Part shown: positions 1 to 64,000 of the stretch, piece by piece
How positions within the stretch are numbered: the stretch's first letter is position 1
Layout of the letters: the number at the start of each line of letters is the position of its first letter
Virus record (IMG/VR): IMGVR_UViG_3300013006_001433
Coordinates: 14,159 to 78,158 of that record
Length of the DNA stretch: 64,000 nucleotides
Origin: a virus
Direction: 5' to 3' (one strand)
Notes under the pieces: model-generated
Told to the model about the DNA's origin: nothing
Databases searched by the model: none
What the model saw: the letters and a program-made list of their open reading frames with translations, nothing else
Made by a program: the position numbers and the translations under genes

Positions 1-1
1 A

Positions 2-190
2 GTAGTATTTAGTAACAAAAATAAATCAAAAGATACTGCTCCTGATTTTAGAGTATATCTTTCAAAAGAAAATGCTCCAGCTCAAGCTTCTGCTAAAGCT
101 ACTATTGAAACTCCAGCTAAAGCTGTAGTCGCTCCAGTAGCCAAAGTAAAAGTTAAGCAAGTAGAGGAAGTCGAAGAAGATCTACTATAA
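2..190 (+). CDS. 3' part of a small protein, DUF736-like / possible ssDNA-binding protein (5'-truncated by window)
   Basis: Frame from position 2 reads VVFSNKNKSKDTAPDFRVYLSKE...EEVEEDLL*: PDFRV motif, Ala/Pro linker, acidic tail. Stop overlaps the next ATG (TAATG). Confidence 0.5.
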   Translation, partial: VVFSNKNKSKDTAPDFRVYLSKENAPAQASAKATIETPAKAVVAPVAKVKVKQVEEVEEDLL

Positions 191-1275
191 TGGATCTAGC
201 TTGTAATTTACCTTTAAACAATTTAAGTTTCGGGCAAACATCATTTGCTCTTATAAAAAACTTATATGAAAAGGAATTTAAAGCTAAAATATTTCCAATT
301 GGAGGAAATGTAGATCTATCCTCTCAAAAGTTAGATCAAAATCTTGGCGCATGGATAAAAAATTCTATTGATAGAGCTAATTTGAGTTTCTCAAGAAAAG
401 AGAAGATATTCAAACTTTGGCATATCAATGGATCACTCGAAAGTTTTGCAGAACGTCAAGTTCTGTTTTCTTTCTATGAATTAGATTCTCCTACTGCTGT
501 AGAGCTTAATATAGTAAAAAATAATCATAAGGTTATATTTTCTTCTAAATATACTTGTGATATATTCAAATCTCTTGGATGCGACAATATTGAGCATATT
601 CCATTATTTTTTGATAATAATAATTTTTCCGTAAAGGATAAGAGTTATAGTTCAGATGATAGAATAGTTTTTAATCTAGTGGGCAAATTAGAGAAAAGAA
701 AGAATCATAAAAAAGTAATACAATCTTGGCTTAAGAAGTATGGAAACGATAGAAAATATTTTTTACAATGTTCTATTTTTAATCCATTCTTAAAACAGGA
801 AGATCAAAACGCATTGATTAATTCTATGTTGGAAGGAAATAGATATTTTAATATTTCATTCTTAGGACATATGCAAGCCAATGAAACTTATAATGATTAT
901 TTAAATAGTGCAAATATTATTCTAGGAATGAGTGGTGGTGAAGGGTGGGGATTGCCAGAATTTCATTCTTTAGCTTTGGGTAAACATGCTGTAATATTAA
1001 ATGCTCATACTTATAAAGATTGGGCTAATGATAATAACTCAGTTATGGTAGATCCATCTGAAAAAATAGAAGTATATGATAATATGTTTTTTACAAAAGG
1101 CTCTCCTTTTAATCAAGGTAATATCTTTTCGTTTAAAGAAGAAGCTTTTATTGCTGGTTGTGAACAAGCAATTAAGAGATACGAGTCTAATAAAATTAAT
1201 ACTGCTGGTCTAGAACTTCAAAAGAAATATACTATAGACAATACAGTCTCTCAAATATTAAAATTAATGGAATAA
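190..1275 (+). CDS. GT-B (GT4-like) glycosyltransferase
   Basis: VGKLEKRKN and SGGEGWGLPEFHSLALG match the GT4 E-G-W/F-G-L-P-x-x-E region (second Glu replaced). Confidence 0.75.
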   Translation: MDLACNLPLNNLSFGQTSFALIKNLYEKEFKAKIFPIGGNVDLSSQKLDQNLGAWIKNSIDRANLSFSRKEKIFKLWHINGSLESFAERQVLFSFYELDSPTAVELNIVKNNHKVIFSSKYTCDIFKSLGCDNIEHIPLFFDNNNFSVKDKSYSSDDRIVFNLVGKLEKRKNHKKVIQSWLKKYGNDRKYFLQCSIFNPFLKQEDQNALINSMLEGNRYFNISFLGHMQANETYNDYLNSANIILGMSGGEGWGLPEFHSLALGKHAVILNAHTYKDWANDNNSVMVDPSEKIEVYDNMFFTKGSPFNQGNIFSFKEEAFIAGCEQAIKRYESNKINTAGLELQKKYTIDNTVSQILKLME

Positions 1276-1276
1276 T

Positions 1277-1627
1277 ATGCCAGAATATTTATATCAGCAT
1301 CCTACTGATGGAAGAACGATTTGCTTAATTCAAGGAATCAATGACAAACATGAATATACTGATGTAAAAGGCGTTAAATGGAATAGGCTATTTACTAGTC
1401 CACAGATAAATTCTCAAGAAAAATTATCAGTAAATTCGAGTGATAAAGATTTCGCTAGGGTAACTTCTTCTCAGCGAGGGAATGTTGGTGATCTTTTCGA
1501 CAGAAGCAAAGAGCTTTCTGAAAAGAGACAGCAGCTCTATGGTAAAGATCCAGTTAAGAATAAATACTTTAAAGACTGGAGTAAAAAACGCAATGGAAAG
1601 AAACACCCTAAATCACATTCAGATTGA
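1277..1627 (+). CDS. hypothetical phage protein
   Basis: 116-aa ORF tightly coupled to the upstream gene. MPEYLY start resembles the FmdB-type MPxYxY but the Cys pairs are absent. Basic C-terminus. Confidence 0.6.
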   Translation: MPEYLYQHPTDGRTICLIQGINDKHEYTDVKGVKWNRLFTSPQINSQEKLSVNSSDKDFARVTSSQRGNVGDLFDRSKELSEKRQQLYGKDPVKNKYFKDWSKKRNGKKHPKSHSD

Positions 1628-1628
1628 T

Positions 1629-1958
1629 TTATTTTTTATTTAAATGGTTTTGTATTATATCGAAATTACGATCTAATTTCGCTTCTATTCTATCAAAATA
1701 AACTTCAAAAGATTCTTTAGTAACATAAGTAGTACTTATCTTTAAAGCTAAATCGGCTATTTCTTGTTGGTGCTTTCTTCCTTCTAATTCCATTTCTTTT
1801 CTTAAAGTAATAAAATCGCTAAAGGTTTTATCATTAATTTCCTTCATAAGATTCTCTTGTTTATCAAAAAGAGAGAACACTCTAGTAAACAACCATCCTC
1901 CGAGAAAGGATAAAGCTCCTAAAATGACATTAAATAGTATTGTAATATCTAAATTCAC
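1629..1958 (-). CDS. membrane-anchored coiled-coil protein (possible holin/lysis accessory)
   Basis: One N-terminal hydrophobic helix (ILFNVILGALSFLGGWLF) then a coiled coil. GTG start just downstream of a GTGTAAT motif. Confidence 0.5.
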   Translation of the reverse strand: MNLDITILFNVILGALSFLGGWLFTRVFSLFDKQENLMKEINDKTFSDFITLRKEMELEGRKHQQEIADLALKISTTYVTKESFEVYFDRIEAKLDRNFDIIQNHLNKK

Positions 1959-1987
1959 ATAGATAATTACACATTAATATATAATTA

Positions 1988-3052
1988 TTAGAGTTTTAAA
2001 TCGCCAAAATCTTCGTCTTCTATATCTGTTTTTCTTGCACCAACTTTATAGCTAGAAATCTCAGTTTCTTGAGGGGCAACTTGTACTTTGCTGCTATCTA
2101 GATAACTATCATGCCATCCGCCAATAGGGTTATCTTTTTGATTAAATATCTTCTTATAACCCAAACTTCTTAGTCTACTATCACAAAGCCATTTAGAGTA
2201 ACCATCTAAAACATCAGCATTTAATCCAAGTAAACTACCATTACTAAAGAGATACTGAGACCATTCACTTTCATTCTTTGCGGCTTGCTCATAAAAAGCA
2301 TAGATTTTATCTTCACTTTTCTTGACTATACTTGTAAAACCTTCCTTGTCTTCATCTCTTAATATTTTGAGTAAATTTTGGCTTACTGCAAAATGAAGAG
2401 CTTCATCACGTTGAATGAATTTTATAATTTTAGAATTGCCTTCCATCTTACCGCGATATCCAAAATAGAAAGAACAAGCAAAAGAAACGTAAAATACAAG
2501 ACCTTCCATTACGTTGATAGAAAGAATAGCATCAAAAATCTTTTGTTTAGGATCTTTCTTATCGTCATCTCCAAGAATTTTATCAAAGTTATTTCTAATT
2601 AACTCTGCGCGGCTTGTAATTTCTTTATCTTCCATAATGCTATCAAAAAATTTAGTAGCATCTGGATATACATTATTCAAAAGATAAGAATAAGAATAAC
2701 TATGAATACCTTCAAATTGAGCCCATGTATTCATGCAAATCTCAAGTTCTGGATTACTTACGTAGTCTTTAAGAGAATGAATACTTCTGGAAAGCATACT
2801 ATCGCCAAGAGTTTGAAATCTTAAATTACTGTCAAAAACAAATCTCTCTGTGTCTGTTAGATTATTATAATCACCACGATCTTTTCCTAAAGCTATTTCA
2901 TGAGGCCACCAAAAATTTTCATTTTGTTTTTTAAACAATTCAAAAAATATTGGATATTTAAAACGATCATATCTTTGAAGATTTAAATCTTCACCAAGAA
3001 ACAATGGTTGTTTTGTAGTATCTATATTCTTAAAATTTAATACTGTTTTCAT
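1988..3052 (-). CDS. nrdB: ribonucleotide reductase class Ia beta subunit
   Basis: FWWPHEI, D and EGIHSYSY (radical Tyr), EGLVFYVSF and RDEALH di-iron ligands, C-terminal VAPQETEISSY. Likely start MKTVLNF at 3052. Confidence 0.95.
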   Translation of the reverse strand: MKTVLNFKNIDTTKQPLFLGEDLNLQRYDRFKYPIFFELFKKQNENFWWPHEIALGKDRGDYNNLTDTERFVFDSNLRFQTLGDSMLSRSIHSLKDYVSNPELEICMNTWAQFEGIHSYSYSYLLNNVYPDATKFFDSIMEDKEITSRAELIRNNFDKILGDDDKKDPKQKIFDAILSINVMEGLVFYVSFACSFYFGYRGKMEGNSKIIKFIQRDEALHFAVSQNLLKILRDEDKEGFTSIVKKSEDKIYAFYEQAAKNESEWSQYLFSNGSLLGLNADVLDGYSKWLCDSRLRSLGYKKIFNQKDNPIGGWHDSYLDSSKVQVAPQETEISSYKVGARKTDIEDEDFGDLKL

Positions 3053-3056
3053 ATGC

Positions 3057-5318
3057 TTATAGCTTACACGCACCGCTAGAACAATCTCCATCTTCTTTTT
3101 GATCTAGGGATTGCTCTCTATCTCCATCGTCTGTATTATTATAATAAAGGCTAATTAATCCAAGACTATATGCGTACATGATTTCTTTCATTACTTTAGC
3201 ATCTGGTAATATATTGTTTTCATAATGACTATAGTTGTAGTATACATTAGTTGATATAGCCATGTCAATATATTTTTGAATAACTGCATTAATTTTTAAT
3301 ATACCAGTATTATCTTTAAGATCATAAGCTAATTCGTAATTATCATGATACTTACCAATCCCTGGAACCATAACTGGAAGTTTACCCATTTTGCTGGTTT
3401 TATAAGTGATAAGACTACGAATTGGTTCTACTCCATTTGTAGAGGATTGAATAACAGAACTACTTTCACAAGGCATGCATGAGGATAATGTTGAGTGTCT
3501 TAAACCATGTTCTTTAATTTGTTTTCTCAACTTTTCCCAATCAAGAGATAGTTTTCTTTTACATATTTCATCTACTTTATCTTTATAAGTATCAATTGGT
3601 AATACACCTTTAGAATATTTTGTATGATTGAATTTTTCACATTTACCTTTTTCTTTAGCTAATTCTAGACTACTCTCTAAAAGATAGTATTGAAAATGCT
3701 CCATCCATTCATCAATAACTGATAACGATTTATCTGAGCTATATTTTAATTCATTTTTAGCGAGGAAAGCTGCTAGATTAGTGATTCCAATTCCAAGGCT
3801 TCTTCGTTTTTTAGCAAAATTTTCAGCAGCAACATTAAAGTAATCTTGAAGTTCAATGATTTCATCAAGAAATCTTACGATAAGATCGCAAGTCTTTTCA
3901 AGATCTTGCCAGTTTTTTATTTCTAGCATATTTACTGCCGAAAGAATACACATTCCAATTTCCCCATTCTTGTCATTGTAATCGTTTAATGGAATAGTTG
4001 GATGGATAACTTCTGTGCAAAGATTACTCATTGTAACTTTATCAGACCAAGCTCCATGCTCGTTAGCATGATCTACATTAAGAATATAAATGCGACCAGT
4101 TTCAACTCTTTCTTTAATTATCAAAGAGAATAATTTTCTAGCAGATACTTTCTTTTTTAGTTTTAATTTTTTAGATTCGCATTCTTTATATACTTTATCA
4201 AAGTCTCTAGTCCCCCAAGCTTCATAAAGTTCTGGAACTTCTGAATTATTGAATAATGTGACATCTTCATCTTTCAAAACTCTATCATAGAATAATTTAC
4301 TCATACCAACTGTATAATCAAGCTTACGAACTCGATTGTCATCTGTTCCAGCGTTATTCTTTAATACAACAATATCTTCAATTTCGTAATGCCACCATTG
4401 AATATTGCAAGTTGCACTGCCACCTCTTAAGCCATTTTGTTGCCAAGCTTTTACGCTACTCTCATATATTTTTAAAAATGGAATTAAACCAGTGTGTACA
4501 ACTTCTCCGTTCTTAATGGGAGAACCAATCGCTCTAATTTTACTTATATCAATACCAATTCCACATCTATTTGCTGTGGCCATACTTACAGCAGTTGCAC
4601 TAGCTGTAATACTTTCTCTTGTATCGTCTACTCCAATCAAACAGCAACTAGCATAATTTCTGCTAGAAGTTCTAACTCCAGCCATTACTGGCGTTGGAAG
4701 ATTGATTTTGTGTTTACTTATAGCATCATAAAATTTTCTTACATAATTTAATCTTGAATCTGCTGGATATTTTGCAAAAGCATAAGACGCAATTAGTATA
4801 TATGCAAATTGTGGAGTTTCATAAATTTGACCAGTGGTTCTATTTTTAATTAAATATTTATCACAAAGCTGTTTAATTCCAGCATAAGTGAAAGTAAAAT
4901 CTCTTTCATGATCAATAAATTCTCCAATTTTATTAATCTCATCCTCAGAGTAATTCTCTAGAATAGAACCATCATATACTTTATTCTTTATTCCTTGATT
5001 TAAGAACTCTGATAGTCTCGGAGCATGCTTGCCCTTCCAAACATCTTTTCTTAATTGATAATTCAAAAGTCTCGCTGCGACAAATTGATAATTTGGTTTT
5101 TCAGTTGAAATCAAATTAGCAGCACTTTCAATCAATAGGTTGTGTATTTCTTTACTTGTTATACCATCATGTATGTTTATTTTCGCATTGATTTCTATAT
5201 CTGTTAAACTTACCCCAGTATAACCATCAATTGCCCAGTTGATTACTTTATTAATTTTTTCTACATCAAATTTTTCTGTTGCACCATTTCTTTTCTTTAT
5301 AATAACATTCTTGCTCAT
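3057..5318 (-). CDS. nrdA: ribonucleotide reductase class Ia alpha subunit with ATP-cone
   Basis: IKKRNG ATP-cone, PTPVMAG, ASCCLI, SNLCTE catalytic loop, LYYNN, C-terminal CSSGACKL. Confidence 0.97.
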   Translation of the reverse strand: MSKNVIIKKRNGATEKFDVEKINKVINWAIDGYTGVSLTDIEINAKINIHDGITSKEIHNLLIESAANLISTEKPNYQFVAARLLNYQLRKDVWKGKHAPRLSEFLNQGIKNKVYDGSILENYSEDEINKIGEFIDHERDFTFTYAGIKQLCDKYLIKNRTTGQIYETPQFAYILIASYAFAKYPADSRLNYVRKFYDAISKHKINLPTPVMAGVRTSSRNYASCCLIGVDDTRESITASATAVSMATANRCGIGIDISKIRAIGSPIKNGEVVHTGLIPFLKIYESSVKAWQQNGLRGGSATCNIQWWHYEIEDIVVLKNNAGTDDNRVRKLDYTVGMSKLFYDRVLKDEDVTLFNNSEVPELYEAWGTRDFDKVYKECESKKLKLKKKVSARKLFSLIIKERVETGRIYILNVDHANEHGAWSDKVTMSNLCTEVIHPTIPLNDYNDKNGEIGMCILSAVNMLEIKNWQDLEKTCDLIVRFLDEIIELQDYFNVAAENFAKKRRSLGIGITNLAAFLAKNELKYSSDKSLSVIDEWMEHFQYYLLESSLELAKEKGKCEKFNHTKYSKGVLPIDTYKDKVDEICKRKLSLDWEKLRKQIKEHGLRHSTLSSCMPCESSSVIQSSTNGVEPIRSLITYKTSKMGKLPVMVPGIGKYHDNYELAYDLKDNTGILKINAVIQKYIDMAISTNVYYNYSHYENNILPDAKVMKEIMYAYSLGLISLYYNNTDDGDREQSLDQKEDGDCSSGACKL

Positions 5319-5454
5319 ATTTTCTTTCTAAGGTAAAGAATAGTTTACAGTGTTTTTAATTTTTATAAAAGAAAAATAACTAAACTAGTGTTAATAACTT
5401 TATATCGTACTAAACAAGTGTACTGATCTAATATCTTTTCTTAATAAATATTTC

Positions 5455-5737
5455 CCAATGAGCTCCTTCAAAGCAGAGCTTTCCCTGTGTTTTACCACAA
5501 GTTCGCTTGAGCCGTTAGTTCAATTTCCCAATTGAGTCCATAAGCCTTTCGGCTCCCTAACACTTATCGGATGTCGGTAGGATCATCCATCGCGTGTTAG
5601 CCCTTTCACCTACACTCCCAGAATTTCTTCTGGTTTCTCAGGTCGCAAGCTCTGTTAGCGTTGCCTGACGTTAAGAACTAATCTAACTCACCATTTTAAG
5701 GAGTATGGCAAACCTTTTCGCCTTTCAGCGAGATGTC
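5455..5737 (-). ncRNA. candidate large structured non-coding RNA (unassigned family), or structured nrdA leader
   Basis: GC-richer intergenic island downstream of a consensus sigma70 promoter. Three GAAA-tetraloop hairpins, nested long-range helices (5708-5715/5499-5506; 5685-5690/5508-5513; 5675-5681/5515-5521) and a possible pseudoknot. Confidence 0.7.
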
Positions 5738-5742
5738 GTAGT

Positions 5743-5771
5743 ATAATACATGAATCAATATATTTTGTCAA
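5743..5771 (-). promoter_or_regulatory. sigma70-type promoter for the structured RNA / nrdAB
   Basis: Minus strand TTGACA (5771-5766), 17 nt, TATTAT (5748-5743). Predicted TSS ~5736. Confidence 0.8.
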
Positions 5772-5787
5772 ATAAAAAAGTAAATAG

Positions 5788-5794
5788 GTGTAAT
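5788..5794 (+). promoter_or_regulatory. GTGTAAT putative phage late-promoter motif
   Basis: GTGTAAT 7 nt before the ATG at 5802. The same motif recurs before many structural genes. Confidence 0.6.
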
Positions 5795-5801
5795 AATATA
5801 C

Positions 5802-6065
5802 ATGCCGATACCAAATCCAAAAGACAAAGAAAAGCAAAACGATTATATGGGTCGCTGTATGGAGTTTATGAAAGATGAAAAATATCCTCAAAAACAAAAA
5901 GTTGCTATTTGTTTGAATACTTTTCGTGGTCCACAAAAGAAAGCTAAGGGCGAAATTGAAATTGATTTCTCTGAACAAATCAAAAATCTGCATAAAAAAG
6001 AAGTAAAAATAGAAGAACCAACTCATACAGCTGTAACTGCACCAGTAGAACAAACTAAAGCCTAA
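5802..6065 (+). CDS. small phage protein with MPIP-P...RCM...AIC motif
   Basis: MPIPNPKDKEKQNDYMGRCM...QKVAICLNTF resembles a short two-Cys helical motif common in phage head-region proteins. Preceded by the GTGTAAT motif. Confidence 0.65.
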   Translation: MPIPNPKDKEKQNDYMGRCMEFMKDEKYPQKQKVAICLNTFRGPQKKAKGEIEIDFSEQIKNLHKKEVKIEEPTHTAVTAPVEQTKA

Positions 6066-6126
6066 AATTCAGATTTATTAAATATCAAATATAAAGTATT
6101 GACTGATATTAATTTAATCAAATTAA

Positions 6127-6155
6127 TTGACATTTTTATAATAATAGCTTACCAT
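6127..6155 (+). promoter_or_regulatory. sigma70-type promoter of the sugar operon (predicted leaderless)
   Basis: TTGACA-17nt-TACCAT, then 5 nt, then ATG 6161. Confidence 0.7.
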
Positions 6156-6160
6156 TATCT

Positions 6161-7024
6161 ATGGTAACAAATAAAAAGATATTATGGATATCTGATTATA
6201 GCTTATCCCATTCTGCTGGAGGAGCCCAAAGAAGTAATGATATAATTATCCAAAAAGGCAGAGAATTAGGATATTCTATATTAGAAGCAAATTATAATTT
6301 TAATTTCAATATTGAAGATTTTAATCAATATGATATATTAATTTCATCCAATTTAGAAGCAATATACAAATTGCATTCTAATATCATAGATAAAATAGCT
6401 TCTCACAAGTATCATGTTAGACTTGAGCACGATTCAAATAGATACTTGAAACAAGAAGATAGAGAAAAACTTTTTAGATCTTGTAAAAAGACAGTATTTT
6501 TAACTAATTTTCATCATAAGTTATTTATTAATAATTATGGAAATATTTTTAATGATGTAAAAATCGTAGCGGATCCTATAGATACAGATTTATTCTACAA
6601 TCAAAACCAAGAAAGAGAAGACAAGATTTTATACGTTGGATTTATGCATGAGCTAAAAGGCACATTATCGTTTTTTGAATTTGCTATGGACAACCCTCAA
6701 TTACAATTTGTAGTTGCTGGATGGGGAACAAGAGTTTTTAATTTTTTGGCGACCAATACTCCTAATGTACAATATCTAGGAACAGTCTCCCACGAAGAAA
6801 TGCCTAAGCTTTTTAATAAATATGAAACACTTTTTTATAATCCAATTATACCAGAACCATTCTGTAGATCAGTTGCGGAAGGTGCATTGTGTGGAATAAA
6901 ATTAATGTCATCTAGTTCAAATATTATAGGATGTATGCACGAATTTCGAGAGTTAGGTAAAGAAAAATTTATTGAAAATTGCAAAAATGCTTCTAACTAT
7001 TTTTGGGAATCAATTATACAGTAA
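6161..7024 (+). CDS. GT4-like glycosyltransferase
   Basis: GGAQRS N-terminus, YVGFMHELKG, EPFCRSVAE signature. Confidence 0.8.
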   Translation: MVTNKKILWISDYSLSHSAGGAQRSNDIIIQKGRELGYSILEANYNFNFNIEDFNQYDILISSNLEAIYKLHSNIIDKIASHKYHVRLEHDSNRYLKQEDREKLFRSCKKTVFLTNFHHKLFINNYGNIFNDVKIVADPIDTDLFYNQNQEREDKILYVGFMHELKGTLSFFEFAMDNPQLQFVVAGWGTRVFNFLATNTPNVQYLGTVSHEEMPKLFNKYETLFYNPIIPEPFCRSVAEGALCGIKLMSSSSNIIGCMHEFRELGKEKFIENCKNASNYFWESIIQ

Positions 7025-7938
7025 TGACTATTATATTAGTCATAAATAAAACTCTGTCTAGGGGAACAAATTCACATCTAGATTCTGGATATTATAATTT
7101 TTATATACCATTACTAGAATTAGGACACAAAGTATTTTTATACGACACGATAAAAGGAAATGGAAAACCATTTCAAAATTTAGTAAAAGAAGTTAATCCA
7201 GATCTTATTATTTCTATATTGACTGGAAATAAAAACTTAACGCCATACGAGCCAATAGAAGAAATAGAATCTATAACGAAAGAAAACAAAATAAAGACAT
7301 TTAATTGGTTTTGCGATGATACATGGAGATTTGATACTTTTAATAAAAATATTTGTAAAAAATTTACAGTATGTTCAACACCAGAAGCGAATTATATAAG
7401 TAAATACAAACAAGAAGGATATAATAATATATTATTAGGTCTATGGCATTGTAATCAAGACTTAAGAGTAGATTCAGATAAAGTATTAAATGTCACTTTT
7501 TGCGGCGGGCTGACAAATTCCAGAGCACAAAACTTTAATTATCTATCGCAAAATAATGTAGATTTAAAATATTTTCATGGATTATCTTATGAAGACGTCT
7601 TAAAAGCTTACTCTATATCTAAAATTGGATTAAATTTAACGGTAAATGATAATGATGTAGATAAAAAACCTCAAATGAAATTAAGAATATTTGAAATTCC
7701 AGCTTCTAAAACATTTCTGTTAACCGAGTATATAGACGATCTTGAAAATTACTTTGATATTGGGAAAGAAATCGAAACTTTTAAAACTATAGAAGAAGCA
7801 AAAGAAAAAATTAATTTCTATTTAAAAAACGATTCAGCTAGAGAAAATATTGCTAATGCTGGTTATCAAAGATTTTTAAGAGATCATACTTCTAAAATTA
7901 GATTAAATAATATAATAAATCAGATAGAAACCTTATGA
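7024..7938 (+). CDS. GT-B glycosyltransferase (CgeB/Glyco_trans_1_2-like)
   Basis: WFCDDTWR, SKIGLN, KLRIFEIPA...FLLTE, IANAGYQRFLRDHT. Start at 7024 (TAATG coupling). Confidence 0.8.
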   Translation: MTIILVINKTLSRGTNSHLDSGYYNFYIPLLELGHKVFLYDTIKGNGKPFQNLVKEVNPDLIISILTGNKNLTPYEPIEEIESITKENKIKTFNWFCDDTWRFDTFNKNICKKFTVCSTPEANYISKYKQEGYNNILLGLWHCNQDLRVDSDKVLNVTFCGGLTNSRAQNFNYLSQNNVDLKYFHGLSYEDVLKAYSISKIGLNLTVNDNDVDKKPQMKLRIFEIPASKTFLLTEYIDDLENYFDIGKEIETFKTIEEAKEKINFYLKNDSARENIANAGYQRFLRDHTSKIRLNNIINQIETL

Positions 7939-8834
7939 GAATTTATATACAGTTTCATCCCGCCCATGCAGGAAAATGGATTTATAATGGATACGCACAC
8001 GCATGGTTGTATCATGGATTTGAAGTTAAATTTATTAAATCATTAAATGAAATAGATCAAAATGAACCCTATCATTTGATGATAACAGATGGTATAATTT
8101 CTGAAAATAATATTCAATTTCTAGAAAAAAGCATTAAAACTATTCTATATGTATCACCAAATTTCTATCCAAAACCATGGGGAGATCATCCAAATTGGAA
8201 ATGCCCACTTAATGAAAACCTTATAGATAAAATTAATCAACTACCAAATATAATTAAATGGAATTTTTCAGATGTAAAAAATCAATTTTTCTTTATTTGG
8301 AAAAATGTAATTACATTACCATTAGCATTTGATAATATAAATTATTCTAATTCAATAAAAGATAAATATGAATATGACGTTTGCTATATTGGTGGTTTAG
8401 CTGATAATGGATTTAATGAAAAAATAAAAATAATGCAAGATACATTGACTCCATTTTTAGACACAAAATTGAAATGCGCTTTTTTCGTTGCTCAGAACTT
8501 GTCTCACGAACAAGAAAATTATATATTAAATAACTCTAAAATAGCTTTAAATATACATGACGAATACCAAAGAGTAAATCAATTAGATTGTAATGAAAGA
8601 ACCTTTAAGGGGTTAGGAGCAAATGGTTTCTTAGTGAGTGATAAAATAGAACAATTAAATAGACTTTTTCCACATGTTTTTATGTCAAACAATCCGCAAG
8701 AATTAGTTAATTTTTGTTTAGACTTTGCATCGAAAGATGCGAATCATATAAATGAAGAAAAATTAAAAAATCAAAAAATGATTGAGTCTAGCCATACTTA
8801 TATTAAAAGAGTAGAGTATTTATTAAAAATATGA
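7935..8834 (+). CDS. GT-B glycosyltransferase (CgeB/Glyco_trans_1_2-like)
   Basis: DVCYIGG, SKIALNIH, NERTF...GFLVSD, HTYIKRV. Confidence 0.75.
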   Translation: MRIYIQFHPAHAGKWIYNGYAHAWLYHGFEVKFIKSLNEIDQNEPYHLMITDGIISENNIQFLEKSIKTILYVSPNFYPKPWGDHPNWKCPLNENLIDKINQLPNIIKWNFSDVKNQFFFIWKNVITLPLAFDNINYSNSIKDKYEYDVCYIGGLADNGFNEKIKIMQDTLTPFLDTKLKCAFFVAQNLSHEQENYILNNSKIALNIHDEYQRVNQLDCNERTFKGLGANGFLVSDKIEQLNRLFPHVFMSNNPQELVNFCLDFASKDANHINEEKLKNQKMIESSHTYIKRVEYLLKI

Positions 8835-9556
8835 AAATCAATATTTTTATACCTAACTATAACAAAGAAAATTTTGTTCTAAAATGCCTATCTTCGTGCT
8901 TAAATCAAACGCATAAAGATTTAAAAATTATTTTTATAGACAACGAAAGTAAAGATAATAGTTTAGATTTAGTTAAAAAATTTCGAGATGAAAATAAATA
9001 TGACTTCACGATAGATAGTGCTAAAAATATTTATCCAAGATGTTGGGAAGAATGTATATACAAAGCTTTAGAATATTTCGATGGAGATTTCTTTACAATT
9101 GTTGGTTCAGATGATTGGCTTGATCCAAATTATATTGAAAACTTTTGCAAATGGTTAGAATTTAAAAATAAAGAGATTTTAATAGCTCAATCGGCTTTAC
9201 TTTGGATGAAGGATGGAGCAAGAGTTAACTTAGTCAACCATCCCTATTCTAATATTGAAGAATTAAAATTGAAGTTAACATTAGGCTGTTACGTTAATAC
9301 TCCGACTGTTTTCTTTAATAAAGAACTTGTGAAAAATGGCCTTTACAGAACTTATCCAAAACTTTATAGTGGAGCAGCAGATTATGATTTATATTGTCAA
9401 CTAGTAGATAAAAATATATATATAGAAAATATTGGAGAATGGATCGGATATTGCTATAATATTAATGATACTCAAGCAACTTGGCAAATGCATGGGGATA
9501 CAATTAATTATTCAAATGTTATTCGTAAAAAATGGAGAGACAAATGGAAGATCTAA
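8831..9556 (+). CDS. GT2 family glycosyltransferase
   Basis: IFIPNYN, IDNESKDNS, GSDD, ADYDL motifs. Confidence 0.85.
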   Translation: MKINIFIPNYNKENFVLKCLSSCLNQTHKDLKIIFIDNESKDNSLDLVKKFRDENKYDFTIDSAKNIYPRCWEECIYKALEYFDGDFFTIVGSDDWLDPNYIENFCKWLEFKNKEILIAQSALLWMKDGARVNLVNHPYSNIEELKLKLTLGCYVNTPTVFFNKELVKNGLYRTYPKLYSGAADYDLYCQLVDKNIYIENIGEWIGYCYNINDTQATWQMHGDTINYSNVIRKKWRDKWKI

Positions 9557-10857
9557 ATAATATTCTAAATTTGGTTAAATCTTATATAGATAATAAACCT
9601 AATACTTGGGAACCTGGAAAAGACTGGGTCCAATATGCTGGACCATTTTTTGATTCTACGGAATATACTTCAGCAATTAGTACGCTATTAAATGGGTGGT
9701 TAGTACTTGGAGAAAAAGGCATTTCATTTGAAAATCAATTTCCTAAACTTTTAAATAAAGAATATGGAATATTAACTAATAGCGGAAGTAGTTCAAATTT
9801 AATAATGATGTCAGCAATGAAATCAAAAAGATTATATAATTTTCCAAATGGAACAAAAGTAATTACTCCAATCGCTGGATTCCCAACCACAATAAACCCT
9901 ATATTTCAAGTTGGATTTACCCCAGCTTTTGTAGACATCGACTTAGATACTCTTAATTTAAACTTAGATCAAGTAGAACAACAAGCCAAAAATGGTGCAA
10001 AAATTATTACATTCGCTCATGTATTAGGCAATCCACCAAATATGAGAAGACTTATGGATATTATAAAAGAATATAATTTAATCCTACTAGAAGATTGTTG
10101 TGACGCTTTAGGATCAACATACGACAATAAACCTCTTGGTAGTTTTGGAGAATTCGCTAGCTGTTCATTTTATCCAGCACATCATATGACAATGGGAGAA
10201 GGTGGGTTCATAGCATGTAACACTTATAATCAAGAAGTTGTAATTAGAAGTTTTAGAGAATGGGGAAGAGGATGCTATTGTGTTGGTAAAAAAGCTAATC
10301 TATTAAAAAATGGCACATGTAAAAATAGATTTTCTAATTGGTTGCCCTCTATACCAGATGAAATTTTTGATCATAAATATATCTATGATGAAATTGGTTA
10401 TAATTTAAAACCTATAGAATTACAAGCAGCAATAGGGTTATGCCAAATGAAAAAGCTTCCAGAAATTCATACTCGTAGAAAATTAAATCATATGAGATTA
10501 GTTAAAATATTTAGTGAGTTTGAAGAATATTTTATATTACCAAAAGCTACAGACTGGGCAGATCCAAGTTGGTTTGCTTTTGCGTTAACCATTAAAGATA
10601 ATGCACCATTCAAAAGGAAAGATATTGTACATTATCTTGAAGATAACAAAATACAAACAAGACCATATTTTGCTGGTAATATTATGTTGCAACCAGCTTA
10701 TGATGGACTTATGGATAAAAATGAAGTAATTAATAAATTTCCAGTATCAAGAAAAGTAACAACTGACACTTTCTTTCTTGGTACAAGTCCAGTTATAGGA
10801 GAAAAACAATTAGATTATATAGAAAATACAGTATATAATTATTTCAAAACATTATGA
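9544..10857 (+). CDS. rfbH: NDP-4-keto-6-deoxyglucose 3-dehydratase (RfbH/DdhC, PMP and [2Fe-2S] type)
   Basis: NSGSSSNL, FAHVLGNP, EDCCDALG, SFYPAHHMTMGEGG (His replaces Schiff-base Lys), WGRGCYC...TC, DHKY...IGYNLK. Confidence 0.9.
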   Translation: MEDLNNILNLVKSYIDNKPNTWEPGKDWVQYAGPFFDSTEYTSAISTLLNGWLVLGEKGISFENQFPKLLNKEYGILTNSGSSSNLIMMSAMKSKRLYNFPNGTKVITPIAGFPTTINPIFQVGFTPAFVDIDLDTLNLNLDQVEQQAKNGAKIITFAHVLGNPPNMRRLMDIIKEYNLILLEDCCDALGSTYDNKPLGSFGEFASCSFYPAHHMTMGEGGFIACNTYNQEVVIRSFREWGRGCYCVGKKANLLKNGTCKNRFSNWLPSIPDEIFDHKYIYDEIGYNLKPIELQAAIGLCQMKKLPEIHTRRKLNHMRLVKIFSEFEEYFILPKATDWADPSWFAFALTIKDNAPFKRKDIVHYLEDNKIQTRPYFAGNIMLQPAYDGLMDKNEVINKFPVSRKVTTDTFFLGTSPVIGEKQLDYIENTVYNYFKTL

Positions 10858-11807
10858 AAGTAGTATACATAACAGGATGCCTTGGTTTTATAGGTTCTTA
10901 TATAACTAGATTATCCTTAAATAAGGGTTGGCATGTTAAAGGCGTAGATAAAATAACATACGCCGCAAACCAAGATCTTCTTAAAGAGTTTAATAAGTAT
11001 CCAAATTTTTCATTTGTTCATTGTGATATAAATGATCTTAAGTTTTTGTACGATTGCGATTATATTATCAATACCGCAGCAGAAACTCATGTTGGCAACT
11101 CAATAAGCAATAGTGACGATTTTATACATTCAAATATTGATGGTGTGCATAATTTATTAGAATTAATTAGAAACTACAGACAAGAGCATACAACTGTTCC
11201 TACTTTAATACATTTTAGTACAGATGAAGTTTATGGAGATGTTGATCATGGAGCGCATACAGAGAAAGACCTATTGAAACCATCAAATCCATATTCAGCA
11301 ACAAAAGCAGCCGCAGACATGTTAATCTTAGCATGGGCAAGAACTTATAAAACAAACTATATAATTGTAAGACCAACGAACAATTATGGAATTGGTCAAT
11401 ATGTAGAAAAGCTTATTCCTAAAGCATGCAAGTATTTAAATTTAGGCAGAAAAATACCATTACATAATTCTGGATCACCCATTAGAAATTGGCTTCATGC
11501 AGAAGATACCGCAAATGCAATTATAAAAATTATTGAAAGTAATGTTAAAAATGAAATATATAATATTGCAGGTGGATTTGAACAATCAAATCTTGATACA
11601 GTCAAAAAAATCTTAGAGATATATCTGAATACAAAAGATTTTAATTTAGTAGATTACATAGATCTTTCATATTCTAGACAAGGACAAGACGTTAGATATG
11701 CTCTAGACGACACCAAATTAAGAAGTTTAAATTGGAAATCGAATAAAGTCTTTGACGAGGAAATAAAAAGCATAGTTGATTATTACAATAATAAATTTAT
11801 ATGGTAA
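10854..11807 (+). CDS. NDP-glucose 4,6-dehydratase (RmlB-like SDR)
   Basis: TGCLGFIG, DKITYA, AAETHV, STDEVYG, YSATK, RPTNNYG, RNWLH, R-GQDVRY. Confidence 0.88.
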   Translation: MKVVYITGCLGFIGSYITRLSLNKGWHVKGVDKITYAANQDLLKEFNKYPNFSFVHCDINDLKFLYDCDYIINTAAETHVGNSISNSDDFIHSNIDGVHNLLELIRNYRQEHTTVPTLIHFSTDEVYGDVDHGAHTEKDLLKPSNPYSATKAAADMLILAWARTYKTNYIIVRPTNNYGIGQYVEKLIPKACKYLNLGRKIPLHNSGSPIRNWLHAEDTANAIIKIIESNVKNEIYNIAGGFEQSNLDTVKKILEIYLNTKDFNLVDYIDLSYSRQGQDVRYALDDTKLRSLNWKSNKVFDEEIKSIVDYYNNKFIW

Positions 11808-12427
11808 AAGAAGATTTAATAAATTTTGAAAAAGAAATAGCTGATCTATTTAATTCTGGTCAGATAAAATCTCCAGTTCATCTTTATTCTGGAAACGAAG
11901 ATCTTATGATCGAAATTTTTAAAAACATTGATATTGAGAATGATTGGGTATGTTCCGCATGGCGTAACCATTATCAAGGTTTATTAAAAGGAATACCTCA
12001 AGACATATTAAAGCAAAATATTATACAAGGTAAATCTATGGTAGCTAATTTACCACAATATAAATTTATATGCAGTTCTATAGTTGGAGGGATTCCTTCA
12101 ATTGCAGCGGGTATTGCGATGTCAATTAAAGTTAAAAATAAAACTAATAAGGTTTGGTGTTGGGTTGGCGACATGTCTTCTGAAACTGGCGCTTTTCATG
12201 AGGCTTACAAATATAGTTTAAATCATGATCTTCCAATTACATTTATAATTGAGGATAACAAGAAATCGGTATGTTCGCCAACTCAAAGGATTTGGAACAG
12301 AGAAAAGCCATATTATTTAGATAAAGATTATACTGGAGGTCTATTAGTTCAAAAAAATTTAATATACTACCAATATGACAATCAAAAATATCCTCATGCT
12401 GGAGCAGGGAAAAGAGTACAGTTTTAA
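11801..12427 (+). CDS. TPP-dependent enzyme, E1-alpha-like subunit (probable sugar C-branching)
   Basis: PVHLYSGNE, WRNH, SSIVGG, GDMS...EDN TPP-binding motif, YPHAG. Located inside the sugar operon. Confidence 0.8.
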   Translation: MVKEDLINFEKEIADLFNSGQIKSPVHLYSGNEDLMIEIFKNIDIENDWVCSAWRNHYQGLLKGIPQDILKQNIIQGKSMVANLPQYKFICSSIVGGIPSIAAGIAMSIKVKNKTNKVWCWVGDMSSETGAFHEAYKYSLNHDLPITFIIEDNKKSVCSPTQRIWNREKPYYLDKDYTGGLLVQKNLIYYQYDNQKYPHAGAGKRVQF

Positions 12428-12431
12428 TTTT

Positions 12432-12968
12432 ATGAAATACTTTGAAGAACTTAAAAAAGCAATGACCATGCTATCTGAGCATCCCGATACTCTTTTTATA
12501 GGACAATCCATAGAATATGAGGGAACTGGTCTTTATGATTCGTTAACTCATATACCAGCTCATAAAAAAATAGAACTACCAGTAGCAGAATATCTTCAAG
12601 CGGGCCTAGCGAATGGAATGGCAATAGAAGGTATAATTCCAATATCTACTTATCCAAGATGGAATTTTTTATTAATGGCAACAGATCAAATAGTAAATCA
12701 TTCAGATAAATTCAAAGAAATGTCAAATGGAAAATGTCTTCCTAAATTAATAATTCGCGTTGCGGTTGGTAGCGAAAGGCCAATAGATCCACAATGTCAA
12801 CATAAAGGAAATTTTTCAGAAGCATTTAGACTGATGATGAACAATACAGAAATAATTGAATTGAAAGAACCAGAAGAAATTTTGCCAGCATATATAAAAG
12901 CATTAAATAGAAATGATGGAGTTATTACAATACTTGTAGAATTTGCAGATTACTCAAAAGAAAAATAA
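12432..12968 (+). CDS. TPP-dependent enzyme, E1-beta/transketolase pyrimidine-binding subunit (short)
   Basis: FIGQ, ELPVAE..Q.G.A.G.A, DQIVNH, PQCQH. Likely start MKYFEEL at 12432. Lacks the C-terminal transketolase domain. Confidence 0.8.
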   Translation: MKYFEELKKAMTMLSEHPDTLFIGQSIEYEGTGLYDSLTHIPAHKKIELPVAEYLQAGLANGMAIEGIIPISTYPRWNFLLMATDQIVNHSDKFKEMSNGKCLPKLIIRVAVGSERPIDPQCQHKGNFSEAFRLMMNNTEIIELKEPEEILPAYIKALNRNDGVITILVEFADYSKEK

Positions 12969-12983
12969 CTTTTACAAATTAAT

Positions 12984-13814
12984 ATGAAAATTTTTTTAAC
13001 TGGAAGTAATGGTTATATAGCTAAAAATATATACGAATACTTTAAAGATCGATATGTTTTCTTTCTAGCTAACAGAGAATCAGTAGATCTTACAAACATA
13101 AATGATTTGAAAAACAAAATAACAAATTTTAAGCCAGATATAATTATTCATACAGCAATAGAAGGAGGCAGGAGAAATGAAGCTGATACAGCAGATATGG
13201 CTTATAGGAATATATTGATTTTTGAAAATTTAATATCCTTTAAAGAGCAAGTTAAATTTATTTTTAATATTGGATCTGGAGCAGAATTTGATAGGTCTAG
13301 AAATATTTCTTACGCAAATGAAGAGGATATATTTTCTGTATTACCAATTGATTATTATGGATTTTCTAAAAATTTAATATCAAGAAAGATAAATATTTTA
13401 AATTCAAATATAATAAATTTAAGAATATTTGGCATCTTTAATCATAAAGAATTAGTCTCTAGATTTATAAAAACTAATATTTTGAAAATTCACGAAAACG
13501 AAGAACCAATTATACATGAAAATAAATATATGGATTATATATACATGGACGATTTTTTAGAAGCATTAAAATATTACTTAAATATTGAAAAACCAAAATA
13601 CAAAGATATTAATATATGTTACGAAAAAAAATATAAGTTAACAGATTTAATTAATTTAATATATATAAATTTTAATAAAAAACAAAGAATAGATCAATAT
13701 ATGGTAAATGGATTAAGTTATACTGGAAATGGATCTAAAATAAATTCTTTAAATTTGCCATTTAAAGGAATAGAATATGGTATGAAGGAAATGATTAAAA
13801 ATATTATAAAATGA
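12984..13814 (+). CDS. NAD-dependent epimerase/reductase (extended SDR)
   Basis: TGSNGYIA, GSGAEFD, YGFSK, LRIFGIF. Confidence 0.85.
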   Translation: MKIFLTGSNGYIAKNIYEYFKDRYVFFLANRESVDLTNINDLKNKITNFKPDIIIHTAIEGGRRNEADTADMAYRNILIFENLISFKEQVKFIFNIGSGAEFDRSRNISYANEEDIFSVLPIDYYGFSKNLISRKINILNSNIINLRIFGIFNHKELVSRFIKTNILKIHENEEPIIHENKYMDYIYMDDFLEALKYYLNIEKPKYKDINICYEKKYKLTDLINLIYINFNKKQRIDQYMVNGLSYTGNGSKINSLNLPFKGIEYGMKEMIKNIIK

Positions 13815-14611
13815 AAAATACAGCCTGCTTCTTCTACTCAGACTCAGAAAAATATTCAAAATTACTAGAATGCGCAATGAACAGCTTTGAAAAATTTCAT
13901 CCAGATATACCGATTATTCTATTAACAAGAAAAGACCCAAATATTTATCAAGCAGTAGATAAATTTCAGCAAGCATTAAATATATGTTTGTATAATAATT
14001 ATGAAAAGGCAATTTTTCTTGGTGCGGATACTATAACATGCTCAAGGCTTGATGAGTTTCTAGAATCCGAAGAGGACATACTTGCCACGTTAGATTATCC
14101 TTATAGATTAGTTACAAAATATGTAGCAACTCCAGATGATCAAACACATGTCAACGCTGATGTATTATGTATTAATAATTTATCATTTATGTACAAACTT
14201 TGTGAGATAACCACGAAATGTCCAACAGAATATTGGGAACAAGGAGCACTCAATCAAATAATTTGGAATAGAATTAATAATTATTCTTGTAGAATAATAG
14301 ATGCGCCGTATAATACATCAAAAATTATCTATAATACCAGAGCAAAAGGAAATATAATTGCGCAATCTGGAGAAAAGCCATGGCATAATTATACCCAGCA
14401 TTGGAAAGTCTCGGATAATAAACTATACTCGCATGACAATAAACAAATTAAAGTTTTTCATTATTGCGAAGGTCTTGGCACACTTAATAATGATAAATTT
14501 GAAGAGATAATAAATTACTGGATAGATACAGCTTTTAATAAAGAAAGCAAAGCATTTTTTGAAGAATATTGTAATTGCGGTGATTTTTTTAAAAAGCAAT
14601 TCAAAATATGA
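13811..14611 (+). CDS. GT-A (GT8-like) glycosyltransferase
   Basis: FLGADT (DxD variant), HVNAD, EQGALN, FHYC pattern resembling GT8. Confidence 0.55.
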   Translation: MKNTACFFYSDSEKYSKLLECAMNSFEKFHPDIPIILLTRKDPNIYQAVDKFQQALNICLYNNYEKAIFLGADTITCSRLDEFLESEEDILATLDYPYRLVTKYVATPDDQTHVNADVLCINNLSFMYKLCEITTKCPTEYWEQGALNQIIWNRINNYSCRIIDAPYNTSKIIYNTRAKGNIIAQSGEKPWHNYTQHWKVSDNKLYSHDNKQIKVFHYCEGLGTLNNDKFEEIINYWIDTAFNKESKAFFEEYCNCGDFFKKQFKI

Positions 14612-15525
14612 AGATTTTAATAACTGGTGGAACAAGCATGGTCGGGAAACACCTTAAAAAGTATTTACCTAATGCAATTTATTTATCCAGCAAAGATTGC
14701 GATTTATTTGATAGCAAAAAAACTAGAGAACTTATATTAGATACAAAACCTAATAAAGTAGTGCATTTAGCCGCGAAAGTTGGCGGAATAATGGACAACA
14801 TATCTAACCCAGTAGGATTTTTTGAAGATAATATATTTATGAATACAAATGTTTTAAAATATTCATATGAAGCAAAAGTAGATCAATTCATTGGTATTCT
14901 CAGCACATGCATCTATCCAGATCAAGTTTCAGATAATCTCTATCCAATGAAAGAAGATTTATTGCATTTGGGACCACCAACTCCAACTAACTTTTCTTAT
15001 GGCTACGCTAAAAGATGCTTGGCCGTTCAAATTGATGCTTATAATAAACAATTTAATACAAACTACAATTATCTAACGCCTTGCAATTTATATTCAGAGC
15101 ACGATCATTTTGAAGGAAATAAAGCTCATTTCTTATCTAGCTTAATTCATAAGATTTATCAGGCTAAAATTAATAATACCAAAGAAATTAATTTAATGGG
15201 CTCTGGATCCCCTTTAAGGCAATTTATGTATGCGGATGATTTAGCCAGAGTAATACATTTATTTATTGAAAATAACATTATTGAAAATTGTAACGTATGC
15301 ACAGATGAAGTTAAAACTATTAAAGAAATTGCAGAAATAGCCTTAAAAGCTTGCGATGCTTCGGATATTGATTTGGTATGGGATACTACTAAGCCAGATG
15401 GTCAATACAGAAAAGATGCATCTTCAGATAAACTATTAAACATTTTTAAAGATTTTAAATTTACTTTTTTAGAGAATGGAATCAAAAACACATATAATCA
15501 ATATGTGGAAGCTAAACGAGTCTAA
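14608..15525 (+). CDS. fcl: GDP-L-fucose synthase-like epimerase/reductase (Fcl/ColC)
   Basis: HLAAKVGGI, LSTCIYP, YGYAKR, PCNLY, GSGSPLRQFMY, KPDGQ. Confidence 0.88.
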   Translation: MKILITGGTSMVGKHLKKYLPNAIYLSSKDCDLFDSKKTRELILDTKPNKVVHLAAKVGGIMDNISNPVGFFEDNIFMNTNVLKYSYEAKVDQFIGILSTCIYPDQVSDNLYPMKEDLLHLGPPTPTNFSYGYAKRCLAVQIDAYNKQFNTNYNYLTPCNLYSEHDHFEGNKAHFLSSLIHKIYQAKINNTKEINLMGSGSPLRQFMYADDLARVIHLFIENNIIENCNVCTDEVKTIKEIAEIALKACDASDIDLVWDTTKPDGQYRKDASSDKLLNIFKDFKFTFLENGIKNTYNQYVEAKRV

Positions 15526-16648
15526 CTTTACTTTAAAAGATAAGTGTAAAATAGCCAAATTCTTCTTTCAAAAGAAAGATATGTGGACTATGGGCGATCA
15601 AGTTAAAACATTTGAACGCAAAATGGCGAAATTTGCTAGTTCAAAATATGCTGTATTTGTAGCGAATGGTTCAGTTGCTAATACTTTAATAGCCATGTAT
15701 CTAAAAGACAAAGTATATAAACCAAATAAAAATATAATAGTATTTCCATCTACAACGTGGGTCACATCGGTTTCGCCATTCATCAGAGAAGGTTTTACCC
15801 CAGAATTTATTGATATTAACCTAGATGATTGGTCAATTGACTTAAACAGCCTAGAAAAATTTTTAAAATCTAAAGCTGAACATGTAGCTTGCATTTTTAT
15901 CACAAGCCTTCTTGGGTATACTCCAAATATTAATAAAATCAAAGAATTATCAGAAAAATACAAGGTAAAAGTAATGATGGATAATTGCGAAAATACTTTT
16001 GGCGAATTTGAAAATAAAAATGTTAGTTCTTTTTTTACTTCTACGACTAGCACTTACTTTGGGCATCAACTGCAAAGCGTTGAAGGTGGTTTTGTTTTTA
16101 CGGATTGCAAGGATGAATATGAATATTTTTTAATGGCAAGGAATCACGGCATGTCAAGAAGCGTGCCAGATCCAAAGCCTTTTCTAAATAAAAATGTAGA
16201 TTCAAGATTTGATTTTCATTTATTAGGCAATAATTTCAGAAACACTAATATTCACGCATTTATTGGGCTTCTAGACTTTGAAAGAATATCATTTTATATA
16301 GAAGAAAGAATTAAAATATACAAATACTACGAAAGCAAATATCAACACGCAGATTTATTACCTAAATATTTTGATGACAGACTGCATGTACCATTTTGTA
16401 TACCAATTATTTGCAAAAGCAAAGAAGAAAGAGATAAGGCTTTAGAGTTTTGCAGATATAATCATATTGAAACAAGACCTATAATTTCTGGCAATTTACT
16501 AAAACAAACATGTTTTCAAAAATATGGAGATTATAAAAAATATAAAAATAGCGAATTTTTGGATCAATACGCTTTTTACGTTGGCCTTCATAGTAAAGTA
16601 AATAAAAATATTTTAGATAAACTGCTAAAATATCTCAATAATATCTAA
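15503..16648 (+). CDS. PLP-dependent GDP-4-keto-6-deoxymannose 3-dehydratase (ColD-like, DegT family)
   Basis: TMG..V..FE, NGSVAN, DNCENTFG, STYFGHQLQSVEGG (His at the Lys position as in ColD), RNHG, G.NFR, ETRPIISGN. Lies between fcl and gmd. Confidence 0.8.
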   Translation: MWKLNESNFTLKDKCKIAKFFFQKKDMWTMGDQVKTFERKMAKFASSKYAVFVANGSVANTLIAMYLKDKVYKPNKNIIVFPSTTWVTSVSPFIREGFTPEFIDINLDDWSIDLNSLEKFLKSKAEHVACIFITSLLGYTPNINKIKELSEKYKVKVMMDNCENTFGEFENKNVSSFFTSTTSTYFGHQLQSVEGGFVFTDCKDEYEYFLMARNHGMSRSVPDPKPFLNKNVDSRFDFHLLGNNFRNTNIHAFIGLLDFERISFYIEERIKIYKYYESKYQHADLLPKYFDDRLHVPFCIPIICKSKEERDKALEFCRYNHIETRPIISGNLLKQTCFQKYGDYKKYKNSEFLDQYAFYVGLHSKVNKNILDKLLKYLNNI

Positions 16649-16649
16649 T

Positions 16650-17702
16650 ATGAAGAAAATTATTATAACTGGTGTTAGTGGTCAAGACGGTTCTTATATG
16701 GCGGAACATTGTTTAGCTTTGGGGCATAAAGTCTACGGGATAGTAAGAAGGTCATCTAATCCAAATTATAGTAATTTAATTAATGTAATTAATAATGCTA
16801 ATTTTAAATTTGTTTATGCAGATTTATCTGATTTTTCATCCATTGAAAATGCAATAAGAGAAATAGAACCAGATTATTTTATTAATTTTGCCGCTCAATC
16901 TTATGTAGGCGCAAGCTGGGTAATGCCAGAGCAAACATTTGATATTACTGCCATGGGTGTTTTAAGATGTCTAGAAGCTATTAGAAAAAATTCTACAAAA
17001 TGTAAATTCTATAGTGCTGGATCTAGCGAAGAAATGGGAAATGTTGAATACAGCCCACAGGATCTTAAGCATCCATTGAAACCAAGATCTCCATATGGAG
17101 CAGCAAAAGCAGCTGCTAGACATATAACTAAAGTTTATAGAGAGTCTTATAATTTATATGCAATTCACTGTATTTTATATAATCATGAAAGCGAAAGACG
17201 AGGAGAAGAATTTGTAACTAGAAAAATAACAAAAGGCGTAGCAAGAATTAATTATGCCTTAAAAAATAAACTACCATTCGAACCAATTGAATTAGGAAAT
17301 TTAGATTCAAAAAGAGATTGGAGCCATGCTAAAGATTTTGTTGAAGGAATATGGGAAATGCTTAATCAAGAATCTCCAAAGGAATATATTCTTTCTTCAA
17401 ATGAAACTCATAGTATCAGAGAATTTGTAGAAAAATCATTTAAAAATATTGGTATTGATGGACATTGGATTTATATAAATGATGGCAGACCAGAAGACGA
17501 AGGATATTATCTAAAAGATAATAATGGCAATCATGTACTATTGGTTAAAGTTAATCCCAAATTTTATAGGCCAGCAGAAGTCGATCTATTATTAGGAGAC
17601 TCTTCTTTAGCTAGACAAGAGCTAAATTGGGAGCCTAAAATTTCATTTGACAATCTAGTAAAAAGAATGGTAGAATGGGACGTTGAAAATTACAAACCAT
17701 AA
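16650..17702 (+). CDS. gmd: GDP-mannose 4,6-dehydratase
   Basis: TGVSGQDGSY, AAQSYV, SSEE, PRSPYGAAK, NHESERRGEEFVTRKI, LGNLDSKRDW, RPAEVDLLLGD. Confidence 0.95.
   Translation: MKKIIITGVSGQDGSYMAEHCLALGHKVYGIVRRSSNPNYSNLINVINNANFKFVYADLSDFSSIENAIREIEPDYFINFAAQSYVGASWVMPEQTFDITAMGVLRCLEAIRKNSTKCKFYSAGSSEEMGNVEYSPQDLKHPLKPRSPYGAAKAAARHITKVYRESYNLYAIHCILYNHESERRGEEFVTRKITKGVARINYALKNKLPFEPIELGNLDSKRDWSHAKDFVEGIWEMLNQESPKEYILSSNETHSIREFVEKSFKNIGIDGHWIYINDGRPEDEGYYLKDNNGNHVLLVKVNPKFYRPAEVDLLLGDSSLARQELNWEPKISFDNLVKRMVEWDVENYKP
17647..17676 (+). promoter_or_regulatory. sigma70-type promoter inside the 3' end of gmd, driving the recombination genes
   Basis: TTGACA-18nt-TAGAAT with TGn extension. 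The TTG start of the next ORF lies 6 nt downstream. Confidence 0.6.
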
Positions 17703-18024
17703 GCTTTGCCAATTTATAATTAAAAAATACATTAAAGAAAAAGTTAATTGGCCAAGAGAAATTAAAATAGCTCAAAAACTTACTAAAATATATAAAAGTT
17801 ATTCCTATTGGAATAATTTAAAAGATTTAAAATTACCTAGTCTAGCTTGGTTCTTAACACAAGAAGGAAAATGCTTTATGGCTACAGAAGCTATAAAAGA
17901 TAAAGTAGTTATATCTAAACCTCAAAAATACAAATTAGAAGAAAATAAAATAGGTGAAGATAAAAAAGTTTGCCAAAAGCCCAAAAGCCTGTTAGAATTT
18001 ATTACATATGGCAAAAAAATCTAA
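17683..18024 (+). CDS. hypothetical basic protein
   Basis: 113-aa ORF with TTG start filling the gap between gmd and recA. Confidence 0.6.
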   Translation: MKITNHKLCQFIIKKYIKEKVNWPREIKIAQKLTKIYKSYSYWNNLKDLKLPSLAWFLTQEGKCFMATEAIKDKVVISKPQKYKLEENKIGEDKKVCQKPKSLLEFITYGKKI

Positions 18025-19150
18025 AGAAGAAATTATTGAATCATCTGGCCCCAGTGCATCAGATAGGCTATTATCGTTTTTAAAAGACAATAAAGAAGAT
18101 CATTATAATTTTGAAGATGAGGTATATTATAAGGTATCTACTGGTAGTTTAAACCTGGATATCGCTACGGGTGGTGGTTTATGCCCAGGTTTGCATAGAT
18201 TTATCGGAATGAATGAAGGTGGTAAAACTTCAGAAGCACTTGAAGTTACGAAGAACTTTCTTAAGTCAGTAGAAAGTTCTAGAGCCTTGCTTTTTAAAGC
18301 GGAAGGAAGATTAAGCAAAGAGATCAAAGAACGTTCTGGAATTAAATTTGTAACTGACCCTAAAGAATGGGTCGATGGAACTTGCTTTGTATTTGAATGC
18401 AATATTTTTGAAACCGTTTCGGAATTAATGAAAGATCTTATTCAATCTAATGATGAAAATAAAAGATACATATTTATTCTTGACTCGGTTGACGGATTAA
18501 TGACGAAGGGTGATTCTCAAAAAAGCATGACAGAGGCAACAAAAGTCGCAGGAGGAGCGGTTATCTCATCAATGTTAATGAAGAAAATTTCCCTTGCTCT
18601 TTCTAAGCGTGGTCATATGGCTATTTTTATCAGTCAGGTTAGATCAGATATTAAACTAGATCCTTATGCTGCAAATAAAGATATTCGTCAAACTACAGCT
18701 ACTGGTGGAAATGCATTATTACATTTCGCTAATTGGATTCTGGAATTTGAACCAAAGTTTAATAAAGATCTTATTCTTGAAAAGCCAAATGAAAAATATG
18801 ACGCAGTAAAGAATAAAATTATTGGACACAATGTTAAGATCGCAATCAAAAAATCAACTAATGAATCTACAAATTCAAAAGTTCAATATCCAATTAAATA
18901 TGGCCGAAAAGATGGTTCATCAGTTTGGAAAGAGTACGAAGTAATTGATCAAATTCTTTCTTGGGAATTTGCATCAGCTAAAGGAGCATGGGTAACATTC
19001 TCAGATGAAATCATTGCCGAACTAAAAGAACAAAATTTAGAACTTAAAAAACAACACCAAGGTATAGACAATCTAAGATCTTATTTAGAAGAAAATAAAC
19101 CAATTGTTGATTATTTTTATAATAAATTTATTCAAACTCTTGCGTCATGA
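18008..19150 (+). CDS. recA: RecA/UvsX-like recombinase
   Basis: STGSLNLDIATGGGL, Walker A GMNEGGKTS, ILDSVDGL, ISQVR, TGGNALLHFA, KGAW. Confidence 0.9.
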   Translation: MAKKSKEEIIESSGPSASDRLLSFLKDNKEDHYNFEDEVYYKVSTGSLNLDIATGGGLCPGLHRFIGMNEGGKTSEALEVTKNFLKSVESSRALLFKAEGRLSKEIKERSGIKFVTDPKEWVDGTCFVFECNIFETVSELMKDLIQSNDENKRYIFILDSVDGLMTKGDSQKSMTEATKVAGGAVISSMLMKKISLALSKRGHMAIFISQVRSDIKLDPYAANKDIRQTTATGGNALLHFANWILEFEPKFNKDLILEKPNEKYDAVKNKIIGHNVKIAIKKSTNESTNSKVQYPIKYGRKDGSSVWKEYEVIDQILSWEFASAKGAWVTFSDEIIAELKEQNLELKKQHQGIDNLRSYLEENKPIVDYFYNKFIQTLAS

Positions 19151-19566
19151 GATTATTAAATGTTAACGGAACTCTCGTTAACAAAAATGTAAGTAAATAT
19201 CTAGTAAATTGGAATGGAAAATGCAGAAGTAAACTGCAATTTAAATTCAAACAATTCTTTTATCCTTACTGGAAGAATCACATTGTATATGAAGAGTTTC
19301 CAGTTTATGGAAGCATGCTTAAAGTTGATTTATTAAATGCAACAAAAAAGATAGCAGTTGAGATACAAGGCGATCAACATGAATCATTTAACAAATTCTT
19401 CCATGATAATTCTAGATTTAAATACCTTCAAAGCATTAAAAGAGATGTTAAAAAAGAAAAATGGCTTGAAATGAATGAATTTAAATTCCTTCAAGTCTAC
19501 GAATCTGATTTAAAAACTTTATCACCACAATATATAGAAGAAAAGTGTGGAATTTTAATTATTTAA
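19147..19566 (+). CDS. DUF559/Vsr-like PD-(D/E)XK endonuclease
   Basis: EEF...VD...IAVEIQG.QH...RD..K pattern. Confidence 0.7.
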   Translation: MRLLNVNGTLVNKNVSKYLVNWNGKCRSKLQFKFKQFFYPYWKNHIVYEEFPVYGSMLKVDLLNATKKIAVEIQGDQHESFNKFFHDNSRFKYLQSIKRDVKKEKWLEMNEFKFLQVYESDLKTLSPQYIEEKCGILII

Positions 19567-19578
19567 GTGTAAAATTAG

Positions 19579-19845
19579 TTGGTGACTAATAAGAAAAAAT
19601 TTAATTTTCCAGACGCTCTTTTAAAACAAATTGACGAATGCAGTTTTGGCGGATATGTTCTTTTTAATTTCTCAAATAAAGGTGAGCCTCAAGTATTCAC
19701 AAAGTTTGATAATCAAATAAATGCTATGGCACTTTTATATTATTTAAATACTTGGAGTCAAAGCGTAGATCAACTTAACTTAGAAGCCACAACAGATTTA
19801 ATTGCCAGAAAAAATGACGAAGACGACCAAGAAGACGAAGATTAA
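19579..19845 (+). CDS. hypothetical protein with acidic tail
   Basis: 88-aa ORF preceded by GTGTAAA (19567-19573). The start may be the GTG at 19582. Confidence 0.6.
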   Translation: MVTNKKKFNFPDALLKQIDECSFGGYVLFNFSNKGEPQVFTKFDNQINAMALLYYLNTWSQSVDQLNLEATTDLIARKNDEDDQEDED

Positions 19846-19846
19846 C

Positions 19847-19875
19847 TTGACTTTTAATTTTTAATATAGTATCAT
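19847..19875 (+). promoter_or_regulatory. sigma70-type promoter of the dnaB operon
   Basis: TTGACT-17nt-TATCAT. TTG at +5 nt, ATG at +8 nt. Confidence 0.7.
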
Positions 19876-19883
19876 AACTGTTG

Positions 19884-21368
19884 ATGATTTATTCTATTCA
19901 AGTAGAACGACATGTATTAAGTGGCTTAATTAAATATCAAAACCTATTTGCAGAAGTAGATATTTTCTTAAATGATACGGACTTCTTTAATGAAGTTCAT
20001 TCTACTATATATTCTGTTTATAAAAGCATAGCTCATAAAGGCGAAAAAGTAGATAAAGTACTTTTAGCAGAAAAGATTAAAAATCTTGGTATATCTTTTA
20101 AAGACGATATTAACATATTTGACTACATCGAAAACTTGGCGTTCTCTCAAATCACAGAAGAAGCCACGATGAACGCTTGCAAAGAATTAATGAAATTAAG
20201 AATACGTAGAGAGATAATACAAACAGCAGATAAATTAAAATCTTTTATAACAAAAAATGGTGACGACGCAATCGATAAAATCATAGCCGAAGCAGATTCT
20301 ATTTATAATAATAAAATTTCATCTTACATCTCAAAGGACGAGCCAATCAATTTATTTGAAGGAGTCGAGGATATAATTGAAGAATTAGGAAATAATCCCA
20401 AAGAAGACTCTGGTTTAATTACTGGTTATCCAGAGTTTAACAGACTTTATGGTGGTTTAAAAAATGGAAACATTTATGCAATCGTAAGTCGTCCAGGTCA
20501 AGGAAAATCTACTTGGATAAATGACATATGTTTTAATATAGCAAAGAATCCAAAGAACAAAGTAAAAACATTAATTCTAGATACAGAAATGCAGACCTTT
20601 GATATTCAATTAAGAATGGTATCCTCTATATCAGATGTACCCATGTGGTATCTTGAAACTGGAAATTGGCGTAAAAATGAAGACATGACTAAAAAAGTTA
20701 GAGCAGCTTGGGCGCACGTTAAGAATTACGAGCATTATCATTATCACGTTGGCAGTAAAAACATTGATCAAATCTGCTCTATGATTCGTAGATGGTATTT
20801 GTCTAAAGTAGGCAGAGGAAATCAAGCTCTGATTGCTTATGATTACATTAAATTAACTGGAGAAAAGGTTGGGCAGAATTGGGCAGAGCATCAAGCGATT
20901 GGAGATAAGATTGATAAGCTTAAAAGAATTTCAGAAGAAATTAATTGTCCAATCGTGACAGCTATGCAACTCAATAGAACTGGAGAAAACTTTAATAGAA
21001 ACGCTTCAGCAGTTGTTGATGATAGTTCAGCTATTTCATTGTCAGATAGACTACAATGGTTCGCTTCATTCGTAGCGATTTTCAGAAGAAAAACATTAGA
21101 TGAATTAGCTTTGGATGGTCAACAATTTGGAACTCATAAGTTAATTCCAACTAAGACTAGATTCCAAGGTAGAGAAGCAGCTGGTCATCAAGATTTGGTT
21201 AGAAGACTAGATGCTACTGGCAAAGAAACATGGGCGCAAAATTATTTAAATTATAATGTACAAAACTTTAAGATTGAAGAACGAGGATCTTTACATGACA
21301 TCGCCACAAGACAAAGAGAACAGTACCAATTAAATGACCAAAGCGCAAATGATGGAGAATTATTATGA
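19884..21368 (+). CDS. dnaB: DnaB-like replicative helicase
   Basis: N-terminal E..VL..L domain, Walker A SRPGQGKST, DTEM, YDYIKL, QLNR, KTR. Confidence 0.9.
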   Translation: MIYSIQVERHVLSGLIKYQNLFAEVDIFLNDTDFFNEVHSTIYSVYKSIAHKGEKVDKVLLAEKIKNLGISFKDDINIFDYIENLAFSQITEEATMNACKELMKLRIRREIIQTADKLKSFITKNGDDAIDKIIAEADSIYNNKISSYISKDEPINLFEGVEDIIEELGNNPKEDSGLITGYPEFNRLYGGLKNGNIYAIVSRPGQGKSTWINDICFNIAKNPKNKVKTLILDTEMQTFDIQLRMVSSISDVPMWYLETGNWRKNEDMTKKVRAAWAHVKNYEHYHYHVGSKNIDQICSMIRRWYLSKVGRGNQALIAYDYIKLTGEKVGQNWAEHQAIGDKIDKLKRISEEINCPIVTAMQLNRTGENFNRNASAVVDDSSAISLSDRLQWFASFVAIFRRKTLDELALDGQQFGTHKLIPTKTRFQGREAAGHQDLVRRLDATGKETWAQNYLNYNVQNFKIEERGSLHDIATRQREQYQLNDQSANDGELL

Positions 21369-22024
21369 ACGTAAAATTAATATCTATAACTAAACCAGAT
21401 ATTGAAGGACTACAAAATGCAGAAGATTTAGTTGCTTATTGTGCCAGAGTAAGTAATCCATCCAATCAAATGAATTCAGAAAGTGCTCCAAAATTACTTG
21501 GCTTCTTGATTAAACACAAACATTGGAGTCCATTTGAAATGGTTGATATGACGGTTGAAATTAAAACCAGCAGAGCAATTGCAGCGCAAATCTTAAGACA
21601 TAGATCATTTAGTTTTCAAGAATTTAGTCAAAGGTATAGTGTCGCAACAGATTTTGAAGATATTGAATTCAGACTGCAAGGAGATAAAAACCGCCAAGTA
21701 GGTGAGAACTTATTAGACCCAACAGATTTAAGATATGCCGATTTATATACTTCCGTCCAAGAAGCGATAGAAGCTTCAACTATAGCTTACAACAAAATGA
21801 TTCAAGGAGGAGTAGCAAAAGAAGTAGCCCGAATGATTCTTCCATTAACCACAGAGACAACAATGTATATGAAAGGATCTCTTAGAAGCTGGGTTCATTA
21901 TATTGATTTAAGAACAGAAAAGAATACTCAAAAAGAACACAGATTAATCGCAGATGAATGTAAAAGTATTTTTATTAAAAATTTTCCAACTATAAGTGAG
22001 GCATTACAATGGAAAGTGGAGTAA
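21365..22024 (+). CDS. thyX: flavin-dependent thymidylate synthase
   Basis: AYCARVS, HWSPFE, RHRSFSFQEFSQRY signature, KEVARMILP, TQKEH. Confidence 0.96.
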   Translation: MNVKLISITKPDIEGLQNAEDLVAYCARVSNPSNQMNSESAPKLLGFLIKHKHWSPFEMVDMTVEIKTSRAIAAQILRHRSFSFQEFSQRYSVATDFEDIEFRLQGDKNRQVGENLLDPTDLRYADLYTSVQEAIEASTIAYNKMIQGGVAKEVARMILPLTTETTMYMKGSLRSWVHYIDLRTEKNTQKEHRLIADECKSIFIKNFPTISEALQWKVE

Positions 22025-22923
22025 ATATTCACGAAGTGTTAACCAACATAGGTTATTCACTTAAAGATTGTGGAAAAGAATACAGAACAAGACCAATCTA
22101 TAGAGATAGCGATAATGATTCTGTTTTGAGAATTTATAAAGATTCTGGAAACTGGGTCGATTTCAAGGAGAACATAAGTGGGGATTTTGCTACTTTAATT
22201 AAACTCAGCTTAAAACTGGAAACTCAAGATCAAGCGAAAACATGGCTTAAAGAAAAAAACTTTGTTGGAAGTACCGTTCTCAAAGACGAAAAACCAAAGA
22301 TTAAATCTACAAAAACTTTTGATAAAGATTTACTTTTAAAATTAAAAAAAGATCACTCTTATTGGACAAACAGAGGAGTCTCTCAAGAAACTCTAAAGTT
22401 GTTTTTGGGTGGAGTAGCGGATAATGGCAAGATGAAAAATAGATATGTATTTCCAATTCTTAATAGTAAAAAAGATATTGTAGGATTTTCTGGAAGAGAT
22501 TTGAACTCTCAAAGCAAAATCAAATGGAAGCATTTGGGAGAAAAAATCAATTGGTGCTATCCTTTGTTTTTAAACATTGATGATATTCAAAACTCCAAAG
22601 AAGTATTCTTAATAGAAAGCATTGGAGATTGTTTATCTTTGTGGGACGCTGGAATTAAAAATACAATAGTTACTTTCGGATTAGAAGTTAGCGTATCAAT
22701 TTTGAATGTTTTACTAAAAGTAGATCCTACTAAAATTTATATATCATTCAATAATGATCAAGAAAAAAATAGAGCAGGTAATGTTGCAGCAGAAAAAGCT
22801 TATAATAAATTATTAAGATATTTTGATTCGAGACAATTAGAGATTAGATTACCATCCAAGAAAGATTTTGGCGAAATGAACGCCGAAGAAATACTACAAT
22901 GGCAGAAGAAACCAAAAATTTAA
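22009..22923 (+). CDS. DnaG-like primase (TOPRIM) with degenerate zinc-binding domain
   Basis: RYVFPI...VGFSGR, FLIESIGD, SFNND, KDFGE. Close to dnaB. Confidence 0.8.
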   Translation: MESGVNIHEVLTNIGYSLKDCGKEYRTRPIYRDSDNDSVLRIYKDSGNWVDFKENISGDFATLIKLSLKLETQDQAKTWLKEKNFVGSTVLKDEKPKIKSTKTFDKDLLLKLKKDHSYWTNRGVSQETLKLFLGGVADNGKMKNRYVFPILNSKKDIVGFSGRDLNSQSKIKWKHLGEKINWCYPLFLNIDDIQNSKEVFLIESIGDCLSLWDAGIKNTIVTFGLEVSVSILNVLLKVDPTKIYISFNNDQEKNRAGNVAAEKAYNKLLRYFDSRQLEIRLPSKKDFGEMNAEEILQWQKKPKI

Positions 22924-23861
22924 AAGTTCTTTCAGCTTCTAGAATTAAAACCCTTGAAACTTGTTCTTGGGTTTATTGGAATAACTATCATACTAAAGTC
23001 CCGCAATCTCAAAATGATGGAGCTTTAAGAGGAACAATTTGTCATACAGTTTTTGAATTACTTTTAAATAAAAGACACCTTGAGAACTATAATAGAATAA
23101 TTAAAAAGAATGCTATTAATGGAGATAAAGGTGTCGATACTCTAGTTAAAAAATTAGCCAAAAAAGTTAAATTAGATGATAGTAATTATAAACTATTAAA
23201 TGATATGATTTTAGTAGGTTTAAAACATGATTTCTTTGGTCAACACGGAGATATAGTTAAACCAGAATACCCATTTGATATAGAAAGCCAAGAGCCTAAA
23301 TATCGTATTCGAGGCTTTATAGACAAACCCGTTAAAACCAAAAAAGAAATGCATATAATCGACTATAAGAGCTCCAAATACAAGTTTAGGGGTGATGACC
23401 TTGAAGCTAATATTCAAGCCATGATGTATAGTCTAGCAAGTAAGAAATTATGGCCCAAATTAAAGCCTATTGTAAAGTTCTTATTTCTTAGGTTTCCAAA
23501 GCAACCTATTCAAGAGTTGACTTTTACAGACGAACAAATTACTGGTTTTGAACATTATTTAGAGCATATTAATGATTACGTTGATAAATTTGATGAAAAT
23601 TCTGCTAAAGCAAATTTTGCAATAGATAGTGAAAAGAATAAATGGATGTGCAAAATAGGTGGATGGAAATGTCCATATAAAGATCCTTATGAATATTATA
23701 TCAAATTAAATGATAAAGGCGAAATAGTTGAGACAAGTTTAGAGAATGATTTTAAAGATATTAAAGGATTTAAAGTAGAAACTAGAAAATATGAAGGTTG
23801 TCCTAAATGGCCACAAAGCCAAGTCACTAAAAGTAGCGATGATTTTGCTGATTTAAATTAG
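22899..23861 (+). CDS. PD-(D/E)XK exonuclease (RecB/AddB/Cas4-like)
   Basis: SASRI...C, GTICH, E, RGFID, IIDYKS, QAMMY and C-terminal Cys cluster. Confidence 0.85.
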   Translation: MAEETKNLKVLSASRIKTLETCSWVYWNNYHTKVPQSQNDGALRGTICHTVFELLLNKRHLENYNRIIKKNAINGDKGVDTLVKKLAKKVKLDDSNYKLLNDMILVGLKHDFFGQHGDIVKPEYPFDIESQEPKYRIRGFIDKPVKTKKEMHIIDYKSSKYKFRGDDLEANIQAMMYSLASKKLWPKLKPIVKFLFLRFPKQPIQELTFTDEQITGFEHYLEHINDYVDKFDENSAKANFAIDSEKNKWMCKIGGWKCPYKDPYEYYIKLNDKGEIVETSLENDFKDIKGFKVETRKYEGCPKWPQSQVTKSSDDFADLN

Positions 23862-23864
23862 CTA

Positions 23865-23893
23865 TTGACACTAGAATATATATTAATTATAAT
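23865..23893 (+). promoter_or_regulatory. consensus sigma70 promoter of the polymerase operon (predicted leaderless)
   Basis: TTGACA-17nt-TATAAT, then 6 nt, then ATG 23900. Confidence 0.85.
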
Positions 23894-23899
23894 ATCCAA

Positions 23900-24658
23900 A
23901 TGGAAGTACTACCATTATTTAAGTCTCATTTTAGTATTGGAAGATCTATCCTTACTCTTGAAGACGAAGAGAAAGAGGACAATCAGCCAGACTCTATTAT
24001 AGATATTGCTAAAGATAATAATTTAAAAGAAATTAATCTCGTTGAAGATAATATGACTTCGTTTCTGCAAGCTTATACCAATACCAAGAAATATAATATC
24101 AACTTAAGATATGGATTAAGGATTTCTATAAACGATGATATGACTGAAAGATCAGAGGAGTCTCGTCAAAAAACTTCTAAAGTAGTTATATTTTTTAAAA
24201 ACGAACAAGGCTATAAAGATTTAATTAAAATATTTTCAACTGCTGCGAAAGATGGTTTTTATTATGAACCAAGAATAGATTTCAAAACTTTAAAATTATT
24301 ATGGAGCGATAAGAACTTAATATTATGTATTCCATTTTATGATTCTTTTATTTTTAATAACACATTAAGAGGAACAGTTTGTGTGCCAGATTTAGAATTT
24401 ACCAAACCAATATTATTCATTGAAAATAATAGTCTTCCATTTGATCATATCATTAAGGATAAAGTTTTAGCTTATGCCAAAGCTAATAAACTAGAAACTC
24501 TAAATACTAAAAGTATCTACTATAAAAACGGCAAGGATTTTAAAGCATATTTAACCTTCAGATGTATTAATAATCGAACCACTTTAAATAAACCAGAATT
24601 ATCACATATGACCAGTAATCGATTTTCTTTTGAAAGCTTATCCACTAAAAATAAATGA
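23900..24658 (+). CDS. stand-alone PHP domain of DNA polymerase III alpha
   Basis: FKSHFSIGRSIL, KNEQGYKDLIKI.S.A...GFYYEPRID match the DnaE N-terminal PHP domain. Metal ligands largely lost. Confidence 0.8.
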   Translation: MEVLPLFKSHFSIGRSILTLEDEEKEDNQPDSIIDIAKDNNLKEINLVEDNMTSFLQAYTNTKKYNINLRYGLRISINDDMTERSEESRQKTSKVVIFFKNEQGYKDLIKIFSTAAKDGFYYEPRIDFKTLKLLWSDKNLILCIPFYDSFIFNNTLRGTVCVPDLEFTKPILFIENNSLPFDHIIKDKVLAYAKANKLETLNTKSIYYKNGKDFKAYLTFRCINNRTTLNKPELSHMTSNRFSFESLSTKNK

Positions 24659-25173
24659 AAACTATAGAAAAAATTGTTAATGAGTATGGAAATAAAGTTC
24701 GTCAAAGAACAGACAATGAAGACAGAACTCTTGCCTATAGGAATATGCTTTATAATGAAAGTGGACTATACGCAATAGATCAAGACTTGATTTGCGTAAC
24801 ATTTGAAAATAAAATACCAGAAGCTAGAGCAGTATTAGAATTAACCAGAATTGATGATTATACACGCGTGCCTCCGCCAAAATATTTTGAATCAATATTA
24901 ACAAGATATTCTAAAAGAGATCAACAAAAATATATGAGCGTTTGGTTTGCTAATATGTTAAAAGCTCCAGTTTATATTGTTGCTTTCGCAGAAAATCTCA
25001 ACGCATTTCATATGTATAATCTTACGGAAGATAATGGAAATTGGTTCAAGCAAAATAAGTTAGAGCATTTAGAATGGCATTATAATATCAGAGATATGAA
25101 AGTGCCATATCATATATACGAAAAATATGATCAGAATATCTCAACTGATGATCCATTTGCAGATTTAGGATAA
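24655..25173 (+). CDS. hypothetical protein, possibly degenerate PD-(D/E)XK fold
   Basis: IDQD...AVLELT pattern. C-terminus DDPFADLG. Confidence 0.5.
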   Translation: MKTIEKIVNEYGNKVRQRTDNEDRTLAYRNMLYNESGLYAIDQDLICVTFENKIPEARAVLELTRIDDYTRVPPPKYFESILTRYSKRDQQKYMSVWFANMLKAPVYIVAFAENLNAFHMYNLTEDNGNWFKQNKLEHLEWHYNIRDMKVPYHIYEKYDQNISTDDPFADLG

Positions 25174-25174
25174 T

Positions 25175-25813
25175 ATGGACGAACATTTATTAAGATACGA
25201 CAAGAGTAAGACCTTTGTTTTTATTGACTTAGAAACATTTAATCTTTGTTTGAATTTCTGTCACAACTTACCTTGGCAAATTGGAATGATAAAAGCAAAA
25301 GGTGATTATAAAACCGATAGTAAGAATTTTTATATTAAATGGAATACTGATTTAAAAATTAGCGATGATGCAGCGAGAATCACAAGATACGATCATAAGA
25401 AAGTTCAAAAAGAAGGACTCGATATTAAAGAAGCATTTCCTACAATTAAAGATTGGTTAGATCATGCAGATTATATTGTTGGACATAATATTCTTGGTTT
25501 CGATATTTTCCTAATTAAAGAACTATATGAATCTATGGGTTGTCATTGGGATCATTTAATGAACAAAATAATTGATACTAATTGTATAGCCAGAGGAATA
25601 AAGTATGGAACTCCATATAAACCTAATACTGATTTATTAGAATATCAATATAAAACGTATCATACAAAACGAAAAGATATAAAAAGCAGCTTGACATTCC
25701 TTGGTAAAGAGAATAGTATAGATCATGAGTATGATAAATTGCATGATGCAATTAACGATCTTGATCTTAACTTAAAAGTTTGGAATAAGCTAAAGTGGCA
25801 AATTGAGTTATAA
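25175..25813 (+). CDS. DEDDh 3'-5' exonuclease (DnaQ/epsilon-like)
   Basis: ExoI IDLET, ExoII GHNILGFD, IDT, ExoIII LHDAIND. Confidence 0.88.
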   Translation: MDEHLLRYDKSKTFVFIDLETFNLCLNFCHNLPWQIGMIKAKGDYKTDSKNFYIKWNTDLKISDDAARITRYDHKKVQKEGLDIKEAFPTIKDWLDHADYIVGHNILGFDIFLIKELYESMGCHWDHLMNKIIDTNCIARGIKYGTPYKPNTDLLEYQYKTYHTKRKDIKSSLTFLGKENSIDHEYDKLHDAINDLDLNLKVWNKLKWQIEL

Positions 25814-25814
25814 T

Positions 25815-26033
25815 ATGGGATCTTTAGATGATGTATATGACTTGACGCAAAAACTAGAAGATAGTAATATAGAATATCTTCTAATAACTGTTCAAAAAGG
25901 TAAAAAGCAAGGAAAAGCAGATGTATTTTTTCACTTAAAAGATAAGTCTTCCATGAGAATCTTAGCTACTGGATTAGCGGCTTTTGATAAACAAATAGAT
26001 AAAATACAAAGAGAGGAAGAAGATGACGAATAA
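25815..26033 (+). CDS. small hypothetical protein
   Basis: ORF bridging the exonuclease and dnaE genes. ATG at 25815. Confidence 0.55.
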   Translation: MGSLDDVYDLTQKLEDSNIEYLLITVQKGKKQGKADVFFHLKDKSSMRILATGLAAFDKQIDKIQREEEDDE

Positions 26034-28584
26034 AGATTTTAATAGTTTATTTGATCAAGTGGATCTACCTCTTTATGGAGTAAGACTTCCAGAATTTAAA
26101 ATAGATAATGAATATAAGCATGACTTAGAAGTAAGTGAAGATGTATCAAATTATGAATTCCTGAGAGCATTAGCTTTAAAAGGATTTAAAAAATTAAATC
26201 TTAAGAAAGATTCTGATTTATATAAAAAATATATTGAAAGAGCAAAGTACGAATTAGAAACTCTTAAAGAATTAGAGTTTATTGATTATATTATTTTGGT
26301 TTGGAGTGTTATTGATTATTGCAATAAGAACAACATTCCAGTTGGATTAGGTAGAGGTTCAGCAGCTGGTTCTCTTATACTATATCTAATTGGAGTTACT
26401 CAAATTGATCCAGTTAAATATGATCTTTATTTTGAAAGATTTATATCTAAGATTAGAGCCAAAAAGCAAGTTGTTGATGGAGTGACCTATTTAGATGGTA
26501 GTTTAATGTGTGACGTAGATTTGGATATTTGTTATTATAATAGGCATAAAGTTCTACAATACCTAGAAGAACAATTCAAAGGTAAGACTAGTAAAATTTT
26601 GACATTAAATACATTAAGTGGAAAACTCTTAATTAAGGAGTGCGGAAAAATCGTTGGAGAAAAATCAGAACAAGAGATGACAGAAGTATCATCCATGATT
26701 CCAAAGATTTTCGGACAAGTTAAAGATATTACAACAGCTTTTGACGAAGTTCCTAAATTTAAAGAATGGTGCGAATCTAATAAAGATATTTATGCCGTTG
26801 CTCTTAAACTAAGAAACTTAATCAAAAATAAGGGCGTTCATCCATCTGGAGTTTTGTTATCTTATAATGATTTAGAAAAATCTTGTCCAACTGAATTATC
26901 TGGAGACAAAGAAGCGGTATCAAGTTTTGATATGAGTTGGGTTTCATTATTTAATATTAAACTTGATATTCTAGGCTTAAGAAGCGTTTCTGTAGTAGAT
27001 GATGTTTGTAAAAGTATTGGTAAAAAAATAACCGATATTGACTTGAATGATGAGTCTATTTATAGAAATCTACAAGACCTAAGAAATCCTCATGGCCTAT
27101 TTCAAATTGAAGCAGAAACTAATTTTAAAGTTTGTCAAAAAGTTAAGCCTAAGAACCTAGAAGAATTAAGTGGAGTTTTAGCTTTAGCTAGACCTGGAGC
27201 TTTGCAATTTGCTGATAAATATGCTGCTCATACTAATTTTCAACAATCTGAAAGCATCCATCCATTCTTCGATGACATATTAAAAGATACTGGTGGAGTA
27301 GCTTTGTATCAAGAGCAATTAATGAAGATGGCTCATAAAATTGGCTTCACCTTAGATGAAGCAGAAATTTTAAGAAGAATTGTAGGTAAAAAGAAAACCG
27401 AAGAAATTAAAGCTTGGAAAAAGAAGATCGAAGATAAGATTAAAGAAAATAAACTTCCAAAAGAAGTAGGGGAAATCTTATGGAAAATCTTGGAGGATTC
27501 AGCAAACTATTCATTTAATAAATCACATTCAATCGCTTATGCAGCTTTAGCCGCGATTACTATTTATTTAAAGTTCAACTATCCTCAACAATTCTTTTTA
27601 TCTCTACTAAAGATGACTAGAAATGAACCAGATCCAATTGGTGAAATATCTAAAATTCAAAAAGAAATGGGTCACTTCGATATTAAATTATTAAAACCTC
27701 ATATCATTAAATCTCAGATGGATTTTTCAATAGAAGGTTCTGATATTAGATTTGGATTATTATCAATTAAAGGTATTTCAGATAAGTCAATTGAGAAGTT
27801 AAATGGATTTAGAAACAAGTACTCTAATAAGTTTGAAATTTTTCAAGCAGCAGAAGAAGCAGATCTTAACATCGGAGTATTATGTTCGTTGATTCAAGCT
27901 GGAGCTTTAACTGGATTTAAACAATCTAGAAGTAAAATAGTATTAGAAGCTCAACTTTGGAATATATTAACATCAAAAGAAAAGAAATATGCAATTTCAT
28001 TTGCCGAACAATTTGATTATGATCTTATTAGAATCATTAAACATTTAAATACATTTACTGATGAAAAGAATAAAGTTATAATTAAGAGCTCTAGATTAGA
28101 TACAATTAAAACTAAATACGAACCCTACCTTAAAATATACAATCAAAATAGCAAGAGCGAAAGTTTTGCTAATTGGTATTATGAAAAAAGACTTTTGGGC
28201 TATACTTACGAAAGAACATTAAAAGATATCTTTAACGAAAAGAGAGAAGATTTATTATTTATTGATGAAATTATGGATTTGCCAGTAAATCAAAAAGTAG
28301 CATTAGTTGGAGAAGTTACTGATGTACATTCTGGTATATCAAAGAACGAGAAGAAAACCAAATATCTAAGACTTAAAGTTTCAGATGAATCTGGCGATAT
28401 TACTGTATTATTATTTAATGATAAGATAGAAAATTGCAAAACTTTGAATGGAAATAAGAATCCAGAGGAAAAGAATATTGTAATAGTCAAAGGTATTAAA
28501 AAAGAAGACTGTGTATTTGCTGACTTAGTAGCTGTTCAAGATCATCAAATATATATGAAATTAAGCGAAATTAAAAAGATTTGA
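26023..28584 (+). CDS. dnaE: DNA polymerase III alpha (family C) catalytic subunit lacking the PHP domain
   Basis: GLGRGSAAGSL, FERF, CDVDLD, GVHPSG, KLDILG, YQEQLM, YSFNKSH, IRFGL..IKG, C-terminal OB fold. Confidence 0.93.
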   Translation: MTNKDFNSLFDQVDLPLYGVRLPEFKIDNEYKHDLEVSEDVSNYEFLRALALKGFKKLNLKKDSDLYKKYIERAKYELETLKELEFIDYIILVWSVIDYCNKNNIPVGLGRGSAAGSLILYLIGVTQIDPVKYDLYFERFISKIRAKKQVVDGVTYLDGSLMCDVDLDICYYNRHKVLQYLEEQFKGKTSKILTLNTLSGKLLIKECGKIVGEKSEQEMTEVSSMIPKIFGQVKDITTAFDEVPKFKEWCESNKDIYAVALKLRNLIKNKGVHPSGVLLSYNDLEKSCPTELSGDKEAVSSFDMSWVSLFNIKLDILGLRSVSVVDDVCKSIGKKITDIDLNDESIYRNLQDLRNPHGLFQIEAETNFKVCQKVKPKNLEELSGVLALARPGALQFADKYAAHTNFQQSESIHPFFDDILKDTGGVALYQEQLMKMAHKIGFTLDEAEILRRIVGKKKTEEIKAWKKKIEDKIKENKLPKEVGEILWKILEDSANYSFNKSHSIAYAALAAITIYLKFNYPQQFFLSLLKMTRNEPDPIGEISKIQKEMGHFDIKLLKPHIIKSQMDFSIEGSDIRFGLLSIKGISDKSIEKLNGFRNKYSNKFEIFQAAEEADLNIGVLCSLIQAGALTGFKQSRSKIVLEAQLWNILTSKEKKYAISFAEQFDYDLIRIIKHLNTFTDEKNKVIIKSSRLDTIKTKYEPYLKIYNQNSKSESFANWYYEKRLLGYTYERTLKDIFNEKREDLLFIDEIMDLPVNQKVALVGEVTDVHSGISKNEKKTKYLRLKVSDESGDITVLLFNDKIENCKTLNGNKNPEEKNIVIVKGIKKEDCVFADLVAVQDHQIYMKLSEIKKI

Positions 28585-28609
28585 CATTTTATTAAACATA
28601 ATATATCAT
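28581..28609 (+). promoter_or_regulatory. sigma70-type promoter (predicted leaderless)
   Basis: TTGACA-17nt-TATCAT, then 6 nt, then ATG 28616. Confidence 0.8.
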
Positions 28610-28615
28610 CACTAT

Positions 28616-29167
28616 ATGATATCATTCTACAAACCTAATAGTAAAAATACTGGAACCGCTTGCAGTTTCACAGTAAATTCAAAAGACGCTTCTATTTGGA
28701 GCTCATTAATTAAACAATCTTCTTGGAATGAAGCTAAGAAAATTGGCTCATTTTCTGAAAATCAAAATAATCCAAACAAAAGTGTTAAGATCAAGTTTTC
28801 TTTAACAGAAGCTGCTGGTCTTCTAGACGCTCTTGAAAGAAATACCGAATTTTCTGCATATCACACATCAGAAAAACAATCTACACAAATTAAATTATCT
28901 CCATATATTAGAGAAGATAAACAAGTTGGATTCTCTTACATGGTATCTAAAACAGATAAACAAAATAGTGAAAATAAACAATCATATTTAATTGGTTTTT
29001 ATTTCAATGAGGCTCGCTTGCTAAAGCAATTTTTATCTTATGCATTAGATTCCGTTTTTGAATGTCAAAGAATAGAAACAATTAAAAAACTTAAAAACTC
29101 TAAAAAAGAAGATAACGACGAAAATCAAAACGATGCCAAAACTGATAATGATGGCGAACTTTGGTAA
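28616..29167 (+). CDS. hypothetical protein, possible Whirly/PC4-like ssDNA-binding protein
   Basis: Two beta-rich repeats each ending in x-F-x-x-x-EA (KFSLTEA / GFYFNEA) and an acidic tail ending NDGELW. Confidence 0.45.
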   Translation: MISFYKPNSKNTGTACSFTVNSKDASIWSSLIKQSSWNEAKKIGSFSENQNNPNKSVKIKFSLTEAAGLLDALERNTEFSAYHTSEKQSTQIKLSPYIREDKQVGFSYMVSKTDKQNSENKQSYLIGFYFNEARLLKQFLSYALDSVFECQRIETIKKLKNSKKEDNDENQNDAKTDNDGELW

Positions 29168-31089
29168 TGTCTAGAAAAAAGAAATTTTTATATCATTCTG
29201 ATTTTGCTTTAGCCAAAACAGGTTTCGGTAGAGTTTCTAAATCTCTATTAACTTATCTGTATAAAACTGGTAAATATGATATCGTACATTATTGCTGTGG
29301 CATGCAAGAAGGAAATCCAGATCTATTAAAGACTCCTTGGAAATCTTTAGGCACTCTTCCAAATTCTCCAGCAGAAATAGAACAATTAAATAAAGACCCA
29401 AACCAAGCTAGAATGGCGAGCTATGGTTCATATTATATAGATAAAGTAATAGAACAAGAAAAACCAGATGTTTATATTGCTGCTCAAGATATTTGGGGCG
29501 TAGATTACAGCATATCTAAGCCTTGGTTCAAAAAGATTAAATCTGCAATTTGGACTACGCTAGATTCTTTACCTATTCTACCTACCGCTGTAGCTTGCGC
29601 TCCAAAATTAAAACATTATTGGATTTGGAGCGATTTTGCAACAAAGGCTCTACATGAAATTGGACATAATCATATAGAGACAATGCATGGCCCGATTGAT
29701 GTCAACAATTTTTATAAATTATCAGAAGATGAAAGAAAAAATTTAAGAATTAAAAATAATATTTCTCCAAATGCTTTTATTGTTGGATTTGTTTTTAGAA
29801 ATCAACTTAGGAAAAGTATACCAAATTTATTAGAAGGCTATGCTCTGTGGAAAGCTAGAAATCCAGAAGTAAAGAACACGTATTTATTATTGCATACTCA
29901 TTGGTCAGAGGGTTGGAATATATATAAACTAGCAGATGAATATGGAGTGCCGAAGAACGAAATTTTAACAACTTATGTATGTAAGGTTTGTGGTAATTAT
30001 GAAGTTAAAAATTTTACGGGACAAGAATTGGATTGTAAATTTTGTGGCGCACAAAAAGCACAGATTACAACTAATGTTGGTCTTGGAATCTCAGAATCTC
30101 AACTTAATGAAATTTATAATTTAATGGATGTATATTGTCATCCATTTACAAGTGGAGGACAAGAAATACCCATTCAAGAAGCAAAACTTACAGAATTAAT
30201 TACTTTGGTTACAAATTATAGTTGTGGTGAAGAGATGTGTTATGAAGAAGCGAATTCTCTAGCTTTAGATTGGTCTGAATATAGAGAGCATGGAACTGAA
30301 TTTAGAAAAGCTTCTACTATGCCTAGCTCAATTGCAAAACAACTTCAAAAAGTTTGGAAAATGCCTATTCAAAAAAGAATAGAAATGGGTAAAGCTGCGA
30401 GAGAATGGACTATGAATCATTACTCTTCTGAGGTTATTGGCAAAAAATTTGAAGATTTTATTGATTCTGCAGAGTATATAGATTATAAAAATTTCTCAAT
30501 TCAAGCAGAAGACCAAGATCCACTTTTCAATGTTCCTAAAATAGATAATGATTCTGAATGGTTAAAATGTTTATATGCTAATATCTTAAAAAGACCAGAT
30601 GTAGACGAAAACGACGATGGCCATAAATACTGGATGCAAGAATTAGGAAAAGGCAAAAAACGAGAAGAGATTGAAAACTATTTTAGACAAGTAGCTTGGC
30701 AAGAGAATCAAAAAAATAAAAAAGTCAATTTTGAAGATCTTTTAGACAAAAATGATAAAGGCAAAAGAATATTATACGTTATTCCACAAGAAGAATCAGA
30801 CGTATTCTTAAGTACTAGTCTATTTCCTTCTATTAAAAATCTTTATCCAAACCATAATTTATATGTTGCCACAAAAAATGAATTTTTCGAAATATTAGAT
30901 GGCAATCCTAATGTTCATAAAGTAATACCTTTTGTTCCACAAATGGAAAATCAAATTTGGTGTGAAGGCAATAAAGATCACGAAGGTTATTTCGATATAG
31001 CATTTTTGCCCTACGTTGGAACACAAAAAATATTAAACTATTTACATAATGCTAAAGATAAAATTGAATTTGATATTAAGAACTTTTAA
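29167..31089 (+). CDS. multidomain glycosyltransferase (GT4-like with zinc-ribbon insert, helical module and GT9-like N-domain)
   Basis: TGFGRV, RNQLRK, CKVC...CKFC, SGGQEIPIQEA; later DVFLSTSLF...LYVAT...ILDGNPNVHKVI. Confidence 0.75.
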   Translation: MSRKKKFLYHSDFALAKTGFGRVSKSLLTYLYKTGKYDIVHYCCGMQEGNPDLLKTPWKSLGTLPNSPAEIEQLNKDPNQARMASYGSYYIDKVIEQEKPDVYIAAQDIWGVDYSISKPWFKKIKSAIWTTLDSLPILPTAVACAPKLKHYWIWSDFATKALHEIGHNHIETMHGPIDVNNFYKLSEDERKNLRIKNNISPNAFIVGFVFRNQLRKSIPNLLEGYALWKARNPEVKNTYLLLHTHWSEGWNIYKLADEYGVPKNEILTTYVCKVCGNYEVKNFTGQELDCKFCGAQKAQITTNVGLGISESQLNEIYNLMDVYCHPFTSGGQEIPIQEAKLTELITLVTNYSCGEEMCYEEANSLALDWSEYREHGTEFRKASTMPSSIAKQLQKVWKMPIQKRIEMGKAAREWTMNHYSSEVIGKKFEDFIDSAEYIDYKNFSIQAEDQDPLFNVPKIDNDSEWLKCLYANILKRPDVDENDDGHKYWMQELGKGKKREEIENYFRQVAWQENQKNKKVNFEDLLDKNDKGKRILYVIPQEESDVFLSTSLFPSIKNLYPNHNLYVATKNEFFEILDGNPNVHKVIPFVPQMENQIWCEGNKDHEGYFDIAFLPYVGTQKILNYLHNAKDKIEFDIKNF

Positions 31090-31097
31090 TATAAATT

Positions 31098-32252
31098 ATG
31101 CATACTTTAGAATCATTTGCAACATCTTGTGGAGTTAAAATCAATAGACCATATATTTATGAAAAATATTATCCATTAAATTTTGATAAATACATTATAT
31201 TAGATACAAACGATAACAAAGCCCCAGCTAAAAATTACGATTACTGGCAAGAAGTAGTTAATCTTATTCTTCCAGAATTAAATAAAGCTAATATTAAAAT
31301 ACTACAAACTTGTGCACAAAATGATCTAAAATTACTAAATGCTTATACAGTTATTGGCGAGACATATAATCAAAAAGCATATTTAATTAAAAATGCTCAA
31401 TTATACGCAGGTTCTAATAACTTTGGTATTCAACTAGCCTCTTATTTAAATAAGAAAACTGTAGCATTATATGGTAATATCTATGCTGCTCAAAATAAGC
31501 CTTATTGGAGTAAAGATCAGGACATTGTTCTTATTGAAGGATTTGAAAAAGGTAAGCCATCTTACGCTGCTCAAGAACAACCCAAATTAATTAACGAAAT
31601 TAAACCAGATAAAATTGCAGAAGCTATTCTCAATAAATTAGATATCAAGCCTAATGTAAAATATAAATTTACAAACATTGGATTAAATTTTAATACTAAA
31701 ACTATAGAGATGTTGCCAACAATGATAGTTAACACTCAGGCATTTAATGTTCCTCATATTATAGTTAGAATGGATTTACATTTTAGTGAAATTGTATTGG
31801 AAACAGAATTAGCGCAAAATAAATGTATTATCGTAACAGAAAAAAGTATATCAGAAGAGATAATCAAAAAGTATAGAGCAAACATTGTTCAAATCATCTA
31901 TAAAATAGACAAAGACAATAATCCAAACTTTATTAAATTATTAAAAAGTTTGAATATCCAATATGGGCTAATGTCCGATTTAGAGCAAGAAGAGATTGAT
32001 AAAATTAAAATAAATTATATGGATTTAGGTTTAATTATAAAAGCTCAAACCAAGACTAAAAAAGATTTTAATGTTAAAGGTAAATACTATAAAAGTAATC
32101 ATTTCATATTAAGTGATAATAAGTTATACATGAGCGAAGCTGCTGTGGAAAAAGATTTACCTATTAAAGATTTCAATGAAAATGTGCAAGAGATAATTGA
32201 TACAGATACATTTTGGAAATATGCACAAAATTATGCTTTTTTAGTTGACTAG
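31098..32252 (+). CDS. GT9-like (heptosyltransferase-like) C-terminal-domain protein
   Basis: KNYDYWQEVV, AYLIKNAQLYAG.N.F..QLA...K.TVALYG resembles the GT9 C-domain. Confidence 0.6.
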   Translation: MHTLESFATSCGVKINRPYIYEKYYPLNFDKYIILDTNDNKAPAKNYDYWQEVVNLILPELNKANIKILQTCAQNDLKLLNAYTVIGETYNQKAYLIKNAQLYAGSNNFGIQLASYLNKKTVALYGNIYAAQNKPYWSKDQDIVLIEGFEKGKPSYAAQEQPKLINEIKPDKIAEAILNKLDIKPNVKYKFTNIGLNFNTKTIEMLPTMIVNTQAFNVPHIIVRMDLHFSEIVLETELAQNKCIIVTEKSISEEIIKKYRANIVQIIYKIDKDNNPNFIKLLKSLNIQYGLMSDLEQEEIDKIKINYMDLGLIIKAQTKTKKDFNVKGKYYKSNHFILSDNKLYMSEAAVEKDLPIKDFNENVQEIIDTDTFWKYAQNYAFLVD

Positions 32253-32273
32253 TTTATATAAATAGACTATCAT
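32245..32273 (+). promoter_or_regulatory. sigma70-type promoter (predicted leaderless)
   Basis: TTGACT-17nt-TATCAT, then 7 nt, then ATG 32281. Confidence 0.75.
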
Positions 32274-32280
32274 ACTATTA

Positions 32281-33090
32281 ATGAGTCCAAAAATCAAACA
32301 ACAAGATCAAACTACCACCATCGGAAGTTCCGCTCTTTTCGATACAAATATTGTTCCAGAATTGGTTAGCGAACCAATATTAGAGGTAGTTCCACCAAAA
32401 CTTATTACTAGAAATAAGTATGGTTTAATTGAAGATAAAAATATCAATTATGTATATAATGATGACGCAACGATTAATTGGCGTAAAATGGTTAAACAAG
32501 AATATCTAGTACCAAATAGACAGAAAACTCAAGAAACAGATGTTTCTAAACTAGAAGATAAGAATTTGCTTATTCTTTTGGGTGGTATCAAAGAACTCGC
32601 TCAAATTAGAGGGTTTACTAGTGTCGAATATAAAGTAGTTGCAGCTAGTGAAAATTACTTTGCTACATCTTGTAAAATTACATGGATTCCTAATTATGAA
32701 ACAAGTGGTAGAGTTATCGAGTTTGAAGCTCTTGCTGATGCCACTTTAAATAATACAAAGAGTTTTGCTAGATTCTTTTTGGCAGCGATTGCAGAGAATA
32801 GAGCGTTTGTAAGATGTGTGCGTAATTTTCTAAAGATTAATATTGTGTCCCAAGAAGAACTTGGAGATGCTAAACTTTTAGAAGAAGCGGTTTCATCAAA
32901 TGAAAATCCAACTTCTCCTCAAGTACTACTTGAAAAAGTTATGAAAGATAAAAGTATATCATTTGAATATCTAAAAGAAAAACTTGTAAAAGAAAAGTTC
33001 GAAGGAGCAGAAAGTTTAAGCTGCGTTCAAGATATTCAAAAGTCTAAAATTTTTGAGCTGATTGATAGAATTAAAAAAATTAAGAAATAA
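32281..33090 (+). CDS. hypothetical protein, possible ssDNA-annealing protein (Rad52/Sak-like)
   Basis: LILLGGIKELAQIRG ... AIAENRAFVRCVR..L.I pattern resembles annealase cores. Last gene of the plus-strand arm. Confidence 0.45.
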   Translation: MSPKIKQQDQTTTIGSSALFDTNIVPELVSEPILEVVPPKLITRNKYGLIEDKNINYVYNDDATINWRKMVKQEYLVPNRQKTQETDVSKLEDKNLLILLGGIKELAQIRGFTSVEYKVVAASENYFATSCKITWIPNYETSGRVIEFEALADATLNNTKSFARFFLAAIAENRAFVRCVRNFLKINIVSQEELGDAKLLEEAVSSNENPTSPQVLLEKVMKDKSISFEYLKEKLVKEKFEGAESLSCVQDIQKSKIFELIDRIKKIKK

Positions 33091-33091
33091 T

Positions 33092-33949
33092 TTATAATCC
33101 AGAAAGTGCAGATATCAGAGTATTCACTCTAGCTTTCAACAAAGTCATATCCAAGTATTCTCCTATAGAATAAAAAGCTATTCTTGCTGGTACACATTCG
33201 CTAAGGCTATTATTTAGATTGGCCCGACCAAAAACTAAATAATTTGTTGTTGCATCTGGAGTTACACTTGCTACACTAGAAAATGTATAGCTTGATGATG
33301 CTGGAGAAGTAGTAAGTGGATAATACAGAGTATGTTGAGAAGTGCTATTTTTTGTAACACCATAGATACCTGCTACATGAGAAGAAGTTCCATAAGGAGT
33401 GAAAATTTGGCTTTGAGTGGTTCTAGCGCCCGCACCCATTCCCAATGCTCCAGAAGTAGCTTTAAAGAAAGCAATATGGGAAAGAGAAGTTGTTGGTGAT
33501 CTTGCCCCAATAAGATAATAATAAGTAGCATTTAGCGGAATAGTATTACTATGATGATATACTGATAAATGAAAATTATTTTGAGGATCTGCATTATGGG
33601 CTCTATTACTATTTAAATACTTAGTAGTACCATCACTTAAAAGACCAGTGCTTCTACTATAATCAGAAGATGTAAAAAAAAAGCTAGTTGGGGCAGTTCC
33701 TTTTAAGGGTACAAGAGCGCCATTTAAAGTTCTTGCGCCAGCAAGTATACAACAACTTTTTATAGCATCCCATATTCCATCGCTTTTGCATCCATCTATA
33801 AAATTATTAATAGCTGTTTTTACTGAAGACTCTAATGATTGACCATCAGCAGCCTCAACAGCAGCAATATATGTTGATGCTTCTGTTACAACAGAAATAG
33901 AATCTGAACGGCTTATAATTCCAAAAGAAACTGATGGTAATATTATCAT
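33092..33949 (-). CDS. putative tail-tip adhesin / receptor-binding protein
   Basis: ATGA-coupled to the gpJ-like gene. N-terminal peptide MIILPSVSFGIIS shared with 62330-63226. Helical N-domain then beta-sandwich-like region. Confidence 0.55.
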   Translation of the reverse strand: MIILPSVSFGIISRSDSISVVTEASTYIAAVEAADGQSLESSVKTAINNFIDGCKSDGIWDAIKSCCILAGARTLNGALVPLKGTAPTSFFFTSSDYSRSTGLLSDGTTKYLNSNRAHNADPQNNFHLSVYHHSNTIPLNATYYYLIGARSPTTSLSHIAFFKATSGALGMGAGARTTQSQIFTPYGTSSHVAGIYGVTKNSTSQHTLYYPLTTSPASSSYTFSSVASVTPDATTNYLVFGRANLNNSLSECVPARIAFYSIGEYLDMTLLKARVNTLISALSGL

Positions 33950-36900
33950 GCAGCTGTATTTCCGTACATTAAATATCCATTATTTCCTGTATGGAGTAGT
34001 GAAATTCCAGCGTATTGTCCTGCTGTTTTGTATTGATTATTGTAACTATTAATTAATACTCCCACTCCAGAACCAGTAATTTGAATTTGTCCTGCTCCAA
34101 TTTGAATTATTGTAGTGTTAAATCCTGTAATATTTCCACTTACTATTGTACCTGTAATTAATATAGCCGAATTTGCGAATATCATTCTTGCATTTTGTGT
34201 TCCAGTAATATTAAAATTAGCAGAAACATTTAAAAGGTCTGGCACAGCATTTATTATTTTTCCATTTTTAAAATCTATTCCAGAAGCAAATACGCCACTT
34301 CCACTAACATTTAAATTTCCACTTATTGTTAGATTTCCACTTATTCCTTGATCTCCAGTTATGTAAACTACAGAATTATTAAGTGCATTTGTTTGACTTT
34401 GTAATGAATTTCCTGTAGATATTAAATCACTAGCTAAAGCAATTCCACTATTATTCAAAGTTAAATTTCCAGAAGGCATGAAGTTTATATTATTACCAGT
34501 TATCACTACATCTCTTAAAATTCCAAGATTAGTTTGTTGAGCTCCAATGATTAAATTATTATTATTATTCCAACCAAAAACACCATATTCTCCAGTATTC
34601 GTACCAGTTTTATTGAACACTCTTAAGTTTTGTGGATTAGTACCACTAATAATATTTATTCCAGTTGTGAAGCTTTTTACTCCACCTATGTTTTGATTAC
34701 CAGTAGTAAAGACCGTTCTTCCACTTAAATTTGTTACTGCTGATTGTAAAGCAAATCCTGTTAGTATTAAATCTCCACTGACTTGATCTATTCCACTTTG
34801 CAAATAACCACTCATCGCTAGAATTTCTGAAGTATTGAAAACATTACTTAATGTGCCAGTTGCTGAAATTGGTCCATTAGTAGCCCAACTTAATGCTAAA
34901 ATTTGATTTGTTAATTTTCTATTGAATCTTACTCTATCTAAAGACACTTGATTTCCTGGATTTGGAAATCTAAAAAATGGATCTTGATCTAAAAATGTAT
35001 AATCTCTGTCATATCCAGTAAATGTTAACCATTCATTAATTAATGTATCGTAAGGCTTTATGTTAACGTAACCACTTTTAATAGGATTTCCATTATTAGA
35101 AAAAGATGAATTAGTTGAAAATACATCATCTGTTCCCATGTACATTTCTCTAACTTGAACTCCACTACTATATAATTCTGCTACCCAACTTTTAGTTTCG
35201 TCTGATAAAGCTTGATTTATGATTGAAGTGATATTCGCTTCTTGAAGCATGCTTTCTTTTGTTTCACTATAAAATACAAAACCGCCCTTAATATCAGGGT
35301 ATAAAGCTTTTAGTCCTGGAGTAGATAAATTAAAATTATTATCTGCAGTAATACCTACATTAATACTATAATCACCACCTACAGGAGGTTTAAGATCAAA
35401 AGATACATTATCATTTTGAAAATATCCCACTAAATAACCATCTGCATTTGTAAATCTATTAGAAGCTGGAGTTGATTGAGATGTCCATTTTCCTGCTGCG
35501 CCTGTTCGAGAATCTATAGCTATATAAAAACTGTTAATTGGTAAAGTAGCAAAAAAATTCAATCCACTATTGTTTGTATTATTTGGATATAGCGAATAAC
35601 TTATATTCGCCCCATTGTTTTCAGCAAATCCAGTAAATGTAGATGTATATATATTATTTTCAGAAAAAGTGCCAGTTATATAATCAATTCTAAATTCAAG
35701 ATCTTTTGCTTTCCAAGTTTTTAATAAAGGATATAAATTATTAATTCTCCAAGCTAAATTTATTCCATAATCTCTAAACTTATTTGCAGTAAGTAAATTT
35801 GAATTTACACCACTTAAGCTATCAAGGGTTGTTGAATATTCAAAATTACTTAATGTAATAAAATTTGTAGCATCATTTAAATTTGCATTTAAAAAAGTTA
35901 TAGGATTAGGGGATCCAGCAAGATAACCATTTGAAATATATCCATAACTATTTAATCCATAAGCTCTAAAATAATAATCTCCATTCACCGCATCTAGTCC
36001 AAAAGAAGAAGATGGATTTGTAACTACTATTGAGCCAATTTGAAAATCGTTTTTTGGAGCTTGTATTGAGTTTCCTTGATTGTTATAAAAAACAGTAGTA
36101 AGATCACCAGCATTAAAATCACTACCAGTCTTAGCAAAAATTTTCCAATAGGTCGTTTCTCTTGCTCCTGGTCCACTAGTTGGTTGAGTTTGAGCTCCAA
36201 TTACTCCACTTATTCTTAATTGATTTGTATACGAAGTTAAGTTAAAAGAAGAGGGTGTTCCTGCATCAAGAATTGTTGTGCTTCCAGGATCTACTACTGG
36301 AGCTTCTGAAAGAGAAATTCCAGATTCAATTGATGAATATTTAGAAGGATTGTATTCAATTGCATTAATATTAAACTTATGAGATTCATTTTCTGTTATA
36401 CTTATTACTTTAAATAATTCAGTTTCTGGAGTTAGATAAAAATTACCTGCACTACCAGTTTGTTCAATAGTCCAAACGGTTCCAGTTGTTAAAGCGTAGT
36501 TAGTTGTGTCGAATAATTTATTACAAGTAAGTCTTGTTATTGCTCTGTCTGGAGTAGGGTTATATCCAGAAATTCCACTTATATTGTTTATAGAAAATAA
36601 GCCAGTTTGTATTTCGGATCTTTGATATCCAGTAAGAAAATCATTAAAAGTTGTTCCAGTAGTTTTATGCGTAGGAGTTAAAATATTAAATTTATATTGC
36701 GGAGCAGAAACACCATTTAAATAACCAGTTAAATCTGAATATGATTGATCTAGAATAAATTCGTGAGAAGATGGTGTGGTTTTAATTCCTAAAATTCTTC
36801 CACCTAATCGATCTACTGTTCTATTACTATCCTGAATTTTCACTATATCTCCAGGATTTAAATATAAAGCATCATATCCTACTGTAAAATTAACTGTTTC

Positions 36901-39027
36901 TGTTTCATATTGCTCACTAGCTAACGCCCATTTTCCAATTCTATAAGCTTGACCGCGACTCGTACATCCAAAAGCAGTAATTTCAATTTTTCTAACTCCA
37001 TATTTTCTTAAACCTTCTGGATCTTCTGCGTATTCTATAGTTGGTTTTGCGAAATTAGACATATCATTCCATCTAACTACTGCAACAGTATTTCTTACTT
37101 TTCTACTGCTACTTGAATAAATAAATTCTCCATTTTCTACACTACTATTAGTAAATAAAGTCGATGCCTCTTTTGGCATATCTGCTGTAGCGTATATTAA
37201 TCCATTAGCATAATAAGATAACCCTCTAAAAATACTTGCAAAATCATTTATCAAAGTAAATGCATCAGAGAAGTCGTTAATAACTGTATTACATGTAAAT
37301 CTTGGTTCTAGTCCTCCAATACTATATCCATCTGAAACAAGAGTGTCGCAGTATCTCGCAATTTGATAAAGATTCCATTTGTCAACATCATAATTTTTAA
37401 TATACTTTCCTAATCCATATCTACTATTCGTGAGTAAGTCGTAATAACACCAAGCTGGATTATCTGTCCAATATAAACCTACAGGTAAGGACTGATGAGA
37501 AACATCAGAAAATTGACCATCCCAATCTCCATTGTATGTTTTTCTAATTGGATCGTAATTACTTGGTATTTTTACTTTTAATAATCTAACATCATAAGCC
37601 CTTGGTGGAACTTGACTAAAGTATTCAGTAGTAAATAAACTTTTAAACATTGCAACTTTTGGATATATAAATTTTTCTGCAAAAATTTCAGTAATAGTTG
37701 CTACACTAGCAACATCTCTTAAATTTATAACTTTAGATTCTGCAGATGTTCTAGTAATCTCTACTCTCCAACCGAGAAAGGAAGATTCTTCTGTATTTAT
37801 ATTATAAAAAGAAGAAACATCAAAATCAAATCTATGTAAAAATCCACTCGTTACTTTACCAGAACTAGAATCATCTCTATTTATAACTAAATTTTCAGAA
37901 AATCCAGATGAACTATTGTAACTTAATTTTTTAATTTTAAAATTATAAGTGATTGTTCTATCTCGAATATCACCAATTGTTGTGGATTGTTTATAGCCTC
38001 CAGGATAATCAGCTCGATCTAAATTAGGATCATTTTGTTGGTCATATAAAGAGTCAATTTTAATTGCTACAATAATTTTATTTACATTTTTTGATCTTAA
38101 ATCAATTACTTTCTTAAAATCCGATCCATATCTTAAAGGTTCATTAATATTTAATGTTCGTGAAGCATAAGGTAAGGAATCATAGGTATTTGTAGGCGTT
38201 AAACTACCCAAATTACTTTGCAAAAAATTGGCAGTTGTTTGAGTTCCATAATCTGCTCTAAAATTAATAGATGTATAATTAAAATTTCCTGCATCATCAA
38301 TTAATGGAACTTGCTTCCAATAAACTGATCTTAATTGTGGATTGCTTCCAGCGTAAGAAGCAAAATTCGCGGTTGTCCATCCTACATTTCCAAGCGTACC
38401 ATTATAACTATAACTACCAGACACTAAACCTTCGATTGGTCCTTCGCAAACTAAATCTGAAACTTCTGTTTCTGTTCTTGAAAGTTTTTTTGCTCCCTCT
38501 ACAACAACACCTTCTTCAGCTTCTACTGGAGTGTGAGGTGGAGGCGGAGGCGGAGGAGGCGGTGGTGGTGGAGGTGATCTTCCTCCTTTGTTATGCACAA
38601 ATATATCTTCTGCAATATAAGTATTATATTTTTCTACAGTAAAATTATAAACAGTAGAATCATTATTGATAATTTCTATATGATCTATTTTTATTCTTTC
38701 ACCAAATCTATCTACAATCAAATCATCTGTAGTAAAATTTGCAATTTCAATAAATTCATTATTTTGATTTAAAAAAGGATGGTTTGGAGTAGTTCGAATT
38801 TTTTTATCTTTAAAAAATACATCAATAACTTTTTCATTATTATGTATGAAAACATTTTCAACTGTACTAATTTTTATAGATAAATCTTTATCAAAACAAA
38901 ATACTGAATCTCCAATTTTAATATCTTCAATATTTTTATATCCAAAAGGTGTATATATTTTTGTTCCAGCGACAAAACATCCTGCGCCTTTAATTAATTC
39001 ATTAGGTAAAATATATTTTTTACTCAT
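33946..39027 (-). CDS. central tail tip/host-specificity protein (lambda gpJ-like) with N-terminal Hint domain and C-terminal fibre region
   Basis: CEGPIEG, WTDNPAWCYYDLLTN.RYG, EPRFTCN, AFGCTSRGQA.R.G.W, PGD.V.I.D. Last gene of the M-L-I-J block. Confidence 0.92.
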   Translation of the reverse strand: MSKKYILPNELIKGAGCFVAGTKIYTPFGYKNIEDIKIGDSVFCFDKDLSIKISTVENVFIHNNEKVIDVFFKDKKIRTTPNHPFLNQNNEFIEIANFTTDDLIVDRFGERIKIDHIEIINNDSTVYNFTVEKYNTYIAEDIFVHNKGGRSPPPPPPPPPPPPPHTPVEAEEGVVVEGAKKLSRTETEVSDLVCEGPIEGLVSGSYSYNGTLGNVGWTTANFASYAGSNPQLRSVYWKQVPLIDDAGNFNYTSINFRADYGTQTTANFLQSNLGSLTPTNTYDSLPYASRTLNINEPLRYGSDFKKVIDLRSKNVNKIIVAIKIDSLYDQQNDPNLDRADYPGGYKQSTTIGDIRDRTITYNFKIKKLSYNSSSGFSENLVINRDDSSSGKVTSGFLHRFDFDVSSFYNINTEESSFLGWRVEITRTSAESKVINLRDVASVATITEIFAEKFIYPKVAMFKSLFTTEYFSQVPPRAYDVRLLKVKIPSNYDPIRKTYNGDWDGQFSDVSHQSLPVGLYWTDNPAWCYYDLLTNSRYGLGKYIKNYDVDKWNLYQIARYCDTLVSDGYSIGGLEPRFTCNTVINDFSDAFTLINDFASIFRGLSYYANGLIYATADMPKEASTLFTNSSVENGEFIYSSSSRKVRNTVAVVRWNDMSNFAKPTIEYAEDPEGLRKYGVRKIEITAFGCTSRGQAYRIGKWALASEQYETETVNFTVGYDALYLNPGDIVKIQDSNRTVDRLGGRILGIKTTPSSHEFILDQSYSDLTGYLNGVSAPQYKFNILTPTHKTTGTTFNDFLTGYQRSEIQTGLFSINNISGISGYNPTPDRAITRLTCNKLFDTTNYALTTGTVWTIEQTGSAGNFYLTPETELFKVISITENESHKFNINAIEYNPSKYSSIESGISLSEAPVVDPGSTTILDAGTPSSFNLTSYTNQLRISGVIGAQTQPTSGPGARETTYWKIFAKTGSDFNAGDLTTVFYNNQGNSIQAPKNDFQIGSIVVTNPSSSFGLDAVNGDYYFRAYGLNSYGYISNGYLAGSPNPITFLNANLNDATNFITLSNFEYSTTLDSLSGVNSNLLTANKFRDYGINLAWRINNLYPLLKTWKAKDLEFRIDYITGTFSENNIYTSTFTGFAENNGANISYSLYPNNTNNSGLNFFATLPINSFYIAIDSRTGAAGKWTSQSTPASNRFTNADGYLVGYFQNDNVSFDLKPPVGGDYSINVGITADNNFNLSTPGLKALYPDIKGGFVFYSETKESMLQEANITSIINQALSDETKSWVAELYSSGVQVREMYMGTDDVFSTNSSFSNNGNPIKSGYVNIKPYDTLINEWLTFTGYDRDYTFLDQDPFFRFPNPGNQVSLDRVRFNRKLTNQILALSWATNGPISATGTLSNVFNTSEILAMSGYLQSGIDQVSGDLILTGFALQSAVTNLSGRTVFTTGNQNIGGVKSFTTGINIISGTNPQNLRVFNKTGTNTGEYGVFGWNNNNNLIIGAQQTNLGILRDVVITGNNINFMPSGNLTLNNSGIALASDLISTGNSLQSQTNALNNSVVYITGDQGISGNLTISGNLNVSGSGVFASGIDFKNGKIINAVPDLLNVSANFNITGTQNARMIFANSAILITGTIVSGNITGFNTTIIQIGAGQIQITGSGVGVLINSYNNQYKTAGQYAGISLLHTGNNGYLMYGNTAA
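38536..38574 (-). repeat. 13-codon poly-proline tract
   Basis: 13 consecutive CCN codons following Hint-KGGRS. Confidence 0.95.
38590..38979 (-). other. Hint (intein/BIL-like) domain, 130 aa, no homing endonuclease
   Basis: Block A CFVAGT, block B TPNHPF, block F VYNFTV...TYIA, block G VHN. The +1 residue is Lys. Confidence 0.9.
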
Positions 39028-39030
39028 ATA

Positions 39031-39723
39031 TTATGTTGTACGTTGATCTGAAGATGATGGAACATAATTATTATTATAAGAGGCAGATATAGTTTTTGAT
39101 CCAATTAATAATCTTCCGTATCCTATTGGAATTGGTCCACCCTCTCCAGCTGTATTAGATGGTCCATCAAAAAGATAAGATTTTCCACCACCACCTTTTG
39201 GGCTGGCTACGTCTGGTGCAGAAAATTCTGGAGCAAGATAAGGAGGCGGAGAAGATAATAAAGAAGCAAATCCTGCTGCTGCAAGACCAATACCTCCTAT
39301 AATTAAACCTATTCCCAGAGGAGCAGCGGCACCAGTAGCAATTAAAACGACTCCTACAACTATCAGAGCAATACCAAATATTGCTCCGAAAAGACCTCCA
39401 CCACCTCCAGCGCCTTCAATTATGGGTATTATATCTATGCTTTTTAATTCATCATCTTCAAATTTAGTCATTAAATTTGAATTAAAGACCCTATCAAAAT
39501 CGTCTCTAATTTCTTCTTCATTCTTAAAACATTTAAAATCTCTTTTATTAACTAGAACTCTATATTTTATATTTTCTTTATCTAATTCTTTTAAATTTTT
39601 ATAAAAAATTTGAGTATTTGCTTCAATAGCTCTTATTGCTTCTGAAACACTATTAACACTAAGTGACCAATTATTTTTTTTAATTTTTTCTCCAATTATA
39701 CCATGTAGTTGTATGTTTACCAT
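39031..39723 (-). CDS. tail assembly protein I (lambda gpI-like, ubiquitin-like N-domain)
   Basis: IQLHG, SEAIRAI, IIPIIEGAGGGG, Gly-rich hydrophobic segment, SYLFDG..NT..EG.PIPIGYGR..IGS. Confidence 0.88.
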   Translation of the reverse strand: MVNIQLHGIIGEKIKKNNWSLSVNSVSEAIRAIEANTQIFYKNLKELDKENIKYRVLVNKRDFKCFKNEEEIRDDFDRVFNSNLMTKFEDDELKSIDIIPIIEGAGGGGGLFGAIFGIALIVVGVVLIATGAAAPLGIGLIIGGIGLAAAGFASLLSSPPPYLAPEFSAPDVASPKGGGGKSYLFDGPSNTAGEGGPIPIGYGRLLIGSKTISASYNNNYVPSSSDQRTT

Positions 39724-39740
39724 ATAATATATTCCATTTA

Positions 39741-40856
39741 TTATACTGATTTTACTGTAGATGGGAATCCTCCAAATGGAATTCCATCTGCATGTGAACT
39801 GGTATATCTTTTTCTACATCCGCTTAATCTTTTTGTACATAGATCTTGATACCAGTAATTTTTATCTGTTGGTGGATAAATTGCACTGTTTAGACTATTT
39901 ATTTTTGCAACAAAATAATATTTGCACCCATTGATATTTATAAAACAAAATTGCCCTTTATTGTATACTCCAGGACTAGCAGAATTCCATTCTTGTGGAG
40001 ATCCAGGAGTAATAGCTACTCCTAATAATGTACTAATTATTTCATCTTTATCCGTAGCAACTGGGTATCCATTAGCTGGATTTTGAGAATTATAAACGTT
40101 ATTTCCGTATTCACAACCACTTCCTCTATATTCAAAACTACAAGATTCAGAATATATAGTTCTTAATGGTAATTTAATATTTTCTAAATCTAAAGCTGAA
40201 CTCATTTCGTATTCAATAAGATTTTTAGATTCTCTTAATTTTCTGTCTATATAAAAAATATCTGAAGGTAATTCCGCTAAAGAATCTGGATCAATCGCAA
40301 GATTATCATCATTTATAATTCCTCCATTGCTTTTAAAATTAATTGCGTCTAAATATCTCAAAAATGTTCTTCGCCTCGTTACTTTTAAACCGATAATATC
40401 TCCCACAGATTTAATTGCATTTTTTATTGTTCTAAAGAAATAGTCATATTGACTAATATTATTTTGATTTGAAAAAGTTATTTTAGGTTTTGGTAAAGTT
40501 CCTTTAGTTGCGGTTTCGTATCCTTCTACCATAATTGGGAATGGCAAGTATCTTTTTCCTTTCCAAATTAGTTGACCAACTAATTGACCATTTAATAAAC
40601 TTGAACTATAAGATTCTAAATTAATATCTAAATTATGAAATCTCAATATCCCATTGTCATCTAAATTTACTAAACCTAAATATGGATTTGGTATAGAAGC
40701 AGCGTAACTTAAATTATATAAATTTAAATCATTTTTTGCTTGAGCGATTTCTCTTAGATCCAATTCATAAAAATTAATTAAATTTGTAGGATTTAATTTT
40801 GATCTTTCTGTAAAGATTTTTTTAGTTCCAGCTTGTTGGTTTACATTTATACTCAT
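39741..40856 (-). CDS. minor tail protein L (lambda gpL-like)
   Basis: W.G..Y.P.P...EG, P.P.ITFSN, C...YR.SGC.Y, DLC.K.LSGC..R, FGGFP (four Cys of the gpL Fe-S site). Confidence 0.9.
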   Translation of the reverse strand: MSINVNQQAGTKKIFTERSKLNPTNLINFYELDLREIAQAKNDLNLYNLSYAASIPNPYLGLVNLDDNGILRFHNLDINLESYSSSLLNGQLVGQLIWKGKRYLPFPIMVEGYETATKGTLPKPKITFSNQNNISQYDYFFRTIKNAIKSVGDIIGLKVTRRRTFLRYLDAINFKSNGGIINDDNLAIDPDSLAELPSDIFYIDRKLRESKNLIEYEMSSALDLENIKLPLRTIYSESCSFEYRGSGCEYGNNVYNSQNPANGYPVATDKDEIISTLLGVAITPGSPQEWNSASPGVYNKGQFCFININGCKYYFVAKINSLNSAIYPPTDKNYWYQDLCTKRLSGCRKRYTSSHADGIPFGGFPSTVKSV

Positions 40857-40857
40857 A

Positions 40858-41427
40858 TTATATATTTGAAGTCTCTACAAAAGTAACAGATATATTATAA
40901 TTATTAAAAAATACATATCTTATAGACCAATCTTCACAAATAAATCTTTTTGGAAAATTTTGCGAAGTACTGTCAAAATTATATGGAAATGGTGCATCAA
41001 AGAAAAAATGTTGAGCCCCTCTTCTTTTACTTACAAAATGAGTTATTGCTCTTGTTTCTTGTTTATCTCTACCTTCAAATGTTAAGTTTAATTTTAGTAA
41101 AGTATTATTAATACCGTCTTCGGTTCTTTGTTCATAACCATCACCAAATTTTACAAGATTCATTGCTGGTTTAGATTGAATTTCTGAAGCATAATTTGAT
41201 ACCCAAATGAATTCTGGAGCTGAAACTCCAGCAGCAAAAGCGCTACTATAAGACCTATATCCTCCCCAATATGAATTAGCGGCCGAAGTAGGGGTATTAC
41301 CAATATTATTATTAACTAGACTATAATAATATTGTCCATTTGATGATGGGTGATATACAATATCATTCTTACTGTAAGTAGTAGAATTACCATAAACGCT
41401 TACGTCATATATCGAAGATTCTGCCAT
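40858..41427 (-). CDS. minor tail protein M (lambda gpM-like) with N-terminal extension
   Basis: VKFGDGYEQR..DGIN signature. Located upstream of gpL. Confidence 0.88.
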   Translation of the reverse strand: MAESSIYDVSVYGNSTTYSKNDIVYHPSSNGQYYYSLVNNNIGNTPTSAANSYWGGYRSYSSAFAAGVSAPEFIWVSNYASEIQSKPAMNLVKFGDGYEQRTEDGINNTLLKLNLTFEGRDKQETRAITHFVSKRRGAQHFFFDAPFPYNFDSTSQNFPKRFICEDWSIRYVFFNNYNISVTFVETSNI

Positions 41428-41449
41428 TTCCTTATACCTTTCCTATTGA

Positions 41450-41471
41450 TTACACTTATTAATAGTGTAAT
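41450..41471. promoter_or_regulatory. back-to-back GTGTAAT motifs (divergent late promoters)
   Basis: TTACAC (41450-41455), TTATTAATA, GTGTAA (41465-41470) between divergent genes. Confidence 0.65.
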
Positions 41472-41479
41472 TATAGCTA

Positions 41480-42532
41480 ATGTTAGCTAGAATTTCCAAA
41501 CAAAATCAACATTTATATATCAATAATACTGGCATTGTTGGAATCCAGAATTTTAATGCAAATTACGCCAGCCCAATAGAAATAGTTAAATCTCTTGGCA
41601 TGGAGTCAGTAACATATCATAATAATAGTAATGTAACAGCCGAAATTACTATAAATAAACTACTTATAGACAATGATCCATTTATTAATTTTATTGATTA
41701 TGATAATACGTTTTCTGGTCATGTTGATTATAAAAGTAGATATTTTGCATTTAATTCTGGTGTTTTAACTAATTATAGACTTGGATGTTCGATTGGGGAA
41801 ATTCCCCAATTAAGCGTCACAATTAATACATTGGGAGAATTTGGTAGTGGAGTCGCTAAACCAAACACGACATCTCTTCAACAACCAGAAATTGATATAA
41901 CAGACTATTCGAATATAGAGATTGATTTGGATGATTTTCAATTTAATAGACTTCAATCTTTTAATTTAAATATAACTTCAAATAAAAATATTATATATGC
42001 GATAGGCAATTCATATCCAGTTGATATTAAAATCATCCCTCCAATTATCGTTGAATTGGAATTTGGAATCAAACCAGACGATTATAATTTGAAAAACATA
42101 AGAGATTTATTATGTAAATATAAAGTAGACTCTTTTAGTATTAGATTTAATAAATTCAAAGATCCTTCTCAAGAATTATTTAGATTCACATTTAATGAAG
42201 CTTTATTCATGGGAGAAACTTTTGGTGGATCTGCGGATAGTTCTTCGGATGTTATTATAAGGTATCATGCATTTTTATATGATCAGAGAAATATAACTTT
42301 ATCTACTCCGTTAAATATTGGTGATACTGATGATCTTAATCCATCTCCAGAGTCAGAAATAACTACCTCTTCAGCTTTAGCAATTGGTGATACGAATGAC
42401 CTCAATCCATCCCCAGAGTCAGAAATAACAACTTCTTCAAATTTACCAATTGGAGATGCTAATCTTTATGTACCTTTGCCAGAAGATTCAATCACAACAT
42501 CTAATATAATTCCTTCTGACGCAAAAGATTAA
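41480..42532 (+). CDS. tail-tube-like paralog (inverted orientation) with acidic C-terminal repeats
   Basis: GVLTNYRLGCSIGEIPQLSV and LQSFNLNI...IYAIG..YP align by eye with the major tail protein at 58716-59822. Confidence 0.6.
   Translation: MLARISKQNQHLYINNTGIVGIQNFNANYASPIEIVKSLGMESVTYHNNSNVTAEITINKLLIDNDPFINFIDYDNTFSGHVDYKSRYFAFNSGVLTNYRLGCSIGEIPQLSVTINTLGEFGSGVAKPNTTSLQQPEIDITDYSNIEIDLDDFQFNRLQSFNLNITSNKNIIYAIGNSYPVDIKIIPPIIVELEFGIKPDDYNLKNIRDLLCKYKVDSFSIRFNKFKDPSQELFRFTFNEALFMGETFGGSADSSSDVIIRYHAFLYDQRNITLSTPLNIGDTDDLNPSPESEITTSSALAIGDTNDLNPSPESEITTSSNLPIGDANLYVPLPEDSITTSNIIPSDAKD
42293..42505 (+). repeat. about 3 x 66-bp (22-aa) tandem repeat
   Basis: ITLSTPLNIGDTDDLNPSPESE / ITTSSALAIGDTNDLNPSPESE / ITTSSNLPIGDANLYVPLPEDS / ITTSN. 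Confidence 0.9.
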
Positions 42533-43365
42533 TTTTTTATTAATTTATTTAATTTATTTTCTAATTCACCAAATTTTAAATCTATACTAGTTAATAAATT
42601 TTTATAAAATTTATTTAAAAATGGATCAAATTCTAAATCTAAATAATAAACTTTAAGATTTGGCAAATAGTTAGTAATTATTAAAATCTCTTTATCTTTT
42701 TTAAATCTAGACTCAAGATCCTGCTCAACTGTTAGAATAATTTTTTGAGTGAAAATATTTCCATCTAAAATATGATCTTGTAAATTATTATTGAATTCAA
42801 TAATTGAATAATTTTTAAAATTAAATATATTTTTGATTATGTTTGATTGCACTTTGATTTCTGAAATTTTAGAATAAATATGATCGATTAAGATTCTAGC
42901 TCCATGATTATTTATAAAATATGATCCCTTCTCTGGTGGTGAAGTATATTTTCCATTATTTATTATTGAAAATTTTATTTTAGAATCCTTGACCTCAACT
43001 ACCCTTAAAATAGTTTTCTCATTCCAGCAAAAAATACCTTTTTCTGGATAAAATTCTTGCCCATCAAATACTTCACCTTCAATATTTAATATTTCACTAT
43101 ATTCTTTGAATTCGTATTCGTTATATCTTAGATCAATTTGATCATTTATTGATAAATCATTAGAAGGTTCAAATATATATATCCTATTTTTTTCTTCTAA
43201 TTTTTTAAAAGGTTTTTCTATAAAATATCTTTCAACTTCTTTTATATTAAAAATAGAGTGATCATCTTTGAATATAACAGATGAGTTTTTTGATATAGTA
43301 CTATTAGATAAATTAGCGTTAACTAATATTTTATTATTATAAATAGAAGCGATTAAGTTATCCAT
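42529..43365 (-). CDS. hypothetical protein in tail module
   Basis: 278-aa very AT-rich ORF co-oriented with the tail genes. C-terminal coiled coil. Confidence 0.6.
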   Translation of the reverse strand: MDNLIASIYNNKILVNANLSNSTISKNSSVIFKDDHSIFNIKEVERYFIEKPFKKLEEKNRIYIFEPSNDLSINDQIDLRYNEYEFKEYSEILNIEGEVFDGQEFYPEKGIFCWNEKTILRVVEVKDSKIKFSIINNGKYTSPPEKGSYFINNHGARILIDHIYSKISEIKVQSNIIKNIFNFKNYSIIEFNNNLQDHILDGNIFTQKIILTVEQDLESRFKKDKEILIITNYLPNLKVYYLDLEFDPFLNKFYKNLLTSIDLKFGELENKLNKLIKN

Positions 43366-43372
43366 TTAACTA

Positions 43373-44215
43373 TTATATATAATATTTTAGTGATATTCTA
43401 GTATTTATAACGTTATCAGATTTTAAATCAAAATCTTTATTTACTAAATAACCACTATTTAAGCTTATATTGCTTGATAAATTTGTATTATTTAAATTTT
43501 TAAGAGATATTAGTCCAGAATAATTAGTATTAGAATCCATCATAATATAATCAGAATAATTAAATAAAGTATTTAAATTTATCTCTTCTTTATTATACAA
43601 TACCCTATAAGGGTATGATTCGTTCATTCTATAAACAGCATTAATATCTGCTTTATAATCAAAATTGAAATTCAATACTTCGCCAGATAAAGTATCTAAT
43701 ATTAGGTTATTATTTTCCCATAATTTAAATGAAAAATCTTCTGCGGCACTAGTATTTCTTCCAGTAATGCCATACTGATCTAATTGCCAAGATGGATTAT
43801 TATTTTGTAAATTAGTTATTAAATTTGGATTAAATCCAGATCCAGTACTATAAAATACAAATTCTAAATTATTTCTAACTATACTATTTGGCACAACCTC
43901 AAAAGAATACGATCTTAAATATCCACTTTCAAATACGCCACTTCCAAAGCATAACGTGTAAAAATATTTTTGTCCACTTGGAGAGACTATATTATTTAAA
44001 AATATATTTTCTTTTGGTATTTCCGCTAAATAACTTAAAGCTATTGTGGTGGTTAGACCTTGAGATGCAATACTTCTGAATGGTCTTTTGTCTCCAATTT
44101 TAAATGAAAAATCTAAATTTGGATTTATTGTTAATTTTATATTTTGGGCATTGAATTGATAGCCCGAATTATTTCCAGTTACAACAATTGGTAAATCTTT
44201 AAATGAATAAAACAT
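43373..44215 (-). CDS. tail-tube-like paralog
   Basis: GYLRSYSFEVVPNSIV and VLNFNFDY...VY.MN..YP. Paralogous to 44216-45028. Confidence 0.55.
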   Translation of the reverse strand: MFYSFKDLPIVVTGNNSGYQFNAQNIKLTINPNLDFSFKIGDKRPFRSIASQGLTTTIALSYLAEIPKENIFLNNIVSPSGQKYFYTLCFGSGVFESGYLRSYSFEVVPNSIVRNNLEFVFYSTGSGFNPNLITNLQNNNPSWQLDQYGITGRNTSAAEDFSFKLWENNNLILDTLSGEVLNFNFDYKADINAVYRMNESYPYRVLYNKEEINLNTLFNYSDYIMMDSNTNYSGLISLKNLNNTNLSSNISLNSGYLVNKDFDLKSDNVINTRISLKYYI

Positions 44216-45028
44216 TTAATAAAATTTAGTAAATCTTCTTCTAGTTGTTGTTACTCCATCTACAGCGCTACTTCCTTCTATAGCAACATTTTGTGCGCCA
44301 CTAATTTCTACAGAGTAGGTTGTTCCTGGACAACAAATAGCTTCTAATGAGAAATTAACATTTCTAGATTCTCCAGTATATAATATTCTTCTATACAAAG
44401 ATTCATTCATTTCAAATTCTTCTGATGCACCATTGAATTTCACAGTCTTGGGCCTTCTGTAATTCAATACTTTAATTGGTAAATAAGATGGTTTAAAATT
44501 ATAACTTATACCAAAAATATCGTCATATGATTCAATTTGATTTTGGTAATTATTTGGAGTCAAACTCATACTTGTTCTTGATCCGTGCAGAAAATTTGCA
44601 TTTAAATTTTGTCCATCAATGTAAGAACCAACTTGACCACTAGGAGGATTAAAAGTAAAAAATGAAGCTTGTGCGCTTACGATTGTGTTCGGAGCCACAC
44701 TAAAAGAAAAGCCATCTAGAAAGCAACCTGTATATCTTAACCCTCCAACATCAACATCACAGTTTGGAGCAACGTCTGTTAAATTACTTTTCATATTAGT
44801 AATTAACGCCTTAATTGGATCATCATTTTGAATATTATATTGAAGCGAAACGTTATGAATGACAACATCATTTGTTACTTGGTTATAATAAGCTTGTCTT
44901 TTTCCTATACTTTTTACAGGTGTTACGCTAGATGTACTAGAAAAAGTCACATTTGTTGCTGCTAGAGACCCCGTAACATTATTAAAAATGAACCTAAGTG
45001 GGGTGTATTTAAAAGAATATATGTTCAT
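44216..45028 (-). CDS. tail-tube-like paralog
   Basis: CFLDGFSFSVAPNTIV and IFGISYNF...PI..LN...P. Preceded by GTGTAAT (45037-45043). Confidence 0.55.
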   Translation of the reverse strand: MNIYSFKYTPLRFIFNNVTGSLAATNVTFSSTSSVTPVKSIGKRQAYYNQVTNDVVIHNVSLQYNIQNDDPIKALITNMKSNLTDVAPNCDVDVGGLRYTGCFLDGFSFSVAPNTIVSAQASFFTFNPPSGQVGSYIDGQNLNANFLHGSRTSMSLTPNNYQNQIESYDDIFGISYNFKPSYLPIKVLNYRRPKTVKFNGASEEFEMNESLYRRILYTGESRNVNFSLEAICCPGTTYSVEISGAQNVAIEGSSAVDGVTTTRRRFTKFY

Positions 45029-45045
45029 ATGACTATATTACACCA

Positions 45046-48000
45046 TTAAAATGGATTTACTCCAGAATTGGCCACCCCAAAGGTCCATTTATTCTGGTCA
45101 GCTCGAATATTAGTTGAATCTGTGGTAATTTGTATTCTAACACCAGTAACATTATTTGCTAGGGATAAATCTTGAGTTAAAATACTAGTTGTTGATAAAG
45201 TATCTATTAGACTTGAAGTTCCACCTCCTCTGACCAAAGCTGTCATAACTAATCTATCTGGTTCTGTACTATTAGGTTTAAATTTGACTCTAATTTTTCT
45301 TGTATAAGTTACTGGCACAATCCAATCAGTTGTCCAAGGCGCACTTCCACCAGCAGTAATATTGTCTGTAGAAGTCGTATACTCTACATAAAGATTAGTT
45401 AATAAATCATTTGGTCTTGCTATTACACTATAACTCCAAAATCCACAAGTAGCTTCGTATGAAGCAATTTCTGCTTTTATAGTATCATAAGACTCAGTTT
45501 TATAAAAACAGTAAATTCCAACTCCAGGAGCTTGTATTACTGAATTATCAAAAGCATCATTGGTTATTTCTCCACAAATAGTTGTATCATAAATTATAGC
45601 ATTGGTGTCTGCTCGTCTAAAGATAATTCTATTTGGTACAGAAAATGTTCGAAAATTTATTAAAATCCATCCAGGATCAGATCCAACATAAGTTGTTCTG
45701 TAAGGATATTGAGTAGATGGATAAAGCCCTTCTACTTCTGGAAGCCAGGTATCAGATGCCGCAAAATTAGCCCTATTCCTTCCGTAAATTGGACAGGGAT
45801 TAAATTCTCTATATACTCCTATATCTTGAGTAAGATTAAAATCTGCTAAATCTTTTGCCCCTGTTAATGTGCTTCCATATCCATATCCATATCCAGTATA
45901 TGGATTATATTGATAATTACAATTACAATCTTCTTTATAAGCGTTATGAACATATTTTGAATCAGTTAATTCAAAACTTGATAATTTTCCAGCTACATTA
46001 ATAACGCCATCGATATCAGTATTAAATACATAAAATCTTATAGGAGTATTTTTAGGTACAATTCCATCCCATGGAGTATTTTTAAAATTGATAAAAGAAT
46101 TGTAGTTACTATATATGTCGTAAAATGTCATATCCATTCTTGGGTTTATTTCTTTTAAAGAGCTGCTACTATTTAATATAAATTGCCCAGAAGATAAAGT
46201 TCCACTTGTTCTTGGTAATGGCACTATATTCCAATAAAAATCTCCGTGTTCTCTTCCTTGTCCAACTTTTTGTAAACTATAATCATCATAAGCAATTGGC
46301 CCTACTGTCACTCCTGCATTAATAGGAGGATATACATCATGCATTCTTTGAGATATTGGATTACCTTGTGTATCAGCTAATACTTGAGAAACCGTTCCAA
46401 CTGCTGGTCCATTTGTTGCTAAAATTCCAACTCCATTTGGACCATTCATTAGGGAGACTGCTGTCCCAGTATAAGCTATAAATTCTATTGGAACAGAAGT
46501 AGCCCAAGTTGATCCTGTTGAAACGCAAATACCCAAAGATTCGGAATTTATGAAAGTTGCAGCTCCAGTTGTAATACCACTAGAATATATTTTATATCCA
46601 TTTGCTAATGTAGTTCCAGAAAATCTATTTAATGTTGCAAATTGTGCTCCACCCCATGGATTGTTAAAGCTGGTCCACACAGTTCCATTCTGACGATAGG
46701 CTGTTATATATGTAAGGGCTGGAGAAGTAGTGAAATCTGGAGTTGCAAGAAATTCTATGTATTCATTATCTGTACCAAAATCATCATAAGATATTTCGTT
46801 TAGCCATATAGATTTTGTTTTTGGAGAAGTGGCTGTTCCAAAATATCCACTAAATGCATTTATGTTTCCTGGAGAACTTATTGCTGTTTTATATACAGGA
46901 TCCATTCTTAAAGAAGTATAAAGTGTAAGTCGTGGTCCGATTCCACTATACGCTACAGTATAAGGCGAGTACCATATTACAGTTTGATTAGCTTCCGTGC
47001 CGCTTGTTATTACAAAAATTTGATTTGGATTATTTACCGAAATTCCTTGTGGAGCAATTAATCTATAATCAAATGGTGCAGGACCAAAATAAAAACTTTC
47101 TATAGCAAAATTTGAATCTGTTTTATTAAGTTCAGAAAAATTTACATCAATTCCGCAATATGCACAGTAGTCTATTTTCATTGAATCGTAATTATATATA
47201 TAATTTGGAATATATTGTTGTTCTTTTCCCCAAAGTTGTTCGTATCCGTATTTTCGTTCGTAACCATATTTTTGTTCGTATCCATATTTTTGTTCGTAAC
47301 CATATTTTTGTTCGTAACCATATTTTTGTTCGTAACCATATTTTTGTTCGTAACCATATTTTTGTTCGTAACCATATATTCTTTCTGGCAAACTATCTTC
47401 TAAACATTTTTTATAAATTCCACTGGCATTTGCGTTATTCAATAAATTAACTTTTAAAGATTGTATTCCTAACGCATCTTCACTATATCTATAAACTGCG
47501 CTTCCAGTTACATAACAATCTTCCAAATAAAAATCATATAAAAATCTACCATTTTGTCCTGTCCAAAATTCTCCAGTTACAAGATAATAACATGAATCAC
47601 AAGAGTCTTGGGATATATTACTAAGCGCTTGTGCATATGTACTAACAAAACTATCTCCGCTAGCATACCCACTTCTTAAAGTAGAAGTAATAGAATTTGA
47701 AGGGCAAAGTCCACTGAAAGTCACAGTATAGTCACAATTTGCGCAAGAAATGGCATTCTGTGCTGCAGTTTGTAATTCTAAAGATTCAGCTTCTGCATCA
47801 CAAACAGCTTTCACTTGATCTACAAAACTATCTCCTGAACCCGTAACAAATCCAGTAAAATAACAATTTGTATCATATTTAGAATTAGGAGTATACAATA
47901 ATTTAGTATTCGCTCTTCCAGTTAAAAGATCAATAGGTAATACTCCATAATTAGATATAGTTAAATTAATTCCATTAGATATGTCTACTCCTTGATTTGA

Positions 48001-48579
48001 AGTGGGATTTCCTCCGCTTATTTTAAAAAAATAAGTTGTGTTACCGCTAAGTTCAAAAGATTTTTTTGTATTTGAATTTATTGTTGTATCTATAATATTA
48101 GTATTGATAGTTAATCCTAATGTTAATTTAAGTTCATTATTAATACTATTTGCGCCAGTATAAGCAATTGTTAATGGTATTTTATTATTAATACATGAAG
48201 AAAAAATAGGTGATAAAGTATCTAATTTTCCAGTAATGAAAATTCCAGTTCTTCCTCCAGAACTAGGAGCAGATATTTCAAAAAAGTTTTTTCCTGTGTA
48301 AAATGTATGATTTAAAAAATTATTAGGAGATGTAGTGGCATTTGAATAGGTAAAAAAATTATGACTACCATATTTTAAATTATTATGAACTACTAAAGAG
48401 TTTGAATAACTTCCGAATAAATTATATGTTCCAGTTAAATTTGTTGGTACAGATTTTCCACTTATTAAATAACCAGTCAATATTGGAAAATTATTATAAA
48501 CATCTTCTGCGCAATCATATCCATATGTTTTAATTGCTTCTCCAGTATGAAAATTTATTGGCATTGATACTAAGCTCAT
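45046..48579 (-). CDS. large virion-associated protein (S/T/G/N-rich, Cys-rich patches, YGYEQK repeat, lamin-tail-like domain)
   Basis: Directly downstream of the tape measure. WLNEISYD..GTD.EYIE resembles a lamin-tail domain. C-terminal beta-sandwich-like repeats. Confidence 0.6.
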   Translation of the reverse strand: MSLVSMPINFHTGEAIKTYGYDCAEDVYNNFPILTGYLISGKSVPTNLTGTYNLFGSYSNSLVVHNNLKYGSHNFFTYSNATTSPNNFLNHTFYTGKNFFEISAPSSGGRTGIFITGKLDTLSPIFSSCINNKIPLTIAYTGANSINNELKLTLGLTINTNIIDTTINSNTKKSFELSGNTTYFFKISGGNPTSNQGVDISNGINLTISNYGVLPIDLLTGRANTKLLYTPNSKYDTNCYFTGFVTGSGDSFVDQVKAVCDAEAESLELQTAAQNAISCANCDYTVTFSGLCPSNSITSTLRSGYASGDSFVSTYAQALSNISQDSCDSCYYLVTGEFWTGQNGRFLYDFYLEDCYVTGSAVYRYSEDALGIQSLKVNLLNNANASGIYKKCLEDSLPERIYGYEQKYGYEQKYGYEQKYGYEQKYGYEQKYGYEQKYGYERKYGYEQLWGKEQQYIPNYIYNYDSMKIDYCAYCGIDVNFSELNKTDSNFAIESFYFGPAPFDYRLIAPQGISVNNPNQIFVITSGTEANQTVIWYSPYTVAYSGIGPRLTLYTSLRMDPVYKTAISSPGNINAFSGYFGTATSPKTKSIWLNEISYDDFGTDNEYIEFLATPDFTTSPALTYITAYRQNGTVWTSFNNPWGGAQFATLNRFSGTTLANGYKIYSSGITTGAATFINSESLGICVSTGSTWATSVPIEFIAYTGTAVSLMNGPNGVGILATNGPAVGTVSQVLADTQGNPISQRMHDVYPPINAGVTVGPIAYDDYSLQKVGQGREHGDFYWNIVPLPRTSGTLSSGQFILNSSSSLKEINPRMDMTFYDIYSNYNSFINFKNTPWDGIVPKNTPIRFYVFNTDIDGVINVAGKLSSFELTDSKYVHNAYKEDCNCNYQYNPYTGYGYGYGSTLTGAKDLADFNLTQDIGVYREFNPCPIYGRNRANFAASDTWLPEVEGLYPSTQYPYRTTYVGSDPGWILINFRTFSVPNRIIFRRADTNAIIYDTTICGEITNDAFDNSVIQAPGVGIYCFYKTESYDTIKAEIASYEATCGFWSYSVIARPNDLLTNLYVEYTTSTDNITAGGSAPWTTDWIVPVTYTRKIRVKFKPNSTEPDRLVMTALVRGGGTSSLIDTLSTTSILTQDLSLANNVTGVRIQITTDSTNIRADQNKWTFGVANSGVNPF
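47233..47376 (-). repeat. 8 x 18-bp coding tandem repeat (YGYEQK)
   Basis: Unit TATGGTTACGAACAAAAA: six YGYEQK, then YGYERK and YGYEQL. Confidence 0.97.
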
Positions 48580-48581
48580 AA

Positions 48582-51500
48582 TTAACTACCTTTTGCTAGT
48601 AATCCTCCTGGCCTTTTTTGTTCGATAATTGTTTTAATGGTATTTTCTTTAATCATTTCAGTCAAAGCTTTCATCTTTTGTCCAGATGTTTTGTTTGTAT
48701 CATCGTTATTATTTTCATCATTATTATTAGAATTACTAGATTTAGTTTCGGAAGTATTTCCATCACTTTCAATATTAATAGATATATTAATATTATTTAC
48801 CATTCCTTCATTTGAGGTATTTTTACTTAAGGTGTCATTTAGACTACTTAATGTTTGAGCAAGATCAGATGATTGCGTTTGATTGTTGATACTAGTGTTA
48901 TTATTAATAGTTGAATCTGATACCATTTGTTCAATAATATTTGGATTTTTGGATTCATTAATTGGCCCAACTTGACCACCATTCGCAAATTTACCAACAT
49001 TTCCTCGATTTAGTTTATCAAAGAAATTTGATCCATATTTTTGTACTGCATCTTTACTAACTACGTATTCTCCGTTCATTAATAAAGCTGGAACATCATC
49101 TTGCGCCATTCCACCTTCTGCGAATTTAAATCTATTACTATATTGTAATCCAGAAGAAGAAGAACCTTCTCTTCTAGTATTTGAGTATGAAGTTCCTCCT
49201 CCTAACATACTCGCTAGCATTGGTGCACCTACTGCCCCTGCTCCAAGTAAACCGAACGTAGCTAATTGACTCATCATTGGGCTCATTCCAAAAAGTCCTC
49301 CTGCTCCAGCTGCTGCGGTTGAAGAAGTAACAGCTGTACCAGCCGAACCTATACCAAAACTTGCACCAAAACCAGTTGATCCTCCAATACTTCCTCCAAT
49401 TCCTCCTGCTCCCCCTGCTCCTCCAGCAGCGGCTCCCCCAAATCCTCCAAATGCACCCATTAATAATGATCCTCCGATTGCCATACCAGCATTCAAGAAA
49501 GCAGCTTGCATGCTTTGTTTTTGTTTTCTATTATAAGCATCTAATTGTTGCTGATAAACATATTCTGCTTGTGCTTTTGTATAAATATTTTGATTTAAAG
49601 AATCATTTAAATAACTTTGGTAATCATAATAAGTTTGCTCAGTTTGCATTCTTTCTAAATTTGCTCTATTTGTTTCATCTGTTAAAGCATAATTACTTAA
49701 TCTTGGATCTACTTTTGCTTCGCCTTTCATTTGAGCCATATAAGCTTGTAAAGCAGATATACCTTGGCCAATATCTTTTGTATTTAATCCAGAAGTATTT
49801 TCAAAACCACTCACTACATATTTATTTTCTAATTCTTGTTGAAAGGCCATTCCTCCATCCGCATATCTCCCTGTTAATCCATTGTTTAATGATTGTAAAA
49901 ATCCCATTCCGTAAGCTTGTTGTAAACTTTTAACTGCTCTTGTATTTAATACGTATTCACCTTTAGATAACATCGCTGGAACATCGTCTACTACTCCAGA
50001 CCCACCAGTTACATATCCTCCACTAGCATAACCTTTTACTAAACCTCCTTTAGCCATTCCTCCGCCCAAAAGACCTCCTAAGATTCCCATGTTTGATCCA
50101 CCTAGTGATCCTTGAAGCATATTAAATACTCCGCCAAATAACATTTTAGTAGCTAATTGACTTGAGATTTGAGATATTTGATCTAAAATTTGAATTGTAA
50201 AATTATTAAAAGCGTCTCCAGCAGAGACAGTTCCATTAGCAAAAGCTTGAAATGCATTAGAGAATGAATCTTGAATATTTCTAGCTACATCGACTGCGCT
50301 TGTATTTAAGTCTTGAAATAATTGAGTTCCATTATAACTCATTTGATTAACAAAACTTTGAGCAGATCCAGTTAATGGATTATATGCTTGCGGATTTAAA
50401 CGAGCAAGGTCTTGCTGACGTTGTAATGATCTATTTGCATATTCAGTAGAACTTAAATATCCAGAAGCTAAATCTTTTTGATCTTGTTTATAATCACGTA
50501 TTAATTTTTCTCTTTCCGCTGTTCTCTCTACTTGCAAAGCTATATCCTGTTGAAGAGATTTTTGTTGAGTTAGATAATCAGTTGTAGTTATTTGATTATC
50601 CATTAATTTTTGAACTAATTTTGCTTGTTCGTCTTTTGCTTCTGTTACAATTCTGTCAGCATTAGCTTGATCTTCTAAAGAGCTTGTCATTTGGGTTGTG
50701 CTATTAAGCATATCTCCCATTAAAGCTCCACGTAAAGTTTCTTCAGTTCTGTTTTGTCTATTTAAATCAAGTAATTTAGATAAATTCTCTGCGGCGCTTT
50801 TAGCTTGTACTTCTGATGGATAATTCGTATCATTTACAGCGAGCTTTTGTTGTTCTTCATTTAATTTTGTTTGTAGAAAACTATTTAAAGTTTGAAGTCT
50901 TATCGATTTATTTTCTACGTTTCGAACACTTGTTTGAGCTGCTACGTTTCCATTAGCAATACCTTCTCCACTAGTTGGAACAGTAGGAGCAGTTGGACTT
51001 TCTCCTGTTACTCCAGTTGTTATTTGATCTGCTAACTCTTTTATACTTGCGGATTGTATAGCTATACCTTCGTTAGCTATAAAATCAAAAAACGCAGTAG
51101 AACTTTGCTCTATGTTTGGAATACTAGTTGAAATTGCGTCGTCAAATTTTTGACTTGCATTTAATTGATTTTCTGCAATTTGTTTTAATTGACCTGGACC
51201 AGTTTTAATACCAAAGAAAGAAGCTTTCCTTTGTAAATCAGCAGTAATTCCATTTATGATTTGATCATACAAACCTCCTGGTAATTGACTTTTATTATTT
51301 GGACCAATTTTAAATTCTTTTAAAGTATCTGCAATATTTAGTGCGCCTTGACCTTGTAAGATTGGATTCTTTGAGCCTAACATTCCTTGAGCACTTGTGA
51401 ATTGTTGTGCTTTTTGGAAAAAATCTCCTCTTTTAAAGCTTTCTATTCCACCACCAAAAGTTAAACTTTGACTAATACTAATTAATTTTTTTCTAGCTAA

Positions 51501-54500
51501 AGTTTCCTCTTCAATGGTTCTTCTACTTGTTTCTTGAATTTTACTTGCGGAATCTAGTTTATTTATATAATCTGGTAATGATTTACTTGCTATTTCATTA
51601 AAGCTATTGGACGCTTCTATTAGATTTAATTTTATATCCTCATTCCCTTGTGACAAATTTTGACTAAAAATTATTAATTCCTTACTAGCCTCTGAAGCTG
51701 CTTTCATTCCTGCTTCTGGACTAATTGCAAATTCATTTGTAACTTTAGTTCTTAATTCATCTATTTTATTTAAACCTTTTATAATATCAGTATTGCTTGT
51801 ATTTGTATTTGATGTTCTAAATTTATCCGCTGCATTTGAGCCAACTTCAGCAAGTTTTTGAACTATATTTTGTCTTGCTCCAAGTTTCTGTTGTGCAGCT
51901 TGTGCGTCAACTAATATTTTATCAAAATTAGCAGTAATATCGGTAAGCGCAAATTCTCCAGCAAATATTTTTGTTAATTCTAATATTCTTGATTTTGAAC
52001 TTTGAAGTTGATTAGTAGAATTGGTAATTAAAGCTTCAGAATCACTAAATCTTTTATTAATTTCTATTATAGTATTTGTTGTTGCAGTTATAAATGTATT
52101 AACTGCATTTTTAACAATTTTAGTATAGTCTGCTCCCGCGCTACTACCTTTTTTACCTGATTCATATGCTTTTTTCAAATCTTCTAAACCTAAATATTTA
52201 TTTAGAAGTTCTTCCCATGAAGCTTGATTAATACCTTCTGGTTTTATATTTTTTAATATATCTTTAATTTCTTCTGGTGATTTTGTAATATTTTCAATAG
52301 CAACTTCTGCGACACTCTTATTTAAAGAAGTCATTTGTGTTGGAAGCGCTTTTAATGCGTTGTCAAGAGCAGCTTTTTGTTTAACGATTGATTCTGGATT
52401 TTCTTTTAAATATCTTGCTCTTTCTTCTTCTGGAGAAGTTATTGTACCTAATGGTCCCCCAATTTGATTACCTTGTATAGTAGCATAATTTCTTAAAGTA
52501 GACATTACATAATCCATGGGACCAGTTTGTTGAGTTAAATTATATTCTCTTAAAGCTTTTTCTGCTTGTTGTGCTTGTAAAACTCCTTGTTGACTTTGAA
52601 TTACTTGAGTTTCTATTTGTTGAACTTTAAGTTTATCTCCTCTAGAAAATGCTTCCATTAAAGCATCTCTGAATTCTGGCGCAATTCCACTCAGAGCAGA
52701 AGCTTGTTCTGCTTGTAATTTCGATAAATCTTGTTGATTTAATTTTATATTTCCACTTATTGCATTTGAAATTTTTTCAGTTACCACATTAAATCTACTG
52801 AAACTATCATTTAAACCATTAAGTTTTTCTTGAGATAGTTCTATTTGTTTTCCTAATTTTATAATTGGAGCTTCATCTATTTGTTTTTGAACATCTATAA
52901 GAGCAGTTACTCCTCCTATTAAACCTCCAACTATCGCTCCATAAGGACCACCTAATTGAGCTCCAGTTAATGCAAAACTTGCTGTGCTACTTACTCCACT
53001 TACTATTGATCTTCCTACTGTTGCGTTTTCTGGTAATGCAGAAGATATTGCTCCACCTAAAACTGGTAATGCAATTGAAGCCGCTAATCCTCCAGGACCA
53101 GTCGAAACATTTCTTCCAAAATCTTTTATTTTTTGCCCAAATCCTTGTCTTGCTCCAACCGTGGCTATATTTGAAATTCTTTTAGCGCTTTGCGCAGTTA
53201 CTCCGTATTCTTTTGCTACTTTATCTGCTTCAATATTAGCTTGTTGCACAGAAATTTCTTGTCTAGTTAATTTTTCTTTAATAGATATTAATTTTTGTCT
53301 AATTTCTTGATTAGCAACCTTTGTATCTAATGCTCCTAAACCTCCTACTTCAAAATTAAATGGCGCAAAATTAGGAACAAATCCATGAGATGCTCCAGAT
53401 TTTCTAGCAGAGAATACATCTTTAAATCTAGCAATGCCTTGTGCTAATCCAGCTGGTTCGTCTTTTGTATTATAAACTCCAAGACCAAGTGGATTTTGCG
53501 AGTTAGATAATCTTGAATCTTGACCAACCCTAATTGATGATGGAGAAACTCCAGCAGACACTTCTCTTGCTACAGAATTTGTTAGTGGAGAATAATTTGG
53601 TATAAATCCTTGGCTTTTTAAATTTTTATTTAAATAAGCAGATACGATAGCTTGTCTGCTCGCTTTTTCTTTATTAATTCCTTCTTTATCTAGTCCTGCT
53701 GTAGTTTGAAATACTCCTTTTCCTAAAACTCCACTAGCTCTAATAATTTTATCGGCCATCCCACTTCTATTTGCTGGACTAGAATCGTTAATTTTAAAAT
53801 CTGCTAAAGGAGTATTGTAACCAAATAACTTTCTAAGTTCTGGATTAGATCTCAATACGTCAAATTCTAATCCTTCTGCGCTTGCTGCTTTAATTCCCAA
53901 AGCTAATCCTAGACCAACTTCAAATGCTCCTCCAGCAGCAGCTTGAACCGCTCCTCTTGCTCCTGGAGTTTTTTTAATTGCTTCGATTATTTCTGTTGGA
54001 TTTGGTTTTTCGGCTGGAGGTTTAATTGATTCCGCATAATTTGCTGTTGCAATAGCAACTGCATCTTCTATACTTTTTTTTATATTGCCAATTGCTGCTT
54101 CATTTTTATACGCTTTATTATAAGTTTTAACTGGCCAAATTACTCTTGTTCCTGCATTAGGCCCTTTTTCATAAGTATATGATCCTTCTGATGAACCACT
54201 AAAACCTTCTCTAGGAACAAGCATTGTAGCAATTCCTCGTCCATCTAGAACAGATGTTGATTTAGATTTTGCTCCTAATGCTTTTTGAATTTCAGACTGA
54301 CTTGCGGTTAATCCAGTATCTCCTATTTCAAATTTTTTACTAGTACCTATTTGTTTAAAGTTGCCTTCATTTTCTCTTATTATGGCATTTGAAGCTGTTG
54401 CGAAATTTGGTATATATCCAATTGCTGCATATGGATTAAATCCTAATTTCTTTTGAAATGCTTCTGCATAATTTTTTCCAGCACTACTTGCTTGAGGAGG

Positions 54501-56291
54501 CATAATTGCTGGTTGAGCCATTCCTGGAAATTGTTTTACTTCTTCTGCTTGATTATAAACTACTTGACCTGCTCCAGGAATATTCATTCTTGAAATTGCG
54601 CCTGGTTTGTATCCTCCTAGATATGCCCCATAAACTTCAGCTTGTTCTGGTGAAGAAAAATTAGGAATAAATCCACCACTTTTTGCTGAAATTTTTCCTC
54701 CTGTTGATGCTACTCCTCTACCAATTAAATTACCAGCTATTACGTTAGATATTCTTGCGGATTGCTCTCTTGCTACAGTTTGAGCTTGAATAACTTTTAG
54801 AATATCATTCTCAACGGCTAATAAACTAATCTCTTTGCTTAATATTCCTTGTATTAAATTAGGATTTTGAGATAAAAGATTATTTACTCTTTGTTGAATT
54901 TCTGCTTGCTGTTGGGTGCTTTTATTAATTTCCAGAATTTGACCTACAGCTTGACTACTAAATTTTGCTAAGTTTACAAATAACTTTCCTATAACTGCTC
55001 CAACAAGAGCTAATCCTGGTCCACTAATATAATTTCCTAAACCTTCTAAAAGTCCTTTAGCTAATTTTTCTCCTGGTCCCTTTGCATCTCCAATATTTAT
55101 AGATTCTAATGCGCCATTAATATTTCCTAACACACTTTGAATTGCTGGTCCTAGAGTTAAACCGCCAATATCTGAAGCAAGTTTTGTAAAATTTGCAGAA
55201 GTTTGATTAATTAAAGCTGAAAATGTTTGATTTAATTGTTCGTTTCTTTTTACAGCTGCATCTGTAGCTCCTGAACTTGTATCTAAAGCATTATTATAAA
55301 TAGAATATTGTTTACCTAAATCTCCTAATGCTGCTTTCAAAATGTTAATTTGGAAAACGCCACCAACAAGTTCTGCCACATTTGCTCTTTGGGCATCTGA
55401 TAATCCATCAAATCTTTGAGCAAGTTGGCTTAATGTATCAATTGCTGGACGAAAACTTCCATCTAAATTTCTAACTTGAATATTTAGACTTTCTAATTGA
55501 TCTAATACTTCTGTTCTTTCCAAACGGGTAAAAATAGTTTTTAAAGAATTTCCAATGACTGCTCCACCTCTAGCTGTTGTTTGTTGAACGCTTGTTACTA
55601 ATGCTATTAATTGATCAAAATTAACACCAACACCTTCTGCAGATGAACCTACTCGTTGAATTGCTTCGGCTAAATCTGCACTACTAACTGCAAATGCAGC
55701 GTCAACAGTCGCTAATTTATTAACGATTTCTGTTGAGTCCAAAGCTACTTTATTAAAACTATTAATTGTTGCAGTAAGAGCTTCTGTACTTGATACAACA
55801 TCTAAACCACTTAATCTTGTTAAAATTAATGCATCTCTTGTTCTTTTTAAAGTTTCTGCAACCCCTAAGCCTTGACGAGAAAATTCTGCTGCTGCTTGAG
55901 ATATGGTATCAAAACTTTGACCAGTATCGCCTGCGATTTTAAATAATTGATCTCCAAATCCTTGCAAACTTTTAGAACTTAATCCAAGAATTGAATTAAT
56001 ATCTGCTAGGTTTTTTTGTACTTTAATTGTTGAAGTAATTAAAGCTTCAAACCCTTTTTGAACAGCAAAAATTGCTCCAGCAGAAGCTCCGAATGCTAAA
56101 ACACGAGCATTAGACGCATCTAAAGATTTCCTAAATTCATCTACTGCACCAGTAATTCGACCAAGAGGTTGAGAAAATGCTTTTTCATTTAATCCCTTTA
56201 ATTGATAATTTTTACTAAGTGCCGCAGAGATATCATTCTCTAGTGGCCTTGTATCTGCACCTACTGGGACTCTTCCGACTACATTAGCCAT
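48582..56291 (-). CDS. tail tape measure protein (TP901-type core), 2569 aa
   Basis: EFSRQGL...D...AVSS.DLA.A...G...G..IGNSLKTIF.R core, long helical regions, hydrophobic segments, C-terminal DDVPA.L..GEYV and IIEQKRPGGLL. Confidence 0.93.
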   Translation of the reverse strand: MANVVGRVPVGADTRPLENDISAALSKNYQLKGLNEKAFSQPLGRITGAVDEFRKSLDASNARVLAFGASAGAIFAVQKGFEALITSTIKVQKNLADINSILGLSSKSLQGFGDQLFKIAGDTGQSFDTISQAAAEFSRQGLGVAETLKRTRDALILTRLSGLDVVSSTEALTATINSFNKVALDSTEIVNKLATVDAAFAVSSADLAEAIQRVGSSAEGVGVNFDQLIALVTSVQQTTARGGAVIGNSLKTIFTRLERTEVLDQLESLNIQVRNLDGSFRPAIDTLSQLAQRFDGLSDAQRANVAELVGGVFQINILKAALGDLGKQYSIYNNALDTSSGATDAAVKRNEQLNQTFSALINQTSANFTKLASDIGGLTLGPAIQSVLGNINGALESINIGDAKGPGEKLAKGLLEGLGNYISGPGLALVGAVIGKLFVNLAKFSSQAVGQILEINKSTQQQAEIQQRVNNLLSQNPNLIQGILSKEISLLAVENDILKVIQAQTVAREQSARISNVIAGNLIGRGVASTGGKISAKSGGFIPNFSSPEQAEVYGAYLGGYKPGAISRMNIPGAGQVVYNQAEEVKQFPGMAQPAIMPPQASSAGKNYAEAFQKKLGFNPYAAIGYIPNFATASNAIIRENEGNFKQIGTSKKFEIGDTGLTASQSEIQKALGAKSKSTSVLDGRGIATMLVPREGFSGSSEGSYTYEKGPNAGTRVIWPVKTYNKAYKNEAAIGNIKKSIEDAVAIATANYAESIKPPAEKPNPTEIIEAIKKTPGARGAVQAAAGGAFEVGLGLALGIKAASAEGLEFDVLRSNPELRKLFGYNTPLADFKINDSSPANRSGMADKIIRASGVLGKGVFQTTAGLDKEGINKEKASRQAIVSAYLNKNLKSQGFIPNYSPLTNSVAREVSAGVSPSSIRVGQDSRLSNSQNPLGLGVYNTKDEPAGLAQGIARFKDVFSARKSGASHGFVPNFAPFNFEVGGLGALDTKVANQEIRQKLISIKEKLTRQEISVQQANIEADKVAKEYGVTAQSAKRISNIATVGARQGFGQKIKDFGRNVSTGPGGLAASIALPVLGGAISSALPENATVGRSIVSGVSSTASFALTGAQLGGPYGAIVGGLIGGVTALIDVQKQIDEAPIIKLGKQIELSQEKLNGLNDSFSRFNVVTEKISNAISGNIKLNQQDLSKLQAEQASALSGIAPEFRDALMEAFSRGDKLKVQQIETQVIQSQQGVLQAQQAEKALREYNLTQQTGPMDYVMSTLRNYATIQGNQIGGPLGTITSPEEERARYLKENPESIVKQKAALDNALKALPTQMTSLNKSVAEVAIENITKSPEEIKDILKNIKPEGINQASWEELLNKYLGLEDLKKAYESGKKGSSAGADYTKIVKNAVNTFITATTNTIIEINKRFSDSEALITNSTNQLQSSKSRILELTKIFAGEFALTDITANFDKILVDAQAAQQKLGARQNIVQKLAEVGSNAADKFRTSNTNTSNTDIIKGLNKIDELRTKVTNEFAISPEAGMKAASEASKELIIFSQNLSQGNEDIKLNLIEASNSFNEIASKSLPDYINKLDSASKIQETSRRTIEEETLARKKLISISQSLTFGGGIESFKRGDFFQKAQQFTSAQGMLGSKNPILQGQGALNIADTLKEFKIGPNNKSQLPGGLYDQIINGITADLQRKASFFGIKTGPGQLKQIAENQLNASQKFDDAISTSIPNIEQSSTAFFDFIANEGIAIQSASIKELADQITTGVTGESPTAPTVPTSGEGIANGNVAAQTSVRNVENKSIRLQTLNSFLQTKLNEEQQKLAVNDTNYPSEVQAKSAAENLSKLLDLNRQNRTEETLRGALMGDMLNSTTQMTSSLEDQANADRIVTEAKDEQAKLVQKLMDNQITTTDYLTQQKSLQQDIALQVERTAEREKLIRDYKQDQKDLASGYLSSTEYANRSLQRQQDLARLNPQAYNPLTGSAQSFVNQMSYNGTQLFQDLNTSAVDVARNIQDSFSNAFQAFANGTVSAGDAFNNFTIQILDQISQISSQLATKMLFGGVFNMLQGSLGGSNMGILGGLLGGGMAKGGLVKGYASGGYVTGGSGVVDDVPAMLSKGEYVLNTRAVKSLQQAYGMGFLQSLNNGLTGRYADGGMAFQQELENKYVVSGFENTSGLNTKDIGQGISALQAYMAQMKGEAKVDPRLSNYALTDETNRANLERMQTEQTYYDYQSYLNDSLNQNIYTKAQAEYVYQQQLDAYNRKQKQSMQAAFLNAGMAIGGSLLMGAFGGFGGAAAGGAGGAGGIGGSIGGSTGFGASFGIGSAGTAVTSSTAAAGAGGLFGMSPMMSQLATFGLLGAGAVGAPMLASMLGGGTSYSNTRREGSSSSGLQYSNRFKFAEGGMAQDDVPALLMNGEYVVSKDAVQKYGSNFFDKLNRGNVGKFANGGQVGPINESKNPNIIEQMVSDSTINNNTSINNQTQSSDLAQTLSSLNDTLSKNTSNEGMVNNINISINIESDGNTSETKSSNSNNNDENNNDDTNKTSGQKMKALTEMIKENTIKTIIEQKRPGGLLAKGS

Positions 56292-56316
56292 TCCTTATAC
56301 CTCTTTCCTGTGATAA

Positions 56317-56323
56317 ATTACAC
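56317..56323 (-). promoter_or_regulatory. GTGTAAT motif upstream of the tape measure
   Basis: Minus strand AGTGTAATTTATCACAGGAAAGAGGTATAAGGA-ATG. Confidence 0.6.
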
Positions 56324-56329
56324 TAAATA

Positions 56330-57328
56330 TTAAGCATTATGTAATTTTATGAGGTCTTGGAATGACAATGATCCGCCTTTCTTTTCTGCTTCTTTTACTA
56401 AACTTATACCATCTTTATTTTCCATACCGACTTTCTTTAAATCTTCAGCAGAAGCTCCCACGAGAGATGTACCTAAAGTTTCTTCTGATTTTTTATTTTT
56501 TGATTTGCCTAATAATTCATTAGTATTTTTCGATCCTTCATACCAATCAATTAATGCTTCTGGATCTTCCATAACATTGTCTGGTGGTCTTGTTGTGCTG
56601 TTGGTTAATATATTCTTATAATATTTAGCACAAGCAAATAGCTCAATTTGACTAAATGTTAAATTTATAACAGGTTTCCCAAAAAATACATAAGGATCAT
56701 CATCACATAAATAAAATGAATTTAAAAAGAACCCCGAAAGTGATATCTTCTTAATATTCTTTTCTGTAATTTTAGATAATCCAATATTATATTTAGCGTA
56801 AAATTCAAATAATTCATTATAGTCTAATTCATCAAATTGCTCTTCTGTGAATAGCCTATTAATTAAACTTTCGTCTTTATACAAAGAACAATATACATAG
56901 TATTCGTTTATTTTCTTGTTTGTATACGATTCAAGGGTAGTACCTAGTAACTCTTGTTTTTCTGCTGATATTGAATTTAAATTATCCTCATTTTCTTTGA
57001 TTTGTTTATTAATATCTTCAATATCTCTTGATAATATAAGCTTTGTCTTAGTATATTTAAGGTTTTTAATAAAATCCCTTAATTTGAGTACCTCTTCTTC
57101 TCTGGCTTTTGACCAATTATCTTTAGCTATAAGATTATCCATCTGAGTCTTTTCGTCTAAAAGACCTAATTTTCTAGCTTTTGCTTCTATTTTTAATTTT
57201 CTAGTATTAACAAGATTAATATCTTGTAGAGAGAAATGCTTTATATAAAAAGATATTTTACTATCGCTATAAAACGAATAACCGTTTATAATATCGTAAT
57301 ATATTAATTTATATTCCTCTTGGTTCAA
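56330..57328 (-). CDS. putative tail assembly chaperone 2
   Basis: Synteny immediately upstream of the tape measure. Charged helical protein with TTG start. Confidence 0.55.
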   Translation of the reverse strand: MNQEEYKLIYYDIINGYSFYSDSKISFYIKHFSLQDINLVNTRKLKIEAKARKLGLLDEKTQMDNLIAKDNWSKAREEEVLKLRDFIKNLKYTKTKLILSRDIEDINKQIKENEDNLNSISAEKQELLGTTLESYTNKKINEYYVYCSLYKDESLINRLFTEEQFDELDYNELFEFYAKYNIGLSKITEKNIKKISLSGFFLNSFYLCDDDPYVFFGKPVINLTFSQIELFACAKYYKNILTNSTTRPPDNVMEDPEALIDWYEGSKNTNELLGKSKNKKSEETLGTSLVGASAEDLKKVGMENKDGISLVKEAEKKGGSLSFQDLIKLHNA

Positions 57329-57330
57329 AG

Positions 57331-58071
57331 TTATACATTTTCAAATGTTACCAATTTTTCAAATTCTTCTTGAGTACTAGCTCTTCCCATGTACCAGAAG
57401 CTAATATAAAACGCAAACTTTTTAACTACAGTTTTTAACCATTCATCAGTACCATCTTCAAACGCGTCATATATTGCTAATCTTTCTTCATGAGTACCTT
57501 CGCCAAATAAACAGGCTTCCTTATTTTCCTTGTCTATCATATAAGATAGATTCAAAATCCACCAAAGAATAGTTTTATTTCTTGCTCTATTTTCTGCCGT
57601 TTGATCAAATAAACTAGCTTGTGCAATTTCAAAATCTTGAATTTCTGTTCTAAGATTAATAATTTCAGCAGTTAAGTTATCGAAATGTTCCTGTTCATCT
57701 TTTGATCTTTCGTTCTTTTCTTTAATAGACATTTTTTGATATTCATTTTGTTTTTCAAAAAGTTTTAAATAAAATTCAGCATACTTTTCTTTATCTTTTT
57801 CACTTAAAGCTCCGCCATCATTTGAATACCTCTTAGATAATAAGGATCTTGTCAATAACCCAGCTTTAATTCCTTCTGAAAGTCTTACAGCATAAAATAG
57901 TTCGGCTTCTTCAAACATAGATCTTGTTGGTTTTTTAATAAAGAAATTACGAGGAACAAGCTCTTTGCCCTTGGAGGTAATCTTTATTTCCTTACCACCT
58001 TCAAGTTTAGTTTCAATTTTATCTACCTCTTCTTCTTTTTTTACTATAAATTCATATATTTTTTTAGTCAT
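57331..58071 (-). CDS. putative tail assembly chaperone 1
   Basis: Between tail tube and tape measure. FFIKKPT motif, coiled coil. Confidence 0.55.
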   Translation of the reverse strand: MTKKIYEFIVKKEEEVDKIETKLEGGKEIKITSKGKELVPRNFFIKKPTRSMFEEAELFYAVRLSEGIKAGLLTRSLLSKRYSNDGGALSEKDKEKYAEFYLKLFEKQNEYQKMSIKEKNERSKDEQEHFDNLTAEIINLRTEIQDFEIAQASLFDQTAENRARNKTILWWILNLSYMIDKENKEACLFGEGTHEERLAIYDAFEDGTDEWLKTVVKKFAFYISFWYMGRASTQEEFEKLVTFENV

Positions 58072-58075
58072 ATTT

Positions 58076-58336
58076 TTATACTCCTACTTTTAAAGATTCA
58101 ATAAAACCTTTTGTTTTTTTATAATTAGCATTTCCACCTATAAGTTTTATAAAAACATTTTGTTTTTCTTCGTTCCAAGAGCTATATTGATTTAAAAAAT
58201 TTTTATTTTTAAATGTATTCAAGGAAGGATTTTTAATTCCTAATTTGTTTAATTCTCTTTGTATTGCTTGCATCTCCAAGTTCGCTTGGATAATAGCATC
58301 AATAGGAAAACTAATATATTTATTTCTCATTTTCAT
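58076..58336 (-). CDS. hypothetical protein
   Basis: Short ORF overlapping the upstream gene. Start uncertain (ATG 58336 or 58330). Confidence 0.5.
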   Translation of the reverse strand: MKMRNKYISFPIDAIIQANLEMQAIQRELNKLGIKNPSLNTFKNKNFLNQYSSWNEEKQNVFIKLIGGNANYKKTKGFIESLKVGV

Positions 58337-58619
58337 CTTTAAATTCCATTTTAATAAAGTCAAAATTTTTCTCTATATCTCTTATTGTTTCGTTACCTAT
58401 ATCAAGTATTTTCTTTCTTAAGTAATTATATTTATTATCATCAAAATAATCAATATTTTTTAATGTATTTTGATCTATTTTGCTTGATATTTTATCTATC
58501 ATAGTGTTATGATCTTCTTGAATATCTTCTATTAAATTAAGATATCTTTTGTATAAATTAACTAAACTTTTATGTATCTGAAAAGATACGTAATCTTTTA
58601 CTTTATTATTATTTTGCAT
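58320..58619 (-). CDS. hypothetical helical protein
   Basis: 99-aa ORF preceded by GTGTAAA (58657-58663) and an AGGTATAAG leader motif. Confidence 0.65.
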   Translation of the reverse strand: MQNNNKVKDYVSFQIHKSLVNLYKRYLNLIEDIQEDHNTMIDKISSKIDQNTLKNIDYFDDNKYNYLRKKILDIGNETIRDIEKNFDFIKMEFKDENEK

Positions 58620-58663
58620 AGCTTATACCTTTTAACCGACCTTTTACCTACATATGTTTACAC

Positions 58664-58690
58664 TAAAAACCCCGCCGAAGCGGGGCTTTT
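58664..58690 (-). terminator. Rho-independent terminator after the major tail gene
   Basis: Minus strand AAAAGCCCCGC-TTCG-GCGGGGTTTTT (cUUCGg tetraloop and U-tract). T-tract on both strands. Confidence 0.92.
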
Positions 58691-58715
58691 AATATTAACA
58701 ATTAATTAATAGTTA

Positions 58716-59822
58716 TTAGTTTGTGCCAGTTGGAACACCAATAAATAATCCCTTATCAGTTTCGCTTGGTCCGCCCAAGAATGCTGAATATTCTAAAGAG
58801 ATTGATTTATTTGCTCCGATTGAACTTGTGAATGATTGAGATGTTAGTTTAGCTCCTCTTAGAGTATATGATAATGCTCTTTTTTGAGCTCCACCTTCGC
58901 AAGTTTTTGGAGATAACATATTGATTGTTAGATCTGCATCTGAACAATCAGAAGCAATTACTGCGGAGAGATTTTCTGCTTCGATATCTCCAAGTACTGC
59001 GTTAATTGATGCGCTAACTGTTACTGGGAATGTGATTTCTCTTGAGAAAGCAAATCTATTTCCTAATTTTTGAATTGGATCTCTTCCAAGATCAAAACTA
59101 ATTGTAAAGTCTTGAATTTTTAGATCTTCTTCTACTACTCCCTTAGCACCAGAGAATGTTACTGTGATATCGCCTGGTCTTAAAGCTGTAAATCCAGATC
59201 CAGTTGTTAAACCAGAAATGGCGAAAATTCCAGTAGCATCACTTCCATCTGCAGGATTAATTGCTGGTACGACTCCAGTGGTTTTATCATAGAATCTCAT
59301 ATTTAAACCTTCTACTGAAACTGAAACGGTTGGGAAACTTCCTACTGCAGCATTAATACTATAAGAAGTTAATCCTGCATTTCCAATTCCAATAACTTTT
59401 CCATTTCCAGTTACGTCTGCTTGATTTAAATTAGCGTCTGTTCCTTCTGGAGCAACTACGATATAATAATTTTTAACATCTTGAGCGCTTGCTCCACCAC
59501 TAAGAATATTTCTAAGAGCTGGAATACCACTTCCACCAACGCTGGAATCTACGGCTAAACCTAGAGTTGTTTCGTTTTCACCAGAATTTGCATAGTAAGT
59601 AAAATCCATACTAACTGTTGGAGCTTCAAGAATAACTTGATCAATTGCACCGATTTGTCCATATTGATTTACATTTTGTCTGGCAATATTAAAACTATAG
59701 TTTGCGCTTTGTACGCGATTTAATTGTTTTGATCTTGGAGCAGCGTCTGCGACGCTACTTCCACCTCCACTTGGTCCTACAAAAATTGCTTCTGATTGAT
59801 AAATTACTCTTTTTCTTGGCAT
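58716..59822 (-). CDS. major tail tube protein
   Basis: Follows the neck/terminator genes, has a strong SD (AAGGAG) and its own terminator. Two internally similar beta-rich halves. Confidence 0.75.
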   Translation of the reverse strand: MPRKRVIYQSEAIFVGPSGGGSSVADAAPRSKQLNRVQSANYSFNIARQNVNQYGQIGAIDQVILEAPTVSMDFTYYANSGENETTLGLAVDSSVGGSGIPALRNILSGGASAQDVKNYYIVVAPEGTDANLNQADVTGNGKVIGIGNAGLTSYSINAAVGSFPTVSVSVEGLNMRFYDKTTGVVPAINPADGSDATGIFAISGLTTGSGFTALRPGDITVTFSGAKGVVEEDLKIQDFTISFDLGRDPIQKLGNRFAFSREITFPVTVSASINAVLGDIEAENLSAVIASDCSDADLTINMLSPKTCEGGAQKRALSYTLRGAKLTSQSFTSSIGANKSISLEYSAFLGGPSETDKGLFIGVPTGTN

Positions 59823-59882
59823 ATAAAAATTCTCCTTAAGTTATACTCTTTATTACATTGTTTTTAAAGCAAAGAGAAATAA

Positions 59883-60737
59883 TTATGCATGTGGATATCT
59901 GAAATCTGATAGTTCAAAGTCCACAAAAGCACTAAATATTTCTGGATTAACGTTATTTTGATATTCGTACCTATAGGGTATAATTTTACTAACGTTGACA
60001 GTTTTAACATAGATTAAATTTGGATTAACTATACCAGAAACAAGATTAATATAATTAAAATTATTATTCTTGGTTATACCATAATTATCAAAAGGCATAT
60101 TGTCTTGTGATATTAAAGGCATATTTTTTCTGGCTGTATCTCTTAAAATGGAGCAAACTGCGTCCAAAGAGAACAAATTATCTGCCATTACTATTGCTCT
60201 TACTTGTAATAAAGTCTCATCTTGACCACCTAAAGCGAATGGTTTATTTTGACCACCATTGTTTTTTAAAAATATAGCTGGATAAGTTAATGCTGAAGTA
60301 GATATTCCAGTAGGATTTTGTGTTACTTTAGGGTTAATTTCAAATTTTGTTTCAAATATTAATTGTTCTTCGGCTAAACTAGTTAAATATATATTAAAAT
60401 CTTTCACAGCATAGTTACCACTTATGCCACTACCAGCTGGATCAGAAGAAAAGAAAGCATATCCTACATTTGGATTAATACCAGAAAACCCACTAGTTCC
60501 TGGGGTTATATATGTGCCATTCAAATATATGCCAGACATTAAATTGACACCACTAATAGATGCATCTACTACGACTTGCTTAAATGGTAAACTATAAGTA
60601 TAAAATCCATTAACCAAACTATCAACTGGATAAAAATTACCAGAATAATTAGTAAAAGCTTCACCTTTAGATAATATTTGATTATCTAACCAAAGAAGCA
60701 TGTTCGACATTACTATATTATCAACTTGTGATTTCAT
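59883..60737 (-). CDS. putative tail terminator / tail completion protein
   Basis: Synteny just upstream of the tube gene. YPAIFL...PFALGG motif. Confidence 0.5.
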   Translation of the reverse strand: MKSQVDNIVMSNMLLWLDNQILSKGEAFTNYSGNFYPVDSLVNGFYTYSLPFKQVVVDASISGVNLMSGIYLNGTYITPGTSGFSGINPNVGYAFFSSDPAGSGISGNYAVKDFNIYLTSLAEEQLIFETKFEINPKVTQNPTGISTSALTYPAIFLKNNGGQNKPFALGGQDETLLQVRAIVMADNLFSLDAVCSILRDTARKNMPLISQDNMPFDNYGITKNNNFNYINLVSGIVNPNLIYVKTVNVSKIIPYRYEYQNNVNPEIFSAFVDFELSDFRYPHA

Positions 60738-61330
60738 CTTTTAACTTTCGTATAAAATTTAGTCATTATCTCGTTCATATATGATACAGGTCTAAAGTTG
60801 CCTTGTCTAAAAGTTCTTCTTCCTTGTAGTCCTTTTCCTGATCTACTATTTTTAAACATTCTACCATAAATATATGCTCCAAATCCAGATATGCCATTTT
60901 CTATTCCTCTAATCCAACTGTTTCCTTGTTCAAACGGCAAAGATCCAACTGCTTCAATTTCTTCAATTGAAGGAGCAATAACATCAAATTCAAAAGATAA
61001 ATTAGAATCACTATCAGAAACTTTTGCTTTAGGATTTAAAGTTACAGTATTCAATTTATTTCTTACTGGTTCTGTTGGATTAGATCCTTCTTGAAATCCT
61101 ATATAAGTTGTTAAATTTCCAATTCCATTTAAAGTTTGAGAAATATTTTCTGAATCTGCACCAGCTTCTAATTCTCTAGTTACAGGATGATCATTATAAT
61201 CTTCTAAAAGTTCTTGTTTAATTTTACTCATTTCTTCTTGAGCTTGTTGAAGAGCTTGGTCTTTTATTGAAGAAAGATCAAAACTTTTTAAAGATTTCAT
61301 TAGAACTGATCTATTTATAGACACAGGCAT
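60734..61330 (-). CDS. putative neck / tail completion protein
   Basis: Synteny. HPVT.EL..G, W..GIE.GISG, basic SRSG.GLQ segment. Confidence 0.5.
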   Translation of the reverse strand: MPVSINRSVLMKSLKSFDLSSIKDQALQQAQEEMSKIKQELLEDYNDHPVTRELEAGADSENISQTLNGIGNLTTYIGFQEGSNPTEPVRNKLNTVTLNPKAKVSDSDSNLSFEFDVIAPSIEEIEAVGSLPFEQGNSWIRGIENGISGFGAYIYGRMFKNSRSGKGLQGRRTFRQGNFRPVSYMNEIMTKFYTKVKR

Positions 61331-61779
61331 TATGTTATCTCCTTGATAATAAATTCATAATATTGTTTTGTAAAAAAATATTTTACTGTTCCGCTGGATA
61401 TAACATTAAAAGATTTTCCGTCAAATACAATTTTTTCTGTTTTTTCTTTTGCTATGTAATCTTTAGCAGCAGAATCTACAATCATTGTTACATAATTTTG
61501 ACTTGCAACATAAGCGTTGATATCTGCTATTAAATTTAAATCTTGATTGTTGTTATATTTTACAACAGCATAAAAATCTTGACTTCTTGGAATGTATTCT
61601 ACTTGCTGAGAAGTAGCTTGTCCATTTTGACCATAACCAAATAGTTGAGTATTTGTGTTATTTTTAATTTTTTTAATTGGCTCTTTGTGAACAGTAATAA
61701 GTCTTTTGAATGTATCAAACCATTGAGTTGCCGATTCAGAAAACCAAGCTTCATCATTTGCTGATATAAAGCTTGCCAT
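61330..61779 (-). CDS. putative head closure/stopper protein
   Basis: Synteny. Small beta-rich protein, FDGK.F.V. Confidence 0.5.
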   Translation of the reverse strand: MASFISANDEAWFSESATQWFDTFKRLITVHKEPIKKIKNNTNTQLFGYGQNGQATSQQVEYIPRSQDFYAVVKYNNNQDLNLIADINAYVASQNYVTMIVDSAAKDYIAKEKTEKIVFDGKSFNVISSGTVKYFFTKQYYEFIIKEIT

Positions 61780-61783
61780 AAGT

Positions 61784-62296
61784 TTATAAACTTTCTATAT
61801 TTCTACTGTAGCTATAAGATCTGCCTGGAGCTTCGATTGTATCATCTCCAGCAACTTGAAGAGGGGTAACTGCATTGAGTTCATATTTATCAAGTAACAT
61901 TTTGAGTGCTTCATCTGATTGTTTTTTTAGATCTGAATAAGTTTTAGCTAGTTCATTTTTATTAACTCTTTTTGCTCTGAAACCATTTTGATCTATTTCG
62001 ATTGTGCTATCTGTGCTAGCTGCACCAAGAGCATTACGAAAAAGACGCTCGTAGTAATATACTGTGTATATTTTTTTGAATATGGTTTTTTCATTAATAC
62101 CAAAAGGGTCTTTTGTCTCATCTGAACTGTATATTTCTAAGTTAGTATCGCTAATTAAATATGGTTTACCTAATAGCACATTTAATTTTCCTATATTAGT
62201 TCGTAGCCAGTAAGCTACTGAAGCAATACTTATATCACTTGGCTCGCCTAATTCACGGTATACTTCATCTGCAACGTCTACAATTTTAGTGGTCAT
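61784..62296 (-). CDS. putative head-tail adaptor protein
   Basis: Helical 170-aa protein opening the neck block. Preceded by GTGTAAT (62306-62312). Confidence 0.5.
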   Translation of the reverse strand: MTTKIVDVADEVYRELGEPSDISIASVAYWLRTNIGKLNVLLGKPYLISDTNLEIYSSDETKDPFGINEKTIFKKIYTVYYYERLFRNALGAASTDSTIEIDQNGFRAKRVNKNELAKTYSDLKKQSDEALKMLLDKYELNAVTPLQVAGDDTIEAPGRSYSYSRNIESL

Positions 62297-62329
62297 ATAA
62301 TAGATATTACACTATATAATAATGATTTT

Positions 62330-63226
62330 TTAGCTCAAATTCAAAAATGGATATAAAAATTGAATAGACCCAGTATTTAAGCCAGAACCATCATCAAGAT
62401 AACTATTATTTTCGCAAAAGCATAGTCTAAGGGTACAACTATCTGCTTTACCAATAGTTCCATCGTTTTGCGGAGTATTTACAAATGTTGGAATTGTTAC
62501 TCTATAAGTTAAAAATTGCCATTGATTAAATACCGAACTTTGGTTTATTTCATCAAGTTTTTTAAATTTTATAATTGGTGAACCGAGCCATTGGTTATAT
62601 GCTTCATAAGTTTTAGCTGGATCATATGTATCAAAAAATGTATAAGTAGAATTATTTCCAAGAAGATTAACTCCACCACCATGTATTATTGAATAATTTA
62701 AATAGCTATTAAAGGAAGCTGATTTTGTAAAATGTATAGCAATTGCTCCAAAATTTAATGATCTCATTGGGTCATTACTAGTTACTTTATAAAAACATCC
62801 AAAATCAACATAAGTTTGAGTAGTAATTGAAACAGAATTAGCGACTATAGTGTACATACTCCAATCATTAGCAAGATTTGTTGTGCCTATAGGATTTTTT
62901 GTAATATTTCTTTCTCTTCCAACTCCTAATCGTGAGCCAATTCCTGCAGCTTTTAAACAATGAATATTTCCTCCTCCAGCTGGTATACTTTCGGCGCTGT
63001 CATCTGATTTTAAATAAAATTTTACAAATACACCATAATATGGTGAATATTGACCCCAACCATTTGGAGCTTTTTCTGTCCATTTAGTTACTCCACCTTC
63101 AGTAGGTAAAACTATAAATTCATTATTAGGATATAAAGAATTATTATTTCTTATAGATCTAGGAAGATAAGGAAAAGCTTTATTGCTACTTATAAAACCA
63201 GAAGAAGTTGATGGCAAGACTATCAT
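62330..63226 (-). CDS. putative fibre-tip adhesin (carbohydrate-binding-like)
   Basis: ATGA-coupled to the fibre gene. N-terminal MIVLPSTSSGFISS shared with 33092-33949. Aromatic beta-sandwich-like body. Confidence 0.55.
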   Translation of the reverse strand: MIVLPSTSSGFISSNKAFPYLPRSIRNNNSLYPNNEFIVLPTEGGVTKWTEKAPNGWGQYSPYYGVFVKFYLKSDDSAESIPAGGGNIHCLKAAGIGSRLGVGRERNITKNPIGTTNLANDWSMYTIVANSVSITTQTYVDFGCFYKVTSNDPMRSLNFGAIAIHFTKSASFNSYLNYSIIHGGGVNLLGNNSTYTFFDTYDPAKTYEAYNQWLGSPIIKFKKLDEINQSSVFNQWQFLTYRVTIPTFVNTPQNDGTIGKADSCTLRLCFCENNSYLDDGSGLNTGSIQFLYPFLNLS

Positions 63227-63999
63227 GTGCTAGTATTTCCATACATTATGTATCCATTGTTTCCTGTATGAAGAATTGAAATTGTTGCATATTGAGCTGC
63301 TGTTCTAAATTGATTATTATAACTACTAACTATAACATTAGATCCAATACCAGTAATTAAAACTTGTCCCGAACTAATTTGAATTATTGAAGTATTAAAT
63401 CCAATTGGATTGCCACTAACAATTGATCCAGTTATTATAGTTGGTGAATTAGCAAGTATCACTCTACTATTTTGCGTTCCTGTTATATTGAAGTTTGCTG
63501 AAACATTTAAAAGATTCGGAGTAGCATTAATTAAATTAGAATTATTTAAATCTAAACCAGAAGTAAAATTGCCACTTCCATAGACTGTAAAATTATTACC
63601 AGAAATAACTAAAAAGTCTCCTTGACCAGTATCGCCAAATGTTGTATCTTGTATAAAAGTTTTAGTTCCAGAGATAGTTTGGTTTCCTGTTGTAAAAACA
63701 ATATTACTAGATGTTGAATTTACATAGCCGCTGAGATTGTTTATTCTGGTATTTAAAGTAGAGCCAGTGCTTGCTAGATTAGTGATAGTTGCATAAGTAC
63801 TAGAAGCAGATGAAGTCGTAAGATAATTCCCAGTCAATGTACCGCTAAGTGAATTTATATTAGAATTTAAAGTCGAGCCAGTTGAAGCAAGGTTAGTAAT
63901 CGTTGCGTATGAGCTTAAATTAACTCCAGTAAGTACTGGATTTCCAGAAATATAAATTTGACCAGAAGATTGAACCGTAGAATTAATTAAATTAATCGT
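63223..63999 (-). CDS. tail fibre protein, C-terminal part (5'-truncated by window)
   Basis: The frame stays open from 63837 to the window end (..ISGNPVLTGVNLSSYATITNLASTGSTLN..). Internal repeat YATITNLASTGSTLN x2, V.TTGNQTISG.KTF fibre motif, C-domain shared with gpJ. Confidence 0.8.
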   Translation of the reverse strand, partial: TINLINSTVQSSGQIYISGNPVLTGVNLSSYATITNLASTGSTLNSNINSLSGTLTGNYLTTSSASSTYATITNLASTGSTLNTRINNLSGYVNSTSSNIVFTTGNQTISGTKTFIQDTTFGDTGQGDFLVISGNNFTVYGSGNFTSGLDLNNSNLINATPNLLNVSANFNITGTQNSRVILANSPTIITGSIVSGNPIGFNTSIIQISSGQVLITGIGSNVIVSSYNNQFRTAAQYATISILHTGNNGYIMYGNTST

Positions 64000-64000
64000 A

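Follow-up and report, generated by a model that had tools for sequence, protein, structure and literature searches.

Upstream of nrdA, the minus strand of an uncultured freshwater phage carries an own gene for a non-coding RNA of ~290 nt, and this RNA is not an nrdA leader. The DNA analysed, hereafter called the window, is 64,000 nt long; it comes from an IMG/VR viral contig of 78 kb whose estimated completeness is about half. We consider the RNA to be a stand-alone structured ncRNA of a new family, with a probability of about 0.9. It belongs to a conserved, covarying and promoter-driven family that is absent from Rfam 15, in line with the proposal of a new phage ncRNA in the original prediction, which had been made from the letters of the window. 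Compensatory changes among its homologs show that its predicted fold is a compact body of about ten helices, locked by two long-range pseudoknots. It also carries two unpaired boxes whose sequence drifts among phages. We found no description of this RNA in the literature.

A promoter-driven RNA gene

The RNA gene sits on the minus strand, in a gene-free stretch of 483 nt that is bounded by the start of nrdA (5318) and by a divergent 87-aa ORF (5802). The positions of its elements are collected in the table below. An island at 5500-5724 stands out from its surroundings by its composition, with 46-48% G+C compared with 23-33% (about 27%) around it, and the original description of a GC-richer island was thus correct. 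The other sequence elements named in the original prediction were likewise all located where it had placed them. The 87-aa ORF (5802-6065, plus strand; MPIPNPKDKEKQNDYMGRCMEF...) belongs to no Pfam family and has homologs only in the closest relatives.

The promoter first recognized by eye, TTGACA-17-TATTAT, matches 11 of the 12 consensus positions. It is a general feature of the family, as a TTGACA-like hexamer, a 16-18-nt spacer and TAnnnT were found upstream of 87 of the 88 distinct copies. The first hexamer is exactly TTGACA in 86 of the 88, and the spacer is 17 nt long in 86 copies. In the other subtypes, a conserved ACAUAG starts 6-7 nt past the -10 hexamer. The 3' end was placed, by inference from the alignments, just past the second box, where conservation stops. 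A scan of the window sequence revealed no terminator-like site between the RNA and nrdA, as originally noted.

The predicted minimum free energy of a 306-nt stretch is -88.1 kcal/mol (z = -3.1), and none of 100 shuffles was as good. No ORF of at least 40 aa is present inside 5447-5687, and the homologs differ by indels of non-multiples of three and by compensatory pair changes. We thus rejected a protein-coding gene, as no conserved ORF accompanies these non-triplet indels and compensatory changes. In the metatranscriptome contigs of two lake runs, the part of the 87-aa ORF between 5818 and 6055 was covered at 100% identity, and both nrdA and nrdB were covered by contigs of relatives that are <90% identical. 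No contig of these two runs lay over the RNA, but contigs cannot show the absence of a transcript.

Table. Elements of the RNA gene and of the DNA preceding nrdA, in window coordinates and in the 5' to 3' order of the minus strand
Feature	Position	Strand	Basis or remark
-35 hexamer TTGACA of the RNA's own promoter	5766..5771	-	17-nt spacer to the -10 hexamer
-10 hexamer TATTAT	5743..5748	-	Transcription start inferred at about 5736, from spacing
RNA gene, about 290 nt	5447..5736	-	Homolog alignments and GC island
P1, 5' hairpin UCGC-UGAAAG-GCGA	5718..5731	-	Compensated: CCGC/GCGG, GUAUUA/UAAUAC in homologs
P2 hairpin GCCAU/AUGGU, 10-nt loop	5690..5709	-	5/5 pairs changed on both sides; 93.5% of cells paired
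P3 5' strand GAGUU (5685-5689) and P3b 5' strand UUAGUUC (5675-5681)	5675..5689	-	Covariation counts
P4 (UCAGG/CCUGA) and P4b (CGC/GCG) hairpin	5638..5668	-	95.7% and 98.6% paired; 7/8 pairs compensated
Pseudoknot 2, 5' strand AGAGCU in the P4b loop	5648..5653	-	Complementarity counts
P5 hairpin CCAGAA-GAAA-UUCUGG	5618..5633	-	Compensated: CCACUA/UAGUGG, CCUUAA/UUAAGG, others
Pseudoknot 1, 5' strand GUAGG in the junction	5609..5613	-	Covariation counts, helix 6
P6 (CUAACAC/GUGUUAG) around P7 (GGAUG/CAUCC)	5557..5600	-	Covariation counts, helices 7 and 8
Pseudoknot 1, 3' strand CCUAC in the P7 loop	5577..5581	-	Covariation counts
P8 hairpin AGCC-GAAA-GGCU	5543..5554	-	Comparative support
Box 1 GGACUCAAUUGGGAAAU, unpaired, immediately 5' of the P3b 3' strand	5523..5539	-	Same as box 2, drifts among phages
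P3b 3' strand GAACUAA (5515-5521) and P3 3' strand GGCUC (5509-5513)	5509..5521	-	Covariation counts
P9 hairpin CUUGUG-GUAAAA-CACAGG	5484..5501	-	Covariation counts, helix 9
Pseudoknot 2, 3' strand AGCUCU in the 3' domain	5475..5480	-	Complementarity counts
Box 2 GGAGCUCAUUGGGAAAU, unpaired, at the 3' end	5450..5466	-	Same as box 1, drifts among phages
nrdA-proximal element (GTACAC..GTTATTAACAC..TTTTTCTTTT..CTGTAAACT), ~105 nt, outside the RNA	5319..5423	-	Conserved in relatives

Compensated helices, pseudoknots and twin boxes

An RNAalifold analysis of 18 subtype-A sequences yielded 66 pairs, 17 of them compensated. Nine helices comprising 48 pairs were then fixed and counted on a model alignment of 49 sequences. 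Standard pairs fill 89.1% of the 2256 cells, a share that falls to 32-42% in controls with the 3' partners shifted by 1-3 columns, and the covariation score is 0.56 compared with 0.08-0.11 in these controls; none of 500 shuffles reached the observed values. Changes on both sides were found in 38 of the 48 pairs among the 49 aligned homologs, the kind of covariation that had been proposed as a check of the original prediction. As the model used for the alignment contained just 27 pairs, the alignment leans little towards the structure tested. An all-column covariation scan of the mixed alignment was swamped by the split between subtypes.

Most of the helices that had been drawn by eye are backed by these comparative data. 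This holds for the 5' hairpin, for GAGUU/GGCUC and UUAGUUC/GAACUAA, for UCAGG/CCUGA, CCAGAA/UUCUGG, AGCC/GGCU and one 3' hairpin, and for CUAACAC/GUGUUAG with GGAUG/CAUCC inside. In the closing helices P3 and P3b, 10 of the 12 pairs have changed on both sides. P5 varies in length with a loop that is mostly GNRA, and P8, which has a GNRA loop in subtype A, is swapped for longer hairpins in subtypes B and D. The outermost helix of the original fold, AGGUUUGC/GCGAACUU, had to be abandoned because the region of its 3' partner is not conserved; furthermore, its GCC is used by the covarying hairpin GCCAU/AUGGU. The internal loop of the P4/P4b hairpin, GCAAYG...RAC, is near-universal. Many of the unpaired junction nucleotides (GCAAYG, GURG, AUAAGUG) have remained near-invariant, even between subtypes in which nearly all helices differ.

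The first pseudoknot, GUAGG (5613-5609) with CCUAC (5581-5577), had been proposed from the window sequence, and it proved to be compensated. Four states were counted, GUAGG/CCUAC, GUAGC/GCUAC, GUGGC/GCCAC and GUGGA/UCCAC. A fifth, GUAGU/ACUAC, was seen by eye in a single subtype C sequence; it is absent from the column count, its loop being mis-registered in the alignment. The second pseudoknot had escaped the original reading. Its two strands are complementary at 6/6 Watson-Crick positions in 49 of 49 sequences, with 10 different 6-mers, whereas none of 2022 cross-pairings, between a loop and the tail of a sequence harbouring a different 6-mer, was perfect. It supersedes a small AAAGC/GCUUU hairpin predicted by RNAalifold. 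Another pseudoknot of the original prediction, ACUCCU/GGGAGU, is without compensatory changes, and in subtypes B and D its pairing is disrupted. We also considered a third pseudoknot or closing helix between the linker GGUUU and the purines 5' of box 2, but do not regard it as established, since it is wobble-rich and inconsistent in register.

The two boxes are purine-rich and lie outside the helices, 71-74 bp apart, i.e. about 7 helical turns. In all 88 distinct copies they form the longest exact direct repeat (10-13 nt), whereas repeats of at least 10 nt arose in 33 of 440 mononucleotide shuffles. The box pair has 15 different sequences among the 88 copies, with variants such as AUUGGGAAAU, AUUGGGAAGU, ACUGGGAAGU, AUUGGAAAGUA, AAAGAAAAGUU and AGGGAAAAAGUUU. 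As the boxes are identical in every copy and yet occur in 15 states, single-base changes appear in both boxes together. To our knowledge, twin exposed boxes that drift and nevertheless always remain identical have not been described in any RNA family.

Duplex, stack and own-versus-cross scans detected no complementary strand that tracks the boxes in the RNA or its flanks. Neither the box sequence nor its complement is enriched elsewhere in the window or in five phage records, and the phage tmRNA does not track the box sequence. Since no complement emerged from any of these searches, an external, co-evolving reader is left. Two candidates were rejected in the course of these searches. One is the T-rich tract before nrdA, a complement of the purine run in subtypes B and D; its complexity is low, however, subtype C lacks it, and its position is probably upstream of the nrdA start. 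The P2 loop was considered as a third box, but it changes while the boxes stay unchanged.

Distribution of the family and its position relative to nrdA

We identified about 200 relatives of the NrdA protein among IMG/VR contigs. The nearest cultured phages by NrdA are Pelagibacter myophages, with only 52% identity. An obvious homolog of the island is found about 120 nt before nrdA in 19 of the 80 best NrdA loci, and diverged versions, subtypes B and C, occupy the same place. A covariance model made from the pre-nrdA homologs detected further copies, of full length, in phages whose pre-nrdA position is empty. These copies make up subtypes D1 and D2 and are found either on the opposite strand, 1.45-2.8 kb past the end of nrdA, or at a distance of 8-10 kb. 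Two degenerate patterns matched 42 and 44 IMG/VR contigs, about 84 of them distinct, and a narrower pattern matched 29 metagenome contigs. The labelled runs that contain the window's stretch come from lake, freshwater or drinking-water samples. Each of five records has one strong copy, namely the window's own, searched by DNA, and those of four relatives, searched with the RNA model.

No copies were found among 185,579 prokaryote genomes, each representing one species, and BLAST searches with three subtypes returned nothing from 50,697 GenBank phage records. The Pelagibacter phages Mosig and HTVC008M have no copy. In the sister clade (NrdA about 78% identical; G003 and G004, both 74% complete), neither the model nor the promoter+ACATAG pattern revealed one, which does not prove its absence, and a model search with filters off gave noise only. 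In a locus of that clade (L216; G003:C1:148-3563), the DNA flanking the tmRNA gene has 40-47% G+C over several hundred bases, and a stretch of 21-29% G+C divides this G+C-rich DNA from the tmRNA on one side.

The search against Rfam 15 (4227 models) at gathering thresholds, performed on the window and 18 loci, gave no match over the RNA. At E<=10 or E<=5, there were only chance-level hits (RMST_8 with 15 bits, SpF36 with 19 bits). The statement that no RNase P, tmRNA, SRP, group I/II intron or common riboswitch consensus is present, made without database searches, thus agrees with cmscan.

The genetic context was counted for 83 distinct copies. Same-strand copies ahead of nrdA are either 95-125 nt (40 copies) or 1.2-7 kb (3 copies) upstream of it; 25 copies follow the nrdA-nrdB-small-ORF operon in convergent orientation, and the remaining 15 have no nrdA within the examined locus DNA. 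Where the RNA is convergent, only 7-14 nt lie between the end of its match and the stop of the facing ORF, and its own strand has no gene downstream. All copies with nrdA in the examined DNA or record are within about 10 kb of it, including those of G001 and G005 at 8-10 kb. One relative with 94% identity has no RNA before nrdA and has a copy elsewhere on its contig. In another, a gene for a GT25-family glycosyltransferase stands between the RNA and the nrdA-proximal element (L064:1790-2905), and the RNA and nrdA can therefore be separated. The homologs do not always precede nrdA, a point raised with the original prediction: only 40 of 83 are adjacent upstream, and their position varies.

Nearly all closer relatives (about 86% NrdA identity or above) retain the nrdA-proximal element, whether the RNA is present at this place or not. 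This element may be an nrdA-specific promoter or operator, possibly NrdR-box-like, and its downstream half has a single occurrence in the window.

The strand context is convergent, co-directional or divergent depending on the copy, and the divergent strand switch seen in the window is not constant in the family. In G001, the RNA heads a unit of ORFs of unknown function; genes for IMPDH/GMP-reductase-like, dCMP deaminase and dNMP kinase proteins are found between the RNA and nrdA in this genome. In several subtype D genomes, the RNA has a genuine phage tmRNA gene (92-116 bits) as its divergent neighbour, and in the window's own contig the tmRNA is 17.7 kb from the RNA. The latter is a one-piece tmRNA (RF00023, 106 bits; G000:C1:1514-1900), about 12.3 kb before the start of the window. 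Other tmRNA genes (RF00023, 92-116 bits) were located at L007:7837-8225, L013:7322-7712 and L219:8726-9113, and the tmRNA tag predicted by ARAGORN in G001 is AKTAKYKGHISARASLVEMTASVA. Runs of glycosyltransferase genes flank the nrd locus (190-1275 and 6161-9556 of the window; see also L219:6269-7234). In one locus (L032:6615-6857), a group I intron (RF00028, 69 bits) was detected about 2.6 kb downstream of nrdA.

Proposed working of the RNA and other readings

We propose that the RNA would be transcribed by the host RNA polymerase early in infection, as suggested by its sigma-70-type promoter, and would serve as a trans-acting scaffold or decoy. Its two boxes would together offer bivalent docking to one sequence-specific, co-evolving partner, present as two copies or as a dimer. 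This partner would most likely be a phage-encoded RNA-binding protein and less likely a nucleic acid. Since no terminator follows the RNA, its 3' end would probably arise by processing at or after box 2. As a whole, this early trans-acting RNA with its docking mechanism is our best explanation, to which we give somewhat less than even odds; the docking mechanism itself is tentative, at similar or slightly longer odds. No gene for an RNA-binding protein is consistently linked to the RNA, which argues against docking. The near-invariant unpaired junction nucleotides fit a ligand pocket or a catalytic core as well as a scaffold, and a copying mechanism, instead of a common reader, could maintain the boxes as identical sequences. 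In the 40 of 83 copies that precede nrdA, transcription would continue into nrdA, so a local cis effect is possible there.

In terms of proposed mechanism, the nearest systems appear to be the protein-sponge RNAs CsrB/RsmZ, CrcZ and EutX, with membership judged by Rfam alone. In those RNAs, the same single-stranded motif recurs on a structured body, and copies of a given RNA-binding protein are thereby titrated or assembled, as we suggest here. The new RNA differs in having only two sites, with a motif that is unlike GGA or CA and drifts between phages. By lifestyle, it seems nearest to GOLLD (RF01998) and ROOL (RF03087), which are promoter-driven, highly structured, protein-free-looking phage RNA genes of unknown function, often near tRNA- or tmRNA-type genes and first seen in lake or rumen metagenomes. 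However, they share no homology with the new RNA, as judged by the lack of an Rfam match, and it is about half their size or less. We know of no report of two covarying long-range pseudoknots with twin identical boxes in GOLLD or ROOL.

A ~420-nt regulatory leader of ribonucleotide reductase had been among the original suggestions, and the position of 40 of the 83 copies, on the same strand and with no terminator before nrdA, is what a riboswitch-like cis leader of nrdAB would show, as is the presence of a copy within about 10 kb wherever nrdA is in the examined DNA or record. The size and conserved junction core of the new RNA also resemble large aptamers, and the reductase leaders with cobalamin or 2'-dG riboswitches offer a precedent for an RNA placed, as here in half of the genomes, before nrdA on the same strand. 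Nevertheless, we hold this reading to be very improbable. The 25 convergent copies face the end of the nrd operon with no gene downstream of them, and others are 1.2-10 kb from nrdA or precede unrelated genes, such as the GT25 gene or unknown ORFs. There is neither an expression platform nor a match to a riboswitch model; the 95-125 nt before the start codon are AT-rich, independently conserved DNA, whose ~105-nt nrdA-proximal element is kept where the RNA is absent. Even less credit can be given to a very divergent form of a known RNA (RNase P RNA, tmRNA, 6S, phi29-type pRNA or GOLLD/ROOL). The RNA is phage-borne and sometimes found beside a tmRNA gene, and GGUGAAAGGG and GAGG(G)AAAGUC bear an apparent likeness to the RNase P conserved regions II and I. 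However, cmscan at E<=10 or E<=5 (subtypes A, B and D1) and gathering scores (all five subtypes) revealed no match, in searches in which the neighbouring phage tmRNA scores 92-116 bits. The RNase P models RF00010, RF00011, RF00373 and others gave no match at E<=10, the resembling strings are in a different order, the A in GGUGAAAGG varies within the family, and the order of the helices does not fit. Neither ARAGORN nor RF00023 detected a tmRNA at the RNA, and ARAGORN found no tRNA or tmRNA in the whole window.

Other readings bear on the boxes themselves. If the RNA were a conformational switch or a regulatory sRNA, the boxes would compete for one complementary strand, within the RNA or in a target mRNA, and the RNA would toggle between two folds or bind two target sites. 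Mutually exclusive pairing is classically recognized by identical same-sense segments; subtypes A and C have a local hairpin, AAAGC/GCUUU, that overlaps with the 3' strand of pseudoknot 2, and the U-rich linker GGUUU/GUUUU is a wobble-rich complement of the purine run just 5' of box 2. We nevertheless regard a switch or sRNA as unlikely, because the scans for a co-varying box complement were negative, box and complement are not enriched in the five phage records, the phage tmRNA does not track them, and the linker pairing is low in information with a register that differs between subtypes. A primer or R-loop RNA at an origin, in which the boxes would be iteron-like initiator sites in DNA or purine-rich sites of RNA:DNA hybrids, appears improbable. 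Iterons evolve in concert with their initiator, like the direct repeats of the new RNA that drift in concert, and the box spacing of about 7 helical turns, the strong promoter with no terminator after it, the divergent strand switch at the window's copy and the single copy per record searched are compatible with it. ColE1 RNA II and the T4 oriF/oriG transcripts are likewise unterminated RNAs with a promoter, from regions of replication and nucleotide metabolism, and purine-rich stretches would form stable RNA:DNA hybrids. However, RNA folding dominates the constraint, with 38 compensated pairs and two pseudoknots where an R-loop primer needs none, and the T4 origin transcripts have no counterpart to this extensive covariation of a compact pseudoknotted fold. 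In addition, the strand context is inconstant among copies, the downstream DNA is no richer in AT than the genome, and there is no linked initiator gene and no antisense partner like the RNA I of ColE1. A new self-processing ribozyme or metabolite sensor, with the conserved junction core as a putative active site and the boxes marking two equivalent processing or recognition sites, is similarly improbable. The compact double pseudoknot, the GNRA loops, mostly on P5 and in subtype A on P8, and the near-invariance of the junction nucleotides across subtypes with different helices would all suit it, and so would the lack of a terminator, since the convergent copies need a defined 3' end. By contrast, there is no likeness to any ribozyme or riboswitch model of Rfam 15, and a ligand pocket predicts invariant boxes, whereas those observed drift. 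Also rather unlikely is an RNA machine of early infection, a ribozyme or ligand sensor that would keep the boxes identical as its own equivalent sites. The boxes could then be identical processing or ligation sites, or be subject to a template-switch-like copy-and-re-pair step, and their identity would be the footprint of the mechanism and not of a protein reader.

Whichever way the boxes work, the finding corrects an easy mis-annotation of this RNA as a ribonucleotide-reductase leader. The twin boxes give a direct experimental handle, and the fold is small enough for cryo-EM, crystallography and in vitro probing without a cultured host. Large, intricately folded RNAs that are conserved across a whole virus lineage are rare, and those found in the past proved to be ribozymes, riboswitches or the cores of ribonucleoproteins. 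The RNA described here has an unusually well-determined fold, with two pseudoknots proven by compensation, and belongs to a widespread clade of uncultured freshwater phages, with contigs of up to about 190 kb and one copy per record searched.

Follow-up and report, generated by a model that had tools for sequence, protein, structure and literature searches.

The gpJ-like central tail fibre gene in the window (the whole 64,000-nucleotide stretch of viral DNA that was analysed) contains a type-A BIL-like Hint domain, inserted directly behind a short N-terminal leader. From the conservation and distribution of this domain, we consider it probable that the Hint is active, mobile and self-excising, that it acts mainly by cleavage and is dispensable, and that it is unrelated to the tail protein gpK and not a replacement for it. 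The features on which the argument draws are listed below.

33946..39027, minus strand: gpJ-like central tail fibre / tip attachment protein, 1693 aa, a putative precursor with N-terminal leader and Hint
38980..39027, minus strand: leader MSKKYILPNELIKGAG (N-extein), 16 aa, ubiquitin-tail-like, ending in LIKGAG
38590..38979, minus strand: Hint domain, type-A BIL-like, 130 aa, Cys17 to Asn146, with T80-x-x-H83 and H145-N146
38587..38589, minus strand: Lys147, the +1 residue, not a Cys/Ser/Thr nucleophile
38536..38586, minus strand: GGRS-P13, flexible linker from the Hint to the gpJ body (P13 at 38536-38574)
38518..38535, minus strand: HTPVEA, first residues of the conserved gpJ body
39031..39723, minus strand: gpI-like tail assembly protein, 230 aa, without Hint (phrog_32, E 8.5e-35)
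39741..40856, minus strand: gpL-like minor tail protein, 371 aa (PF05100, E 1.2e-33)
40858..41427, minus strand: gpM-like distal tail protein (PF05939, E 4e-19)
Contig positions 8345-9103 and 9096-9872: two gpK copies (phrog_30, E 1.6e-22 and 6e-35, respectively; plus PF14464)

The gpJ body matched PF13550 (Phage-tail_3, E 2.7e-16) and the 'central tail fiber J' profile phrog_31 (E 7e-131). Translation of the window ORF (33946-39027, minus strand) gave the N-terminus MSKKYILPNELIKGAG|CFVAGT...TPNHPF...FVHN|KGGRS-P13-HTPVEA, which confirms the order of leader, Hint and KGGRS-P13-HTPVEA described in the original prediction. The H-T-P-x-E motif is kept in Hint-bearing and Hint-less gpJ relatives alike, and the linker at the GGRS-P13 site is rich in Gly, Ser and Pro and variable in length in the Hint-less ones. 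The leader has homologues at the N-terminus of Hint-less gpJ proteins, such as P0008 with MSEKYTLSDELIKGAG-GRRRGGGSP10HTPVEA, and its motif (K-I-Y-P-K-I-I-R-G-A-G or LIKGAG) appeared similarly conserved with or without a Hint when the sequences were read by eye. The leader had also been said to mirror the end of the ubiquitin-like part of gpI; this holds (LIKGAG against IIPIIEGAG-GGGG), and the likeness repeats across many lineages. The proposed placement of the Hint at the GAG motif is correct for this phage, where it follows GAG directly, but not as a general rule, since the relatives carry it 0-10 Gly past GAG, i.e. within a poly-Gly linker.

The insert shows the Hint fold, the N-terminal Cys nucleophile and the block-B TxxH that characterize the Hint superfamily, and it combines these motifs with the C-terminal His-Asn and the lack of a +1 nucleophile that distinguish type-A BILs. 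The Pfam family PT-HINT (PF07591, gathering cut-off 27.7 bits) matched gpJ residues 25-146 with an E of 3.7e-10 and 40.6 bits, and with 46.2 bits in another search. An AF2 model of the domain reached a pLDDT above 90 for residues 20-145, and a Foldseek comparison with the PDB returned 66 matches at E≤0.001, the matches listed being all BIL, intein or Hedgehog domains. Rank 1 was the Clostridium thermocellum BIL 2LWY (30% identity, TM 0.85), above the mini-inteins, followed at ranks 2-5 by the Tetrahymena BUBL BIL2 (6Y75/6TMM) at approximately 21% identity. With phmmer against the PDB, 2LWY was the sole strong match (E 2.6e-13, Hint residues 17-146 against 4-138) and the NrdJ-1 intein was the runner-up with an E of 3.5e-4. 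By both methods the gpJ Hint is therefore closer to a known A-type BIL than to inteins, while its nearest cellular homologues are RHS/WapA-type toxins (35-40% identity). The Hint fold and its conservation across dozens of homologues place the assignment far beyond chance, and the 2LWY match, the motif counts and Lys147 bear out the original proposal of a BIL-like Hint that has Cys1 and His-Asn but lacks a +1 nucleophile.

Among 39 unique tail-tip Hints, whose identity drops to approximately 30%, C17, H83 and H145-N146 were present in all 39 and T80 in 37. The dN/dS of the Hint was 0.24-0.31, close to the value of the gpJ body, and tandem double Hints occur among the relatives. Catalytic residues that are invariant or nearly so at this level of divergence, together with the low dN/dS, argue for retained catalytic activity, and autoprocessing of the gpJ Hint is thus likely. 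The +1 residue in the 39 gpJ and gpI Hints was Lys (15), Gly (11), Ala (8), Arg (3) or Ile (2), and neither these nor 25 further gpI Hints (all Gly) showed Cys, Ser or Thr at this position. Lys was found in 15/15 unique Hints of the window clade and also in independent Hints, namely that of the L013 gpI and those of the tape-measure-like proteins P0089/92/95. Its invariance in the clade and its recurrence in the independent Hints suggest a specific role beyond what plain cleavage accounts for.

Judging from these conserved residues, Cys17 and T80-x-x-H83 would turn the peptide bond between Gly16 and Cys17 into a thioester, and Asn146, together with His145, would cyclise and so cut the Asn146-Lys147 bond. 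With Lys at +1, a branched ester intermediate should not be able to form, and the Hint would therefore be removed from the precursor mainly through cleavage, which would set free a gpJ beginning with Lys147-GGRS-P13-HTPVEA. Type-A BILs, which have His-Asn but no +1 nucleophile, yield mostly cleavage products and can undergo aminolytic splicing (PMC4031507; PMC7765530); as reported for them, the freed amine may attack the thioester and re-ligate some of the molecules. A leader conserved in Hint-bearing gpJ would be odd if it were simply discarded, which may mean that the chain is rejoined or that the thioester serves a purpose. Each of the three outcomes proposed earlier, i.e. cleavage, aminolytic splicing and ligation to a Lys, has a precedent.

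The distribution of the Hint points to frequent turnover. The Hint-less P0008 (...ELIKGAG-GRRRGGGSP10HTPVEA) is nested among Hint-bearing gpJ proteins, and on a tree of 43 close gpJ bodies the Hint state changed at least 6 times, with 5 changes forced by supported branches (trees from 'quick' searches, support by SH-aLRT only). Because at least 5-6 gains or losses occurred among such close proteins, the Hint appears dispensable for tail maturation. In the Hint tree, gpJ-leader, gpJ-internal and gpI Hints group together (SH-aLRT 93), and the Hints of clade-B gpJ and of the L013 gpI were acquired separately. When the window was compared with L085, dS was 0.39 for the Hint and 0.90 for the gpJ body; the lower dS of the Hint and the clustering across gpJ and gpI sites both argue for mobility. 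The census of tail-tip Hints comprises at least 18 gpJ clusters and approximately 28 gpI clusters, plus tape-measure-like proteins; the Hints always lie within poly-Gly linkers, often right behind a ubiquitin-like tail motif, the place at which the deubiquitinase-like protease gpK reportedly cuts gpI. In several related phages (L006, L013/14, L028, L030, P0108-P0135), gpI consists of a ubiquitin-like domain, a Gly linker and a BIL. We read the Hint as a mobile self-excising cassette of poly-Gly linkers in tail-tip proteins, which would move among the gpJ leader, internal gpJ sites and the position behind gpI's ubiquitin-like domain.

Other chemistries were weighed against this reading. Canonical class-1 mini-intein splicing via a +1 nucleophile would agree with Cys1, TxxH, His-Asn and the Hint fold, as well as with the size of 130 aa, typical of mini-inteins, but the sequence excludes it, as the original prediction had argued: the +1 residue is Lys147, none of 64 related Hints has Cys, Ser or Thr there, and the nearest relatives are BIL and PT-HINT domains, not inteins. 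We thus give it practically no chance. It is also quite improbable that the Hint is an inactive relic that stays on the finished tail tip as an additional N-terminal domain, even though large N-terminal extensions without a Hint at the junction exist in some gpJ relatives (L028). Hint relics are usually without Cys1 or the terminal Asn; here, the catalytic residues are invariant or nearly so in 39 diverged copies at a dN/dS of about 0.25, tandem double Hints occur, and a retained Hint in gpI would precede the lumen-plugging part, where there is no room (PMC10721106, PMC11101478). A small but real chance is left to a BUBL-like ligation, in which the Gly16 thioester would be passed to the epsilon-amine of Lys147 or to a Lys of another tail protein, giving an isopeptide-linked leader or, in phages with a gpI Hint, an isopeptide-linked ubiquitin-like domain. 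No E1, E2 or E3 would be required, and the JAB isopeptidase of gpK could later strip the adduct. Tetrahymena BIL2 reportedly forms a Lys-epsilon isopeptide without E1 and dispenses a ubiquitin-like domain without ATP (PMC8616854), and its place among the top structural matches, the order of ubiquitin-like domain, Gly linker and BIL in gpI of related phages, the +1 Lys of the window clade and the apparent conservation of the leader in Hint-bearing gpJ (read by eye) are consistent with such a reaction. So is the conservation of Cys1 and TxxH, although C-terminal cleavage alone would free gpJ. However, the +1 residue of other Hint groups is Gly, Ala, Arg or Ile, only a 16-aa peptide and no ubiquitin-like domain precedes the Hint here, and the repeated gains and losses of the Hint mean that no essential ligation should depend on it.

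The tail genes run in the order M-L-I-J, and no gpK (JAB plus NlpC/P60) was found between gpL and gpI, where the gap is exactly 17 nt; the block without gpK is thus as first described. With regards to the explanation offered for it, namely that the Hint might perform the gpK maturation step in a phage that has lost gpK, the data speak against it. gpK reportedly separates the ubiquitin-like domain from gpI, cutting at its C-terminal glycines (PMC12908700), as had been predicted (PMC1779556). The gpI of the window consists of an N-terminal ubiquitin-like domain ending in IIPIIEGAG-GGGG, a hydrophobic segment rich in Gly and a C-terminal domain, and the Hint stands behind a GAG motif similar to this cleavage site; this and the K-less interval would favour a replacement. 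However, two tandem gpK genes lie on the same contig, approximately 44 kb from the tail block; the JAB motifs are intact in both copies, and the second lacks the NlpC catalytic His. Furthermore, gpI is without a Hint here, and its ubiquitin-like domain would therefore still need gpK. The original prediction had named in advance, as grounds for rejection, a gpK encoded elsewhere and a Hint presence uncorrelated with it, and both were found. The K-less M-L-I-J block occurs in 3 Hint-bearing and in 9 Hint-less clade members, 3 of the Hint-less records (G003-G005) also have the remote tandem pair, and all other Hint-bearing modules (approximately 10 from other lineages, with the Hint in gpI or gpJ) keep gpK between L and I. 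Lacking gpK in this block is a trait of the clade, and the gpK of the window phage would have been relocated and duplicated independently of the Hint. We regard the replacement as very improbable, and a tempting idea is thereby removed. The suggested connection to host ubiquitin-like (Bil) defences gained no support from these data and is speculative.

Surface proteins and toxins of bacteria are known to contain BIL and PT-HINT domains. A gpI or gpJ with such a Hint was found in 0 of 50,697 deposited phage genomes, and no description of one was found in the literature searched. Our analysis reveals that BIL/PT-HINT domains form a sizeable family, as yet uncultured, in siphophage tail-tip assembly proteins. 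These presumed cleavage-type Hints, whose +1 residue is Lys, Gly or Ala, offer a natural set for studies of nucleophile-free splicing and ligation, and a lead worth following is that gpK may use the gpJ leader as another substrate or as a docking site. We think it unlikely that tail-tip BILs act as E1-independent 'dispensers', which would pass a Gly thioester, formed behind gpI's ubiquitin-like domain in related phages or behind the ubiquitin-tail-like gpJ leader here, to a lysine (Lys147 or one in a neighbouring tail protein) for later removal of the isopeptide by the gpK JAB domain. If true, such a ubiquitin-like cycle of writing and erasing, self-contained within the phage, would time the assembly of the tail tip and would be the viral equivalent of BUBL in ciliates.

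Compared with lambda, the phage shares the tail-tip modules M, L, I, J and K and a gpI whose N-terminal ubiquitin-like domain ends in Gly. The lambda virion contains gpI only from about residues 101-135 to 223, and no gpK (PMC10721106, PMC11101478). In contrast to lambda, gpK is not located between L and I but some 44 kb away in duplicate, and gpJ carries a leader and a Hint that lambda gpJ lacks. PT-HINT (PF07591) is the best Pfam family for the gpJ Hint, above the gathering cut-off, and in polymorphic toxins it is presumed to release the segment downstream of it through autoproteolysis (PMC3482391). Here, no toxin family of the Pfam and PHROG profiles matched downstream of the Hint, where the gpJ body stands instead; the part predicted to be released is the 1547-aa structural gpJ, and the upstream part is just 16 aa long.

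In Tetrahymena BUBL loci, BIL domains are flanked by ubiquitin-like domains, and the gpI of related phages, with its ubiquitin-like domain, Gly linker and BIL, is a prokaryotic-virus parallel to this ciliate arrangement. The window phage differs in having only the 16-aa leader and no ubiquitin-like domain before its BIL, the identity is approximately 21%, conjugation is hypothetical here, and the phage also encodes the JAB deubiquitinase-like gpK. With the C. thermocellum BIL 2LWY, the gpJ Hint shares Cys1, TxxH, the C-terminal His-Asn and the lack of Cys, Ser or Thr at +1, and the chemistry reported for this type comprises a thioester and Asn cyclisation, with cleavage dominant and aminolytic splicing possible (PMC4031507). 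Type-A BILs occupy variable regions of non-conserved, secreted bacterial proteins, whereas the host here is a conserved phage structural protein of the tail tip (gpJ, or gpI in relatives) with the Hint in a variable Gly/Pro linker. The location in a poly-Gly linker that follows a ubiquitin-like tail, the conserved +1 Lys and the presence/absence polymorphism among near-identical phage genes further set the tail-tip Hint apart from the known type-A BILs.

The N-terminus of the gpJ-like protein reads MSKKYILPNELIKGAG / CFVAGT...TPNHPF...FVHN / KGGRS-P13-HTPVEA, with slashes marking the borders of the 130-aa Hint domain (Cys17 to Asn146). Pfam placed PT-HINT on residues 25-146 above the cut-off (E 3.7e-10), and an AlphaFold2 model from an input of 23 sequences reached a pLDDT >90 for residues 20-145. 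The top Foldseek match was the bacterial intein-like domain 2LWY from Clostridium thermocellum (30% identity, TM 0.85), which was also the sole strong PDB sequence match, extending end to end (E 2.6e-13). BIL2 of the Tetrahymena BUBL1 locus was among the best Foldseek matches as well, followed by mini-inteins and Hedgehog. In 39 non-identical Hints taken from relatives of gpJ and gpI, Cys1, His83, His145 and Asn146 are invariant, while Thr80 is kept in 37. The +1 position is occupied by Lys (15), Gly (11), Ala (8), Arg (3) or Ile (2) and in none of the 39 by Cys, Ser or Thr; 29 of them have Gly at -1. The domain is under purifying selection, with a dN/dS of 0.24-0.31 similar to that of the gpJ body. 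Type-A BIL domains end in His-Asn without a +1 nucleophile and give products mainly from cleavage, with ligation being possible when the freed amine attacks the thioester (PMC4031507, PMC7765530). The window Hint shares the defining features of this type, including His-Asn and the missing +1 nucleophile, and is a type-A BIL-like domain, not a canonical intein. A search for a further Hint in the genome of this phage found none.

The source contig is a linear IMG/VR viral sequence of 78 kb with approximately 30% G+C and a CheckV completeness of 51%; the window takes up its bases 14159-78158. By ORF, Pfam and PHROG analysis, every element that the original prediction had described was found where it had been placed. 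The tail-tip genes are:

33946-39027, minus strand: gpJ-like protein of 1693 aa (PF13550; phrog_31, 'central tail fiber J')
39031-39723, minus strand: gpI-like protein (phrog_32, 'tail assembly protein')
39741-40856, minus strand: gpL-like protein (PF05100)
40858-41427, minus strand: gpM-like protein (PF05939)

The L-I spacing is 17 nt, and therefore no gene lies between gpL and gpI. At 39025-39033 (minus strand), a single TAT codon separates the gpI stop TAA from the gpJ ATG within one reading frame, so that read-through would yield an I-J fusion. The arrangement is not conserved in the related loci L085 or L005 and is therefore probably a coincidence. On the opposite strand within the tail block, a 350-aa ORF (41480-42532, plus strand) contains three repeats of approximately 20 aa (...IGDT.DLNPSPESEITTSS...) and has no family match. 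Upstream of the tail-tip genes, a 1177-aa protein (45046-48579, minus strand) carries seven tandem YGYEQK repeats.

The missing gene had been read as a loss of gpK, for which the Hint possibly stands in. However, searching the contig of the phage itself with PF14464 gave two tandem gpK genes (contig coordinates), which rules out this loss:

9096-9872, minus strand: gpK paralogue 1 (PF14464; phrog_30, E 6e-35), NlpC/P60 Cys and His retained
8345-9103, minus strand: gpK paralogue 2 (PF14464; phrog_30, E 1.6e-22), NlpC catalytic His replaced by Ser

Both paralogues have the JAB motif E...HSH...S..D. The adjacent genes are located approximately 44 kb from the tail block, with nucleotide-metabolism genes as neighbours (IMPDH/GMP-reductase-like, class-III aminotransferase). 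PF00877 alone detected no gpK at the genome level and matched the gpK protein itself weakly. The same pair is present in the Hint-less relatives L100-L102, where the NlpC His of copy 2 is changed to Tyr.

Gene order was compared across approximately 95 loci around gpJ relatives, in which M, L, K, I and Hint were typed with purpose-built HMMs. These loci were from IMG/VR and metagenomes, a metagenome scan contributing three; a genome scan for comparable loci returned one, unrelated, from Halobacteriovorax, and a K-based viral scan one distant locus. Within the window clade (gpJ identity above approximately 45%), the K-less order M-L-I-J is found in three Hint-bearing members (window, L085, L086) and in nine Hint-less members (L005, L090-L093, L095, L097-L099). 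Whole-record searches of G003-G005, the three larger Hint-less records holding any K, showed it at a distance of 30-45 kb from the tail block as a tandem pair, the second copy being without the NlpC His. Lineages outside this clade all have K between L and I, including every Hint-bearing module, whether the Hint resides in gpI (L006, L013/14, L028, L030) or in gpJ (L051, L058 with K truncated at the contig end, L072, L075, L079, L081). As the K-less block occurs in Hint-bearing and Hint-less members, and K is kept in the other Hint modules, where K lies is a property of the clade and does not depend on the Hint. The census and the whole-record searches rule out a correlation of the Hint with K absence, and with K encoded elsewhere, the Hint as a substitute for gpK has to be abandoned.

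Hint-less close relatives reveal how precisely the domain was inserted. P0008, a Hint-less protein with 83% identity to the window gpJ N-terminal region, reads MSEKYTLSDELIKGAG-GRRRGGGSP10HTPVEA, and other Hint-less relatives read ...KKIYPKIIRGAG-GGGS...PPP.PHTPVEA. All Hint sites have in common that they lie in a poly-Gly linker of a tail protein:

gpJ of the window clade, 0-5 Gly past the leader GAG
gpJ leader of a distant clade, L051 and others: MTRIVGAGGGGGGG / CF...VHN / A
junction of a 700-1100-aa N-terminal extension with the gpJ body (P0038-43, L006, L030)
gpI, behind the ubiquitin-like domain (Ubl), directly after GAG in L013/14 and after a further 8-10 Gly in L006/28/30
Gly linkers of tape-measure-like proteins (PF10145; P0089, P0092, P0095): GGGKGGG / CF...HN / KGGKGGGG

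At the first of these sites, tandem double Hints occur in the gpJ proteins P0017, P0018 and P0020, with the spacer GGGGKGG and, in each Hint, Cys1, His-Asn and Gly at +1. Among the extended gpJ proteins (L028:10893-15950, L030:10964-16330, L006:10947-16466), that of L028 has a short unrelated segment at the junction where L006 and L030 have the Hint, so chain continuity is tolerated there. Hints in gpI were found in approximately 28 further protein clusters (P0108-P0135), with Hint-less gpI sisters at 70% identity. Since tape-measure-like proteins carry this kind of Hint too, Gly linkers of phage tail proteins may generally house cleavage-type Hints.

A tree built from 43 gpJ bodies requires six or more changes in Hint state, and supported branches force five of these; P0008, which has no Hint, branches from within Hint-bearing gpJ, and the sister of the Hint-bearing P0014 is P0021, which has none. 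When the window is compared with L085, dS is 0.39 for the Hint vs 0.90 for the gpJ body, which points to a cassette younger than its host gene. In the Hint tree, a quick search and indicative, the window-clade, double, gpJ-internal and L006-type gpI Hints cluster (SH-aLRT 93), and the clade-B gpJ Hints and the L013 gpI Hint are placed among cellular PT-HINT domains, suggesting separate acquisitions. The state changes, the dS contrast and the Hint-tree pattern together argue that the Hint is dispensable and mobile.

gpI begins with a ubiquitin-like domain of the beta-grasp type that has Gly at its end and that the JAB domain of gpK is predicted to remove (Iyer et al., PMC1779556). The Davidson laboratory is said to have shown cleavage of gpI by gpK, which times assembly (2025 conference report, PMC12908700). 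In lambda virions, gpI is seen only from residues approximately 101-135 to 223, as the lumen plug, and gpK is absent (PMC10721106, PMC11101478). Because gpI's N-terminal portion is cut off and only the C-terminal part plugs the lumen, a Hint in the gpI linker would have to be removed; a cleavage-only element would be harmless there, as the chain is cut anyway. Many lineages have a gpJ leader (h-h-x-G-A-G-G) similar to the end of the ubiquitin-like domain in gpI. In the window, this sequence likeness concerns:

38980-39027, minus strand: gpJ leader, the 16 aa before the Hint
39394-39450, minus strand: final strand and Gly tail of the Ubl in gpI

In loci L031-L054 and others, for example, gpI reads ...APVIS/GAGG and gpJ ...LIIGAGGGGKGGGG. 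This likeness makes the leader a candidate that may serve gpK (JAB) as a second substrate or docking site; no clear signal emerged when the Ubl end of gpI and the leader of gpJ were compared for GAG/GSG covariation.

With regards to the window Hint, a thioester would form at Gly16-Cys17, and succinimide cleavage would occur at Asn146-Lys147. As to what becomes of the leader, plain cleavage agrees with the BIL precedent. Aminolytic re-ligation, or formation of a Lys isopeptide as in BUBL (PMC8616854), may nevertheless take place: read from the sequences, the leader seems equally conserved in Hint-bearing and Hint-less gpJ, and the +1 Lys is invariant in the window clade and recurs in independent Hints. 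The Bil defence system places its tag on the central tail fibre (bioRxiv 10.1101/2023.09.04.556158); the link of the Hint to this defence that had also been raised is unsupported in the present data.

The tail block had no megablast match among deposited phages. With Hint-bearing gpJ and gpI N-termini as tblastn queries, no Hint in gpI or gpJ was found in deposited phage genomes; the matches were only true inteins (helicases, terminases) or gpJ bodies without Hint, and a Ruminococcus phage match falls in an unannotated protein. The literature searched describes no gpI or gpJ Hint: in the papers on phiCbK and CBB, Hint comes up solely in connection with terminase inteins, and Iyer et al. 2006 (PMC1779556) mention none in TAPI. 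Both the type of domain and its chemistry are already known; new are the proteins that host it, its site adjoining a ubiquitin-like tail and the Ubl-BIL arrangement in viruses. This arrangement is found in gpI of related phages, with the Hint between the Ubl and the structural C-terminal part:

L006:9641-10945
L014:9701-10816
L028:9638-10960
L030:9641-10960

The Ubl-BIL order of these proteins is like that of the ciliate BUBL loci, with gpK encoded next door in the phages.

What the first reader, a model, noticed from the sequence alone, without database searches (positions are those of the whole stretch)
53364..54682. Tape measure contains GFIPNF-delimited cassettes, one with a PD-(D/E)XK nuclease-like motif
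Seen: four copies of G[FY][IV]PN[FY] (~54655-54682 SGGFIPNFS, ~54399-54425 AIGYIPNFA, ~53589-53615 SQGFIPNYS, ~53364-53388 SHGFVPNFA) split the region after the TP901 core into three non-coiled-coil modules. The two flanking ~75-aa modules share a VYN..(.)E element (VVYNQAEE, GVYNTKDE). The central ~260-aa module has GGAFE...EFDV...ADFK (~53790-53935), the G-x-x-F-E / F-D / D-x-K spacing of restriction-endonuclease-fold nucleases. Established: tape measures are ejected into the cell and often proteolytically processed. Inference: this tape measure is a polyprotein that delivers a repeat-flanked, exchangeable effector (a nuclease or nuclease-fold binder) at injection, with the repeats as cleavage or recombination junctions.
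Basis: partly seen in the sequence, partly recalled or inferred. Interest (0 to 1): 0.8.

Follow-up and report, generated by a model that had tools for sequence, protein, structure and literature searches.

The report
Junction peptide fences swappable tape-measure modules
The tail-length "ruler" protein of this uncultured aquatic phage has three folded modules in its first half, each fenced by the same six-residue peptide at which related phages swap, add or move modules; the middle module keeps a nuclease-like set of residues, but its predicted fold matches no known nuclease, and cutting at the peptide is untested.

Summary
The ORF 48582-56291 (-) encodes a 2569-aa TP901-type tape measure protein (TMP). 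G[FY][IV]PN[FY] occurs four times, at aa 540, 625, 895 and 970, and nowhere else in six frames; chance expects about 2e-4 per protein.

More than 1100 database clusters and 386 IMG/VR loci keep the motifs. In both AlphaFold models they lie in low-confidence linkers between three folded modules: M1 (79 aa), central (264 aa) and M3 (69 aa).

- **Exchange: supported.** Identity to close relatives drops from about 14/15 to 2-6/15 exactly at motifs 2, 3 and 4. Relatives insert unrelated cassettes between extra motif copies. One is SNase-like and one weakly ParB-like, and the latter sits in different slots. One TMP has 11 motifs.
- **PD-(D/E)XK: not supported by fold.** E791, D811, K833 and K848 are invariant. 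A confident model (pLDDT 84) matches nothing in the PDB (Foldseek best E 0.69; VIA no Z of 5 or more). Pfam and PDB profile searches are silent.
- **Cleavage: untested.** The inferred phage T5 pb2 cut site (FVPR|AEGG) resembles the junction peptide. A chaperone-docking role is a rival: YIPN matches the SurA-binding peptide WEYIPNV.

This scan has noted the same architecture in at least eight other genomes, with similar verdicts.

The parts
48582..56291 (-). Tape measure protein, 2569 aa (P0001)
   Evidence: ORF and translation. PF10145 at E 1.5e-29; PHROG tape-measure families. Lambda-like tail genes gpM, gpL and gpJ lie downstream.
55371..55934 (-). PhageMin_Tail (TP901-type) core, aa 120-307
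   Evidence: Pfam PF10145, 103.7 bits.
54657..54674 (-). Junction peptide 1, GFIPNF (aa 540-545)
   Evidence: Invariant G/P/N in 76 and 45 aligned relatives. pLDDT below 50.
54420..54656 (-). Module M1, 79 aa (aa 546-624), a small beta-rich domain and the most conserved part of the region
   Evidence: Alignment A3: 70% mean column identity and 26 invariant columns. AF2 pLDDT 85-91. No Pfam or PDB match. No stand-alone homologue of 50-160 aa.
54402..54419 (-). Junction peptide 2, GYIPNF (aa 625-630)
   Evidence: Mosaic breakpoint here in P0017, P0023 and P0040-45.
53610..54401 (-). Central module, 264 aa (aa 631-894): variable beta-rich N-half and conserved helix-rich C-half
   Evidence: AF2 model m96b9475c77b8: pLDDT 83.7, pTM 0.73. 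No fold match. Found only inside TMP-like proteins. Identity to relatives ranges from 98% to 20% while the flanks stay near 80-90%.
53745..53933 (-). Conserved core of the central module (aa 787-849): GxxFE ... [FL]D ... [DE]xK ... SxAxKI
   Evidence: G787, F790, E791, D811, K833 and K848 are invariant in 62 diverse sequences. The pattern is kept in all allelic variants and in distant lineages.
53592..53609 (-). Junction peptide 3, GFIPNY (aa 895-900)
   Evidence: Mosaic breakpoint. pLDDT below 50.
53385..53591 (-). Module M3, 69 aa (aa 901-969)
   Evidence: Alignment A4: 51% mean column identity. AF2 pLDDT about 73-83. No PDB profile match.
53367..53384 (-). Junction peptide 4, GFVPNF (aa 970-975)
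   Evidence: Identity to P0002, P0004, P0006 and P0008 collapses just after it.
52887..53102 (-). Two Gly-rich hydrophobic segments (aa 1064-1087 and 1113-1135) after the module array
   Evidence: Kyte-Doolittle scan. That such segments are the putative membrane-inserting parts of TMPs is established knowledge (PMC5099701), not tested here.
49008..50030 (-). C-terminal region with four [FY]AxGG motifs, two of them followed by DDVPAxLxxGEYV (aa 2088-2125 and 2390-2428)
   Evidence: Read from the sequence. The motifs resemble the AEGG side of the inferred T5 pb2 cut site.

Best explanation
Residues 540-975 of this TP901-type tape measure protein form a 'module bay': three separately folding domains (M1, central, M3) strung on flexible linkers. 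Each linker carries the same junction peptide, [AS]-x-G-[FY]-[IV]-P-N-[FY]-[AS]. Shown: the peptide is conserved at the protein level across a very large family of uncultured aquatic siphophage TMPs, and it marks the exact joints where whole modules are replaced by divergent alleles, added, lost or moved. Shown: the central module is the fast-swapping unit. It has a confidently predicted alpha/beta fold without a known counterpart and an invariant E791/D811/K833/K848 constellation. Inferred: the central module is an enzyme or ligand-binding domain that acts during genome entry, carried in the tail lumen and expelled ahead of the DNA. Inferred, about even odds: the junction peptide is a recognition site at which the TMP is cut, as T5 pb2 is cut at a similar peptide, so that the modules are freed after ejection or during tail maturation. 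The modules would then be a changeable payload, and some relatives extend it with SNase-like and ParB-like cassettes.
For: The motif is non-random and occurs only in this ORF. It is kept with constant spacing in 119 of 119 retrieved homologues and about 80 IMG/VR loci. Its DNA copies differ at synonymous sites, so selection acts on the peptide. The extended logo from 647 instances has A/S at -2 (90%) and A/S at +6 (72%). The motifs lie in linkers with pLDDT below 50 between folded modules.

Sliding identity falls from 13-15/15 to 2-6/15 at motif 2 and recovers at motif 3 in P0017, P0023 and P0040-45. It collapses after motif 4 in P0002, P0004, P0006 and P0008. Similarity is discordant: P0002 has centre 98% but N-terminus 82% and downstream 34%; P0023 has N-terminus 98% and downstream 81% but centre 44%.

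Extra cassettes are unrelated to M1, the centre or M3 once the motifs are stripped. One is SNase-like: PDB thermonuclease E 8.8e-5, all 23 hits SNase, equivalents of D21/R35/D40/E43/R87 kept, and Pfam PF00565 covering 3-106 of 107. A 105-aa cassette gives a weak ParB_N match (E 0.006) and lies between M1 and the centre in P0023/P0030, but between the centre and M3 in L084-L086. L087 has 11 motifs and 10 segments.

Invariant residues of the central module. Distant lineages fence the same central module with G[HFY][ILM]PR[FY]A.

T5 pb2 reads ...NSFVPR|AEGG... at the position implied by a 92-residue pb2C. This lies between the hydrophobic stretch and the metallopeptidase motif, as the T5 paper describes. 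A precedent for enzyme cargo in a TMP is the P23-45 gp96 virion RNA polymerase (PMC10770324).
Against: No cleavage, delivery or activity has been measured, and no protease was found. The neighbouring ORFs have no Pfam, PHROG or PDB match.

The T5 cut position is my inference from the fragment length, not read from the paper's figure, and the similarity covers only F-V-P-R plus AxGG.

In this TMP none of the three modules matches any enzyme family.

Domain boundaries could coincide with mosaic breakpoints whatever the peptide does.

Six or three copies of a 264-aa folded domain do not fit side by side in a tail tube of about 4 nm. The modules would therefore have to travel unfolded. This is my own reasoning and is not tested.
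Confidence: 0.5

Rival explanations
1. One reading: the central module is a PD-(D/E)XK-fold nuclease, or a nuclease-fold DNA binder, released by cleavage at the repeats and injected to act on DNA.
For: The order and spacing E791 ... D811 ... [DE]831-x-K833 fit the signature. E, D and K are invariant, and position 831 toggles between D and E across alleles (DFK, EVK, DLK, DYK, DAK). DYK and DFK resemble RecB-type motif III (my knowledge, not tested). Relatives add a genuine SNase-family cassette next to it, so nucleic-acid enzymes do occur in this bay.
Against: A confident model (pLDDT 83.7, pTM 0.73, and 86-93 over the motif region) shows E791 inside a long helix, D811 in a loop with isolated bridges, a helix between D811 and the DFK strand, and only helices after it. 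This is not an alpha-beta-beta-beta-alpha-beta core. Foldseek against the PDB gives best E 0.69. VIA against 48,161 chains gives no Z of 5 or more, and only a three-helix piece aligns. BFVD gives nothing. No Pfam nuclease family appears among 62 members even at E 10. The profile search against PDB sequences is silent.
Confidence: 0.15
2. The junction peptides are docking sites and not cut sites. They would be short linear motifs that bind a common partner: a periplasmic prolyl-isomerase chaperone of the host (SurA or FkpA type), the tail assembly chaperone, or the tube lumen. The modules stay attached to the TMP. The fast-swapping central module sets which host envelope factor is used for genome entry, or evades TMP-sensing defences.
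For: The motif is a conserved, exposed, aromatic-X-Pro peptide in disordered linkers. GYIPNF shares YIPN with WEYIPNV, the peptide that binds the SurA P1 domain with micromolar affinity (PMC11401910). HK97 genome injection needs the periplasmic chaperone FkpA and PtsG (PMC5099701). In E. coli siphophages a mosaic TMP region correlates with ManYZ dependence, and the SNIPE defence contacts the TMP (PMC13190303). That gives a known selective reason for allelic replacement such as that seen. Asn is replaced by Arg in distant lineages while [ILMV]-Pro is kept.
Against: The WEYIPNV match is four residues of a phage-display peptide for E. coli SurA, the upstream Ar-X part is absent, and the host here is unknown. 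A docking role does not by itself explain why every module, whatever its fold, needs the peptide on both sides. Four invariant charged residues in the centre look more like an active site than a variable binding surface. SNase-like cargo in a relative argues for effectors.
Confidence: 0.3
3. The modules and peptides are only structural filler of the ruler. The peptide would be a favoured linker inherited by duplication, and module turnover would be neutral mosaicism without payload function.
For: TMPs tolerate internal deletions and duplications that simply change tail length (PMC5099701). No enzyme family is detectable in this TMP.
Against: There is six-residue invariance over sequences down to 16-30% identity, with synonymous DNA variation. 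M1 has 26 invariant columns. The centre has an invariant E/D/K/K set. A cassette in a relative keeps the SNase catalytic residues. All of these indicate purifying selection on function.
Confidence: 0.05

Closest known systems
Phage T5 tape measure protein pb2 (cut into pb2* and pb2C)
   Same: [quoted passage not shown] The peptide at the inferred cut, SFVPR|AEGG, resembles F-[IV]-P-[NR]-[FY]-A here and G[HFY][ILM]PR[FY]A-x-G in distant relatives.
   Different: T5 has a single site near the C-terminus, and its cargo is a metallopeptidase-type wall hydrolase. Here there are four sites in the N-terminal 40% fencing three modules of unknown function. No sequence similarity of the modules to cultured phages was found. 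Cutting here is unproven.
Polyvalent proteins of phages and conjugative elements (Iyer et al. 2017, PMC5512222)
   Same: These are long virion-delivered proteins that string together variable effector domains (ParB-like DNases, nucleases, ARTs) and are thought to be processed into units. Relatives of this TMP carry SNase-like and ParB_N-like cassettes.
   Different: Those proteins are head or pilot proteins with a zincin-like MPTase for processing, and the paper never mentions tape measures (0 occurrences). Here the carrier is the TMP, no peptidase domain is detectable, and a fixed junction peptide fences every module.
Thermus phage P23-45 gp96, a TMP whose N-terminal part is a virion RNA polymerase (PMC10770324)
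   Same: The N-terminal portion of a giant TMP is a functional enzyme brought into the host with the tail contents.
   Different: It has one large fixed enzyme. No repeated junction peptide or cassette exchange is reported. No similarity was tested or found here.
TMPs with embedded wall-hydrolase motifs (mycobacteriophage TM4, staphylococcal phage TMPs), as cited in PMC12617516
   Same: Non-ruler functional domains are embedded in a TMP.
   Different: Those are recognisable peptidoglycan hydrolases. The modules here match no hydrolase family or fold.
Viral polyproteins with a constant protease recognition peptide at every domain junction (e.g. potyvirus NIa sites; my knowledge)
   Same: A 6-9 residue conserved peptide sits in disordered linkers at each and every module boundary, independent of module identity.
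   Different: No cognate protease has been identified and no cleavage shown. The carrier is a structural tail protein of a dsDNA phage.

Membership tests
TP901/lambda-type tail tape measure protein | PhageMin_Tail (PF10145) core near the N-terminus | tested here: met
   E 1.5e-29, 103.7 bits against a cut-off of 33.2, aa 120-307.
TP901/lambda-type tail tape measure protein | Position in a siphophage tail gene block (major tail, chaperones, TMP, gpM, gpL, gpJ) | tested here: met
   PF05939 (gpM) and PF05100 (gpL). gpJ-type PHROGs at 33946-39027.
PD-(D/E)XK nuclease superfamily | Ordered acidic/Lys signature E ... D ... (D/E)-x-K | tested here: met
   E791, D811 and K833 are invariant, and position 831 is D or E in most alleles.
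PD-(D/E)XK nuclease superfamily | Alpha-beta-beta-beta-alpha-beta core with a four-stranded mixed sheet carrying D and (D/E)xK on adjacent strands | tested here: inconclusive
   The DSSP of the confident AF2 model shows helix, isolated bridges, helix, one strand and helices around the motifs. No nuclease appears in Foldseek PDB (best E 0.69), VIA wide (no Z of 5 or more) or BFVD. Model coordinates could not be inspected.
PD-(D/E)XK nuclease superfamily | Match to a curated sequence model of any member family | tested here: not met
   No Pfam nuclease family for any of the 62 members at E up to 10. The profile against PDB sequences gives nothing relevant.
Polyvalent proteins (Iyer et al. 2017) | Several recognisable effector enzyme domains in one virion-delivered polypeptide | tested here: not met
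   In this TMP no module matches an enzyme family. Only relatives carry SNase-like or ParB_N-like cassettes.
Polyvalent proteins (Iyer et al. 2017) | Zincin-like MPTase or other peptidase domain for processing | tested here: not met
   No peptidase family in the whole protein at E up to 1 or in relatives.
Proteolytically processed TMP (T5 pb2 / lambda gpH type) | Peptide resembling a mapped cut site | tested here: inconclusive
   T5 has SFVPR|AEGG at the position implied by a 92-aa pb2C, against G[FY][IV]PN[FY][AS] here. The similarity is short and the cut position is inferred.
Proteolytically processed TMP (T5 pb2 / lambda gpH type) | Demonstrated cleavage products in virions | not testable with these tools
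   This needs virion mass spectrometry or N-terminal sequencing.
SurA P1-domain client peptide (Ar-X-Ar-X-Pro) | Aromatic-X-aromatic-nonpolar-Pro pattern | tested here: inconclusive
   [FY]-[IV]-P-N matches Y-I-P-N of WEYIPNV, but the upstream aromatic-X is replaced by small residues. Binding was not tested.

The most novel reading that the evidence does not exclude
The tape measure of a very large clade of aquatic siphophages is a true polyprotein. A fixed junction peptide is cut by a host or unknown phage protease, or by the conserved M1/M3 modules themselves. The cuts free a changeable set of effectors into the cell ahead of the DNA. The universally retained central module would be a new, fold-level-novel enzyme, possibly a nuclease that uses an E/D/K/K site.
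Probability: 0.3. Interest if true: 0.85.

Novelty: new variant of a known kind. Interest (0 to 1): 0.6.

Why it matters
Tape measure proteins are the first phage proteins to enter the host envelope. They are now known to decide which inner-membrane entry route is used and to be sensed by defence systems. If a constant junction peptide allows whole folded modules to be swapped in and out of the ruler, the tail lumen becomes a configurable payload carrier. That would be a tail-borne counterpart of head-packaged polyvalent proteins.

The peptide gives a simple sequence handle for finding such cargo in metagenomes. It also gives a precise site to test TMP processing, whose protease and cut sites remain unknown even for lambda. 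The central module is a widespread, confidently modelled domain with an apparent active site and no known fold, which makes it a good target for structure and function work.

Tried and rejected
- **Family and sequence searches.** Pfam and PHROGs on the whole TMP and on each module found only PF10145 and whole-TMP PHROGs. Pfam on all 62 central-module sequences at E 10 gave no consistent family. PDB sequence and profile searches with the region and with alignments A2, A3 and A4 gave nothing.
- **Fold searches.** Foldseek against the PDB on the whole-region model and on the central model, VIA-wide on both, and BFVD gave no match. Only a generic three-helix piece aligned, at Z 5.0 or less. M1 and M3 were not folded alone because the AF2 jobs were exhausted, so their folds remain untested.
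- **Other look-ups.** The ESM Atlas gave scores of 0.80 or less and was uninformative. tblastn against cultured phages (INPHARED) found no match. No stand-alone homologues of the central module (157-501 aa) or of M1 (50-160 aa) exist apart from one fragment.
- **M1/M3 homology.** This was rejected as unsupported once the shared motif ends were trimmed.
- **Asn-cyclisation self-cleavage at N|F.** I considered this from my own knowledge of nodavirus and tetravirus capsids and FlhB. It is weakened because distant lineages have Arg in place of Asn.
- **DNA-level repeat or recombination site.** Rejected: the 18-nt copies differ at synonymous positions.
- **ADP-ribosyltransferase reading of a 241-aa cassette (YRG/STS by eye).** Neither Pfam nor PDB supports it.
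- **A neighbouring protease gene.** ORFs 56330-57328, 57331-58071 and 45046-48579 have no Pfam, PHROG or PDB match.
- **Host.** Relatives occur only in aquatic MAG contigs of mixed taxa, so the host stays unknown.
Full report
**What is there.** The finding lies in one ORF, 48582-56291 on the minus strand, encoding a 2569-aa protein. It is a TP901-type tape measure protein (TMP): PF10145 at aa 120-307 (E 1.5e-29) and several tape-measure PHROGs. Genes for gpM (PF05939), gpL (PF05100) and a gpJ-like central fibre lie downstream. The window comes from a 78-kb IMG/VR virus record judged about 51% complete. GC content is about 30%. Relatives in genome collections occur only on contigs of aquatic MAGs of mixed taxa, so the host is unknown.

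**The observation.** From the protein's own composition, chance expects 2e-4 occurrences per protein. The GGAFE, EFDV and ADFK elements and the two VYN..E elements are present as described.

**Conservation.** A search with aa 530-985 returned more than 1100 clusters, all long TMPs. Every one of the 119 retrieved sequences keeps the motifs with spacings of about 82-85, 240-300 and 73-76 residues. IMG/VR holds 386 relatives, and the 80 fetched show the same plan. A logo from 647 distinct instances extends the motif to [AK]-[AS]-x-G-[FY]-[IV]-P-N-[FY]-[AS]. The four DNA copies in the window differ at synonymous positions, so the peptide is what is conserved, not a DNA repeat. No paper in the library contains GFIPNF.

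**Structure.**
- AlphaFold2 on aa 530-985 with 76 relatives gave mean pLDDT 77. It shows three folded units, and all four motifs fall in stretches with pLDDT below 50.
- The central module alone, with 62 diverse sequences, gave pLDDT 83.7 and pTM 0.73, again with low-confidence ends at the motifs.
- The flanking modules are not spacers. M1 has 70% mean column identity and 26 invariant columns, M3 has 51%, and the central module has 21%.
- M1 and M3 share a short NxxGxG-VYNxx[DE]E element. The apparent profile similarity (95.8%) disappears once the shared terminal motifs are trimmed (0.4%, E 0.17). Their homology is therefore not established.

**Is the content between repeats exchangeable?** Yes.
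- Among relatives whose N-terminal region is 83-98% identical and whose M1 is about 80-91% identical, the central module ranges from 98% down to 20% identity. The pattern is discordant: P0002 has centre 98% but downstream 34%, while P0023 has N-terminus 98% and downstream 81% but centre 44%.
- In 15-residue windows, identity falls from 13-15 to 2-6 exactly in the bin after motif 2 and recovers at motif 3 in P0017, P0023 and P0040-45. It collapses right after motif 4 in P0002, P0004, P0006 and P0008.
- Some relatives have five or more motifs with extra segments. With the motifs stripped, these segments have no similarity to M1, the centre or M3.
- One extra segment (L002) is a staphylococcal-nuclease-family domain. 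PDB thermonuclease scores E 8.8e-5, all 23 hits are SNase, equivalents of D21, R35, D40, E43 and R87 are kept, and Pfam PF00565 covers 3-106 of 107 positions.
- A 105-aa segment gives a weak ParB_N match restricted to the DGxHR box (E 0.006). Nearly the same segment sits between M1 and the centre in P0023 and P0030, but between the centre and M3 in L084-L086.
- One IMG/VR TMP (L087, 2967 aa) has 11 motifs fencing 10 segments. These include two centre-like modules and a cassette also seen in P0040.
- Distant lineages that lack GFIPNF fence the same central module with G[HFY][ILM]PR[FY]A.

**Is the central module a PD-(D/E)XK nuclease?**
- The sequence signature is real. G787, F790, E791, D811, K833 and K848 are invariant in 62 sequences down to 16% identity. 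The residue two before K833 is D or E in the different alleles.
- The fold evidence does not follow. In the confident model, E791 lies within a long helix. D811 lies in a loop with isolated bridges. A helix separates D811 from the single DFK strand, and only helices follow.
- Foldseek against the PDB gives a best E of 0.69. VIA-align against 48,161 chains finds no Z of 5 or more, and only a three-helix piece aligns. BFVD gives nothing.
- Pfam on all 62 members at E 10, and HMM searches of PDB sequences, show no nuclease or other family.
- The module occurs only inside TMP-like proteins: 57 clusters at 50% identity, always at about aa 600-900. No stand-alone form was found.
- I put the PD-(D/E)XK reading at about 0.15. 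More likely this is an enzyme-like or ligand-binding domain of an unrecognised fold.

**What does the junction peptide do?** This is inference. Its invariance, its exposure in linkers, and its presence on both sides of every module whatever the fold resemble protease recognition sites at the junctions of viral polyproteins (my knowledge).

T5 pb2 (1219 aa) is cut between its hydrophobic stretch and its metallopeptidase motif. pb2C is given as 92 residues. That places the cut in ...NSFVPR|AEGG.... This peptide resembles F-[IV]-P-[NR]-[FY]-A, the [FY]AxGG motifs in the C-terminal part of this TMP, and the Arg-type junctions of distant relatives. The cut position is inferred from the fragment length, and the similarity is short.

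Two points count against over-reading this. [quoted passage not shown]

A serious rival is docking. GYIPNF shares YIPN with WEYIPNV, the peptide that binds the SurA P1 prolyl-isomerase domain. HK97 entry needs the periplasmic chaperone FkpA. A mosaic TMP region is known to set ManYZ dependence and to be contacted by the SNIPE defence. That would explain allelic turnover of the central module without any release.

**Comparison with what is known.** The closest systems are:
- T5 pb2, which has one cut and wall-hydrolase cargo;
- polyvalent proteins, which are head-delivered, processed by an MPTase, and never described in tape measures;
- P23-45 gp96, which has a fixed RNA polymerase at the TMP N-terminus;
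- TMPs with wall-hydrolase motifs.

The new element is a fixed junction peptide that fences swappable modules inside the ruler. I class it as a new variant of a known kind.

This scan has already recorded the same architecture in at least eight other genomes. Follow-up verdicts there match mine: observation confirmed, exchange at the peptide, nuclease fold unsupported, cutting untested.

**Limits.** The model coordinates could not be inspected. No experiment bears on cleavage, delivery or activity.

Noticed in passing
L087:3718-10656 (IMG/VR UViG 3300007735_000798): A 2967-aa TMP with 11 junction peptides fencing 10 segments: seven in the N-terminal bay (including two centre-like modules and the 155-aa cassette of P0040) and two more near the C-terminus. 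Pfam is silent on the new segments.
   Followed up: partly
L002:3262-3831 (IMG/VR UViG 3300020442_004062): An extra 178-aa cassette between junction peptides is a staphylococcal-nuclease-family domain with its catalytic residues kept. The central module of the same TMP (L002:3814-4674) does not match the family profile A2.
   Followed up: partly
L085:9492-9842, L086:1385-1735; P0023/P0030 aa 631-735: A nearly identical 105-aa cassette with a ParB-type DGxHR box occupies different slots in different TMPs: before the central module in some and after it in others.
   Followed up: partly
window 49008-50030 (-), aa 2088-2428: Four [FY]AxGG motifs. Two are followed by a duplicated DDVPAxLxxGEYV element. 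The AxGG part resembles the C-side of the inferred T5 pb2 cut site.
   Followed up: no
window 58076-58619 (-): Two short ORFs (95 and 99 aa) overlap by 44 nt between the putative major tail gene and the TMP. They are candidates for the tail-assembly-chaperone pair with programmed frameshift. Neither has a PHROG match.
   Followed up: no
window 56330-58071 (-) and 45046-48579 (-): Two ORFs (332 and 246 aa) lie between the chaperone candidates and the TMP, and a 1177-aa ORF directly follows the TMP. None has a Pfam, PHROG or PDB sequence match. This is unusual content for a lambda-like tail block.
   Followed up: partly
window 53892-53948 (-), aa 782-800: In this allele the helix that carries the invariant GxxFE is as hydrophobic (Kyte-Doolittle 1.43) and Gly/Ala-rich as the putative membrane segments of the TMP. 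Other alleles are more amphipathic.
   Followed up: no
window 48582-48900 (-), about aa 2470-2540: An Asn/Ser/Asp-rich low-complexity stretch lies just before the conserved C-terminal QRPGGLL end of the TMP.
   Followed up: no
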